Below, one piece after another: positions 1 through 32,000 of a stretch of DNA of 32,000 nt. Position numbers and translations under genes: made by a program. Under the pieces are notes generated by a model, which saw only the letters and a list, made by a program, of their open reading frames with translations, was not told where the DNA came from and searched no databases. The DNA is from an uncultured archaeon. GTDB lineage: Archaea > Micrarchaeota > Micrarchaeia > Micrarchaeales > CABMGC01. Position 1 is the stretch's first letter. Each line of letters opens with the position of its first letter. The stretch is from NCBI GenBank assembly GCA_963704435.1, contig OY969902.1, forward strand, positions 390,001 through 422,000, in the 5' to 3' direction.

Positions 1-34
1 CTTCATGAAGATTCTTACCGGAATAATCTAGGAG

Positions 35-1144
35 ATGCGAGTGGAATATCTGACGCGCACGAGATTCATAATGATCGCACTTGCCGCACTTCTGGCAATG
101 TCCATGGGAACGGTAGGGGCCCAGACAACGTATTGCCAACCAGGGGGCACTGCTGAATCCCTAGCGCCGTGGTACTGCAGCCAGCTGAACCAGGCCATCA
201 CGAGCGTCTGGCAGAAGTGGGAGCCAGTCGCGATAATCACCATATTCCTGTCGTTCTTCATTGCAGCGTTGATATTCATGGTAGGAATAGCAATGCGGAA
301 CGATGGTGTGAGGAATTTCGGGGTCGGCGAGATGTATGAGGCGTCCGCCACGGCGCTGATTGCAATATTCTTTCTCACGCTGTCGGCTATACTCTTCGGA
401 GTAATACCAGGATTCTTCGTAGGTCCGATAAATCCCTATGTCACGGCGCTGTCGTACATAAGCAATACCGTCAATGCAACGCAGGGAATCATAAAGAGCT
501 TGTTTGCAGTCCAGATGACCGCCAGCTACTTCATTTCGTTGAAGCTACACATATACGTCTATGCATTTGGAGAGCTTACGGCGGGCGGATTCAACAGCGC
601 GACCTTTTATGAGCCATTTGCGAAGTTCATAGCTCCATTTTTCATAGTACCTGCTAATACTATCATTTCCATGCTAACAGACGGCCTAATTTACTTGTCC
701 GCGGAGTTCTACATGATACTCTTCCTCATGTACATCGCGGTGCCCGTGCTGCTCATACCTGGAATCATACTCAGGGCGATATTCCCTCTGAGGGGGCTTG
801 GCGGTACGCTGATCGCCATGGCCCTGGCGTTCTATCTAATAATGCCCGTCCTCTTCTCAGTCGTCTATTACTTCACGAACACCAGCATGATAGGTACGCT
901 GACTGCTGCAGCGGCCCAGATCACCGCGAACGGGGCGGGGACTGGGGCAATAACCAACACCGTCTCCGCCACGTCGCCTCTGGTAACCCAGGTTTCAAAC
1001 CTGGAGAGCAGCATGGGGGCGTACTTCCTCGCGATTCTGTTCTATCCTGCCTTGATACTTACAATTATCTACGTAGCGATAGTCGAGATCTCCGGTTTCC
1101 TTGGTGTGGCGGTAATGAAGTCCAAGAGGCTAAGCATGGTATGA
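35..1144 (+). CDS. Secreted/polytopic membrane protein, function unknown (VirB6/TrbL-like topology is only a guess)
   Basis: 369-aa ORF with a signal-like N-terminus (MIALAALLAMSMGTVGA/QTTY). Two Cys lie in the first external segment, followed by at least 6 long hydrophobic helices. Host-like AGG/ATA codon usage. A + strand reading frame stops at 29-31, 3 nt before this ATG, which suggests an operon continuing from upstream. Confidence 0.6.
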   Translation: MRVEYLTRTRFIMIALAALLAMSMGTVGAQTTYCQPGGTAESLAPWYCSQLNQAITSVWQKWEPVAIITIFLSFFIAALIFMVGIAMRNDGVRNFGVGEMYEASATALIAIFFLTLSAILFGVIPGFFVGPINPYVTALSYISNTVNATQGIIKSLFAVQMTASYFISLKLHIYVYAFGELTAGGFNSATFYEPFAKFIAPFFIVPANTIISMLTDGLIYLSAEFYMILFLMYIAVPVLLIPGIILRAIFPLRGLGGTLIAMALAFYLIMPVLFSVVYYFTNTSMIGTLTAAAAQITANGAGTGAITNTVSATSPLVTQVSNLESSMGAYFLAILFYPALILTIIYVAIVEISGFLGVAVMKSKRLSMV

Positions 1145-1266
1145 TTGCCGTGCACAACGGTATAAAAGCTTTAAGTGGCAAGTAGGTGCGAAGCCGCGGA
1201 ACCGCTGGTTTCGGGCGGATTCGCGAGCGTGGTTGCGTGCCGGTATCTGAAAAATTCTTATTCACG

Positions 1267-2067
1267 ATGCTGATACTCGTCTCCGCGACGCTCATAATAT
1301 TCACGCTGCTCTTCACCTTCTCCGACGCCGCCAAGTTCGCGCTCATCGTAGTCGCGCTGCTGCTCGACATACTGGCATTCTCTACGAAATTCTACACGCG
1401 GTTCTTCATCCCGTTCCTCCAGATGAAGGGCAGGACAGTGACATTGAGCGGCAGCGAGGCGTTCACGCTGGCGCCTACGGGCAACGCGATAGTCGTGAGG
1501 GACGGCGGAGACACCTACGCGAGCGCATTCGTGAAGATACCTTCGTACAGGTCCGCGACCGAGATGAACCCTGACGAGAAGATCGACTTCGCCAAGCTCT
1601 TCAGCAGGGCGATGACCATATCAAAGACGCCGGTGAAATTCGCGACCCAGCTGTATGTGATAAACAAGGACTCGTACATAAGCAACATAAGGAGCAAGCT
1701 GAACGAGGCCGAGGAGAGGTACAGTGGGACCTCGCTCGACAAGGGCGCCTCCAAGGAGCAGACGGAGAGGATAAAGGGGGAGGTCACGATGTGGCACAAT
1801 CTCTTCGACCACGTCAGCAAGACCCGGTCGCTGTCGCTCGAGGCCTACGCCATGGTCACCTCGCAAGGGGGCAGCGAGGAGGAGGCGGTGAACCTCGCGC
1901 TGCAGAGGGCGGACGAGATCGCCACCGGAATCAGCGCCCTGTTCGGCATAAGCGCGAGCGTCATGGAGGGCGAAGAGATGCTCAAGTTCGTGGAACCCGA
2001 CTACATAATCCCTGTGGTGACTGCGGCAGAGCAGCTAAGGGGGAATACGGTGGGGAAGGAGGTGTAG
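1267..2067 (+). CDS. Membrane-anchored protein, paralog A of a duplicated pair (2 N-terminal TM helices plus a soluble domain)
   Basis: Track ORF is 1186..2067. ATG 1267 (MLILVSATLIIF...) or GTG 1237 are the likelier starts because the first 27 codons are Arg/Gly-rich and unlike the rest. Colinear similarity to the next ORF: ...FVKIPSY...FAKLFSRAM..SKTPVKF... and C-terminal ...GGSEEEAVNLALQ...SALFGISASVMEGEEMLKF. Confidence 0.55.
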   Translation: MLILVSATLIIFTLLFTFSDAAKFALIVVALLLDILAFSTKFYTRFFIPFLQMKGRTVTLSGSEAFTLAPTGNAIVVRDGGDTYASAFVKIPSYRSATEMNPDEKIDFAKLFSRAMTISKTPVKFATQLYVINKDSYISNIRSKLNEAEERYSGTSLDKGASKEQTERIKGEVTMWHNLFDHVSKTRSLSLEAYAMVTSQGGSEEEAVNLALQRADEIATGISALFGISASVMEGEEMLKFVEPDYIIPVVTAAEQLRGNTVGKEV

Positions 2068-2073
2068 CAGGAA

Positions 2074-2898
2074 ATGGACGAGAAAACGATGGTTTACCTC
2101 TCAGCCACTACGGCAGTAGCGATGATTGTCCTGTTCGGCACGCCGCTGTACGGGGCGTTCGGGTTCTTCGCGGCAGCCCTCGCTGGACTTACCATAGTGA
2201 TAATATTCGTGATAAACTACGCAGACTTTCTAGTTTTTCCACTGATAACAGGCGTCCTTGGGATAAGGATAGTTCCTGCCAAGAACTACTACATCCCCGG
2301 AGCCAACAACTGCATAATAAAGTACACGAACGGGCTGTATTACGCCACGGGATACCTTACCGCTAATATCTACAACTACGTCTTCGAGGCTGAGAGCGAG
2401 GAGGGCGGGGAGGAGAGCAAACTCTTGGACGCCCCGGAGAAGTGGGAGAGGATAGTCATGAATTCCGACTTCCCGTTCAAGTTCAACATAATCGCCATTG
2501 CGGAGGACATCCAGAAGTACAGGGACGCCCTTGAGGGGAAGCGCGGGGTGCTGGAGTTCCAGCTTTCTAAGGAGGCTGGCAGCAATAACCCAAGCAAGAT
2601 GGACATGGACGACATACAGAAGCAGATAAACATCCTAGACGCCAGGATAGACCGGCTGTCCGGAGGTGAGCGTCCTGTTGATTCCGTGATGTACGCCGAG
2701 ACTGTGGCGGTCGGGGTCAGCGAGAAGGAGGCCGCAGATTCGCTGACGAACCAGCTGAACCACCTCCAGACGCTGTTCAGCGCGTTCGACGTGAACATAA
2801 CAAGAGTAGTGGGCAGGGAGATGTACCACCTTTTCACTTTTGGATACGCGCTTCCTGAGGAGGATCTGATGACCCAGCTGTTCACATTCCAGAGATAG
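2074..2898 (+). CDS. Membrane-anchored protein, paralog B of the duplicated pair
   Basis: 274-aa ORF starting 6 nt after the previous stop. Two N-terminal TM helices, then ...YLTANIYNY...WERIVMNSDFPFKF... and ...GVSEKEAADSLTNQ...SAFDVNITRVVGREMYHLF, matching the same blocks in 1267..2067. Confidence 0.55.
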   Translation: MDEKTMVYLSATTAVAMIVLFGTPLYGAFGFFAAALAGLTIVIIFVINYADFLVFPLITGVLGIRIVPAKNYYIPGANNCIIKYTNGLYYATGYLTANIYNYVFEAESEEGGEESKLLDAPEKWERIVMNSDFPFKFNIIAIAEDIQKYRDALEGKRGVLEFQLSKEAGSNNPSKMDMDDIQKQINILDARIDRLSGGERPVDSVMYAETVAVGVSEKEAADSLTNQLNHLQTLFSAFDVNITRVVGREMYHLFTFGYALPEEDLMTQLFTFQR

Positions 2899-3052
2899 CA
2901 CAGCGTTCACATAATAATATACTTCAGGAGAAACTGCCCAAGGTACGCTTTCTATAAACTCTTAAAGATAATGAGCCTAACTGACTCTGAGAGAGCTTGC
3001 ACTGTTCAGCGAAACCTTGAAAACAATAATTGATATTACTAGCTGATAGGGA

Positions 3053-3985
3053 TCAAACGAAGGTGCCAGCGGTCTGTCCAAAGGCGGGAGTATGACGATA
3101 GGCACCAACGAGGTCAGGGAGAGCGGAAATGTCTTTCTCCGTTTCAAGCAAACCATTGAAAGTTGACTGTAACCTGTCGCACTCCGCCACAGTACTTAGT
3201 TTAAACTGATAAGTTACCTCCTTAGCTGCCTTCTTACTTATGTCATTATGCACTTCAGCCTGAACTTTACTACCAAAAGGACGCAAATAGTCGTCCTGAA
3301 CGGCATTCACGTCTGCCAGTAGTTTAGCATCAGAAGCGAGGTTATTGGCGCCTGCCTTTATGCGAGCAAACAACCCTACCTTTGGAGGCTCGGATTTCTT
3401 CTTTGCTTCGGCAGCCAGCTTCTTCATAGTCCTATCTCGAAGGAGACTCAGATCCACCGAAAGTAGATTTAGACATATTACTTTCATCTCCAGAAGATTA
3501 TCCTTCCTTTGTATGAGCGGCCTCTTAAAAACAGGCAACTCACTAACGTAACCATATTCTGAAGGCGCGCCTCCTGTGCGCTTCGCAGCTTCGACTGCAA
3601 CAGCATTGTTCTCATTTAGTGTGGCAAGGTATTTCTCTGTGAAAGAGCCATTGTGTATTATATTGAGAACTACCAACCCATTAGGAAGGAAGACCATCAT
3701 CCTCCAATTGGTCAGATACATTCCTCCAAACTCACGATGGGCGTCTCGCATTCCCGCAAAGGCTCTAGATTTATCCCCGCTCTCGAACTGACGCTGCCCT
3801 ACCATACGATGAGAGCCTGCTTCTCTGCCAGGGCCATTAAGGGCGGCATTATATTTATTAAGATCAGTCAGCGTCCCAGAGCCGAATGTGGCAACAATCC
3901 GTTCTCCCGGTAACAGCAGACCTTGGTATTTTGTCGTATCCTGCTGTTGCATTGCTTTCGGATCTAGTTGTAACGAGCTCTCCAC
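3053..3985 (-). CDS. Hypothetical protein with a PH/GRAM-like N-terminal segment
   Basis: 310-aa ORF with a GTG start preceded by GGTGG. LLLPGERIVATF...MYLTNWRMMVF resembles bacterial PH/GRAM-type strand motifs (weak). The C-terminal half is Lys/Ala-rich and helical. The gene is visibly A+T-richer than its flanks. Confidence 0.5.
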   Translation of the reverse strand: MESSLQLDPKAMQQQDTTKYQGLLLPGERIVATFGSGTLTDLNKYNAALNGPGREAGSHRMVGQRQFESGDKSRAFAGMRDAHREFGGMYLTNWRMMVFLPNGLVVLNIIHNGSFTEKYLATLNENNAVAVEAAKRTGGAPSEYGYVSELPVFKRPLIQRKDNLLEMKVICLNLLSVDLSLLRDRTMKKLAAEAKKKSEPPKVGLFARIKAGANNLASDAKLLADVNAVQDDYLRPFGSKVQAEVHNDISKKAAKEVTYQFKLSTVAECDRLQSTFNGLLETEKDISALPDLVGAYRHTPAFGQTAGTFV

Positions 3986-4432
3986 CTTACCACCCTAAAC
4001 TAATATCTCTATTGATAGTTAAGTCTTTGGACCTATTTATAGCTATCCCAAACGTTCCATAATGGTGGAATATGCCTGTGGAGACAATTCTTCTATTGAT
4101 GGAGTGTTCTATAGAGAATAATCCTAATTTGAAAGCAGCCAACGGAGCCACAGGGAAAACAAATAAATAGCAAAGTTTTTAAGAGGGCTTTTCTAATAGA
4201 GCTATGAAAGTAGTTTAAGGCAGGATGGAGGAGAATTTGGTAATAGAATGAAAATAAAAGTGGGAAAGGTCAATTCAAATAAGGGTAAGATAGTTTTCGT
4301 CGCATCAAATTTAGGTGGACAAGGCTGTCCGACTATCGCCGTCACTGCAAGTAATTGTGCGAAGTTTAGAGATGATTACTCAGGTAAGTTGAAAGTAAAG
4401 AAGTCAATTGCAAACGTGTTATTTGGGTAAAG

Positions 4433-5836
4433 TCATTCGTTTTTCTCGGCAAACTTTGAACCTCGGATATCTCCAAGATACTCTTCTTTTTGTCGCTCCT
4501 TACCTGTTTTCTCATAATTCTTTCTCGCCATTTTCGATTTTTTGTAATCCTCTTCCAAAATTTTCTGTTGCATTGAGTAAGCATTATCAAAATGCCTGTA
4601 GCAGAATCTTCCAACAATCACATTTGTGGTAGTTAGTTTTGATAATCTTATTCCAAGATTAAGACTCATTAATTTGTCGGTATGACTATCTAAACTATCT
4701 GAATCGATAACAGGAACGCAAAATAAAAAGCCATCTGGACTCGCTAAATCGTAACTGGCGGCAAATTTGTTCGTATGTATATTGTCAGGTTCATCAACAA
4801 CTTCAGTCAGCAGTTTAATTTTATTTATTCCAAAAAGGCGGCGGTTAACCATGTTAACCATAATCACTCCCACATATTTGACAGGTAAGTTCTGCATCGT
4901 CATAGTTATTCTTCGAATTTTTCCTTCGTTTCTCAGCTTGTGGTATGAGTACTGCGCTCTTCCCCGGTCAAACGAGTGCCGCTTGTCTATCTCCACGAAC
5001 TCGATTGAGCCATCCGTATTGAGCTCTTCTAGCACGGCAGATTCCCTTTCGAGAAGCTCTCCTTTCTCTTTGAGTAGCCCTATGAACTCGTTCCTAACTG
5101 GAATGAAACCATAGACCTCGTTAAGTGAAACCGTGCTCCAGACCGACTCGAATTCTGAGAGGGCAGTTCTCGCGAATATGACTGCGGCTATCGCCTCGGC
5201 ATTGGTCCTCGCAAGCAAGTACACAATCAAGTCGAAATCTCCTGTGGTAAGTGCAGCCAACTGAATCCTCGGTTCTTTCTCCAAGATTTCTTTGAGTCTA
5301 TCGGAGGAAGGCACGCTTTCAGAGAATTTCACGGTAATCAGGAAAGGCATATAGCCGAACTTTCCTACGTCTATCTCGGGCAGGTATCTGATTCCATACC
5401 TTTTCTCCAGGCTGGCGACCTGCCACGCTGTCGCGTTGACGCTGAGTCCCACCATTTCACTGAGGACAGGGAGGGATATGCGGCCATTCATGCTCAGCGC
5501 GGTCAATAGGGTGTTCTCGTATTTTTTGGAGCTCTCGCGCATCCTTGGCTCTTCAGCGTGCAGTTCAGCCTGAGCGGAGAGCGCTGCTTGCCTGCCGTTC
5601 GGCTCGGCCGCAACTCCAAGCGCCTGCCTGCTGCGCTTATGCCTGCGCACGGCTGTGAACATCCCTTCCTCCGATATCTTGCCCTTGTATATGCTCACCT
5701 TCCTCGATCTCCTTGCCTCAGCATCCCATTTGCTGAAGGAGATATAGACGTAGTGGCGCCCTTTTATGCTCTTCAGCTCGTAGCTGCTGTTCTGCCATTT
5801 GAGCTTAGCAAACGCCTTGGATACCCTATCTTCCAT
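4433..5836 (-). CDS. Tandem Lrp/AsnC-type (HTH + RAM) transcription regulator with an N-terminal extension
   Basis: 467 aa. Module 1: ...LLTALSMNGRISLPVLSEMVGLSVNATAWQVASLEKRYGIRYLPEID..., then the RAM-like FLITVKF...TTGDFDLIVYLLARTNAE. A second, degenerate HTH+RAM-like module follows (ESAVLEELNTDGSIEF...KLRNEGKIRRIT...VGVIMVNM). The N-terminus has ...GRHYVYISFSKWDAEARRSRKVSIYKGKI, and the C-terminal tail is Lys/Glu-rich. Confidence 0.65.
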   Translation of the reverse strand: MEDRVSKAFAKLKWQNSSYELKSIKGRHYVYISFSKWDAEARRSRKVSIYKGKISEEGMFTAVRRHKRSRQALGVAAEPNGRQAALSAQAELHAEEPRMRESSKKYENTLLTALSMNGRISLPVLSEMVGLSVNATAWQVASLEKRYGIRYLPEIDVGKFGYMPFLITVKFSESVPSSDRLKEILEKEPRIQLAALTTGDFDLIVYLLARTNAEAIAAVIFARTALSEFESVWSTVSLNEVYGFIPVRNEFIGLLKEKGELLERESAVLEELNTDGSIEFVEIDKRHSFDRGRAQYSYHKLRNEGKIRRITMTMQNLPVKYVGVIMVNMVNRRLFGINKIKLLTEVVDEPDNIHTNKFAASYDLASPDGFLFCVPVIDSDSLDSHTDKLMSLNLGIRLSKLTTTNVIVGRFCYRHFDNAYSMQQKILEEDYKKSKMARKNYEKTGKERQKEEYLGDIRGSKFAEKNE

Positions 5837-5865
5837 CCCATTCCCAGAGTTATTACGTTCGAGTG

Positions 5866-5875
5866 CTATATAAAC
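5866..5875 (-). promoter_or_regulatory. TATA box (GTTTATATAG on the minus strand) for the 4433..5836 regulator gene
   Basis: Near-consensus archaeal TATA element 30-39 nt upstream of the ATG at 5836. Confidence 0.4.
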
Positions 5876-6211
5876 TTTTGTCCATCTTGCGTTCCCTATT
5901 TATAGGGTTTTTGCATATCTTGCGGGATTATGCAGGATAATTAGACTTCCCTATTTTATCTCATTACTGGAGTGTTACTTCTTCATTTAATTGGTATAAA
6001 AACCATTAATTTATATTGATTTTGATGTGTTAGCCATTGAACGCTCCGACTTATGTGGAGCAGGCATATATGGAAAGAGAGACAAAATCAACCTTAGGGA
6101 GTGGGATGGGCTATTGGATGGGCAACGGTAGACTGAACGATTTGTATTGTGTCCATTCTTATTTTGTATTTCCTCACCCGGAAACAAAATGGCCCGCTCT
6201 TTCCTTAGACT

Positions 6212-6562
6212 ATGGCGCAGCGTGAGCTGCGCCTGATGCTCAAGGGGGAATGGGATATGGGGAACGACATTGGAAAGGAGAATAATTCCGGCAGGGTGTC
6301 AAAGAGCAGGGCGAGGCACAGCTTCATCCTTCTGAGGCCGGACCGCGCGCGCAATTCGGAGATGGTGGCAAAGAGGATAGCCGCGTGCAGGGGCGTCAGT
6401 GAGGTCTGCCTAACGAGCGGGAGCTACGCGTTCATCATCGCCGCGAAGAACGGCAGCGAGGACGACATCAGGCGGACGTGCGGAAGGATTAGGAAGGCCG
6501 CGGGTAGCGGCGGCGAGGTGAGCGTGGCACTGAACCACTACGTCTACAGGTCGAGGCGGTGA
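6212..6562 (+). CDS. Stand-alone RAM (Lrp/AsnC ligand-binding) domain protein
   Basis: HSFILLRPDRARNSEMVAKRIAACRGVSEVCLTSGSYAFIIAAK fits the beta-alpha-beta-beta pattern of RAM/ACT-like domains. No HTH is present. The start is uncertain, with ATGs at 6212, 6236 and 6257. Confidence 0.55.
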   Translation: MAQRELRLMLKGEWDMGNDIGKENNSGRVSKSRARHSFILLRPDRARNSEMVAKRIAACRGVSEVCLTSGSYAFIIAAKNGSEDDIRRTCGRIRKAAGSGGEVSVALNHYVYRSRR

Positions 6563-6584
6563 TGCGTGTCGATAAAGGATAGGA

Positions 6585-6589
6585 TTTTT
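6585..6589 (+). terminator. Oligo-T tract after the 6212..6562 gene
   Basis: T5 run 23 nt after the stop codon. Archaeal terminators are typically oligo-T. Confidence 0.3.
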
Positions 6590-6729
6590 GGGAAACCCAT
6601 AGGTCAGAATGATGAAGACAGACCTATCAAGATGGTACAGGAAAGGGAGAATGTCTGGAGGGTCGTTTACGCGGACTGAGTCGGATGCTGTTTGTTACAA
6701 TCTGCTACCCGCTCGTAGTGAAGTACGAT

Positions 6730-8757
6730 CTATTGCTGTCCATATGAGAGGGAAGGAGTGGGGGTTCCCGTCTTCTTCTTTGGCATTCGCCTGAACGCGA
6801 CATATACGATGACCACCGCTGCAATCGCGAAGGCCGCGATATTCGTCGGGGATATGAAGAACACCGTTACGGCCTTCCCGTACCCGACTGTCACGGGGCT
6901 GCTCATCCCAAAATAGCTGGCCGTGCCGTTTGCCGCTCCGTAGGGCGCGTCCGCCAGCTGCACCGTGCCGCTAGCGCCTGAAAAAGTCCTGCTAGAGCTG
7001 AGGTTCCCATAGGTAAGGGATACCGTCGCATTCACAGGAATAAGGAACAGGTCCACGGTCCTTATGGAGATGTTGTATATGGGCAGCGCGACGGAGACAT
7101 TGGATGGCGCTGCCGCCGAGATGCTGACGTTCACCGGGAGCAGGACCCCCTTGTAGTAGGCGCCTTCCACTGAATGGGTCTGGTTGGCGTTGAGGAAGAA
7201 GGTGCCGTTCTCCAGTTTGCCGTCGACAATGAAGTATGACACGGGAATCTGGTTACCATAGGCGTCGGTTCCTGCCAAGCCAATTCTGTACTGCGTGTCG
7301 AAGATCGCGTGCAGGCTTAGCGGACCTGACACCGCCTCCCTGAACGTGCTGTTGGCGTTTCCGTTGCTCCAGGATGCGAAGGCCTCCCTCTCGCTCGCGC
7401 TTATGTTTACTATCGGCCTGCTCACTCCGATGTCCGCGACGGTTCCGTTGGCGTACCATCCGCTCCCGGTTGCGTTCGGGTACGGCGAAGTGGCGTTTAC
7501 CAGGTATTCATGCAGCCAGAGGGCATTCAGGCTTACCGGACCCGAGACCAAGAAGTTGCCGCTGAGGTTCCTGTTGCCGTTGCTCCAAGAGCTGAACGCG
7601 TATCTCGCCGTCGCGTTCTCATAGACCATCGATGTGTTGAGCCTGTAGCTCGCTAACGACGCGTTGTTGTACCACCCCGTCCCCGTGACCTGCGAGAAAG
7701 GCGAGGAGACGTTCACGAACTGCTGCAGTCGCCAGTTCGCGGTCTCCGTTATGTTGCCGACGAGCATTACCGAGACGTTGTTCTTGGTCCCCGTATACGA
7801 TCCCACTCCGGAGCCCGACCAGCCGGTGAACACCGCACGGGTCGTATTTCCGACGTAAGAAATCCCCGGCGCGGTCAGGTTGACTGTGGAGTATGCCGCA
7901 TAGCCCACCCTGCTGCTCAGGTTGCCGTATCTCGACAGCACGCTGGCCGTGTAGCCCAGGCTCCACAACTGCGCGCTTTCCGTATTAGGCAGCCCGGATC
8001 CGACCGCGAAATAGTTGGTCCTGCTTCCTATCTCCTGGACTCCATAGGGGTTCGGCACGCTGGTTGCGCTGCCCACCCCATAGCTCACATCTCCGAATCC
8101 TGTGGCCACTGGAAGGAACGATCCGTGCGCGTATGATGAGAGGTTCGAGAAAATCACCCGGTTCATGTTCACCTGCGCCCTGCCGGTCGCGTTCGCAAGC
8201 TCGGCCAGCGCGACGGGGGAGAAGGGCCCCGATGACGACTCCCCTATGCTTACGCTTCCGAGCGTCTTCCCGTCCATGAGGAAATACCATACGTTGCCCA
8301 CAGAATAGAAGGAATACGTGTTGAGCGTACCGTTGACTCCTGCTGACCCGTCAGGGCCTATCTGGCCGGTGAAAGTGTTGTTCTTCCCCGGAAGGAAGTA
8401 CTCGTAGAACCACTCCGCGTCGCCCTTCCTCAGGTATTCGTCACCAGAGCAGCCTGAGACCGTGCAGTTAGCGGCGTACTGCCCGGTGTCGTTCTCGATG
8501 ACATAGCCCACCTGCAGGAAGGCGCTGTTCGCGAAGTTCTCGCCGACCCAGAAAGCCATCGAGCCGCTTGAGAGGGACTGCGTCGTTATGGTCTGTATCG
8601 TCACGCTCGCCCCGTTGTTGTACGCAGCGCCGCTCCCCGCCCTTACCCCGCTCTGGAACCAGTACTGCGCATTGGCAGCCGCCAGCAGCAGCGCTAGGGA
8701 CAGCAGAAGGGAAGCCAAGGGCAGCCTACAGTTTCTCATAATCCAAACCGATCTCAT
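6730..8757 (-). CDS. Cell-surface glycoprotein: signal peptide, eqolisin(G1)-like N-domain, three InlB-B-repeat-like units, C-terminal TM anchor
   Basis: 675 aa. Signal peptide LLLSLALLLAAANA/QYW. About 30 N-x-S/T sequons by my count. Three repeats carry the F-x-(G/S)-W-S-(G/N)-G signature (AVFTGWSGSG, YAFSSWSNGN, EAFASWSNGN). The C-terminus has IAAFAIAAVVIVYVAF followed by RRMPKKK. Confidence 0.75.
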   Translation of the reverse strand: MRSVWIMRNCRLPLASLLLSLALLLAAANAQYWFQSGVRAGSGAAYNNGASVTIQTITTQSLSSGSMAFWVGENFANSAFLQVGYVIENDTGQYAANCTVSGCSGDEYLRKGDAEWFYEYFLPGKNNTFTGQIGPDGSAGVNGTLNTYSFYSVGNVWYFLMDGKTLGSVSIGESSSGPFSPVALAELANATGRAQVNMNRVIFSNLSSYAHGSFLPVATGFGDVSYGVGSATSVPNPYGVQEIGSRTNYFAVGSGLPNTESAQLWSLGYTASVLSRYGNLSSRVGYAAYSTVNLTAPGISYVGNTTRAVFTGWSGSGVGSYTGTKNNVSVMLVGNITETANWRLQQFVNVSSPFSQVTGTGWYNNASLASYRLNTSMVYENATARYAFSSWSNGNRNLSGNFLVSGPVSLNALWLHEYLVNATSPYPNATGSGWYANGTVADIGVSRPIVNISASEREAFASWSNGNANSTFREAVSGPLSLHAIFDTQYRIGLAGTDAYGNQIPVSYFIVDGKLENGTFFLNANQTHSVEGAYYKGVLLPVNVSISAAAPSNVSVALPIYNISIRTVDLFLIPVNATVSLTYGNLSSSRTFSGASGTVQLADAPYGAANGTASYFGMSSPVTVGYGKAVTVFFISPTNIAAFAIAAVVIVYVAFRRMPKKKTGTPTPSLSYGQQ

Positions 8758-9541
8758 TTAGCTTTTTTATCGCTTCCGCCCGCGTGGCGGAGTTCAGGCC
8801 CTTCCAGTCGATCACCGCGACCTCCGGCCTGTGCGTGGTCCTGTCAAGGCACTGCTCGAGCGTGTCGAAGTTGTAGGTGCCGTCGTCGTTCTCGGTCGCA
8901 TACTTCGGCATTATGTGCGAGAAGGCGTAGCCCCTGTCGATTGCCAGCCGCGAAAACCCTTCGGGGTAGTGGCCGTTCCCTATCCCTACCGCCACCTTGC
9001 TGTACTCCGAGTCTCCGGAGGCATAGCTCGCCATCACATCATAGGTCGCATCGGCGACCTTCGCTGCGCTCTCGACGCTGCAGACTGCGCCTGCGCCGAC
9101 GCCGATCTCGATGAACATGGAAGGGGTCCTTACGAGCGGGCCGTGGTGCGTCGCCTCATAGACGCAGCGCGCGCCGCTTGCGCGCTCCGCCATGGCCTTC
9201 AGCGCGGAGAGCATCGCGACCGGTGCGGCGTGCGAAAGCTCCTTTGGCTTCCCGCCAAGCTTAGCCGCAGGGCCCCAGTTTCCGAGAGAGTGCGTCGTGA
9301 ATGCCGATACTCCTGCGGCGCTCTCGTGCCTGCTTAGGAAGCAGGCGACGTCGACACCGAGCCCGTCTATGAATTCCGCATTGACCAGGGAAGCGTCCGT
9401 CTCGTAGACCCTGATCCTACCGCTTTCGTACGCCTTCCGACCCTCCAGCTCGACCTCCTTGAAATCGTGATCCCCGACCAGGCGGCCGGCGATGCTGGAC
9501 GACGTCCCGTCCATAGTGGAATAGAAAATCCCGATGACCAT
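8726..9541 (-). CDS. dtdA: D-aminoacyl-tRNA deacylase, archaeal DTD2 type
   Basis: 271 aa. Family blocks as I recall them from Pyrococcus DTD2: SRHES..., TTHSLGNWG, YEATHHGP, PSMFIEIG, GIGNGHY, DWKG. Confidence 0.85.
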   Translation of the reverse strand: MVIGIFYSTMDGTSSSIAGRLVGDHDFKEVELEGRKAYESGRIRVYETDASLVNAEFIDGLGVDVACFLSRHESAAGVSAFTTHSLGNWGPAAKLGGKPKELSHAAPVAMLSALKAMAERASGARCVYEATHHGPLVRTPSMFIEIGVGAGAVCSVESAAKVADATYDVMASYASGDSEYSKVAVGIGNGHYPEGFSRLAIDRGYAFSHIMPKYATENDDGTYNFDTLEQCLDRTTHRPEVAVIDWKGLNSATRAEAIKKLNEIGLDYEKL

Positions 9542-9739
9542 CTAACGACACCAAACGGCGCCGGATCGCGCAGCGCCCCGCGGAATCATGCCTACTTGCT
9601 AGCCAAGGCTTCTATACCTTTCTGCGCAGACCGAGAGCGGACCAGGGCAGTCCGCGGCGTTGGTATTTTTCTTCCCTCCGCCGAGCAGATAGCATTATAT
9701 TATTATCAATACGATAGATAAACCATAAACGGGGGTTGA

Positions 9740-10480
9740 ATGTTCGAACTGAAACTTAACGATGCAAAGTACTGGCGGGACTGCATTGAGGCCATAGTCA
9801 GCCTTGTGGACGAGGGCCTGTTCAGCATATCCAAGGAGGGCATAGGCCTGAAGGCCATGGACCCCTCGGGCATAAGCATGATCTCTTTCTTCATGCCGAG
9901 CAAGGCGTTCGCCAAGTACGAGATAGACAAGAGCACCTCCATAGGGCTGAACCTCGACAACCTCAGCAAGATAATGACGAGGACCAGGGACAACGAGGCG
10001 CTGGTGATGAAGGACACGGACAACAAGATATCGCTGGAGTTCGTGGGCGAGAAGAGCAGGAGGAGGTACAGGCTGCAGCTCATAGACGTCAAGAAGAGCG
10101 TTGAGAAGGAGCCGAGCGTGGAGTTCGACGCGAACATAGAGATCGACGGGGAGCACCTGAAGAACGCGCTCAAGGACGCGACGCTCATATCCTCGTACAT
10201 ATCGTTCAAGGCCGTGAAGGGCCAGTTCTCGATAAACGCCAAGGGCGACTCAGGGGAGCTGGAGGAGCTGCATGAGATAGACGGCGGGAAGATAAAGAAG
10301 GTCGACGCGACTAAGGAGGCGTCGTCCGTGTTCAACCTGGAGTTCCTCGAGAACATGGTCAAGTCGAGCCAGCTGGGCAACGTCATAAAGCTGTCCCTGA
10401 AGTCGGACCAGCCGCTTAGGCTGACCTACGGGATAGGCGACGCGTCTGTCACGTACTTCCTTGCCCCTTATGTGGAGTAG
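9740..10480 (+). CDS. pcn: DNA polymerase sliding clamp (PCNA)
   Basis: 246 aa. MFELKLNDAKYWRDCIEAIVSLVDEGLFSISKEGIGLKAMDPSGISMISF... is a typical archaeal PCNA N-terminus. Length and two-domain pattern fit. An A+T-rich TATA region lies at 9696-9706. Confidence 0.95.
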   Translation: MFELKLNDAKYWRDCIEAIVSLVDEGLFSISKEGIGLKAMDPSGISMISFFMPSKAFAKYEIDKSTSIGLNLDNLSKIMTRTRDNEALVMKDTDNKISLEFVGEKSRRRYRLQLIDVKKSVEKEPSVEFDANIEIDGEHLKNALKDATLISSYISFKAVKGQFSINAKGDSGELEELHEIDGGKIKKVDATKEASSVFNLEFLENMVKSSQLGNVIKLSLKSDQPLRLTYGIGDASVTYFLAPYVE

Positions 10481-10527
10481 CGACGGCGCGCAGTCTGGAT
10501 TATAAAGCTTGAATTACAAATCCTAGC

Positions 10528-11457
10528 ATGGCAGCGGCAGGCGGGCCGAAGCTGGACTTCGCCTACAGATACCCTTTTTCTACCGAGGCGAGGGAGCTGA
10601 TAGCCTCGATGGGCGCGGGCTCGACTGACGGCAGGTACGCGATGGCGGGCCTGCTGCGCGTCAACGAGGCCATAAGCAAGTCGCGCATAGAGTTCGTGAA
10701 GACCGAGCTGACCGAGCTTAAGTACACCTACCTGATGAGCTATGTCTACGCCAGGATGCTCATAAGCGCGACCGGAGACAGGTACGCGATAGCGAGGTAC
10801 GCCGCTGCGGAGGCGAACAGGGCCGCAGACGCGCTCTCCGTGGATTCGGCGGAAAGCATCGCGAAGATCGCGGGCGGGCTCGGGATAGGGCTCAGGGAGA
10901 AGGACGGGACCTACCTGATGAAGTTCGAGGATTTCGCAGCGATAAGGCGAGGAAACGACGCCCTTGCGCTCGCGAACCAGCAGATCGAGGGGGGCATAGT
11001 GCACATGTCAAAGGAGCGCACCGTGAAGCTGCTCGGGTACGCCATCGAGAGGGAGATAGCCAGGAGGCTGCCGATAGAGAAGAAGGCGCTCCCGAAGGAA
11101 ATCGTGGATATGGCCAGAGGCATAAGGCTCGAGGAGAAGCGCGTCATACTCAGCGAGAACATGGGCTCATACGCCTGGATAGACAAGCTGCTCACTACCC
11201 CGATACCCGACGTGAGGCACAGGACGGTGAACCTCATACTCGCGCCGTACCTCATGAACGTGAGGAAGCTCGACGAGGATTCCGCGGTGAAGGTCATCAT
11301 GGAATACATAGACAGGTGCAAGCTCCTGAACCCCAACACGAACGTGAACGAGACTTATGTAAGGTACCAGTGCCACTACTCCAAGGCGAAGGGGATGCGG
11401 ACTCTCTCGGCCTCGAGGGCGAGGGAGCTGCTGGCGGAGATGATCGAGTTCGGTTGA
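10528..11457 (+). CDS. priL: DNA primase large subunit PriL-like (Fe-S ligands apparently incomplete)
   Basis: 309 aa directly downstream of pcn. YRYPF near the N-terminus and RYAIARYAAAEANR match the KKYPF / RRYAYAEAK blocks I recall from Sulfolobus PriL. The C-terminal HRTVNLILAPYLMNVRKLDEDSAVKVIMEYIDRC resembles the PriL-CTD helix pair. Confidence 0.6.
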   Translation: MAAAGGPKLDFAYRYPFSTEARELIASMGAGSTDGRYAMAGLLRVNEAISKSRIEFVKTELTELKYTYLMSYVYARMLISATGDRYAIARYAAAEANRAADALSVDSAESIAKIAGGLGIGLREKDGTYLMKFEDFAAIRRGNDALALANQQIEGGIVHMSKERTVKLLGYAIEREIARRLPIEKKALPKEIVDMARGIRLEEKRVILSENMGSYAWIDKLLTTPIPDVRHRTVNLILAPYLMNVRKLDEDSAVKVIMEYIDRCKLLNPNTNVNETYVRYQCHYSKAKGMRTLSASRARELLAEMIEFG

Positions 11458-11461
11458 TTCA

Positions 11462-11623
11462 ATGGCGGACATATACCGATTATGCCATGTGTGCGGAAGG
11501 CCCGCGGGACACGCGTGCAAACTCTGCGGCAGACCCGTTTGTGAAGAGCACTATGATGCAGCTTTGGGATTGTGCTTGACTTGCAAAAGGGGGCGGCAGG
11601 CCAGGCGCGGGTTGGCCAAGTAG
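11462..11623 (+). CDS. Small zinc-ribbon / double-zinc-knuckle protein (53 aa), absent from the ORF track
   Basis: My own translation: MADIYRLCHVCGRPAGHACKLCGRPVCEEHYDAALGLCLTCKRGRQARRGLAK*. It has eight spaced Cys/His ligands (C8 C11 C19 C22 C27 H30 C38 C41) and a basic tail. It starts 5 nt after the priL stop. Confidence 0.5.
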   Translation: MADIYRLCHVCGRPAGHACKLCGRPVCEEHYDAALGLCLTCKRGRQARRGLAK

Positions 11624-11630
11624 GCAGTGC

Positions 11631-11903
11631 TCACTCTTCTATCACGCTGAAGTCAGCCCTTGCCGTCCCTGTGGGAAACGCCTCTCCGTTCGGCGCCTCC
11701 GCCGGCAGCCCGATGTCGTCCGCGATCTTCTCAAGCTCGGTCAGCGCAATCACCCTATCGGTAAACAACTCTACATATCTTACGCCGGCGAAGTCCTTGC
11801 GCCTCACCCTGAAAGTCACCTGCTGGATATTGCCTCCGCGCGTGACCCTTATCTTTATGGAGCCCTGCCTCACCGCCTCCTCGGCCTTGGGGGAAAGTTT
11901 CAT
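11631..11903 (-). CDS. Hypothetical small protein (about 90 aa)
   Basis: Track ORF is 11631..11951. ATG 11903 (MKLSPKAEE...) is preferred because a TTTTATA element lies about 20 nt upstream on the minus strand. No family recognised. Divergent from the EncFtn-like gene. Confidence 0.4.
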   Translation of the reverse strand: MKLSPKAEEAVRQGSIKIRVTRGGNIQQVTFRVRRKDFAGVRYVELFTDRVIALTELEKIADDIGLPAEAPNGEAFPTGTARADFSVIEE

Positions 11904-11971
11904 GGAGCCACCGTACGGTATAAAAGGAGCGTCATAAATATAATATTGCATTGTAGGATTTTGTTTAGGGT

Positions 11972-12259
11972 GTGTCGATGGAATATATGGAGAAAGGGCG
12001 AATAAGCAAGAAGGTCCTGGACTTGAACAGGGCCAGGCAGTCTCTCGTTGAGGAGCTCCAAGCCATAATGTGGTATGACGAGCGTGCGGACGCTACTGGA
12101 GACAGCGAGCTGAGATCCGTCCTCGCGCACAACAGGGACGACGAGAAGGAGCACGCTTCGCTGCTGCTGGAATGGCTGAGGCGCAATGACCCAGCGTTCA
12201 AGAGGAAGGCGGGCGAGATACTCTTCAAGAACAAGAAACTCGAGGATCTCTGGGATTGA
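11972..12259 (+). CDS. Encapsulated-ferritin (EncFtn)-family ferritin-like protein, without a recognisable cargo-targeting tail
   Basis: VEELQAIMWYDERADATGDSELRSVLAHNRDDEKEHASLLLEWLRRNDP is near-colinear with the R. rubrum EncFtn core as I recall it (MEELEAVDWYDQRVDASTDPELTAILAHNRDEEKEHAAMTLEWLRRND). The ExxH metal motif is present. GTG at 11972 or ATG at 11978 could be the start. Confidence 0.8.
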   Translation: MSMEYMEKGRISKKVLDLNRARQSLVEELQAIMWYDERADATGDSELRSVLAHNRDDEKEHASLLLEWLRRNDPAFKRKAGEILFKNKKLEDLWD

Positions 12260-12365
12260 ATGGGTAGCCCCTGAAGTTAGACGCCCGTCGTAGGAAGATG
12301 ACTTCTTGAACAACGTTTATATACGTGGCGAATAACAGTAAATAACGTAGCAAGGGTGGGGATCC

Positions 12366-12995
12366 ATGCACGATGAAAAAGACGAGGGGGAGCCGAGCGG
12401 TTTAAAGTTCGAGATTGACAGTAATGTGCTGAGAGATTCATCTCAGCAGGGATTCTTGGAGGCTGCTATCGCAGAGGCGCGAAAGAGCCTTGCAGAAGGT
12501 GGCATACCGATAGGGGCAGTCCTAGTAAAGGAGGGAATGATTATCGGACGAGGGCACAACAAGAGAGTGCAGACCAGAAACCGAATGAACCACGCTGAGA
12601 TCGATTGCCTGGCGGATGCGCTTGAGCACAACAGTCGTAGTGATGTCGGAGGCTCGACCATGTACGTGACGCATATGCCCTGCGCCATGTGCGCGGGAGC
12701 TATAATCCATTACAGAGTATCGAAGGTAGTGGCAGCGGAGAGCAGGACGTTTCCCCAAGCGCAGGGAATGCTTGAGCGCGAAGGGATAGGCGTCCTGGAC
12801 CTAGATCACAAGGAATGCAGGCTTATGCTTGAGAGCTTTATTGAAAGCCATAAGGGTTACTGGGAGGATGCGCCCGAAAAGGCCTGGATTATCTCAAAGG
12901 CAGAGACCAAGGACGCCACCGCGAGCCATACAAACGATACAGTTAGCGCAAAAATCACAACAAAATGTGAGGAGGCAACCAGAAAGACAACGTAA
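12366..12995 (+). CDS. CDA-fold deaminase, yeast-FCY1-type cytosine deaminase-like, with a low-complexity C-terminal tail
   Basis: Zinc motifs HAE (NHAEIDC) and PCAMC. GGIPIGAVLVKEGMIIGRGHNKR and ...ECRLMLESFIESHKGYWED parallel FCY1 (GGVPIGGCL...GRGHN; ...RCKKIMKQFIDERPQDWFED), from memory. TATA at about 12316-12324. Confidence 0.8.
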   Translation: MHDEKDEGEPSGLKFEIDSNVLRDSSQQGFLEAAIAEARKSLAEGGIPIGAVLVKEGMIIGRGHNKRVQTRNRMNHAEIDCLADALEHNSRSDVGGSTMYVTHMPCAMCAGAIIHYRVSKVVAAESRTFPQAQGMLEREGIGVLDLDHKECRLMLESFIESHKGYWEDAPEKAWIISKAETKDATASHTNDTVSAKITTKCEEATRKTT

Positions 12996-14377
12996 TGGTG
13001 AATATTGTGAGAGAATCAACTAGGGGGTCGGAATGCAAGGAAGATCTTATCCAACTGAAGCGCATCCCTGACATGAATTTCTACCAGTACCCTCCACCAT
13101 TGCCCGCTGGGAAGAACAAGGAAGCATTCATTGAGAAGCTTGAGCTCTTTCGGACTCTACCTGGCTCTGAGATCTTCACGTTTTTCATATCTGTGCCCTA
13201 CTGCAGGACTAGGTGCAATTCCTGCCCGTTCTTCAAGGACTTGCTACCGAAGAATGTCGATCAGCACTCGTTTCTAGAACCCTACGTAAGTAGCGTTGAA
13301 ACACAGCTAGACGCCTACGCCAGAACCAAGAGGTTCAGCCTTGCAAGGAGCGCTGCGGTGTATATAGGCGGCGGGACAGCATCACTGCTTTCTGCCGAGC
13401 AGGCTAGCAGGATGGTCAAGCTTGTGAAAGGCTCCTTCAGGACGACCGAGGACATTGAGGTGACGATGGAAGGAAATCCATCCGACTTTAGCGAAAAGTA
13501 CTACAAGAGGATAATCGACGGCGGAGTAAACAGACTATCGATAGGATACCAGAGCTCCCAGGAGCGCATACTCAGAGACAAGCTCGGCACTCCACACAGT
13601 GCAAAAGAGGGCGCGATTGCGCTGAGTGAGGCCCTCGACGCAGGATTCAGAACGGTCAATGTCGACCTGCTTTATGGAGTCCCAGGCCAGGGATTCAACG
13701 ATTGGAAACGCGACCTCGAGACGGTCATAAGCTTCAGGCCAGAACACATAACTACAAGATCGTATGTGATCTATGGCAACGCACTTTCGGCGTTAAGGAT
13801 CAACGAAGGCACTCTGGAAGAGCCAATAGACGGGGATGAAAAGCACAGGTGGTACCTGCACACCAAGGAGGCGCTAGGCAAAAATGGCTATGTGGAACAT
13901 CGCAAGGGAAACTTTTCTCTGCCTGGCCACTGCCAAAAATATTCCGAGCTGACCTATCGTTTAAGCAAGGAGAGCATTGGCATAGGCGCGGGCGCTTACA
14001 GTTTCATAAACGGCTACTTGTTCAGGGCTACCAAGGATTCAAAGGAGTTTATGGCAAACATAGCAAGGGGCCTCTTCACCTCTCCAGACTCGTACTCAGT
14101 CAATGCGGACAGAGAGATAATGATGGGGCGGTGCATAATGCAGAACCTCGTGATTGGTCGCATATCCAGGCGAGAGTTCAAGGGGAGGTTCGGGGAGGAC
14201 CCGGTTGGTGCATATCCAGAGGTTTTCGAGGAGATGCGACTGAAAGGTCTTGCTGAATTCGATGCTGAAGAGATTAGGCTTACAGAACTCGGGAACCGGT
14301 GGCAGGAAAATATAATGTACGCGTTCACGTCCGAGAAGGTTAGAAAGGACATAATATCGAGTGCGGTAAGGATATAA
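12995..14377 (+). CDS. Radical SAM enzyme, HemN/HemW-like (class C) family
   Basis: CxxxCxxC (YCRTRCNSCPF), VYIGGGTASLL (GGGTP-like), and MEGNP...GVNRLSIGYQSSQERIL...LGTPH. HemN_C-like tail (GYVEHRKGNFSLPGH...IGIGAGAYS). The ATG overlaps the upstream stop (TAATG). Confidence 0.8.
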   Translation: MVNIVRESTRGSECKEDLIQLKRIPDMNFYQYPPPLPAGKNKEAFIEKLELFRTLPGSEIFTFFISVPYCRTRCNSCPFFKDLLPKNVDQHSFLEPYVSSVETQLDAYARTKRFSLARSAAVYIGGGTASLLSAEQASRMVKLVKGSFRTTEDIEVTMEGNPSDFSEKYYKRIIDGGVNRLSIGYQSSQERILRDKLGTPHSAKEGAIALSEALDAGFRTVNVDLLYGVPGQGFNDWKRDLETVISFRPEHITTRSYVIYGNALSALRINEGTLEEPIDGDEKHRWYLHTKEALGKNGYVEHRKGNFSLPGHCQKYSELTYRLSKESIGIGAGAYSFINGYLFRATKDSKEFMANIARGLFTSPDSYSVNADREIMMGRCIMQNLVIGRISRREFKGRFGEDPVGAYPEVFEEMRLKGLAEFDAEEIRLTELGNRWQENIMYAFTSEKVRKDIISSAVRI

Positions 14378-14378
14378 A

Positions 14379-15689
14379 ATGGCTCAGGAATATTATAGTA
14401 ATGAGGCGAACGTTTTGGCCAAAACGCTAAGAAGCGACAGGAACCCTGAGGTCGCAGTGAACAACGGCGTTGTGATAGACCTGGCGCTCATAAAGCAGGG
14501 GCTTGATGCGAGGCCAGCCGGGAACGACAAGCTGGAGATTCTTGAGATGGTAAGAAGAATCAAGATGCTTCAGATTGATACGGTAAACGTGGTGGAAAGG
14601 AGCCACTATCTGGTGCTGCTCAGTAGATTGGGAATATACGAGAAAAGATATTTGGATGAACTTCAGTTCCCTGACAGGGCGCTTTTCGAGCAGCGCAGCC
14701 ACGCCAACTGCCTCATACCGATGGAGTTCTATCCACTCTACCAACCAGAGATCACCGAAGGCAGAAAAATACGGGAGAGCAAGCTCAAGAAGCTGGGCGC
14801 CGACCCCGATGCCATGCTCAATGGCGTGCTAAAGGAGATAAGGGAACGGGGTCCCCTCTCCTCCGCCGACTTCGAGAGCGACGCAGGGAGGAAGCGTGGA
14901 TGGTGGAACCGCAAGCCTGAGAAGGAGGCGCTCGAGATACTGTGGAAGAGGGGCCACCTTGCAGTGGCTAAGAGGAGCAACTTCAGGAGCTACTATGACC
15001 TCACTGAGCGCGTCATTCCTAGCGACCTGCTGAAGGAAAGGCACTCCCTTCAGGACTTCAGGAGATGGGCGGCAATCAGCGGACTCGATGCTATTGGAAT
15101 AGGCACCGTTGAAGATATCGCCGATTACTACAGGCAAAAACCTGCCGAGACAAAGGCCATGCTTGAGCAGTTGGCCACAGAAGGAGTGATAACAAAGATA
15201 AATGTGGAAGGCTGGGGCAAGAGCGCATACGCGCTATCCAAGGACCTCAAGCTTATCGCGAAGTTGAAGGATAATCCACTCGCAACTTCAGGGACCGTGC
15301 TGCTCTCCCCTTTCGACAACCTGATATGGTTCAGGGACAGGACCGAAAGGCTTTTCGGGCTGCATTTCAGAACTGAGACATACGTGCCGAAGAGCGAGAG
15401 GAATTATGGCTATTACTTGATGCCTATACTGCACGACAAGCGGATAATCGGCAAAGTCGACCCTAAAGCGGACAGAAAAAGCAAGACGCTTGAAGTAAAC
15501 AACATACATCTGGAGAAGGGCGTAGAAGTAGACAAAAACTTAATGACTCAACTCTCGAGGTCATTGAGAGAGTTTGCACAATTCAACGACTGCGATTTCG
15601 TAAAAGTACACAAGACCACGCCAGTTGAGCTTAAGGATAGATTGGAAAAAGAAACTTGCCCGGCCACTAAGACTAAAGCGAAGGTTTAA
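14379..15689 (+). CDS. Winged-helix HTH_42 family DNA glycosylase, YcaQ-like (interstrand-crosslink unhooking family)
   Basis: 436 aa starting 1 nt after the radical SAM stop. LQIDTVNVVERSHYLVLLSRLG carries a Q-I-D triplet (nt 14571-14579) matching the Q-phi-D catalytic motif of the YcaQ subfamily. Also FEQRSHANCLIPMEFYP and NYGYYLMPILHDKRIIGKVDPKADRKSKTL. Confidence 0.75.
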   Translation: MAQEYYSNEANVLAKTLRSDRNPEVAVNNGVVIDLALIKQGLDARPAGNDKLEILEMVRRIKMLQIDTVNVVERSHYLVLLSRLGIYEKRYLDELQFPDRALFEQRSHANCLIPMEFYPLYQPEITEGRKIRESKLKKLGADPDAMLNGVLKEIRERGPLSSADFESDAGRKRGWWNRKPEKEALEILWKRGHLAVAKRSNFRSYYDLTERVIPSDLLKERHSLQDFRRWAAISGLDAIGIGTVEDIADYYRQKPAETKAMLEQLATEGVITKINVEGWGKSAYALSKDLKLIAKLKDNPLATSGTVLLSPFDNLIWFRDRTERLFGLHFRTETYVPKSERNYGYYLMPILHDKRIIGKVDPKADRKSKTLEVNNIHLEKGVEVDKNLMTQLSRSLREFAQFNDCDFVKVHKTTPVELKDRLEKETCPATKTKAKV

Positions 15690-15739
15690 TCTGCGCAAAT
15701 GGCACTGTTTCTTATATCTTGATTTCTTATTTTTAAATT

Positions 15740-16150
15740 ATGAAGAACGCAACGATCACGCATATCGTAATAAAAGTGCGGGATATTGCAAAATCGAGGC
15801 CGTTTTATCAGAAGCTTTGTGCTATTCTTGGTTTAAAGGAAGTCCGTTCATCCAAGCAGGGGTTCGCTTATGCGAATGGCGCATTTAGCATATGGGTTAG
15901 CAAAGCCAAAGACGCGACCAAGCACTCTAGGAGCGCTATAGGATACGACCATGTCGCTTTCAGCGCGTCTTCCAGAAAACAGGTTGATGACCTACAAAAG
16001 ATGCTCAGATACGAGAAATTCAGGATCCTCTATCCTGCCAAAGAACATCCTGAATATGCGCCCGGCTACTATTCAGTATCGTTTTTCGACCCTGATGGTA
16101 CAATCCTGGAACTTCTTCATCTGCCCAAAGGCAAAAATTCCTACGGCTGA
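15740..16150 (+). CDS. VOC (glyoxalase / bleomycin-resistance / dioxygenase) superfamily protein
   Basis: 136 aa. ITHIVIKVRDIAKSRPFYQKL...LGL, GYDHVAFS, and YYSVSFFDPDGTILELL are the paired beta-alpha-beta-beta-beta module signatures. Confidence 0.75.
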   Translation: MKNATITHIVIKVRDIAKSRPFYQKLCAILGLKEVRSSKQGFAYANGAFSIWVSKAKDATKHSRSAIGYDHVAFSASSRKQVDDLQKMLRYEKFRILYPAKEHPEYAPGYYSVSFFDPDGTILELLHLPKGKNSYG

Positions 16151-16330
16151 TATTCGGTAAGAGCGGGAGGTACTTAGGTGTAATGAAAATGAAGGCATCC
16201 GCAACACACGTACAGTTCCAAGCCAGCCCATAGACGGGTGTTGCTGGCGCGTTAGCATTACTGTGAAGCCCTCCAGCTTCGCCTTTCGCCTACAACAAGA
16301 GATATTAACATTTAAGATTTATGGGTAGCC

Positions 16331-16684
16331 ATGGTGAGCACGTACCTGGAGATTGCGGTGTTCGGAGCGGTCGCGCTCCTGGTGCCAGTCCTGATGCTTG
16401 CCTTTTCCAAGCTCGTGCGGCCACCCGGCGAGAACAGCGTGGCCGAGACGCAGCCCTTCGAGAGCGCGGAGGCGAGCGTCGGCAGGGGCGTCACCCCCAT
16501 GAACGAGTACGCGCACTACTTCGCGGTCTTCGCGGCATTCGCCGTGCTCTGCGCGATAATGGTCGCATGGAGCCTCACTGCGAAGCAGTTGGATTTCATA
16601 GGCAACGTCAGGATGGGGGCGCTCCTTGCCATGGGCGTATTCCTTGAGTTTTTCGTGCTCGCGATGGGCAGGAGGAGGGTTTGA
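16331..16684 (+). CDS. nuoA: NADH:quinone oxidoreductase subunit A
   Basis: 117 aa with 3 TM helices, first gene of the nuo cluster. The loop FESAEASVG sits where YECG usually is. The stop abuts the nuoB ATG. TATA-like GATATTAA at 16301-16308. Confidence 0.8.
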   Translation: MVSTYLEIAVFGAVALLVPVLMLAFSKLVRPPGENSVAETQPFESAEASVGRGVTPMNEYAHYFAVFAAFAVLCAIMVAWSLTAKQLDFIGNVRMGALLAMGVFLEFFVLAMGRRRV

Positions 16685-17239
16685 ATGGCCGGCATCCATG
16701 AAGAGAACGCAGAAACGGAGATGACGCAGCTGGCCTCAGACTCGCTCAGCAGGCGCAGGCCAAGGCAGGGCGTGCTGTTCACGACCATGTCCGACATAAC
16801 GAAGGCGCTCTCGAAAGGCGCGGTCAAGTGGTCGCGCGAGAACTCGCTCTGGCCGCTCAGGTTCGGCATATCCTGCTGCTCGATGGAGGCGCTGGACTTC
16901 GGCTCCCCACGTATCGATTCCGAGAGGGAGGGCTACGCGTTCTTCAGGGGAACGCCAAGGCAGAGCGACGTCATGATAGTCTCAGGATGGGTCACGAAGT
17001 CTCTCGCGCCCGAGATAAAGAGGCTCTACGAGCAGATGCCCAAGCCGAAGTACGTCATCGCGTACGGCGTGTGCGCCGTGGGAGGCGGGCCGTGGGCTGA
17101 AAGCTACAACATCATAAAGGGCATCGACCAGCTGCTGCCGGTCGACGTATACGTCGCAGGCTGCCCGCCGAAGCCGGAGAACCTGTTCGCAGCGTTCAGG
17201 AAGCTCAGGAAGAAGATAGGTGGTGAGATTGAAGGTTGA
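16685..17239 (+). CDS. nuoB: NADH:quinone oxidoreductase subunit B (N2 cluster subunit)
   Basis: WPLRFGISCCSMEA, YGVCAVGGGPW and VAGCPPKPE supply the four canonical Cys ligands. Confidence 0.95.
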   Translation: MAGIHEENAETEMTQLASDSLSRRRPRQGVLFTTMSDITKALSKGAVKWSRENSLWPLRFGISCCSMEALDFGSPRIDSEREGYAFFRGTPRQSDVMIVSGWVTKSLAPEIKRLYEQMPKPKYVIAYGVCAVGGGPWAESYNIIKGIDQLLPVDVYVAGCPPKPENLFAAFRKLRKKIGGEIEG

Positions 17240-17594
17240 AAGGAAGGACTTGCTCGACGAGCTCGGCACGCTGAAGCGGGGAGGCCTATCCTATCTGGTC
17301 AAGATAACCGCGGTGGACTACAAAGACCGCATAAGCATAGTATACACGGTAAGGGATCCCGCTTCGGGCAAGGACGAGGTTGTCGAGGTCGATGTCGCTC
17401 CGACCGACGCCTGGGTCCCGAGCGCGGCAGGAATCTACCGCGCCGCCGACTGGTACGAGAGGGAGCTGGCCGAGATGTTCGGCATAGAGGTGAAGGGCAG
17501 GCGCGTTGGAAGGCTGCTGCTCGAGAAGTGGAACGGCAAGCCCGCTCCCCTTAGGAAGAATTTCGCCTGGGGAGGGGCGTACGAGAGGAAGTGA
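17220..17594 (+). CDS. nuoC: NADH:quinone oxidoreductase subunit C (short form)
   Basis: 124 aa. YRAADWYERELAEMFGIEVKG is the NuoC signature. GTG start overlapping nuoB. Confidence 0.85.
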   Translation: MVRLKVERKDLLDELGTLKRGGLSYLVKITAVDYKDRISIVYTVRDPASGKDEVVEVDVAPTDAWVPSAAGIYRAADWYERELAEMFGIEVKGRRVGRLLLEKWNGKPAPLRKNFAWGGAYERK

Positions 17595-18688
17595 AGATGT
17601 CTACCAGAATAAACATAGGGCCCGTGCACCCGAGCATGCAGGATTCGCTGCGGCTTGTGGTCGACGTCGAGGGCGACACGGTCGTGGGTGTGGAGCCGCA
17701 TGTGGGCCTCCTGCACAGGGGCGTCGAGAAGCTGGTAGAGAACAGGGCATACATGCAGAACCCGGCGTACATGGAGAAGCTCGACTACGCCGCGCCGCTG
17801 GCGTACGACGACCTGTACGTGGCCGCCGTCGAGGACGCCGTTGGGGCCGCGGTCGGAGAGAGGGCGATGTACGAGCGCACCATACTGCTCGAGCTCCAGA
17901 GGATCGCCAGCCACCTCCTGTGGCTAGGCACGATGGCGAACGACCTGTCCCCCGAATCCAGCCTGTTCATGTGGACGCTCAGGGACAGGGACATGGTGCT
18001 GCGTCTGCTGCAGGAGGTTTCGGGATCTAGGATGTTCTACGTCAATATGAGGCTGGGCGGCCTGGCAAGGGACTTCCAGCCTGGCTTCGGGGAGCGCGCG
18101 GTATCCGTAATCGACCAGCTCAGGAAGAGGGTCAAGGAATACGAGTCCTTCATAGACAAGGATCCCGTATTCAAGGAGAGGCTGGTCGGGGTGGGTAAGC
18201 TCACCAAGGAGAAGGCGATAGACCTGGGGGTGACAGGGCCGGTCTTGAGGGGTTCGGGTGTCGAGAGCGATGCCAGGAAGGACAAGCCGTATTACGCGTA
18301 CGAGAAGCTCAACTTCAGGGCCCACATGAAGCGCGATGGGGACTGCTTCGCCAGGTACAAGGTCAGGATGATGGAGCTGGCCGAGAGCATGAGGATCGTC
18401 AAGGACGGTCTCAAGGGCCTGCCGGACGGGTCTTCGGTGGGAATCCCCGTCAGTCTGGTGGTCCCCGAGATCAGGAAGAGGGTAGTCTGCGTCAGCAGGG
18501 AGACGCCGCGCGGAGAATGCATGATGTACATGGTCGCGGATCCCCAGAGGCCCTACCGGCTTTCGATACGCTCGCCTTCCTTCATAAACTTGGCGGCGAT
18601 CCGCGAGATGGCGCGGGGCTGCAGGATGGCCGACCTCTTCGCGATACTCGGCAATCTGGACGTTGTGATGGGTGATGTCGATAGATAG
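17591..18688 (+). CDS. nuoD: NADH:quinone oxidoreductase subunit D
   Basis: INIGPVHPSMQDSLRLVVDVEGDTVV, HRGVEKL, and C-terminal LGNLDVVMGDVDR. The start is GTG 17591 or ATG 17597, overlapping the nuoC stop. Confidence 0.95.
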   Translation: MKMSTRINIGPVHPSMQDSLRLVVDVEGDTVVGVEPHVGLLHRGVEKLVENRAYMQNPAYMEKLDYAAPLAYDDLYVAAVEDAVGAAVGERAMYERTILLELQRIASHLLWLGTMANDLSPESSLFMWTLRDRDMVLRLLQEVSGSRMFYVNMRLGGLARDFQPGFGERAVSVIDQLRKRVKEYESFIDKDPVFKERLVGVGKLTKEKAIDLGVTGPVLRGSGVESDARKDKPYYAYEKLNFRAHMKRDGDCFARYKVRMMELAESMRIVKDGLKGLPDGSSVGIPVSLVVPEIRKRVVCVSRETPRGECMMYMVADPQRPYRLSIRSPSFINLAAIREMARGCRMADLFAILGNLDVVMGDVDR

Positions 18689-19679
18689 CTTTGCGATGCT
18701 GCAGCTCTCGCTCCAGGGATTGCTGGCCTCAGGCGGCGTCTCAGCGGCAGCCGCGCTGGCGGCCTACGCTGTTCTCGTCGTCGTGCTGGTCATCGCGTTC
18801 GGCTACGCGTTCAGCTGGGCCGAGAGGAGGATAATCGCAGGGATCCAGTCGAGGCGCGGACCGACGCGCGCAGGCGGGCTGCTGCAGAACTTCGCTGATA
18901 TAACGAAGCTTCTCTCCAAGGAGGACGCCACTCCTCGCGCCGCCAACGGATTCCTGTTCAAGGCGTCGATGCTGCTCATGCCCGCGGCGTTCGTGTTCCT
19001 GATCATGCTGCTCCCCTTCTCGCCCGGCTCCCTTGCGGGAGGGCTAAGCCTAGGAATGCTCGCAGTGTTCGTCGCGCTCTCATTCATCCCCTCCCTCGTC
19101 TTCGTCTGCGGCTTCTCCAGCGGAAACAAGTTCTCTGAGATGAGCGCGCAGAGGGCCATAGCCGCCCAGCTCGGCTACGGGCTGCCGATGGTGCTCGCTG
19201 CGGCGGCGGTCGCGATGTTCGCGGGCGCGTACGGATTCCAGGGGATAGTCGCCGCGCAGGCCGGAGCGTGGTTCGTGCTCCTTATGCCGATAGGATTCGC
19301 CGTGTTCTACGTGGCGCTGCTCGCGGACTTGGGCAAGGCCCCGCTCGACGCGGGGGAGACTGACTCGGATATGGTCGCGGGCTGGCTGACCGACGCGAGC
19401 GCCCCGTACTACGCGCTCGCGCTGTTCGCGGACTACGCCAGGATGTTCCTCGGGAGCCTGCTCATCTCGATGCTGTTCCTCGGCGGGTGGCTGGGACCCG
19501 TGCTGCCTCCGGTCGCCTGGCTGCTCATAAAGGCGTTCGTCGTTCTGCTGTCCATAACCGTCGTGCGCGAAGCCCTGGCATCGATGAGGATCGACAGGAT
19601 ACTGAGATTCGGGTGGGTCGCGCTCATCCCGCTTGCGGCGCTAAACTTAATAATTGTGTCAATTCTATTCATCCGATGA
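18672..19679 (+). CDS. nuoH: NADH:quinone oxidoreductase subunit H
   Basis: WAERRIIAGIQSRRGPTRAGGLLQNFADITKLLSKED signature. About 8 TM helices. Confidence 0.9.
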   Translation: MMSIDSFAMLQLSLQGLLASGGVSAAAALAAYAVLVVVLVIAFGYAFSWAERRIIAGIQSRRGPTRAGGLLQNFADITKLLSKEDATPRAANGFLFKASMLLMPAAFVFLIMLLPFSPGSLAGGLSLGMLAVFVALSFIPSLVFVCGFSSGNKFSEMSAQRAIAAQLGYGLPMVLAAAAVAMFAGAYGFQGIVAAQAGAWFVLLMPIGFAVFYVALLADLGKAPLDAGETDSDMVAGWLTDASAPYYALALFADYARMFLGSLLISMLFLGGWLGPVLPPVAWLLIKAFVVLLSITVVREALASMRIDRILRFGWVALIPLAALNLIIVSILFIR

Positions 19680-20052
19680 TTGCTTGTTCGTGGAGCCGCT
19701 CGCCAAGGCAGTAAGGAGTCTCGCGGATAAGAAGGCCACCCTGGAATTCCCCGCGGAGAAAGAATCCTTGGACGACGTGGAGCGCGGCGCCCTGCTGCTT
19801 GACATGGACACCTGCGTGAGCTGCTGCGCGTGCGAGCAGATGTGCCCGGCGAAGGCGATAGACATGGTCGAAGTGAAGGCATCGGCGAGCGCCACGAAGA
19901 AGATGCCGCAGGTAGGGATGGACAGGTGCATGCTCTGCGGATTCTGCGAGGAGGTCTGTCCGACGAAATGCCTGTCGCTGACCAAGGGCTACGACTTCGA
20001 AGTGTGCGACAAGAGGGCGCTGACGAAAAGGCCCGAGGAGCTCAGGGGTTAG
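19654..20052 (+). CDS. nuoI: NADH:quinone oxidoreductase subunit I (2x[4Fe-4S])
   Basis: CVSCCACEQMCP and CMLCGFCEEVCP. The track start at 19654 is a TTG inside nuoH; GTG 19690 (VEPLAKAV...) is a likelier start. Confidence 0.85.
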   Translation: MCQFYSSDDCLFVEPLAKAVRSLADKKATLEFPAEKESLDDVERGALLLDMDTCVSCCACEQMCPAKAIDMVEVKASASATKKMPQVGMDRCMLCGFCEEVCPTKCLSLTKGYDFEVCDKRALTKRPEELRG

Positions 20053-20055
20053 CGC

Positions 20056-20532
20056 ATGGCGGACATGGAGCTCGCTGCCATCTTTGCGATAATGCTAGTT
20101 CCCGCAGCGCTGATGTTCCTGGAAAGGAAGCCGCTTCGCACTGCGATATGCCTGGCGATATCCGCGTTCGGAGGGGCGCTCCTGCTGCTCTACGTCGGGC
20201 AGAGCCTCGCCGCGCTGCTGCAGCTTTTCGTGTTCGTAGGTTGCCTGCCCCTTTACCTGACCATGTCCGTCGCGTCCGAGGATGCGCGGATCACGGTGAA
20301 GGACGGCGCGAAGTTCTTCCTCTCGGCGGCCCTGGCGGTCGGAGGGCTGTGCCTTCCCTTCGTCATTTTTGCAGGTGGCGCCGCCCTGCCGGTCGGCAAC
20401 AATCTCGTCGCTGCCGCGGCCGCGTCGCTTGAAAGCCAGTACGTCATGGCATATGCTTCAGTATTCCTCGTATTCGCGTCGGCGATTGGCGCGGCCGTCA
20501 TAGTCAGGAGGTCCTCGAAGGTGGTCGTCTGA
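20056..20532 (+). CDS. nuoJ: NADH:quinone oxidoreductase subunit J
   Basis: 158 aa, 5 TM helices. AALLQLFVFVGCLPLYLTMSVA corresponds to the A..Q..VY.GA..VLF.F motif region. Position between nuoI and nuoK. Confidence 0.75.
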   Translation: MADMELAAIFAIMLVPAALMFLERKPLRTAICLAISAFGGALLLLYVGQSLAALLQLFVFVGCLPLYLTMSVASEDARITVKDGAKFFLSAALAVGGLCLPFVIFAGGAALPVGNNLVAAAAASLESQYVMAYASVFLVFASAIGAAVIVRRSSKVVV

Positions 20533-20828
20533 TGCTGAATTATGTGCTGCTGGCTTCTGTGGCCACCATAGGAGTGGCCTTGGCGGGGATAATCTCGAGC
20601 AGGCACTTCGCCGTGCTCATGCTCGCCGTGGAGCTAATCCTGATGTCTAGCTCCGTCCTCCTGCTTTCATACTTCTCGCTGTCCCCTGTGGCGGGAATCG
20701 ATGCCTTCCCCATGCTGGTCGGGATCTGGTCTGTAGTGGCCGTGGAGGCCATCGCGCTAACGGCATTCCACGTTTACATGAGGTCGCGCGGCATGGGCCT
20801 TGACCTTTCAAAGCTTCCGCGACAATAG
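20532..20828 (+). CDS. nuoK: NADH:quinone oxidoreductase subunit K
   Basis: 98 aa, 3 TM helices, with a membrane Glu in LAVELILMS. ATG overlaps the nuoJ stop (ATGA-type coupling). Confidence 0.85.
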   Translation: MLNYVLLASVATIGVALAGIISSRHFAVLMLAVELILMSSSVLLLSYFSLSPVAGIDAFPMLVGIWSVVAVEAIALTAFHVYMRSRGMGLDLSKLPRQ

Positions 20829-20835
20829 TGATGCC

Positions 20836-21711
20836 ATGCTAGGACCCATGATACTTCTGCTGCCCCCTCTCGCCGCGCTTGCGGCGATAGCGCTAAGCAG
20901 GAACCGGTGGATTGCCAAGTATGCTGCATTGGCGGGATGCCTAGCCGGCCTGCTTCTGCTACCGTTCGTAGACCGCGGCACTGAAAGCGCCGCGTGGTTC
21001 AGCGGCGGGGGCGCGACCTTCGTAATCACGACCTTGATGGGCCCCCTTAACGTGCTGCTCGCTGCGGCCGTTCTCGTGGTAGGCATCCTGGCCTCGTTAT
21101 ACTCGTTCCGGTTCGCGGACCTGCCTAGCGAGAAGCGGCGGTTCTGCATCGGGATGCTTGCGATCGAGACATCGGTACTCGCCATCACCATGGCAGGCAA
21201 TTTCATGCTCCTGCTGATCGCATGGGGATTCCTAGGCGCCTCCGGCTACCTGCTCAGGGGATTCCGCGGCGGGGCGAGGGCCAGCGCCGCCGCCAGGAGA
21301 TTCCTGACGCTGGTTTTGGTAGGGGATGTCGCGCTGATCGCTTCGACAGCCATATTATTCACCACGTACGGCAGTCTCGAATTCAATATCATACTCGGAT
21401 CCCTCCGGGCTACTCCGATTCCCCGCTCCGCGGCGGCGCTTCTGGCGCTGGCAGCCTTAACATGGCCCGCGGACCTCATCCTAACTGTGGATGCCCTCAG
21501 CCCGACGTTTGCGTTCTTCTCTAGGTTCATAGAGATCCTTGGAGACGGCTTCGCCTACTTCGACGAGTCCTTGGACAACGCGCTGTATCTGCTGGGACGC
21601 GCTCTGTCACGGCTGGGCAGGACGAAGAGAGCGGGCGCCGGGATTAACGCTTACGTCCTACTGTTCGCGGTAGGCATCCTACTGCTGCTCGTTGCAATGG
21701 TGTTCATTTGA
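20836..21711 (+). CDS. nuoL: Truncated NuoL-like subunit (NuoL N-terminal module plus C-terminal anchor; antiporter core absent)
   Basis: 291 aa from ATG 20836. LSRNRW, IAWGFLGASGYLLRGF and VLVGDVAL are colinear with E. coli NuoL LAFSRGRW, LGWEGVGLCSYLLIGF and TRVGDVFL (recalled). The C-terminus GFAYFDESLDNALY...INAYVLLFAVGILLLLVAMVFI resembles NuoL's last helices. There is no Proton_antipo_M core block. Confidence 0.7.
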   Translation: MLGPMILLLPPLAALAAIALSRNRWIAKYAALAGCLAGLLLLPFVDRGTESAAWFSGGGATFVITTLMGPLNVLLAAAVLVVGILASLYSFRFADLPSEKRRFCIGMLAIETSVLAITMAGNFMLLLIAWGFLGASGYLLRGFRGGARASAAARRFLTLVLVGDVALIASTAILFTTYGSLEFNIILGSLRATPIPRSAAALLALAALTWPADLILTVDALSPTFAFFSRFIEILGDGFAYFDESLDNALYLLGRALSRLGRTKRAGAGINAYVLLFAVGILLLLVAMVFI

Positions 21712-23087
21712 TGATATCACTGGCTCTAGGCTTCGCGGTGGTGCTCGCGCTCTACCTGCTGGTGAACATGTCAGCAAGCCTTGTGCGCGCCAAGAAGTTC
21801 CAATTCGCCTGCAACGCTATCCTCCTGGCACTGCTCTGCGTAGGCGCACTTGCGCTGTCCGGAGTTACGGCGACTTACCTGAGCATGATATCGGTGAATC
21901 CCTTCTCGGCGATGTTCGCCCTCGCCTTCACGCTCACGGTCTTCCTCGCCAACTTCCTGGCTTACGTCGCGCCGCAGGGCTATTCTGACTTCGCGCTGTT
22001 GGGCTCCTTCGCCCTGGCGGGATCGTACCTGATCGCGTTCGCGAGCTCGCTCGTAGCGATATTCCTTGGCCTGGAGGCGGTGGCGGTGCCCGCCGCGTTC
22101 ATCTTGTTGATCTCAAGGAGGCAGAGCGCCGGAGCAGCCGCTAAGTTCTTCATCATTTCTTCGCTGTCGGTCGCTGTGCTCTCGTTTGCCGCGGTGCTCG
22201 TCTACGGATCTTCAGGAACTCTCGCCCTTGCCGTCCACCCGCAGAGCCCTGTCCTCGCATTGGCAGCAGCCCTATTCATCGCATCCTTAGGATTCGGAGC
22301 GCTCATCTTCCCGTTCAACGCCTCCCTGGCGGGAATCTATCACGGCGCATCCGCGCAAGCAATCTCAATCGCGGGAGTTCTGCAGAACAAAGTAGGATTC
22401 GCGGCCATGATGCTCGTATTCGTCCTTGTCTTCCAGTCTTACGGGCTCGCGTTCCAGGCCATTGCAGTGCTCGCAGCGCTCACCATGCTCGCGGGCAGCG
22501 TCCTGGCGAACGGCCAGAACAGCCTGAAGAGGCTGCTCGCCTACGCGTCGTTCGCGCAGGCGGGGTTCGTGCTCGTCGGGATCGCGACGAACAGCGCAGC
22601 GGGGCTAGGCGCCAGCTCGGTGCAGATATTCGCAGACGTCTTCTCCTTCATGGGAATCCTCGGGATAATCGCATGGCTGGAGCGGCACGACAGGAGCCGC
22701 GTGGACGACCTGGTGGGGCTCTACAAGGAGAACAGGTTCGTGGCCGTGGCGCTCTGCATATTCCTGCTCTCGCTGCTGGGGATTCCGTTCACGGTGGGCT
22801 TCGTAGGAAAATTCCTGATCCTCCTCGAGGCGACAAAATCGGGACTGCTGTGGCTGGCTGCAGTGGGCGTGATTGAAATCGCAATCTCGGTATTCTACTG
22901 CGCGCGCGCGATGACCGCGATGTATGCGGGAAGGGCCGGAGCGAAGAGAGTGCGCCTCGATCGCGCGACTGCCTGTGTCGTCGTAATATGCCTGTTGCTT
23001 ACGCTTGCATTTGGAATCTATCCGCAGCCGATGATCAGCATCGCGAACAGCGGCGCGGGCTATCTTTTCAGCCTGGCCGCGCACTGA
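21711..23087 (+). CDS. nuoN: NADH:quinone oxidoreductase subunit N (with substitutions at conserved TM7 positions)
   Basis: FLGLEAVAVP (TM5 Glu), KRLLAYASFAQAGFVL, GIPFTVGFVGKF, IYPQPMISI. ATG 21711 overlaps the mini-nuoL TGA (TGATG). The track lists a TTG at 21708. Confidence 0.85.
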   Translation: MISLALGFAVVLALYLLVNMSASLVRAKKFQFACNAILLALLCVGALALSGVTATYLSMISVNPFSAMFALAFTLTVFLANFLAYVAPQGYSDFALLGSFALAGSYLIAFASSLVAIFLGLEAVAVPAAFILLISRRQSAGAAAKFFIISSLSVAVLSFAAVLVYGSSGTLALAVHPQSPVLALAAALFIASLGFGALIFPFNASLAGIYHGASAQAISIAGVLQNKVGFAAMMLVFVLVFQSYGLAFQAIAVLAALTMLAGSVLANGQNSLKRLLAYASFAQAGFVLVGIATNSAAGLGASSVQIFADVFSFMGILGIIAWLERHDRSRVDDLVGLYKENRFVAVALCIFLLSLLGIPFTVGFVGKFLILLEATKSGLLWLAAVGVIEIAISVFYCARAMTAMYAGRAGAKRVRLDRATACVVVICLLLTLAFGIYPQPMISIANSGAGYLFSLAAH

Positions 23088-23089
23088 CA

Positions 23090-25804
23090 TCAGCGCTTTC
23101 CGTACCTGCTGAGGAAGGCCATGTACCTTCCCATGACGCTGGATGGCGCAGAAGGCTTCGCCTTGGCCAGGATCTTTGTCACGTCGCTCATCTCAACCAT
23201 GGCCTCCCCTCCCTTCGAGAGGCTCGTCTGGAGCGCGTTGATCTTCACCTGCCGGCAGATGTTCGCGATGTCCGCGCCGGTGAACCCCTCAGTCATGTCC
23301 GCAAGCTTTCCGAAGTCAAGGTCATCCGAGACGGGCACTTTCTTCAGGTTCTGCTCGAACAACTTCTCCCTGTCGTCCCTCTGAGGGGCCGGGACGAAGA
23401 TCAGCTTGTCGAACCTTCCCGGCCTGAGCAGCGCCGCGTCCAGTACATCCGGCCGGTTCGTGGACGCCACGACCACTATCCCGGTGGCGTCCTTTATCTT
23501 GTCGAACTCCTCCAGGATCTCGCCCGTGAGCATCGCTCCGGTATATGCGGTGGTGTCTCTCGCTGGGACCAGCGCATCGATCTCGTCGATGAACACTATT
23601 GCCGGAGGGTGCTCCTTCGCCCTGTCGAATATCTCCCTTATCGACGCTACGACGGCATCGGGCCCGCGCCTTGTCACGTCATATCCGGACAGGGTAAGCA
23701 CGCGCACGTCAGGCAGCTTGTTCGCGGTCGCGTTTATTAGCATCGTCTTGCCGGTTCCGGGCGGGCCGAAGAGCAGTATGCCCCTCACCCCTCCGACGCC
23801 GTACTTCTTTATGAGCTCCGGATGTATTATCGGGAGCTCGATCGCCTCCTCGAGGGCCTTCTTCGCCTCGTCCAGCCCGACGACGTCGCCAAGGCTCACC
23901 TTCTCTCCCTTCTCCGCCTGCATCTCCGGATTGAGCCGCCTCTCGTAGTCCAGCTTGAATGTGTTGAACGCCTCGAGCTGCGACAGCGAGGTCGATGGGT
24001 TGACCGCCTTTATCACTGCGAGTATGTCCTGCAGCCTTATGATGAGCATCGCGTGCTTTGCTATCGCCTGCTCTCCCACCTGCCTCGCGACCTCGTCGCA
24101 GACGTTCTTTATGTCCGCGCCCGAGAACCTGAGCGTGATTCCGGCCAGCTTGTCGTAGTCCATGTCCTTGTCAATCGGGAGCTTCGAGAGGTAGTACTTG
24201 AATATCTCCGCCCTCCCCACCTGGTCCGGCAGCGGCATGTAGAGTATCTTGTCGAACCTGCCCGGCCTGAGCAGCGCAGGGTCGAGCAGCTGGGGCGCGT
24301 TGGTCGCGCCGACGATGACCACCTTCGATATCTTCTGGAAGCCGTCCATCTCGCTGAGCATGGCCGTGAGCAGCTCCCTTATCGCCTCGTTCCTCTGCAC
24401 CTCCCTGCGTCCGCCGATGCTGTCCAGCTCGTCGAAGAATAGGACGCACGGCGCGTTCTTCTTGGCCGTTGAGAAGATCTTCACGAGGGCCTGCGCGCTC
24501 GAGCCCGGAATCGCCGAGAGCAGCGAGGCCGCGTTCACGTAGTAGAAGCTCGCCCTCAGCTCGTTGGCCAGCGCCCGCATTATGAGCGTCTTGCCCGTTC
24601 CGGGCGGGCCGAAGAGCAGTATGCCCTTCGCCGGGCTCACGCCGTACGCGCCGGATATCTCCCTGTGCTCTATCGGGGCCATCACGGCGTTCCTGAGCTC
24701 CTTCTTCGTCTCCGCGTAGTCAGCGACGTCGTCAAAGGTCTCTCCGCTGCCCTTGGTCAGGTCCTCGAAGGCGACTCCGAACTTGCCGAGTATATCCTGC
24801 TTCATCACGTCGAGCGCCATGACCACGTCTATTCCGGCGGCCTCGAGCGAGAAAAGGAAGACGGGCGTTATGAGGAAGCCGACGATTATCAGTGGGTTGA
24901 AGCCCAGCCCCTCGATCCTGGAGAACAGGAAGTAGGACGCCAGCAGGACTATCCCGAAGAAGGACGAGAAAGATCCCTTGTAGGGCGACCTGCTCTTTAT
25001 CGCGTAGTTGCTTATCGTGAAGACCACGAGAAGCCATATGCAGATCTGGATCAGCGTGAACGGGAGGTCGTGCCATAAGCCGAGCAGCGCATAGTAGAAG
25101 ACATTATAGAGGTTGCCCATCGCCTCCGTGCTGAAGAGCGCGCCAAGAGAGCCGGTCCACGAGCTGATCAGGTTGCCGAAAACCGCTGCGTGCTTCGTAG
25201 GGGTGAGGTATTTCGCAAGGGAGGTGGCTGCTACCGTCTTGTTCATGAACGTGGAGTTGTAGACTATCGGCCCGGACAGGGCAATTCCGGTAAGCCCTGA
25301 TACCATTACCGATAACACGATGACCACCAAGGAGAGTATCGCGCCGCGCTTGAATCCCAGGACCAGTATCGAAATGATGAATCCCGGAATGACGAGCAGA
25401 TAGCCGAGGTACGACAGCGACAGGAAGACCAGGGCGAACGTGAAGGCTATCGTCCGGTAGTACTTGTAGCCCAGTATGAGCGATATGCTTATGATAATCG
25501 TGAAGAGCCACACCAGCAGCGGAGACTGATAGATGAGCATGGGCAGCACTGAGAGCAGCATCGTCATCAGGCCGAGCAGCGGGTGTATCAGCGCGAGGAC
25601 GAAAATCAGCAGGATGACCGGAGCGAGGAGGTAGACGGGCAGGAACGGGAACGCGATCGCCATGCTGGCCAGCGCCAGCGACATTATCAGCGCATCCTGG
25701 AAGTTCTTGTTGCTGACGAGCTGCCTGATGACGTCCTTCATCCAGTAGACGGAGAGCGGTGCGATCCCGCGCTTTACGGTTTCAACTTTTTTCTTGTCCT
25801 TCAA
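23090..25804 (-). CDS. Membrane-embedded tandem AAA+ ATPase (Cdc48/VAT-like D1-D2 preceded by a polytopic membrane domain of about 340 aa)
   Basis: 904 aa. Residues 30-340 form about 10 hydrophobic helices. Two full AAA modules follow: GPPGTGKT / VLFFDELDS / GATNAP..PALLRPGRFD, and GPPGTGKT / IVFIDEIDA / ASTNRPDVLDAALLRPGRFD. No double-psi-barrel N-domain sequence is recognisable. Confidence 0.85.
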   Translation of the reverse strand: MKDKKKVETVKRGIAPLSVYWMKDVIRQLVSNKNFQDALIMSLALASMAIAFPFLPVYLLAPVILLIFVLALIHPLLGLMTMLLSVLPMLIYQSPLLVWLFTIIISISLILGYKYYRTIAFTFALVFLSLSYLGYLLVIPGFIISILVLGFKRGAILSLVVIVLSVMVSGLTGIALSGPIVYNSTFMNKTVAATSLAKYLTPTKHAAVFGNLISSWTGSLGALFSTEAMGNLYNVFYYALLGLWHDLPFTLIQICIWLLVVFTISNYAIKSRSPYKGSFSSFFGIVLLASYFLFSRIEGLGFNPLIIVGFLITPVFLFSLEAAGIDVVMALDVMKQDILGKFGVAFEDLTKGSGETFDDVADYAETKKELRNAVMAPIEHREISGAYGVSPAKGILLFGPPGTGKTLIMRALANELRASFYYVNAASLLSAIPGSSAQALVKIFSTAKKNAPCVLFFDELDSIGGRREVQRNEAIRELLTAMLSEMDGFQKISKVVIVGATNAPQLLDPALLRPGRFDKILYMPLPDQVGRAEIFKYYLSKLPIDKDMDYDKLAGITLRFSGADIKNVCDEVARQVGEQAIAKHAMLIIRLQDILAVIKAVNPSTSLSQLEAFNTFKLDYERRLNPEMQAEKGEKVSLGDVVGLDEAKKALEEAIELPIIHPELIKKYGVGGVRGILLFGPPGTGKTMLINATANKLPDVRVLTLSGYDVTRRGPDAVVASIREIFDRAKEHPPAIVFIDEIDALVPARDTTAYTGAMLTGEILEEFDKIKDATGIVVVASTNRPDVLDAALLRPGRFDKLIFVPAPQRDDREKLFEQNLKKVPVSDDLDFGKLADMTEGFTGADIANICRQVKINALQTSLSKGGEAMVEMSDVTKILAKAKPSAPSSVMGRYMAFLSRYGKR

Positions 25805-25915
25805 GCGATGTCACCGAGCGCAGCTTGGGTCGCCTCCTGACGCCTAAACATGATAAACTCTGCATATCTATATTAATATTCTCTAATTTCATAATAGCAA
25901 CCCGCGGGATAGCGC

Positions 25916-26014
25916 CCCGCTGTAGCTCAATGGCAGAGCGACCGGCTGTAGTTTGTCACTTCTTCACGGCAAGAAGATACCGGTAGGTTGGGTGTTCAAA
26001 TCACCCCAGCGGGA
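25916..26014 (+). tRNA. tRNA-Tyr (anticodon GTA) with a 27-nt intron
   Basis: Hand-folded. Acceptor CCCGCTG/CAGCGGG (C1:G72, A73, the archaeal Tyr identity set). D arm GCTC-AATGGCA-GAGC. Anticodon stem ACCGG/CCGGT. Variable loop AGGTT. T arm GGGTG-TTCAAAT-CACCC. CCA is not encoded. TATA-like TATATTAATATT at about 25870-25880. Confidence 0.85.
25952..25978 (+). other. tRNA-Tyr intron at the canonical 37/38 position
   Basis: 34 nt lie between the anticodon-stem strands. Removing 25952-25978 leaves the loop CTGTAGA. The intron contains a CTTCTT/AAGAAG hairpin. I could not fit a strict bulge-helix-bulge (BHB) motif by hand. Confidence 0.7.
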
Positions 26015-26034
26015 CACACAGGATAGGCGATTGT

Positions 26035-26289
26035 TTGGACTACGTTGCGATAATAGGCACAGCCGCAGGGGCGCTGACCACGTTCTCGTACCTTCCGGAA
26101 CTGGTTGACGTGCTGAAGACGAGAGTGACTAAGGACCTGTCAGAGGTTTGGCTGATCTCAGTCAGCACAGGCTTCGTCCTTTGGACGTACTATGGCTACT
26201 GCATTAATTCATGGCCCCTCGTTCTGTTCAGCGCGCTGTCGCTGGCCTTCGCGATGGCGCTCCTGGCGCTGAAATTAAGGTATAAGTAG
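26035..26289 (+). CDS. SemiSWEET (PQ-loop, 3-TM) transporter unit, divergent copy 1
   Basis: 84 aa, 3 TM helices, TTG start 20 nt after tRNA-Tyr. About 40% identical by eye to copy 2. It has LPE in place of the PQ motif and S in place of the pocket Asn (LFSA versus VWNA). Confidence 0.65.
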   Translation: MDYVAIIGTAAGALTTFSYLPELVDVLKTRVTKDLSEVWLISVSTGFVLWTYYGYCINSWPLVLFSALSLAFAMALLALKLRYK

Positions 26290-26320
26290 ATTGCTGGTCA
26301 AATAGGTTACGCCAAAGCGT

Positions 26321-26393
26321 GCCTTGGTGGTGTAGTGGACTAGCATACGACCCTGTCACGGTTGTGACCCGGGTTCGAATCCCGGCCAAGGCG
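26321..26393 (+). tRNA. tRNA-Asp (anticodon GTC)
   Basis: Hand-folded. Acceptor GCCTTGG/CCAAGGC. TGGTGTAGTGGACTAGCATACGACCCTGTCACGGTTGTGAC matches the typical archaeal tRNA-Asp body. T arm CCGGG-TTCGAAT-CCCGG. Discriminator G. Confidence 0.9.
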
Positions 26394-26443
26394 CTTTGGA
26401 ACTGCGACAAGGATCGTATCCTAAAATTAAAAGTTGATTGATT

Positions 26444-26701
26444 ATGCCATATGCCGAAATCCTGGGCCTGATCGCAGGCTTCTTCACGACGGTTGCATAT
26501 GTGCCGCAGGCAATAAAGGCATTCAAGACAAAGTCCACGAAGGATCTCTCAATACTGTGGCTCTCGATTGCGGGGTTTGGAGCCACATTGTGGATCTTTT
26601 ACGGATTCTCGATAGGCTCCATCCCCATAATAGTATGGAATGCTGGAGGAGACGTCCTGATTGCGATACTTATAATATTGAAGTCAAAATACAACCGATA
26701 A
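26444..26701 (+). CDS. SemiSWEET (PQ-loop, 3-TM) transporter unit, canonical copy 2
   Basis: 85 aa from ATG 26444 (the track lists a TTG at 26438). FTTVAYVPQAIKAFKTKSTKDLS contains the PQ motif, and LWIFYGF...VWNAGG contains the Trp/Asn pocket residues. Confidence 0.75.
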   Translation: MPYAEILGLIAGFFTTVAYVPQAIKAFKTKSTKDLSILWLSIAGFGATLWIFYGFSIGSIPIIVWNAGGDVLIAILIILKSKYNR

Positions 26702-26718
26702 GCGGTTCTGGTGGATAA

Positions 26719-27393
26719 ATGCCATATGAGAGTAGCATACTGATGAGGCTCAAGGAACTAGGCAGCCCCGAAGCGCTCGAGGGCATGGCAAAATTCGGGA
26801 TAAACACCACGTCGGCGTACGGGGTATCGGTCACGGAACTGCGCAGGATGGCAAAAAGGATCGGACAGAACCGCGACCTTGCCCTTAAGCTGTGGGCATC
26901 AGGGATCCACGAGGCGCGCATCCTTGCCGGAATGGTCGACGAGCCGGAGAGGGTGACCGAAAGGCAGATGGACGCATGGGTGAGGGATTTCGATTCCTGG
27001 GATGTCTGCGACCAGGTATGCAGCAACCTCTTCGACAAGACCGAGTTCGCCTACAAGAAGGCCCTCGAATGGAGCCACGCGAGGGAGGAGTTCGTCAAGA
27101 GGGCGGGCTTCGTCATGATGGCCTGCCTGGCAGTGCACGACAGGACGGCGAGGGACAAGGATCTCGAAAGATTCCTGCCGATCATAGTAAGGGAAGCCAA
27201 TGACGAGAGAAACTACGTAAAGAAGGCCGTGAATTGGGCGCTGCGCCAGATTGGGAAAAGGGACCCGAGGCTGAACAGGAGCGCGATTGCGACAGCAAAA
27301 GAGATACAGAAGATCGATTCGCCCTCTGCGCGATGGATAGCCGCCGATGCCCTGAGGGAGCTCGAGAAGAAGAAGTTCGCGGATCCCCGGTGA
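26719..27393 (+). CDS. DNA alkylation repair protein (AlkD/AlkC-type HEAT-like repeat glycosylase family)
   Basis: 224 aa. ...MAKFGINTTSAYGVSVTELRRMAKRIG.NRDLALKLWASGIHEARILA...WDVCDQVC...EFVKRAGFVMMA...NYVKKAVNWALRQIGKR is the typical DNA_alkylation family pattern. Confidence 0.8.
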   Translation: MPYESSILMRLKELGSPEALEGMAKFGINTTSAYGVSVTELRRMAKRIGQNRDLALKLWASGIHEARILAGMVDEPERVTERQMDAWVRDFDSWDVCDQVCSNLFDKTEFAYKKALEWSHAREEFVKRAGFVMMACLAVHDRTARDKDLERFLPIIVREANDERNYVKKAVNWALRQIGKRDPRLNRSAIATAKEIQKIDSPSARWIAADALRELEKKKFADPR

Positions 27394-27508
27394 ACAGGGC
27401 GCCATTTCTGGGCGGACACAAATGTCCCACGCTTATTTTATGCGAAGTAAATCAAATGCACAATCAGCTTAAAAAGCTTGAACGAGAAGCCCAAACAAGG
27501 GTGGGTAT

Positions 27509-28024
27509 ATGCAAGGCAACTACGAACGTCCCAAGACGAGCAGCGATAGGCAGTCGCTCATGGTCAGCGAGATAATGAGCAGCCCCGTAATAACCGCGAC
27601 GGAGAGGACGAGCATCAGGGACATAGCGAAGATGATGAGCAAGCACAGGATAGACGCCGTGGTCATAGCCAACAAGCAGAACGAGCCCGTAGGGATGGTC
27701 ACCGGAGGCGACATAGTAAAGAAGCTCGTATCGAGAAAGAGGAACCTGCTATTCTCCAAGGCGAAGCACATAATGAGCAAGCCTGTCGTAACCGTCGCGA
27801 GGCCGGTGAAGCTGGAGGACGCTGCCAGGAGAATGGTCGAGAGGAAGGTGAAGAAGCTGTGCGTCGTCGACGAGGGCAACAAGGTGATAGGGATCGTCAC
27901 GTCCTCGGACATAACGAAGAACGCGAGCCACCTGATAGACGTGCTGGAGGAGATAATAGGCACGGGCTACGTGCTTGCGGACGAGGCGGCGGAAGCCGCT
28001 GCGCAGGGCAGCCTAGAGGCCTAG
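27509..28024 (+). CDS. CBS-domain pair protein
   Basis: Two CBS motifs: IMSSPVITA...IDAVVIANKQNEPVGMVTGGDIVKK and IMSKPVVTV...VKKLCVVDEGNKVIGIVTSSDITK. The start is ATG 27509 or 27560. The 3' end overlaps the convergent nuoM by 12 nt. Confidence 0.8.
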   Translation: MQGNYERPKTSSDRQSLMVSEIMSSPVITATERTSIRDIAKMMSKHRIDAVVIANKQNEPVGMVTGGDIVKKLVSRKRNLLFSKAKHIMSKPVVTVARPVKLEDAARRMVERKVKKLCVVDEGNKVIGIVTSSDITKNASHLIDVLEEIIGTGYVLADEAAEAAAQGSLEA

Positions 28025-29428
28025 GGGCGCGAGTAGCAGGCCCGGAAGGATTCCCAGGACGACCGTGGCGCATATGAGGATTCCCGCGGCAGCGTACACT
28101 CCCTTCTTCGGGCTCTCGAAGGGCTCGGTGAAGCCCGTGACGGGCATGAACGATTTCTCTATCACGAAGAACAGGAACGCCCCCGCGAGCGCGACGGAAA
28201 CCAGCGGGGCTATGCCCGCTATGCCGTACGCCTCGAACGCCCCAGAGGCACTGAGGAAGTAGCCGATGAACCCGCTCGTGAGGGGAAGCCCGATGAAGGC
28301 GAACGTGCAGAAGATGAAAGAGTATGCGAGGTAGGGCATGCTGTTCATGATACCCTTTACCTTTCCGAAAAGTAGCGTTCCATAGGATTCGTCCACTGCG
28401 CCGGAGACCAGGAACAGCATCGAGGATACGATTCCCTGGCCGAGCAGCAGGTATAGCCCTCCGGCAGTTCCGATCTGGTTAAGCGATACGAGGCCTATCG
28501 CGGCTATTCCCGACCCGACCATGCCGATGTATGCGGCAATCCTTTTCAGGTCCGACTGCCGGATTGCGACAAGCGACGCGTAAATCGCCGAGAAGCCGAA
28601 GAGCACAGCAAGGTACTTCGCATATACTGATACGACGGGCAACATCAGAATCAGGAGGAGCAGGCCGTAGGCCCCGGACTTGAAAAGCATTCCGGATTGA
28701 AGCATGCCTGCAGTCGCGGGCGACTCCGCCTGCGCGCTCTCCAGCCAGGAATGGAAGGGGAACACGGGCATCTTTATTATGAACGCTAGTAGGAGGAGGA
28801 GCATTGCGAGGAACTGCGCACCTTGCGGGATGGAAGCGGACTGGCTTATGATTGAGGCGATGTCGAACGTGTGGGTCGGAACGTTCGCGTAGATGACCAT
28901 TATCCCGAGGAGGAGGGCAAGGCTCGCCACCGTGGAGTATATCAGGAACTTTATGGCGGCGTACCGCCTCTCCTGGCCCCCAAACACGTGTATCATGAAG
29001 AACATCGCGACGTCGCACAGCTCCCAGAATGCGAAGAACAGGAACAGGCTGCCCGACAGGAAGATTCCAAGCGCTGAAGCTTCCGTGAGGAGGAAGAGCA
29101 CGCCGTAAATCCTGTGCGACTCCTTCACGAAGGAGCCGGCGCAGACGGACGCCGACAGGAGGACTACCGCAGACAGCACCAGGAATATCCCGCTATATCC
29201 TGTGAGTTGGAAGTTCACGTTTATTCCGAGGGAAGGAAGATACGCGTAACTGAAAGAGAGAGCGACTAAGCCGCTGTTTGCACTAACATAAAATACGTAC
29301 AGCGTCAGTAGGAAGACTATCGCGGAAGAAAGCGTCGCAATCTTTAGCGAGTGGCGCTCTCCGGCAAGAAGTACAGGTATGATGAACGCCACGGGAATGA
29401 GGACAAGGAGTGGCAACAGGGGAAACAC
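28013..29428 (-). CDS. nuoM: NADH:quinone oxidoreductase subunit M, located away from the nuo cluster
   Basis: FFAFWELCDVAMFFMIHVFGG, IKMPVFPFHSWLESAQAESPATAGMLQSGMLFKSGAYGLL and LKRIAAYIGMV align with NuoM (FFFFWEMMLVPMYFLI; KMPVVPLHGWLPDAHSQAPTAG...LLKTAAYG). The track ORF start at 29887 is an artefactual extension antisense to cdc6. The start is GTG 29428 (VFPLLPLL...) or GTG 29446. Confidence 0.85.
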   Translation of the reverse strand: MFPLLPLLVLIPVAFIIPVLLAGERHSLKIATLSSAIVFLLTLYVFYVSANSGLVALSFSYAYLPSLGINVNFQLTGYSGIFLVLSAVVLLSASVCAGSFVKESHRIYGVLFLLTEASALGIFLSGSLFLFFAFWELCDVAMFFMIHVFGGQERRYAAIKFLIYSTVASLALLLGIMVIYANVPTHTFDIASIISQSASIPQGAQFLAMLLLLLAFIIKMPVFPFHSWLESAQAESPATAGMLQSGMLFKSGAYGLLLLILMLPVVSVYAKYLAVLFGFSAIYASLVAIRQSDLKRIAAYIGMVGSGIAAIGLVSLNQIGTAGGLYLLLGQGIVSSMLFLVSGAVDESYGTLLFGKVKGIMNSMPYLAYSFIFCTFAFIGLPLTSGFIGYFLSASGAFEAYGIAGIAPLVSVALAGAFLFFVIEKSFMPVTGFTEPFESPKKGVYAAAGILICATVVLGILPGLLLAPLGL

Positions 29429-29476
29429 AGCATCACCGCCGCGCACGCCGCAGCAGATAGTGAAACTGAATTCAGG

Positions 29477-29484
29477 TTTATATA
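29477..29484. promoter_or_regulatory. TTTATATA element in the nuoM / cdc6 divergent intergenic region
   Basis: Consensus-like archaeal TATA, quasi-symmetric, 31-56 nt upstream of the candidate nuoM GTG starts. A second A+T-rich block (TTAATAAGAATAATT, 29521-29535) lies about 30 nt upstream of the cdc6 ATG at 29561. Confidence 0.4.
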
Positions 29485-29560
29485 CGTTAATGTGAGCCGT
29501 GGGAGGAGCCACAGAAGAGTTTAATAAGAATAATTGCAAAACAGCTATAAGGGGCAGAGA

Positions 29561-30787
29561 ATGGACCAGAGATTCGCAGATTTGTTCAAGGAGTCCAAGA
29601 TATTCGCCAACCGGGAGGTGCTGTCCCCTCACTACATGCCCGACGTGCTGCCCTTCAGGGACAAGCAGATAAATGACATAGTGAAGTCGCTCACCCCGTC
29701 GCTTAGGGGCGAGAGGGGAAGGAACATATTCATCTACGGCAAGACTGGGACCGGGAAGACCTCGTGCATGAAGCACGTGATAAACGAGGTCAGGAGCCTG
29801 CCTGTCGTGAAGGTGAGGATATCCTACGTCAACTGCAGGATATACAACTCCAGGTACCGGGTGCTCAGCAAGATAGCCAGCGACCACCTTCCGCTCTACG
29901 CCAAGCGCGGCTACGGAGTCGTCGAGATCTACGAGAAGATAATCAACTGGATAGAGGAGGACGGGAAGGTCCTTCTGGTCATTCTCGACGAGATTGACAT
30001 AGTCAAGGACCTCGACGACCTGGTGTACACGCTGACCAGGGCGAACAGCGACCTAAGGTCTGGCGGGATAACTATCGTCGGCATATCGAACAAGACGAAC
30101 TTCAAGGAGCAGCTGGACCCCAGGAGCCTGTCCACCCTGTACGAGAACGAGCTGGTCTTCCCTCCTTACAATTCGAACGAGCTCGCGACGATACTGGAGG
30201 ACAGGGCCGCGAAGGGCTTCAGGCCAGGAGTAATAAGGCAGGAGACGCTGAGGCTCGCGGCCGCGATAGCCGCAAAGGAGAGCGGCGACGCAAGGCTCGC
30301 CCTGAAGATAATATCCAAGGCGGGCGAGCTCGCGGAGGAGCACGGGCTCACCGGGATAAACGCGAAGGAGGTACAGGCGGCCGCGCAGGACGCCGAGGAG
30401 GAGATAGCCTACGAGGTAATATCCACGCTGCCCGAGCACCAGAAGCTGGTGCTCTACGCCATCGCCCTGCTCGAGCTGCAGGGCAGCAGGTACAAGAAGC
30501 TCGTGGACGGGGACGACTCGCTGATGTTCAGCGGCGAGGTGTACGCCAGGTACGCCAAGCTGTCCGAATCGCTGAAGAGGGACGCGAAGAGCAACAGGTG
30601 GTACAGGAAGTACATAACCGACCTGGAGATGCAGGGGCTCATAGTGACCTACCAGTCCGGCAAGGGTGTGAGGGGCCACACCAAGCTCGTGAAGCTGTCC
30701 TACCCCGCCAACAAGATAAAGGACACGATAGAGAAGAGCATATTCATGGAAAGCGAGGCCAAGGGAGACGCCAGCGTCGTTGCTTGA
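29561..30787 (+). CDS. cdc6: Orc1/Cdc6 replication initiator
   Basis: FANREVLSPHYMPDVLPFRDKQI, Walker A IYGKTGTGKTS, Walker B LVILDEID, sensor VGISN, and a C-terminal winged helix (...GVRGHTKLVKL). ATG 29561 is preferred over the track's TTG at 29534. Confidence 0.9.
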   Translation: MDQRFADLFKESKIFANREVLSPHYMPDVLPFRDKQINDIVKSLTPSLRGERGRNIFIYGKTGTGKTSCMKHVINEVRSLPVVKVRISYVNCRIYNSRYRVLSKIASDHLPLYAKRGYGVVEIYEKIINWIEEDGKVLLVILDEIDIVKDLDDLVYTLTRANSDLRSGGITIVGISNKTNFKEQLDPRSLSTLYENELVFPPYNSNELATILEDRAAKGFRPGVIRQETLRLAAAIAAKESGDARLALKIISKAGELAEEHGLTGINAKEVQAAAQDAEEEIAYEVISTLPEHQKLVLYAIALLELQGSRYKKLVDGDDSLMFSGEVYARYAKLSESLKRDAKSNRWYRKYITDLEMQGLIVTYQSGKGVRGHTKLVKLSYPANKIKDTIEKSIFMESEAKGDASVVA

Positions 30788-30791
30788 TCAC

Positions 30792-31310
30792 ATGCGGTTT
30801 TTCGACATAGTTGCCCTGAAGGAGGAAATGAGCATGGAGCCCCTAGCCCGCAGGCTCGGCTTCAGGAGGATCTTCCTCGCCGGGAAGGACTTCGAGATCT
30901 CCGCCGATATAAAGAACCTGGGCGAGGAGGGCAAGCACATAGTCAGGAGCGGGAACAACGAGGTCCTGTCCAAGGCCATGAGGAACAACGCAGTCGTGGG
31001 CGTGGTGCTCGATGATGGCAAGGCCAGCGGAAAGTTCATAGAGGAGCTGCGCACGCATGAGAAGCTCCTGTTCATTCCGGTTGCGCCGCTCGTCTGCCCG
31101 AACCAGGAGAGCAGGTTGAGGAACCTCCACAGGGCAAAAGGGATCCTGAGGACGGCGCTGATGGGGAAGGCCGCGGTGTCCCTGGTGACGCTGGCAGAGG
31201 AAAGGGAATGCCTGCTGTCAAGCGTGCAGCTGTTCGAGATCGCGAAGCTGCTCGGCGCGAGCGACAGGGTCGCGGGCGAGATGCTCAATTCTGCGGGTGA
31301 TTCGCTATGA
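30792..31310 (+). CDS. rnp3: RNase P protein component 3 (Rpp30-like), short form
   Basis: MRFFDIVA...LARRLGFRRIFL at the N-terminus, and PLVCPNQESRLRNLHRAKGILRTA...VSLVTLAEERECLLSSVQLFEIAKLLG parallel the P. horikoshii Rpp30 blocks I recall. Adjacent to and overlapping pop5. Confidence 0.65.
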   Translation: MRFFDIVALKEEMSMEPLARRLGFRRIFLAGKDFEISADIKNLGEEGKHIVRSGNNEVLSKAMRNNAVVGVVLDDGKASGKFIEELRTHEKLLFIPVAPLVCPNQESRLRNLHRAKGILRTALMGKAAVSLVTLAEERECLLSSVQLFEIAKLLGASDRVAGEMLNSAGDSL

Positions 31311-31633
31311 TATTCAGGAGGAAGCTGAGGTACGTGCTCATTGAGGCGAGCCACGACGTCAACCTGGCGGACAAGAGCGTGGCGGACGATCTGAAGGCGA
31401 AGTTGCGCGGGATGATGGGCGAGTCAGCCTACTTCAGGGCGAACGCGCATCTGGCTGCGCAGCTCAGGGAGGACGTTTTCATAATCAGCGTGAACAGGGG
31501 ACTCGAAAGGGAGATCGCGCTCGCGCTTTCGTTCATAAAGACGCTCGGCGGGGAGAAGGTGGGCTTCTACACAATAAAGACTTCAGGAACTATAAAGAGC
31601 CTGAAGGTGTATTTTTCCAAGACGTACGCTTAG
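31307..31633 (+). CDS. rnp2: RNase P protein component 2 (Pop5-like)
   Basis: 108 aa. RRKLRYVLIE near the N-terminus and TIKTSGTIKSLKVYFSK at the C-terminus (the RYI..., SGTIK.LK signature). ATGA overlap with rnp3. Confidence 0.75.
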   Translation: MIFRRKLRYVLIEASHDVNLADKSVADDLKAKLRGMMGESAYFRANAHLAAQLREDVFIISVNRGLEREIALALSFIKTLGGEKVGFYTIKTSGTIKSLKVYFSKTYA

Positions 31634-31679
31634 TGGTATCCCTTCATAGCCAATCGGGCGTAGATTCACTACTACCAAG

Positions 31680-31684
31680 TTTTT
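31680..31684 (+). terminator. Oligo-T tract downstream of the rnp2 operon
   Basis: T5 run (AAGTTTTTATT) 47 nt after the stop, in the convergent gap with the RT gene. Confidence 0.3.
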
Positions 31685-31787
31685 ATTGCCTCGATAGCTT
31701 AAGGAATTATGCCCCGCTTGAACTTACTGTTACCAAAGTCTCCACGATTATAATTGGCTAAGCGGGATTTATGGACTTTGCAAACAT

Positions 31788-32000
31788 CTATGGCCTGAAC
31801 AATTCTTCGAACCTCTGGGAGACCCTTTTCCTCAAAGTGTATGTATCGGCAAACCGCGCGTAGGCGAGCCAGCCCTCTAGGCTATTCCGAGCCTTCTCCC
31901 TTGTAATCTCTCCGTCACAATATTTGCGTTTAAGATTTTCAAGACGTTTCCAGATTCTTCTGGCGTTGCTTTTCTTTAGGAGCCTGTAGCGTCGGAATAT
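31788..32000 (-). CDS. Reverse transcriptase, C-terminal 70 aa only (gene runs off the window); DGR-type tail suspected
   Basis: Not in the ORF track because there is no start in the window. My translation of the minus strand: IFRRYRLLKKSNARRIWKRLENLKRKYCDGEITREKARNSLEGWLAYARFADTYTLRKRVSQRFEELFRP*. The pattern ...L..L.R.Y..GEI....a..S..(S/G)W.(G/A)(H/Y)A.hADTY.LR... is what I associate with the C-termini of DGR/retron-like RTs. A+T-richer than the flanking genes. Confidence 0.5.
   Translation of the reverse strand: MFRRYRLLKKSNARRIWKRLENLKRKYCDGEITREKARNSLEGWLAYARFADTYTLRKRVSQRFEELFRP

Follow-up and report, generated by a model that had tools for sequence, protein, structure and literature searches.

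The open reading frame at the nuoL position of this complex I operon encodes a NuoL-derived protein of 291 aa, here termed mini-NuoL, from which the antiporter core is missing while both ends of NuoL are kept. We consider it about 75% probable that the gene is genuine and functional, a nuoL with an internal deletion belonging to the complex I of a Candidatus Micrarchaeota (DPANN) archaeon, and that it encodes a non-pumping structural subunit of an enzyme under reductive remodelling. The short gene is kept by purifying selection in three lineages. The window referred to throughout is the whole stretch of 32 kb that was analysed, and all coordinates are given in its numbering.

Mini-nuoL extends on the plus strand from an ATG at 20836 to a TGA at 21711 and contains no interruptions, as the first-pass annotation had stated. 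It occupies the slot after nuoK that is orthologous to nuoL of its relatives, as observed in the window and in loci L001-L010, L015, L021, L023 and L024, and its GC3 of 0.74 is similar to that of nuoK, nuoN and nuoM, in line with the host-like codon usage noted previously. Start/stop coupling had been proposed for both neighbours and holds for one of them. The start of nuoN (TTG 21708 or ATG 21711) overlaps the stop codon of mini-nuoL, whereas nuoK ends at 20828 and is separated from the ATG by a 7-nt spacer, an overlap being created only if the TTG at 20800 serves as start; the starts of the orthologues align with the ATG position. When full-length relatives were used as tblastn queries, no trace of the missing NuoL core was detected in any frame of the window, which agrees with the absence of NuoL remnants from the alternative frames reported earlier, and the only hits were to mini-nuoL, nuoM and nuoN.

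Mini-NuoL matched, in two separate domains, a 592-position HMM that had been derived from 35 full-length relatives. Residues 4-212 correspond to profile positions 3-216 (TM1 to TM7a; 171.5 bits) and residues 224-290 to positions 522-590 (most of the lateral amphipathic helix HL plus TM16; E = 7e-10), and the ~305 positions in between (217-521) are gone. The N-terminal domain, comprising TM1-3, a beta-hairpin and the start of the first five-helix repeat, is homologous to and colinear with NuoL. Colinearity had been suggested over about 200 aa and TM1-6; this was correct in kind but too short in extent, as the match continues to residue 212 in the first half of TM7. The likeness of the last 60 or so residues to the amphipathic segment and final TM helix of NuoL was borne out by the second domain. 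Searches with independent NuoL models likewise recovered the N-terminal part: residues 7-198 matched positions 8-211 of 615 in PRK06590 (NCBIfam NuoL; E = 4e-14), and phmmer comparison with the NuoL chains of the PDB gave E-values of 5e-7 to 3e-6. Scores for the whole protein were below the curated cutoffs (52.5 versus 556 bits for PRK06590 and 47 versus 407.5 bits for TIGR01974). No match to Pfam Proton_antipo_M (PF00361) was found at E <= 0.1, in keeping with the absence of a complete antiporter core.

Structure prediction was in agreement with the profile searches. The AF2 model of mini-NuoL (pLDDT 90.9) consists of eight TM helices plus HL, and its best Foldseek match was E. coli NuoL (7p61_L; TMq 0.65, rmsd 2.6 A over 225 columns). 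The part equivalent to NuoL TM1-TM6 plus TM7a (residues 1-212; 20836..21471, plus strand), which coincides with the first HMM domain and whose best Foldseek matches are NuoL chains, contains modelled helices at residues 4-20, 25-44, 70-93, 97-118, 123-144, 147-178 and 197-220 and a beta-hairpin at residues 49-67. The deletion junction (residues 213-223; 21472..21504, plus strand) falls in the gap between HMM positions 216 and 522, where the protein lacks TM7b to TM15 along with the first part of HL; it is in frame and lies inside a confidently modelled helix. In sub-profile tests, mini-NuoL scored 30.2 bits for TM6b-7a and below 0 for TM15. HL, an AF2 helix within the second HMM domain, comprises 41 aa (residues 222-262; 21499..21621, plus strand) and is thus ~16 residues shorter than the 57-aa HL (residues 498-554) of the modelled full-length relative P0013. 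The terminal anchor helix, equivalent to NuoL TM16 (residues 270-290; 21643..21705, plus strand), was identified in the AF2 model and by alignment to the C-terminal TM helix of full-length relatives.

The first-pass annotation was also right that the antiporter core is absent in frame. The missing stretch runs from TM7b to TM15, and to it belong both broken helices (TM7 and TM12), the sites at which TM7 Lys, TM8 His and TM11 Lys canonically occur, and the TM12 site. The TM7 motif 'TKSAQ' reads 'TWPAD', the remaining positions of the charged relay being deleted, and alignments placed Gly131 (nt 21226-21228) at the position of the TM5 Glu of NuoL, the replacement recognized at first reading.

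The enzyme to which mini-NuoL belongs is an 11-subunit Nuo/Fpo-like complex I, with A, B, C, D, H, I, J, K, L, M and N present, L in the short form only, and no E, F or G in the cluster; this gene set matches the complex without NuoEFG described for Micrarchaeota (PMC5864196). The ten remaining nuo genes of the window are all intact, and the operon order A-B-C-D-H-I-J-K-L-N is shared with the relatives. On the plus strand, Pfam searches identified nuoA (117 aa; 16331..16684; Oxidored_q4, E = 3.6e-6), nuoB (184 aa; 16685..17239; Oxidored_q6, E = 1.8e-26), nuoC (124 aa; 17220..17594; Complex1_30kDa, E = 2.7e-22), nuoD (365 aa; 17591..18688; Complex1_49kDa, E = 2.8e-75), nuoH (335 aa; 18672..19679; NADHdh, E = 1.7e-73) and nuoI (19654..20052; two 4Fe-4S motifs, Fer4 families), the start of nuoI being placed at ~19684 in public gene calls on the identical contig L016. 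The product of nuoJ (158 aa; 20056..20532) matched Oxidored_q3 below the curated cutoff (E = 8e-5) and was assigned by its position, which is that of its orthologues in related operons. NuoK (98 aa; 20532..20828), which keeps both conserved Glu residues, gave weak matches to the NCBIfam NuoK and FpoK models and was assigned by orthologue alignment, and nuoN (459 aa; 21708..23087) matched NCBIfam NDH_I_N (E = 3.8e-57). The gene for NuoM, which had gone unnoticed at first reading, lies outside the operon, 5 kb downstream on the minus strand (471 aa; 28013..29428). It was located by tblastn (45-55% identity to Micrarchaeota NuoM over ~445 aa, E down to 4e-136), by Pfam (Proton_antipo_M, E = 2.2e-44) and by a public gene call. 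In related Micrarchaeota loci nuoL is always found in the K-L-N position and nuoM is likewise displaced.

An identical protein is encoded on 7 contigs from at least five assemblies (NCBI, Logan and ENA; different runs), a result that answers the possibility of assembly collapse raised in the first-pass annotation. The database record of this product is the 303-aa version with a TTG start; a look-up of the 291-aa version returned no exact record. Other samples (L014 and L015) yielded two short orthologues, which are 289 and 293 aa long and share 58% and 50% identity with mini-NuoL; both have the K-L-N-CDC48 context in common with the window. Among the 150 best matches of an exhaustive HMMER search, these two alone had the N-plus-C architecture; the other short matches (P0021, P0046, P0050, P0051, P0071 and others) proved to be contig-edge or frameshift fragments without the C-terminal module. 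A word-indexed protein search with mini-NuoL returned nothing besides the query itself, a search of species-representative genome contigs with a four-sequence alignment (the window's own genome being absent from that set) returned only full-length relatives, and scans of metagenome contigs with the mini-NuoL alignment and with a NuoN alignment gave no matches. No earlier report of such a natural core-less NuoL was found in the literature.

Between the three lineages carrying the short form, NG86 dN/dS of the gene was 0.29-0.36 at dS 0.85-1.4, values that are rough as dS is near saturation. This is the highest omega in the operon, compared with 0.17-0.23 for NuoN, 0.12 for NuoD, 0.18 for NuoH and ~0.23 for NuoK and NuoJ. 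At similar divergence, HL and TM16 are conserved to the same degree in the short forms and in full-length lineages. Selection on the N-terminal module is slightly relaxed: it evolves faster relative to NuoN than in full-length lineages, and part of it may be weakly constrained. With the frame intact at 289-293 aa in three lineages, the omega values given above and a GC3 of 0.74, the gene does not have the properties of a pseudogene, and the view that it is not a product of recent decay was thereby sustained.

In the NuoN tree, the three short forms are monophyletic (100% NJ bootstrap) and nested among full-length lineages; mini-NuoL is a recent secondary reduction and not an ancestral small subunit. 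Its direct evolutionary source is the full-length Micrarchaeota NuoL of ~580-600 aa, represented by P0013 and by the nuoL genes of L001 and L021. The full-length relatives are 36-43% identical to mini-NuoL over the aligned parts (alignment A1), and the L001 and L021 proteins 45-53% over the N-terminal 170 residues. They keep the core (TKSAQFPF...W, TM8 His and TM11 Lys) but already lack the canonical TM12 Lys, which is replaced by Asn, Ser or Gly in the alignments. Mini-NuoL arose from a NuoL of ~590 aa that lost ~305 residues. The profile junctions differ among the short forms (3-216 plus 522-590 in the window, 4-213 plus 515-591 in P0011 and 3-175 plus 473-590 in P0012), the window and L014 retaining TM6b-7a and L015 retaining TM15, with reciprocal sub-profile scores. 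In addition, L026, whose nuoL retains the core (fragment P0085), groups with the short forms with 100% bootstrap. A single ancestral deletion for all three is unlikely on account of this reciprocal retention and of the core-containing member of the clade. As judged from these sequences, it is likely rather than proven that more than one deletion produced the short forms, the branching order within the clade being ambiguous. The two distinct junctions lead to the same topology of seven TM helices, HL and one final TM helix.

The short NuoL is one part of a wider reduction of complex I, because NuoM, NuoN and NuoD of the clade have also lost conserved coupling residues. Motif alignment of NuoM showed Tyr390 (nt 28259-28261) in place of the TM12 acidic residue, the clade replacements affecting TM12 Asp/Glu, TM11 His and TM10 Asp. 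In NuoN, the charged position of TM7 (Glu) is Gly197 (nt 22296-22298), and in NuoD Gln17 (nt 17639-17641) takes the place of the conserved quinone-site His in the beta1-beta2 loop, the loop reading HPSMQDSLRL as against HPSTHGVLRL in ~108 of 113 related NuoD clusters. Since these residues are replaced, redox-proton coupling is probably reduced or rewired across the whole enzyme, with the electron-transfer core strongly conserved. The losses in NuoM, NuoN and NuoD could also signal loss of the whole complex, which would count against a functional reading. A strict association of the short NuoL with a NuoD lacking the His was considered and discarded, as full-length NuoL occurs in two other lineages whose NuoD is His-less.

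These losses bear on the proposal that mini-nuoL is a tolerated remnant, a leftover without a specific role in a complex I that decays along with DPANN genome reduction. The relaxed N-terminal module and the highest omega of the operon fit this proposal, as do the conserved residues gone from the three other subunits, the finding in L022 of nuoM beside a mere 138-aa NuoN remnant where the operon is seemingly lost, and the fact that some Micrarchaeota do without the enzyme altogether, Mia14 lacking NADH dehydrogenase (PMC5864196). It is nevertheless an unlikely explanation: the open frame has persisted in three lineages with an omega of ~0.3 despite their synonymous divergence, HL and TM16 show the same degree of conservation as in full-length lineages, one topology has been reached by two different deletions, and the ten other nuo genes are intact, the window and L015 sharing 77-79% identity in NuoB, NuoD and NuoH. 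An artefact in which collapse or chimerism of the assembly, or a faulty gene call, dropped the middle of a normal nuoL has nothing in its favour other than the unusual length, and its probability is practically negligible, given the identical 303/291-aa product on 7 contigs from different runs, the orthologous short forms from two further samples and a junction that is in frame within a confidently modelled helix.

It is also improbable, and slightly more so than the decay just discussed, that a full-length NuoL/MrpA-like paralogue or a separate core fragment encoded elsewhere complements mini-NuoL in trans and leaves the module count unchanged. The window covers 32 kb of the genome, and the displaced nuoM illustrates that antiporter-like genes can sit outside the operon in Micrarchaeota. 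Yet tblastn revealed no further antiporter-like gene of this kind in the window, nuoL of related loci never leaves its K-L-N position, and the nearest long forms in the exhaustive protein search were at most 39-40% identical to the query. Only one close fragment contains the core (P0085/L026); it originates from another sample and has nuoN directly after it. The window-type HL is shortened by ~16 residues, as expected if there is no L core to span.

We therefore return to an internally deleted, functional nuoL as the preferred reading. Mini-NuoL shares with canonical NuoL/Nqo12/ND5 (16 TM helices) the operon slot, the colinear TM1-TM7a with the beta-hairpin, HL and TM16, and differs from it in lacking TM7b to TM15, the TM5 Glu, the TM7 Lys, the TM8 His and the TM11 Lys; by itself, it would be unable to translocate protons. 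By analogy with canonical structures, its N-terminal module may cap the distal face of NuoM, and HL together with TM16 may strap NuoM and NuoN to the NuoJ/K region. The complex would then retain at most two antiporter-like modules plus the E-channel. It is in this sense that we infer a role as structural clamp only and a complex with fewer pumping channels, both of which had been suggested at first reading. A more far-reaching version, in which two or more independent reductions have left the Micrarchaeota clade with an energy-conserving complex I whose terminal antiporter-like subunit is a non-pumping cap and strap, is put forward tentatively and strikes us as rather doubtful.

Partial parallels exist in other systems. 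MbhI consists of HL and two TMHs only, and HL is longer where more antiporter-like subunits are spanned (PMC8165549). Mini-NuoL resembles MbhI and the short HL of MBS/Mrp in that a lateral helix with flanking TM helices holds fewer antiporter-like subunits, but MbhI, by its description, belongs to a hydrogenase complex with another arrangement of modules, whereas mini-NuoL adds a seven-helix N-terminal module and sits in a nuo operon, so that the analogy drawn earlier is a loose one. In E. coli, deletion or C-terminal truncation of nuoL leaves complex I scarce or fragile, with a quinone reductase activity that is negligible; stability and activity of the complex require HL and TM16 (Belevich et al. 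2011, PMC3274701). Those constructs had the first 11 TMHs or the C-terminus removed; mini-NuoL keeps both ends and loses the middle, under selection. In the '2M' complex I (Chadwick et al. 2018, PMC6194058, as cited in PMC9040806), NuoM is present twice and the lateral helix of NuoL is extended. On that account, the antiporter-like modules have changed in number naturally in both cases and HL length has changed to match, but in opposite directions: a module and HL length are gained there, and here a module is lost and HL is shorter. The shortening of the lateral helix alongside module loss is thus the mirror image of the '2M' enzymes.

Evolution has here removed the pumping core of NuoL and kept, under selection, both parts that hold the membrane arm, which amounts to a natural test of the need for this subunit. 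The coupling mechanism of complex I is still disputed, and there are models with a separate exit for each antiporter-like subunit. In one current model, all four protons exit via NuoL/ND5 alone (PMC10212512). Laboratory deletions of NuoL cannot decide between exit models because they mostly destroy the enzyme (PMC3274701). If the enzyme described here still pumps via NuoM, NuoN and the E-channel, the NuoL exit is not universal and a strict 'NuoL/ND5-only exit' model is contradicted; if it does not pump, it is a natural, selectively maintained, uncoupled complex I. Mini-NuoL also provides a ready template for a stable 'L-core-less' complex I, which could be transferred to E. coli or Paracoccus for H+/e- measurements, and the clade with the short nuoL offers a view of the stepwise dismantling of respiratory complexes in genome-reduced DPANN symbionts.

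The nuo operon of the window, as assigned with Pfam and NCBIfam, runs on the forward strand through nuoA (16331-16684), nuoB (16685-17239), nuoC (17220-17594), nuoD (17591-18688), nuoH (18672-19679), nuoI (19654-20052), nuoJ (20056-20532) and nuoK (20532-20828) to a 291-aa ORF, mini-nuoL (20836-21711), and to nuoN (21708-23087). It lacks nuoE, nuoF and nuoG, and a nuo operon without these three genes has been described for the phylum Micrarchaeota (PMC5864196). The first-pass annotation had the ORF start/stop-coupled to both neighbours, which holds on the nuoN side, where its stop overlaps the nuoN start, but not on the nuoK side, where a 7-nt spacer intervenes.

The product, mini-L, had been regarded as a NuoL that lost its antiporter core in frame while keeping both ends, and profile searches bore out this ancestry, since both ends match NuoL profiles. 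With the NCBIfam NuoL model, residues 7-198 aligned to model positions 8-211 of 615 (E = 4e-14), although the score of 52.5 bits lies below the curated cutoff of 556. On a 592-position profile built from 35 full-length NuoL relatives, residues 4-212 corresponded to positions 3-216 (171.5 bits) and residues 224-290 to positions 522-590 (E = 7e-10), and no match in mini-L was found to the positions between 216 and 522. Solved NuoL, ND5 and NdhF chains were matched by phmmer, and in its alignment the WE(G/F) motif reads WGF, confirming the predicted replacement of the TM5 Glu by Gly; at the junction, the TM7 motif LTKSAQFPF of full-length NuoL reads LTWPAD. HMMER, run exhaustively on 1.84 billion representative proteins, returned the other two short forms, P0011 (289 aa, about 58-59% identical) and P0012 (293 aa, about 50-51% identical), followed by many NuoL proteins of ~580-610 aa with 33-40% identity, and the long matches aligned in two stretches, one N-terminal and one C-terminal. 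The window belongs to an archaeon of Candidatus Micrarchaeota: in a scan of species-representative genomes, all close relatives of mini-L came from Micrarchaeota MAGs. As first claimed, the alternative frames hold no core remnants: tblastn with full-length relatives in every frame of the 32-kb window found none. Mini-L thus has the N-terminal domain, the lateral amphipathic helix (HL) with TM16 and the gene position of the family, without the antiporter core, the charged relay or the curated score, and ranks as a derived, non-canonical NuoL.

An AlphaFold2 model of mini-L, computed with an alignment of relatives (mean pLDDT 90.9), predicts helices at residues 4-20, 25-44, 70-93, 97-118, 123-144, 147-178 and 197-220, the NuoL beta-hairpin at residues 49-67, and then a 41-residue helix (222-262) and a terminal helix (270-290). 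Foldseek placed the N-terminal 225 columns of the model on E. coli NuoL (7p61_L; TMq 0.65, rmsd 2.6 Å), and almost all the matches listed were NuoL, ND5, NdhF or MrpA chains. In the model of the full-length relative P0013, TM15 spans residues 462-485, HL 498-554 (57 residues) and TM16 559-579, so that the HL of mini-L is ~16 residues shorter. As TM7 and TM15 are both odd-numbered in the canonical 16-TM topology, the fusion of TM7a to HL would preserve the membrane topology.

Assembly collapse would leave a short ORF of this kind, yet an identical mini-L product occurs on seven contigs assembled from different runs and drawn from NCBI, Logan and ENA, and orthologous short forms were found in related nuo operons, P0011 (locus L014, from a JGI sample) and P0012 (locus L015, from an SRA run) lying, like the window gene, in the context nuoK-L-nuoN-CDC48. 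Recent decay is opposed by these orthologues and by a Nei-Gojobori dN/dS of 0.29-0.36 at a near-saturated dS of 0.85-1.4, compared with 0.17-0.23 for NuoN, 0.12 for NuoD, 0.18 for NuoH and ~0.23 for NuoK and NuoJ; with dS so close to saturation, these ratios are rough. Codon usage is host-like, as had been stated, with a GC3 of 0.74 equal to that of neighbouring membrane subunits. Mini-L of the window is 58% and 50% identical to its counterparts at L014 and L015, NuoN 73% and 67.5%, and NuoH, NuoD and NuoB are 77-79% identical to those of L015. Conservation of HL and TM16 in the short forms matches that in full-length lineages of similar divergence, and the N-terminal module, relative to NuoN, evolves faster than in full-length lineages (identity ratio ~0.85 versus 1.0-1.25). 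Selection on mini-L is thus purifying, if somewhat relaxed, and the gene is neither artefact nor pseudogene.

At the position of mini-L, 10 species-representative Micrarchaeota loci carry a nuoL of 572-590 aa, frameshifted in one of them (L009). Neighbour-joining (NJ) trees were built on single proteins or short fragments, and the clade considered comprises the three short forms and one fragment. In the NuoN tree the three lineages with a short form make up one monophyletic group (100% NJ bootstrap), nested with the full-length loci L001 and L021 (90%). The fragment, on the 1,079-bp contig L026 (JGI 3300051196), encodes TM10-TM16 of a NuoL followed by nuoN, whose first 87 residues are 63-67% identical to the short-form clade versus 42% to L001; it clusters with the three short forms (100% bootstrap), its placement inside the group not being fixed by the tree. 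The deletion junctions differ among the short forms: P0012 covers positions 3-175 and 473-590 of the profile, having kept TM15 and lost TM6b-7a, and the sub-profile scores of the window protein, P0011 and P0012 are reciprocal (30.2, 22.0 and 3.0 bits for TM6b-7a; below 0, 2.4 and 20.4 bits for TM15). Both designs yield seven TM helices, HL and a terminal TM helix. On the simplest reading, held with moderate confidence, a long NuoL was still present in the common ancestor and lost its core on two or more occasions; L026, the closest relative with a long form, is key for dating the deletions.

The absence of nuoM from the operon had escaped the first-pass annotation. The gene (28013-29428, reverse strand, 471 aa) lies ~5 kb downstream, as a displaced nuoM does in many Micrarchaeota loci, and with nuoN present two full antiporter-like subunits are therefore retained. 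The interval holds CDC48, two tRNA genes, two PQ-loop genes, a DNA-alkylation-repair gene and a CBS gene. One tRNA gene (25916-26014, forward, 99 nt), matched by Rfam and not by ARAGORN, probably contains an intron; the other is tRNA-Asp (GTC; 26321-26394, forward). The adjacent PQ-loop/SemiSWEET-like membrane protein genes (26035-26289 and 26438-26701, forward; 84 and 87 aa) have one or two equivalents at this place in relatives. On its other side nuoM diverges from an Orc1/Cdc6 gene (29534-30787, forward) across a short intergenic region (29429-29533), near which a replication origin might lie; this adjacency recurs in L021. Far upstream, positions 4001-5000 have a GC content of 0.37 against a background of 0.52-0.62 and may be foreign or fast-evolving DNA; they overlap a 467-aa ORF (4433-5836, reverse) whose sole family match is a winged-helix HTH domain, and the nearby ORFs 35-1144, 1186-2067, 2074-2898, 3053-3985 and 6730-8757 gave no Pfam match.

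Other subunits carry substitutions as well. In NuoM of the window and its closest homologues P0161 and P0162 (80% and 73% identical), the TM12 Asp/Glu is Tyr (Tyr390 in the window), SHG in TM11 reads GQG with loss of the His, TM10 has Gly for Asp, and WLESAQ stands in place of WLPDAH; in most other Micrarchaeota, NuoM keeps the consensus. The NuoN TM7 position (window codon 197, 22296-22298), Lys in bacteria and generally Glu in other Micrarchaeota, is Gly in all three short-form lineages, and NuoN of L015 additionally lacks the TM5 Glu and TM8 Lys. The HPSTHG His in the beta1-beta2 loop of NuoD, a quinone-site ligand in canonical complex I, is kept by about 108 of the 113 related NuoD clusters and is Gln in the window (codon 17, 17639-17641) and Arg in L015. 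A strict link of this loss to the short NuoL was rejected, as two other lineages without the His have a full-length NuoL. In the window, NuoB and NuoI keep their Fe-S motifs and NuoK its two glutamates. Relatives with full-length NuoL also show scattered losses (TM12 Tyr of NuoM in L021 and L023, single NuoK Glu losses), and full-length Micrarchaeota NuoL has Asn, Ser or Gly for the canonical TM12 Lys; the membrane arm of the phylum was already atypical ahead of the core deletion. At L022 (ENA ERZ25039480), a fragmented CDC48, a 138-aa NuoN remnant (15946-16362) and glycosyl-hydrolase fragments come in turn after nuoM, with neither nuoL nor nuoK around them; the operon may have been lost there, and since ribosomal protein genes are split on this contig, sequencing indels may contribute.

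Having neither the antiporter core nor the relay residues of TM5, TM7, TM8, TM11 and TM12, mini-L cannot function as a known type of proton channel, and it is presumably kept for architecture. In canonical structures the N-terminal module of NuoL faces NuoM; the seven-helix module of mini-L would cap the distal surface of NuoM, and HL with TM16 would strap NuoM and NuoN. In E. coli, deletion of nuoL prevents complex I assembly, and truncation of HL or TM16 of NuoL leaves the enzyme fragile and with hardly any activity (PMC3274701), while in complex I, MBS, Mrp and MBH the more antiporter-like modules HL spans, the longer it is (PMC8165549). Mini-L may work like an enlarged MbhI-type strap, although it is not a member of the MbhI family. 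The '2M' complex I presents the opposite case: it gained a module and HL length (PMC9040806, citing Chadwick 2018), whereas here a module is lost and HL is shorter. No account of such a form turned up in the literature searched on truncated NuoL and Micrarchaeota Nuo subunits. The substitutions that accompany mini-L suggest a weakening or rewiring of both the quinone-site trigger and the M/L-end proton relay. The pumping stoichiometry has probably fallen, perhaps to zero. Mini-L is relevant to the debate over the 'NuoL-only proton exit' model (PMC10212512).

Follow-up and report, generated by a model that had tools for sequence, protein, structure and literature searches.

The window, a stretch of 32,000 nucleotides from an uncultured member of the Micrarchaeota, carries on its minus strand a complete gene for a membrane-integrated double-ring AAA+ ATPase of the Cdc48/VAT type. 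The features of this gene and of its relevant neighbours are the following.

23090-25804, minus strand: gene for the Cdc48/VAT-like double-ring AAA+ ATPase with integral membrane domain; complete ORF, 904 aa
25811-25815, minus strand: Shine-Dalgarno-like GGTGA, 6 nt 5' of the TTG start, read directly in ...CTCGGTGACATCGC followed by TTG
25703-25804, minus strand: cytoplasmic N-terminal segment, aa 1-34, with a basic tail and a helix (17-30)
24839-25702, minus strand: orphan polytopic membrane domain, aa 35-322, about 10 TM helices by hydropathy and AlphaFold2
25067-25288, minus strand: predicted extracytoplasmic loop between TM7 and TM8, aa 173-246, with short helices and the sequons N183-S-T and N188-K-T
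24746-24838, minus strand: juxtamembrane helix (aa 330-341, V-M-K-Q-D) and flexible linker (aa 338-352) leading from TM10 to D1
23945-24745, minus strand: D1 AAA module and lid, about aa 354-620 (Pfam, alignment)
24503-24517, minus strand: D1 pore loop-1, S430-A-I-P-G434, with Ile432 at the aromatic paddle position, aligned to SKLAG of p97 D1
23195-23902, minus strand: D2 AAA module and lid, about aa 635-870 (Pfam, alignment)
23657-23671, minus strand: D2 pore loop-1, R712-R-G-P-D716, aligned without gaps to KWVGE of VAT D2
23093-23155, minus strand: conserved C-terminal tail, aa 884-904 (PSAP...GRYxxFLSxYGKR; helix 888-901), not an HbYX motif
21708-23087, plus strand: NuoN-like Proton_antipo_M gene, the last of the nuo operon, convergent with the ATPase gene
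28013-29887, minus strand: orphan Proton_antipo_M gene, 624 aa, upstream of the ATPase gene on the same strand

The reading frame extends from a TTG codon (25802-25804) to a TGA stop (23090-23092). The TTG start is supported by the GGTGA upstream of it and by the family-conserved motif P16-L-S-x-Y20, which precedes the first internal ATG (residue 22); on the same two grounds ATG22 has been ruled out as the true start. Within the Micrarchaeales-type clade, the motif PLSxYWxKD is conserved in helix 17-30. We retrieved 252 full-length homologues that share the fusion of membrane domain, D1 and D2 and are 33-70% identical; family counts of 253 comprise these and the query. Nearly all derive from Micrarchaeota MAGs of several orders, and the family appears largely restricted to this DPANN lineage. 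The full-length monomer prediction has a pLDDT of 80 and a pTM of 0.42.

Pfam recognizes two PF00004 modules in the ATPase. Residues 347-866 align in one stretch with residues 174-690 of VAT (5g4g; E = 3e-104), and the best PDB matches of the AAA part are Cdc48, p97 and VAT, with E about 1e-113 for p97/Cdc48. The TIGR01243 profile, aligned over its positions 167-726, scores 439.7 bits against a cutoff of 802.65, and the CDC48_N / CDC48_2 N-domain (double-psi barrel and beta-clam) is not found in the protein by Pfam. The NCBIfam model FtsH_fam scores 388 bits on the AAA modules, under its cutoff of 600; a Peptidase_M41 domain is likewise absent from the Pfam results. D1 contains Walker A at 399-406 (K405), Walker B D458/E459, sensor-1 N502 and arginine fingers R513/R516, and D2 the corresponding set at 680-687 (K686), D740/E741, N783 and R794/R797. 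These residues are invariant in 253/253 members, except that R794 is Arg in 251 of the 253. The Pfam results, the VAT alignment and the AlphaFold2 model described below thus bear out the proposal of the sequence-only reading that a Cdc48/VAT-like double ring carries a polytopic membrane domain instead of the N-domain, with Walker A/B, sensor-1 and arginine-finger motifs intact in both rings.

What is the membrane domain? An AlphaFold2 model of the membrane part (pLDDT 83.9, pTM 0.80) contains about 10 TM helices, as does the hydropathy analysis. The predicted topology, with both N- and C-terminus in the cytoplasm, agrees with the positive-inside rule, the K+R content being 7.2 in 35 residues for the predicted inside loops versus 2.3 in 117 for the outside loops. 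N-x-S/T sequons are about 5-fold enriched in the predicted outside loop 173-246. The linker that precedes D1 (aa 338-352) has a pLDDT below 50 in the predicted model, and the junction helix motif V-M-K-Q-D-x-L-G-K-F-G is conserved among the homologues. Within the membrane domain, Y92-Q93-x-P95-x3-W99, G150, Q253-x3-W257 and E321 are conserved family-wide; the best-conserved residues (Y92, Q93, W99, Q253, W257) are predicted to lie on the outer side, away from D1, a conservation that is unexplained if the domain is a pure anchor or recruiter. The domain is an orphan without known relatives. Among 1.84 billion cluster representatives it has 66 matches, which show the ATPase-fusion architecture bar a handful of N-domain-only entries (330-365 aa) with no other domain; these may be fragments at contig ends, and over-long outliers among the matches are copies with an intein. 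A Pfam scan of the membrane domains of 25 members at E ≤ 1 gave scattered single chance matches and no family, a profile search of the PDB no match better than E = 2, and Foldseek against the PDB no fold match (best E 1.1, TM ≤ 0.17) and no likeness to any known protein-conducting channel.

We propose that these proteins constitute a new family, a 10-TM-Cdc48 fusion of Micrarchaeota, defined by the motifs Y-Q-x-P-x3-W, G150, Q-x3-W and E321, followed by D1-D2 and a tail of the YG[KQE]R type. The query has all the membrane-domain motifs and the tail, and aligns end to end with the 252 other members. HbYX, a motif formed by a hydrophobic residue, Tyr or Phe and any residue at the extreme C-terminus (PMC3493965), occurs in 0/252 homologues, whose tails end in YGKR, GERK, YGQR and similar; the query ends in ...FLSRYGKR, so that its lack of this motif had been read correctly from the sequence. 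Our literature searches returned nothing relevant on a membrane-integrated archaeal Cdc48 or on DPANN or Micrarchaeota AAA proteins, and within the literature searched this membrane-anchored Cdc48-like family is undescribed, in keeping with the novelty previously suggested for it. Current database names are ‘AAA family ATPase’, ‘VCP-like ATPase’ or similar; because they are purely of AAA type, the membrane nature of the family is invisible there.

The pore loops require a more differentiated view. The sequence-only reading had contrasted SAIPG and RRGPD with KYYG (D1) and KWVG (D2) of VAT, two loop sequences that the alignment confirms, and had described non-aromatic pore loops in both rings. 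The description is accurate for the query and, as regards D2, for the whole family, since none of the 253 members has a canonical paddle in the degenerate D2 pore loop-1. It fails for D1 at the family level: the paddle position is W, Y or F in 239/253 members (94%), the loop Gly is present in 251/253 and the spacing is invariant. Family examples are SEWYGE and SPYPGE, and distant orders carry textbook SEWYGE and SKWVGE. The Ile432-type paddle is found in 6 sequences that form a small subclade. One member (P0164) carries an intein precisely in this D1 loop, which points to the loop as a critical site. Judged from the alignments, the aromatic D1 paddle is ancestral, and the oddity of D1 belongs to the small subclade, while D2 is non-canonical throughout. 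The D1 ring of p97 (KLAG) also has an aliphatic paddle, with Leu in the position of the likewise hydrophobic Ile432; with this precedent the substitution looks conservative, and Ile instead of Tyr/Trp suggests a weaker grip in this lineage rather than another mechanism. The further step from missing paddles to a non-threading machine finds no support in the D1 figures and the intein position.

Our proposal is that the ATPase descends from archaeal Cdc48/VAT and works as a type-II AAA+ translocase, presumably a hexamer, which anchors itself in the membrane and extracts membrane proteins into the cytosol. We put the probability of this model at roughly 50%; its function is what we infer, together with hexamer formation, threading direction, substrates and physiological role, whereas the sequences and models show the architecture, topology, conservation, intact catalytic sites, state of both pore loops and phyletic range. 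The family-specific 10-TM domain would take the place of the soluble substrate-recruiting N-domain and would hold the D1 entry face directly beneath the cytoplasmic membrane, about 30 residues past TM10. The staircase of D1 pore loops may then catch a membrane protein by a tail or loop on its cytoplasmic side and, with ATP hydrolysed by both rings, the polypeptide would be drawn out of the bilayer, threaded first through D1 and next through D2, and freed into the cytosol. Substrate recruitment would fall to the six membrane domains, which may also make it cheaper to pull TM helices from the bilayer. Since the protein has neither a fused protease nor an HbYX tail for docking, other factors would have to carry out any degradation or refolding. 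AAA motors of the classic clade, such as FtsH, the 26S proteasome and Cdc48 (D1 to D2), thread from their N-terminal to their C-terminal face, a direction that would here run from membrane to cytosol. Several lines of evidence argue for extraction: the AAA part is colinear with VAT/Cdc48 over D1 and D2; the fusion is kept in 252 homologues and the membrane domain is found with this architecture; the topology is consistent with the positive-inside rule and with the placement of the sequons, and the linker between TM10 and D1 is short; the catalytic residues are conserved in both rings and the D1 paddle is aromatic in the great majority of members.

Other observations fit extraction less well. 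Both pore loops of the query are free of aromatic residues, and the degenerate D2 loop would make hand-over through D2 unusual, with NSF and PEX1/6 as precedents for a non-gripping ring. The conserved residues of the membrane domain lie on its predicted outer side, and no protease or HbYX link points to the fate of extracted substrates.

Could the ATPase serve one particular client? The stop codons of the NuoN-like and ATPase genes are exactly 2 nt apart (TGA-CA-TCA), the convergence noticed at the outset, and in the window the ATPase gene sits between nuoN and the orphan paralogue. Bcs1 and the mitochondrial m-AAA proteases serve respiratory complexes, and by analogy the ATPase might be devoted to the complex-I-like Nuo, assembling its membrane arm or controlling the quality of this arm by extracting or inserting subunits of the NuoL/M/N type. 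A Proton_antipo_M gene is found at the 3' end of the ATPase gene in 51/68 informative Micrarchaeales-type loci: 33 have convergent NuoN, 16 the co-directional orphan paralogue at 0-250 bp and 2 have both. The orthologue of the orphan gene lies directly downstream of the ATPase gene, co-directionally, in 18 related loci. Adjacency thus outlives rearrangement in two arrangements, suggesting more than frozen synteny. However, the linkage is absent in 17/68 Micrarchaeales-type loci, and three loci of distant orders (Anstonellales-type) lack both nuo and antiporter genes within 7 kb of the ATPase and have unrelated neighbours. Moreover, other neighbours of the ATPase (PQ-loop, CBS) are as syntenic as Proton_antipo_M, so the pattern may reflect inherited gene order, and the convergent orientation in most loci rules out co-transcription. 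The adjacency of ATPase and NuoN is more than coincidence in the Micrarchaeales-type clade, yet it is clade-specific; because the distant orders show no linkage, we have downgraded a Nuo-specific function and consider it unlikely. No neighbour gene is conserved across orders at the loci compared, the three distant ones included, an absence that fits a self-contained machine.

A motor joined to a channel, an inferential alternative to extraction, is as unlikely as the Nuo-specific function. In this version six 10-TM domains, about 60 TM helices per presumed hexamer, would surround a protein-conducting (or lipid/protein-scavenging) channel on the axis of the AAA rings; the translocon would take up polypeptides from the host cell or the surroundings, or retrotranslocate secreted proteins. 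The size of the membrane domain and its conservation far beyond the needs of an anchor are consistent with such a pore, as are the position of the most conserved motifs (YQxPxxxW, QxxxW) on the predicted outer side, where they could form an entry site together with the conserved 70-residue outside loop, and the inward direction in which classic AAA motors would thread. The restriction of the family largely to Micrarchaeota and the host-dependent lifestyle of DPANN archaea would also fit. However, the predicted model is that of a monomer, so that a central channel is purely putative; Foldseek detects no resemblance to known protein-conducting channels, and no surface or secretion genes are conserved at the neighbouring loci.

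It is rather improbable that the rings drive a conformational change of the membrane domain without threading, in the service of membrane remodelling or fusion, lipid handling or small-solute transport. The absence of aromatics from both pore loops of the query and the degeneracy of D2 pore loop-1 in all members favour such a membrane-coupled, non-threading ATPase, the alternative offered by the sequence-only reading, and the conserved polar and aromatic residues Q93, Q253, W99, W257 and E321 within the membrane domain could form a ligand site. Yet a canonical D1 paddle in 94% of members, with spacing and Gly kept, is hard to explain without polypeptide gripping; the intein targets the D1 pore loop, the membrane domain matches no transporter or enzyme family, and the change to Ile is conservative and has its precedent in p97 D1. 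Finally, the prospect that the fusion is an artefact, in which a membrane-protein gene and a Cdc48 without N-domain were joined by misassembly or frameshift, is negligible: the separate N-terminal gene envisaged at first was not found, the window holds one unbroken ORF, and the same junction, with its conserved helix motif, recurs in 252 full-length homologues that come independently from many assemblies and represent several orders, by which a separate gene is effectively ruled out.

How does the proposed translocase compare with known systems? With Cdc48/VAT (the Thermoplasma VCP-like ATPase; PDB 5g4g, 5vc7) and p97 it shares the tandem D1-D2 modules, complete catalytic motifs and a helix after D2. 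These proteins, however, have the N-domain and a D2 paddle (KWVG; MWFG in p97), where the Micrarchaeota ATPase has the 10-TM domain and a degenerate D2 loop. Archaeal Cdc48 docks directly to the 20S particle (PMC3493965); for the Micrarchaeota ATPase direct docking is not expected since it has no HbYX tail. FtsH resembles it in that an AAA ring is placed under the membrane by its own N-terminal TM helices and a short linker, with the entry face towards the membrane, and in the probable role in membrane-protein extraction; it differs in that a single AAA ring is fused to an M41 zinc protease and preceded by two TM helices, as against about 10 TM helices, two rings and no protease. The MBA (membrane-bound AAA) proteins of Sulfolobales and Thermoplasmatales are one of six archaeal AAA groups (PMC3493965). 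Like the present family, they are archaeal classic-clade AAA proteins held in the membrane. As described in 2009, MBA reportedly combines one AAA module with two TM helices that flank a small extracytoplasmic domain, neither a polytopic domain nor tandem rings being reported, and this description sets it apart from a protein with 10 TM helices and two AAA modules; the cluster-representative search detected no sequence relation between the two membrane parts. Msp1/ATAD1 and Bcs1 are also self-anchored AAA rings that remove proteins from a membrane or move them across it, but they have a single TM anchor, a single ring and unrelated N-terminal regions, and are eukaryotic or mitochondrial. NSF and PEX1/PEX6 are double-ring members of the Cdc48 family with one gripping ring, which in NSF is D1, as here. 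Their non-gripping ring (NSF D2, PEX1/6 D1) has also lost catalytic residues, whereas the Micrarchaeota D2 keeps them, and they are soluble proteins brought to membranes by partners, unlike the Micrarchaeota ATPase.

What are the implications of such an ATPase? To our knowledge archaea lack FtsH, and the clearance and extraction of their membrane proteins are poorly understood. Eukaryotic Cdc48 depends on separate membrane partners such as Hrd1, Derlins and UBX proteins. The new family represents a one-polypeptide solution, in which a domain without known relatives keeps a Cdc48-type motor permanently in the membrane. A task akin to that of FtsH, Msp1 or Cdc48 in ERAD would be accomplished by a single protein chain, in a phylum whose genomes are very small. 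Its conservation throughout a phylum whose members depend on hosts and have reduced genomes speaks for an important role of the family. Were the translocon alternative true, the protein would be a single-polypeptide, ATP-driven retrotranslocon with a Cdc48 motor, and would found a new class among membrane translocation machines. In addition, the family offers a natural series of D1 pore loops (Trp-Tyr, Tyr-Pro, Ile-Pro) combined with a degenerate D2 loop in a catalytically intact ring, which is useful for dissecting the division of labour between the rings of type-II AAA+ motors.

In about 12 loci an approximately 800-bp gene lies on the nuo strand in the gap between the ATPase and NuoN genes. 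It has been set aside as a partner of the ATPase on account of its strand and its appearance: judged by eye, its product looks like a two-OB-fold protein of the RPA/SSB type.

The fusion of a polytopic membrane domain to a Cdc48/VAT-type double-ring ATPase is real and phylum-wide. An initial homology search gave at least 120 full-length homologues (890-970 aa, 48-70% identity, 98-100% query coverage), the named sources among the matches listed being Micrarchaeota, Micrarchaeia or "Marsarchaeota" MAGs. At least 120 further homologues of similar lengths came from a second search seeded with a distant member; among the sources named are Candidatus Anstonella stagnisolia, Anstonellales, Burarchaeum and Bilamarchaeaceae, and one label each reads Parvarchaeota and Iainarchaeum. 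Among species-representative genomes, 74 loci encode the N-terminal membrane domain of the family, all in Micrarchaeota-type MAGs. An assembly artefact as the origin of the fusion is excluded, as the same fusion occurs in many full-length homologues. The gene itself lies as follows:

23090-25804, minus strand: ATPase, 904 aa, TTG start, single uninterrupted frame

A GGTGA motif precedes the TTG at 6 nt and the family-conserved P16 and Y20 lie before the first internal ATG (residue 22), so the annotated start is sound. Source annotations of the homologues read "AAA family ATPase", "VCP-like ATPase", "SpoVK/Ycf46/Vps4 family" or "transitional endoplasmic reticulum ATPase", and none mentions the membrane domain. 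Six archaeal AAA groups have been described, namely Vps4, MBA, Mm0854, AMA, PAN and CDC48 (PMC3493965), and a single Cdc48 type is the general rule in prokaryotes (PMC5070193); the literature searched yielded no account of a Cdc48 fused to a polytopic domain. The architecture and its phyletic pattern would be unexpected to workers on AAA+ proteins and archaeal cell biology, and both can be tested directly.

The sequence-only reading had placed about ten transmembrane helices at the N-terminus, and both hydropathy (8-10 hydrophobic segments in residues 37-334) and AlphaFold2 bear this out. The model of residues 1-345, for which 25 homologues were used, is confident (pLDDT 83.9, pTM 0.80) and contains ten helices long enough to span the membrane and, at 173-246, a loop of 70 residues that includes short helices. 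In the family alignment, predicted inside loops carry 7.2 K+R per protein in 35 residues and outside loops 2.3 in 117, while N-x-S/T sequons per 100 aa number 1.2 in loop 173-246, predicted outside, and 0.26 in the AAA part, inside. This distribution supports a predicted topology with both ends of the membrane domain in the cytoplasm. The domain is an orphan, unique to this ATPase family. Searched against 1.84 billion cluster representatives, its profile matched only 66 proteins, practically all of them the same ~900-aa fusion or its fragments; the two outliers in length (1080 and 1912 aa) are copies of this fusion that carry inteins in D1. No Pfam family and no PDB sequence matches the domain, and Foldseek against the PDB gave no fold match (best E 1.1, TM <= 0.17). 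Across 253 family members (the query and 252 full-length homologues), conservation in the domain is highest at Q93 and G150 (100%), W257 (98%), Y92 (95%), W99 (94%), E321 (92%) and Q253 (90%), making the motifs YQxPxxxW (aa 92-99, nt ~25508-25531) and QxxxW (aa 253-257, nt ~25034-25048). Y92, Q93, W99, Q253 and W257 are predicted where TM3, TM4 and TM8 end extracytoplasmically, on the side opposite the ATPase ring. A simple anchor role does not account for this outer-side placement, nor does any other explanation so far.

What kind of motor is attached to this domain? Pfam detects two AAA modules (PF00004, with AAA_lid_3) and no domain in the first 350 residues. The top NCBIfam model, TIGR01243 (CDC48), reaches 439.7 bits, below its cutoff of 802.65, and aligns only from profile position 167; the ATPase thus lacks the Cdc48 N-domain. 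Its closest solved relatives are Cdc48, p97 and VAT (E ~1e-113 to 1e-104), VAT aligning colinearly across both rings in a single alignment. The motor is of Cdc48/VAT lineage; the ATPase nevertheless departs from the family in its absent N-domain, sub-cutoff score, absent D2 paddle and absent HbYX tail, and it counts as neither an FtsH nor an Msp1, despite a similar working principle. In the model of the full-length monomer the domains are confident (pLDDT 80.1), the linkers 338-352 and 626-633 are disordered and pTM is low (0.42), as would be expected of a ring protomer.

Pore loop-1 of D1 reads S-A-I-P-G, where p97 has S-K-L-A-G and VAT S-K-Y-Y-G; that of D2 reads R-R-G-P-D, whose gap-free counterpart in VAT is K-W-V-G-E. 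The earlier claim that aromatic paddles are missing from both rings therefore stands for the query, but fails family-wide for D1, in which the position is aromatic in 94% of the 253 members (W 113, Y 97, F 29), I or L occupies it in 9, and the Gly is kept in 251. Distant orders typically have SEWYGE, SQWYGE and SKWVGE in D1, and the Micrarchaeales-type clade has SPYPGE or SPFQGE; S-[A/G]-I-P-G-S is limited to the query and five close relatives, and about 11 members have no aromatic at either paddle position. Judged from these alignments, the doubly missing paddles, the main emphasis of that reading, turn out to be a subclade peculiarity. In the homologue P0164 an intein sits directly behind the D1 pore-loop WYGE, and inteins typically insert at the most constrained sites. 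D1 inteins occur in many members, including about 10 of 1383-1418 aa, some with LAGLIDADG homing endonucleases; another homologue, P0153, carries two. In D2, an aromatic-hydrophobic-Gly paddle was never seen among family members, the pattern being [K/R]-x-G with variable flanks (e.g. KYG, KKGY, KNG). The Walker A Lys, Walker B Asp-Glu, sensor-1 Asn and Arg fingers, already described as intact in the query, are kept in both rings across the 253 members, the sole variation being the first D2 Arg finger (R in 251). Since these residues are conserved despite the paddle-free loop, D2 appears to be an active ATPase under selection; it is probably not the main substrate-gripping ring. The lack of an HbYX tail noted in the query extends to every family member, the termini being YGKR, GERK, YGQR and similar.

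How might such a machine work? We infer, as the reading with the best support, that the ATPase forms a hexamer anchored by its own membrane domains and extracts or unfolds membrane proteins. The D1 module starts only ~30 residues past TM10, which implies that its N-terminal entry face lies directly under the membrane. Classic-clade AAA motors move substrate from the N-terminal to the C-terminal face, as is established for FtsH, proteasomal ATPases and Cdc48; if this rule applies, threading would run from membrane to cytosol. D1 would grip the substrate, both rings would contribute ATP-driven force and the product would be freed into the cytosol, without direct proteasome docking. A motor-plus-channel translocon seems improbable. 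The Ile paddle of the query lineage, where p97 D1 has Leu, suggests reduced grip, not another mechanism, and we give a non-threading membrane-coupled ATPase little chance.

For the proposed extractor, does the gene neighbourhood point to a substrate? The gene is surrounded by archaeal chromosomal genes (nuo operon, Orc1/Cdc6, PriX, tRNA genes), and it converges with a NuoN-like gene, their stops being 2 nt apart as noted (TGA-CA-TCA). By tblastn across 74 genomic loci, a NuoN/MrpD-family gene adjoins the ATPase 3' end in 51 of the 68 that were informative:

Convergent NuoN, end of the nuo operon: 33 loci
Orphan antiporter-like paralogue directly downstream, same strand, 0-250 bp: 16 loci
Both convergent NuoN and orphan paralogue: 2 loci
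Neither: 17 loci

Such linkage could hint at a tie to the respiratory-complex membrane arm and speaks for a Nuo-specific assembly or quality-control factor. However, at three distant-order loci the neighbours are unrelated and nuo genes are absent within 7 kb, and in the close clade PQ-loop and CBS genes are just as syntenic. We therefore treat the linkage as clade-specific and possibly historical, at most a hint on one substrate class, and a Nuo-specific role as unlikely. Many related loci share a PQ-loop gene upstream of the ATPase gene. The window also carries an orphan antiporter gene:

28013-29887, minus strand (that of the ATPase): orphan Proton_antipo_M gene, 624 aa, Pfam domain only from residue 278

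Its orthologues in other Micrarchaeota (467-471 aa) match only from residue ~150, and the extra ~150-aa N-terminal region is common to the closest relatives, loci L004 and L055. The NuoL-like ORF (20800-21711, plus strand) has only 303 aa; its alignment with the 586-aa orthologue at locus L001 covers residues 1-189 and 505-574 of the latter, which indicates an in-frame internal deletion with loss of the core antiporter domain; Pfam finds no Proton_antipo_M in it. The complex-I-like membrane arm of the source organism may be degenerate. In about 12 related loci (among them L024, L037, L039, L041, L043, L046, L054, L059, L060, L063 and L071), a ~245-283-aa gene on the nuo strand separates the ATPase gene from NuoN, ~0-800 bp past the ATPase stop; by eye its putative product resembles a two-OB-fold RPA/SSB-like protein.

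Divergent from the ATPase gene and ~110 nt upstream of its start is an intron-bearing tRNA gene (25916-26014, plus strand; Rfam tRNA, 59.3 bits) with a ~30-nt insertion in the anticodon loop, whose sequence CUGUAG... suggests GUA (Tyr) as candidate anticodon. This gene escaped ARAGORN, whose only call was tRNA-Asp at 26321-26394. Two small hydrophobic ORFs flank the latter: 26438-26701 (plus strand, 87 aa) is a PQ-loop/SemiSWEET-type half transporter (PF04193), and 26035-26289 (plus strand, 84 aa) resembles it by eye, with no Pfam match at 1e-5. Two ORFs of the low-GC region, 4433-5836 (minus strand, 467 aa) and 6730-8757 (minus strand, 675 aa), have no Pfam match. GC there falls to 0.37 at 4001-5000, against 0.47-0.63 elsewhere in the window, and the region at 4-5 kb may be foreign or fast-evolving DNA.
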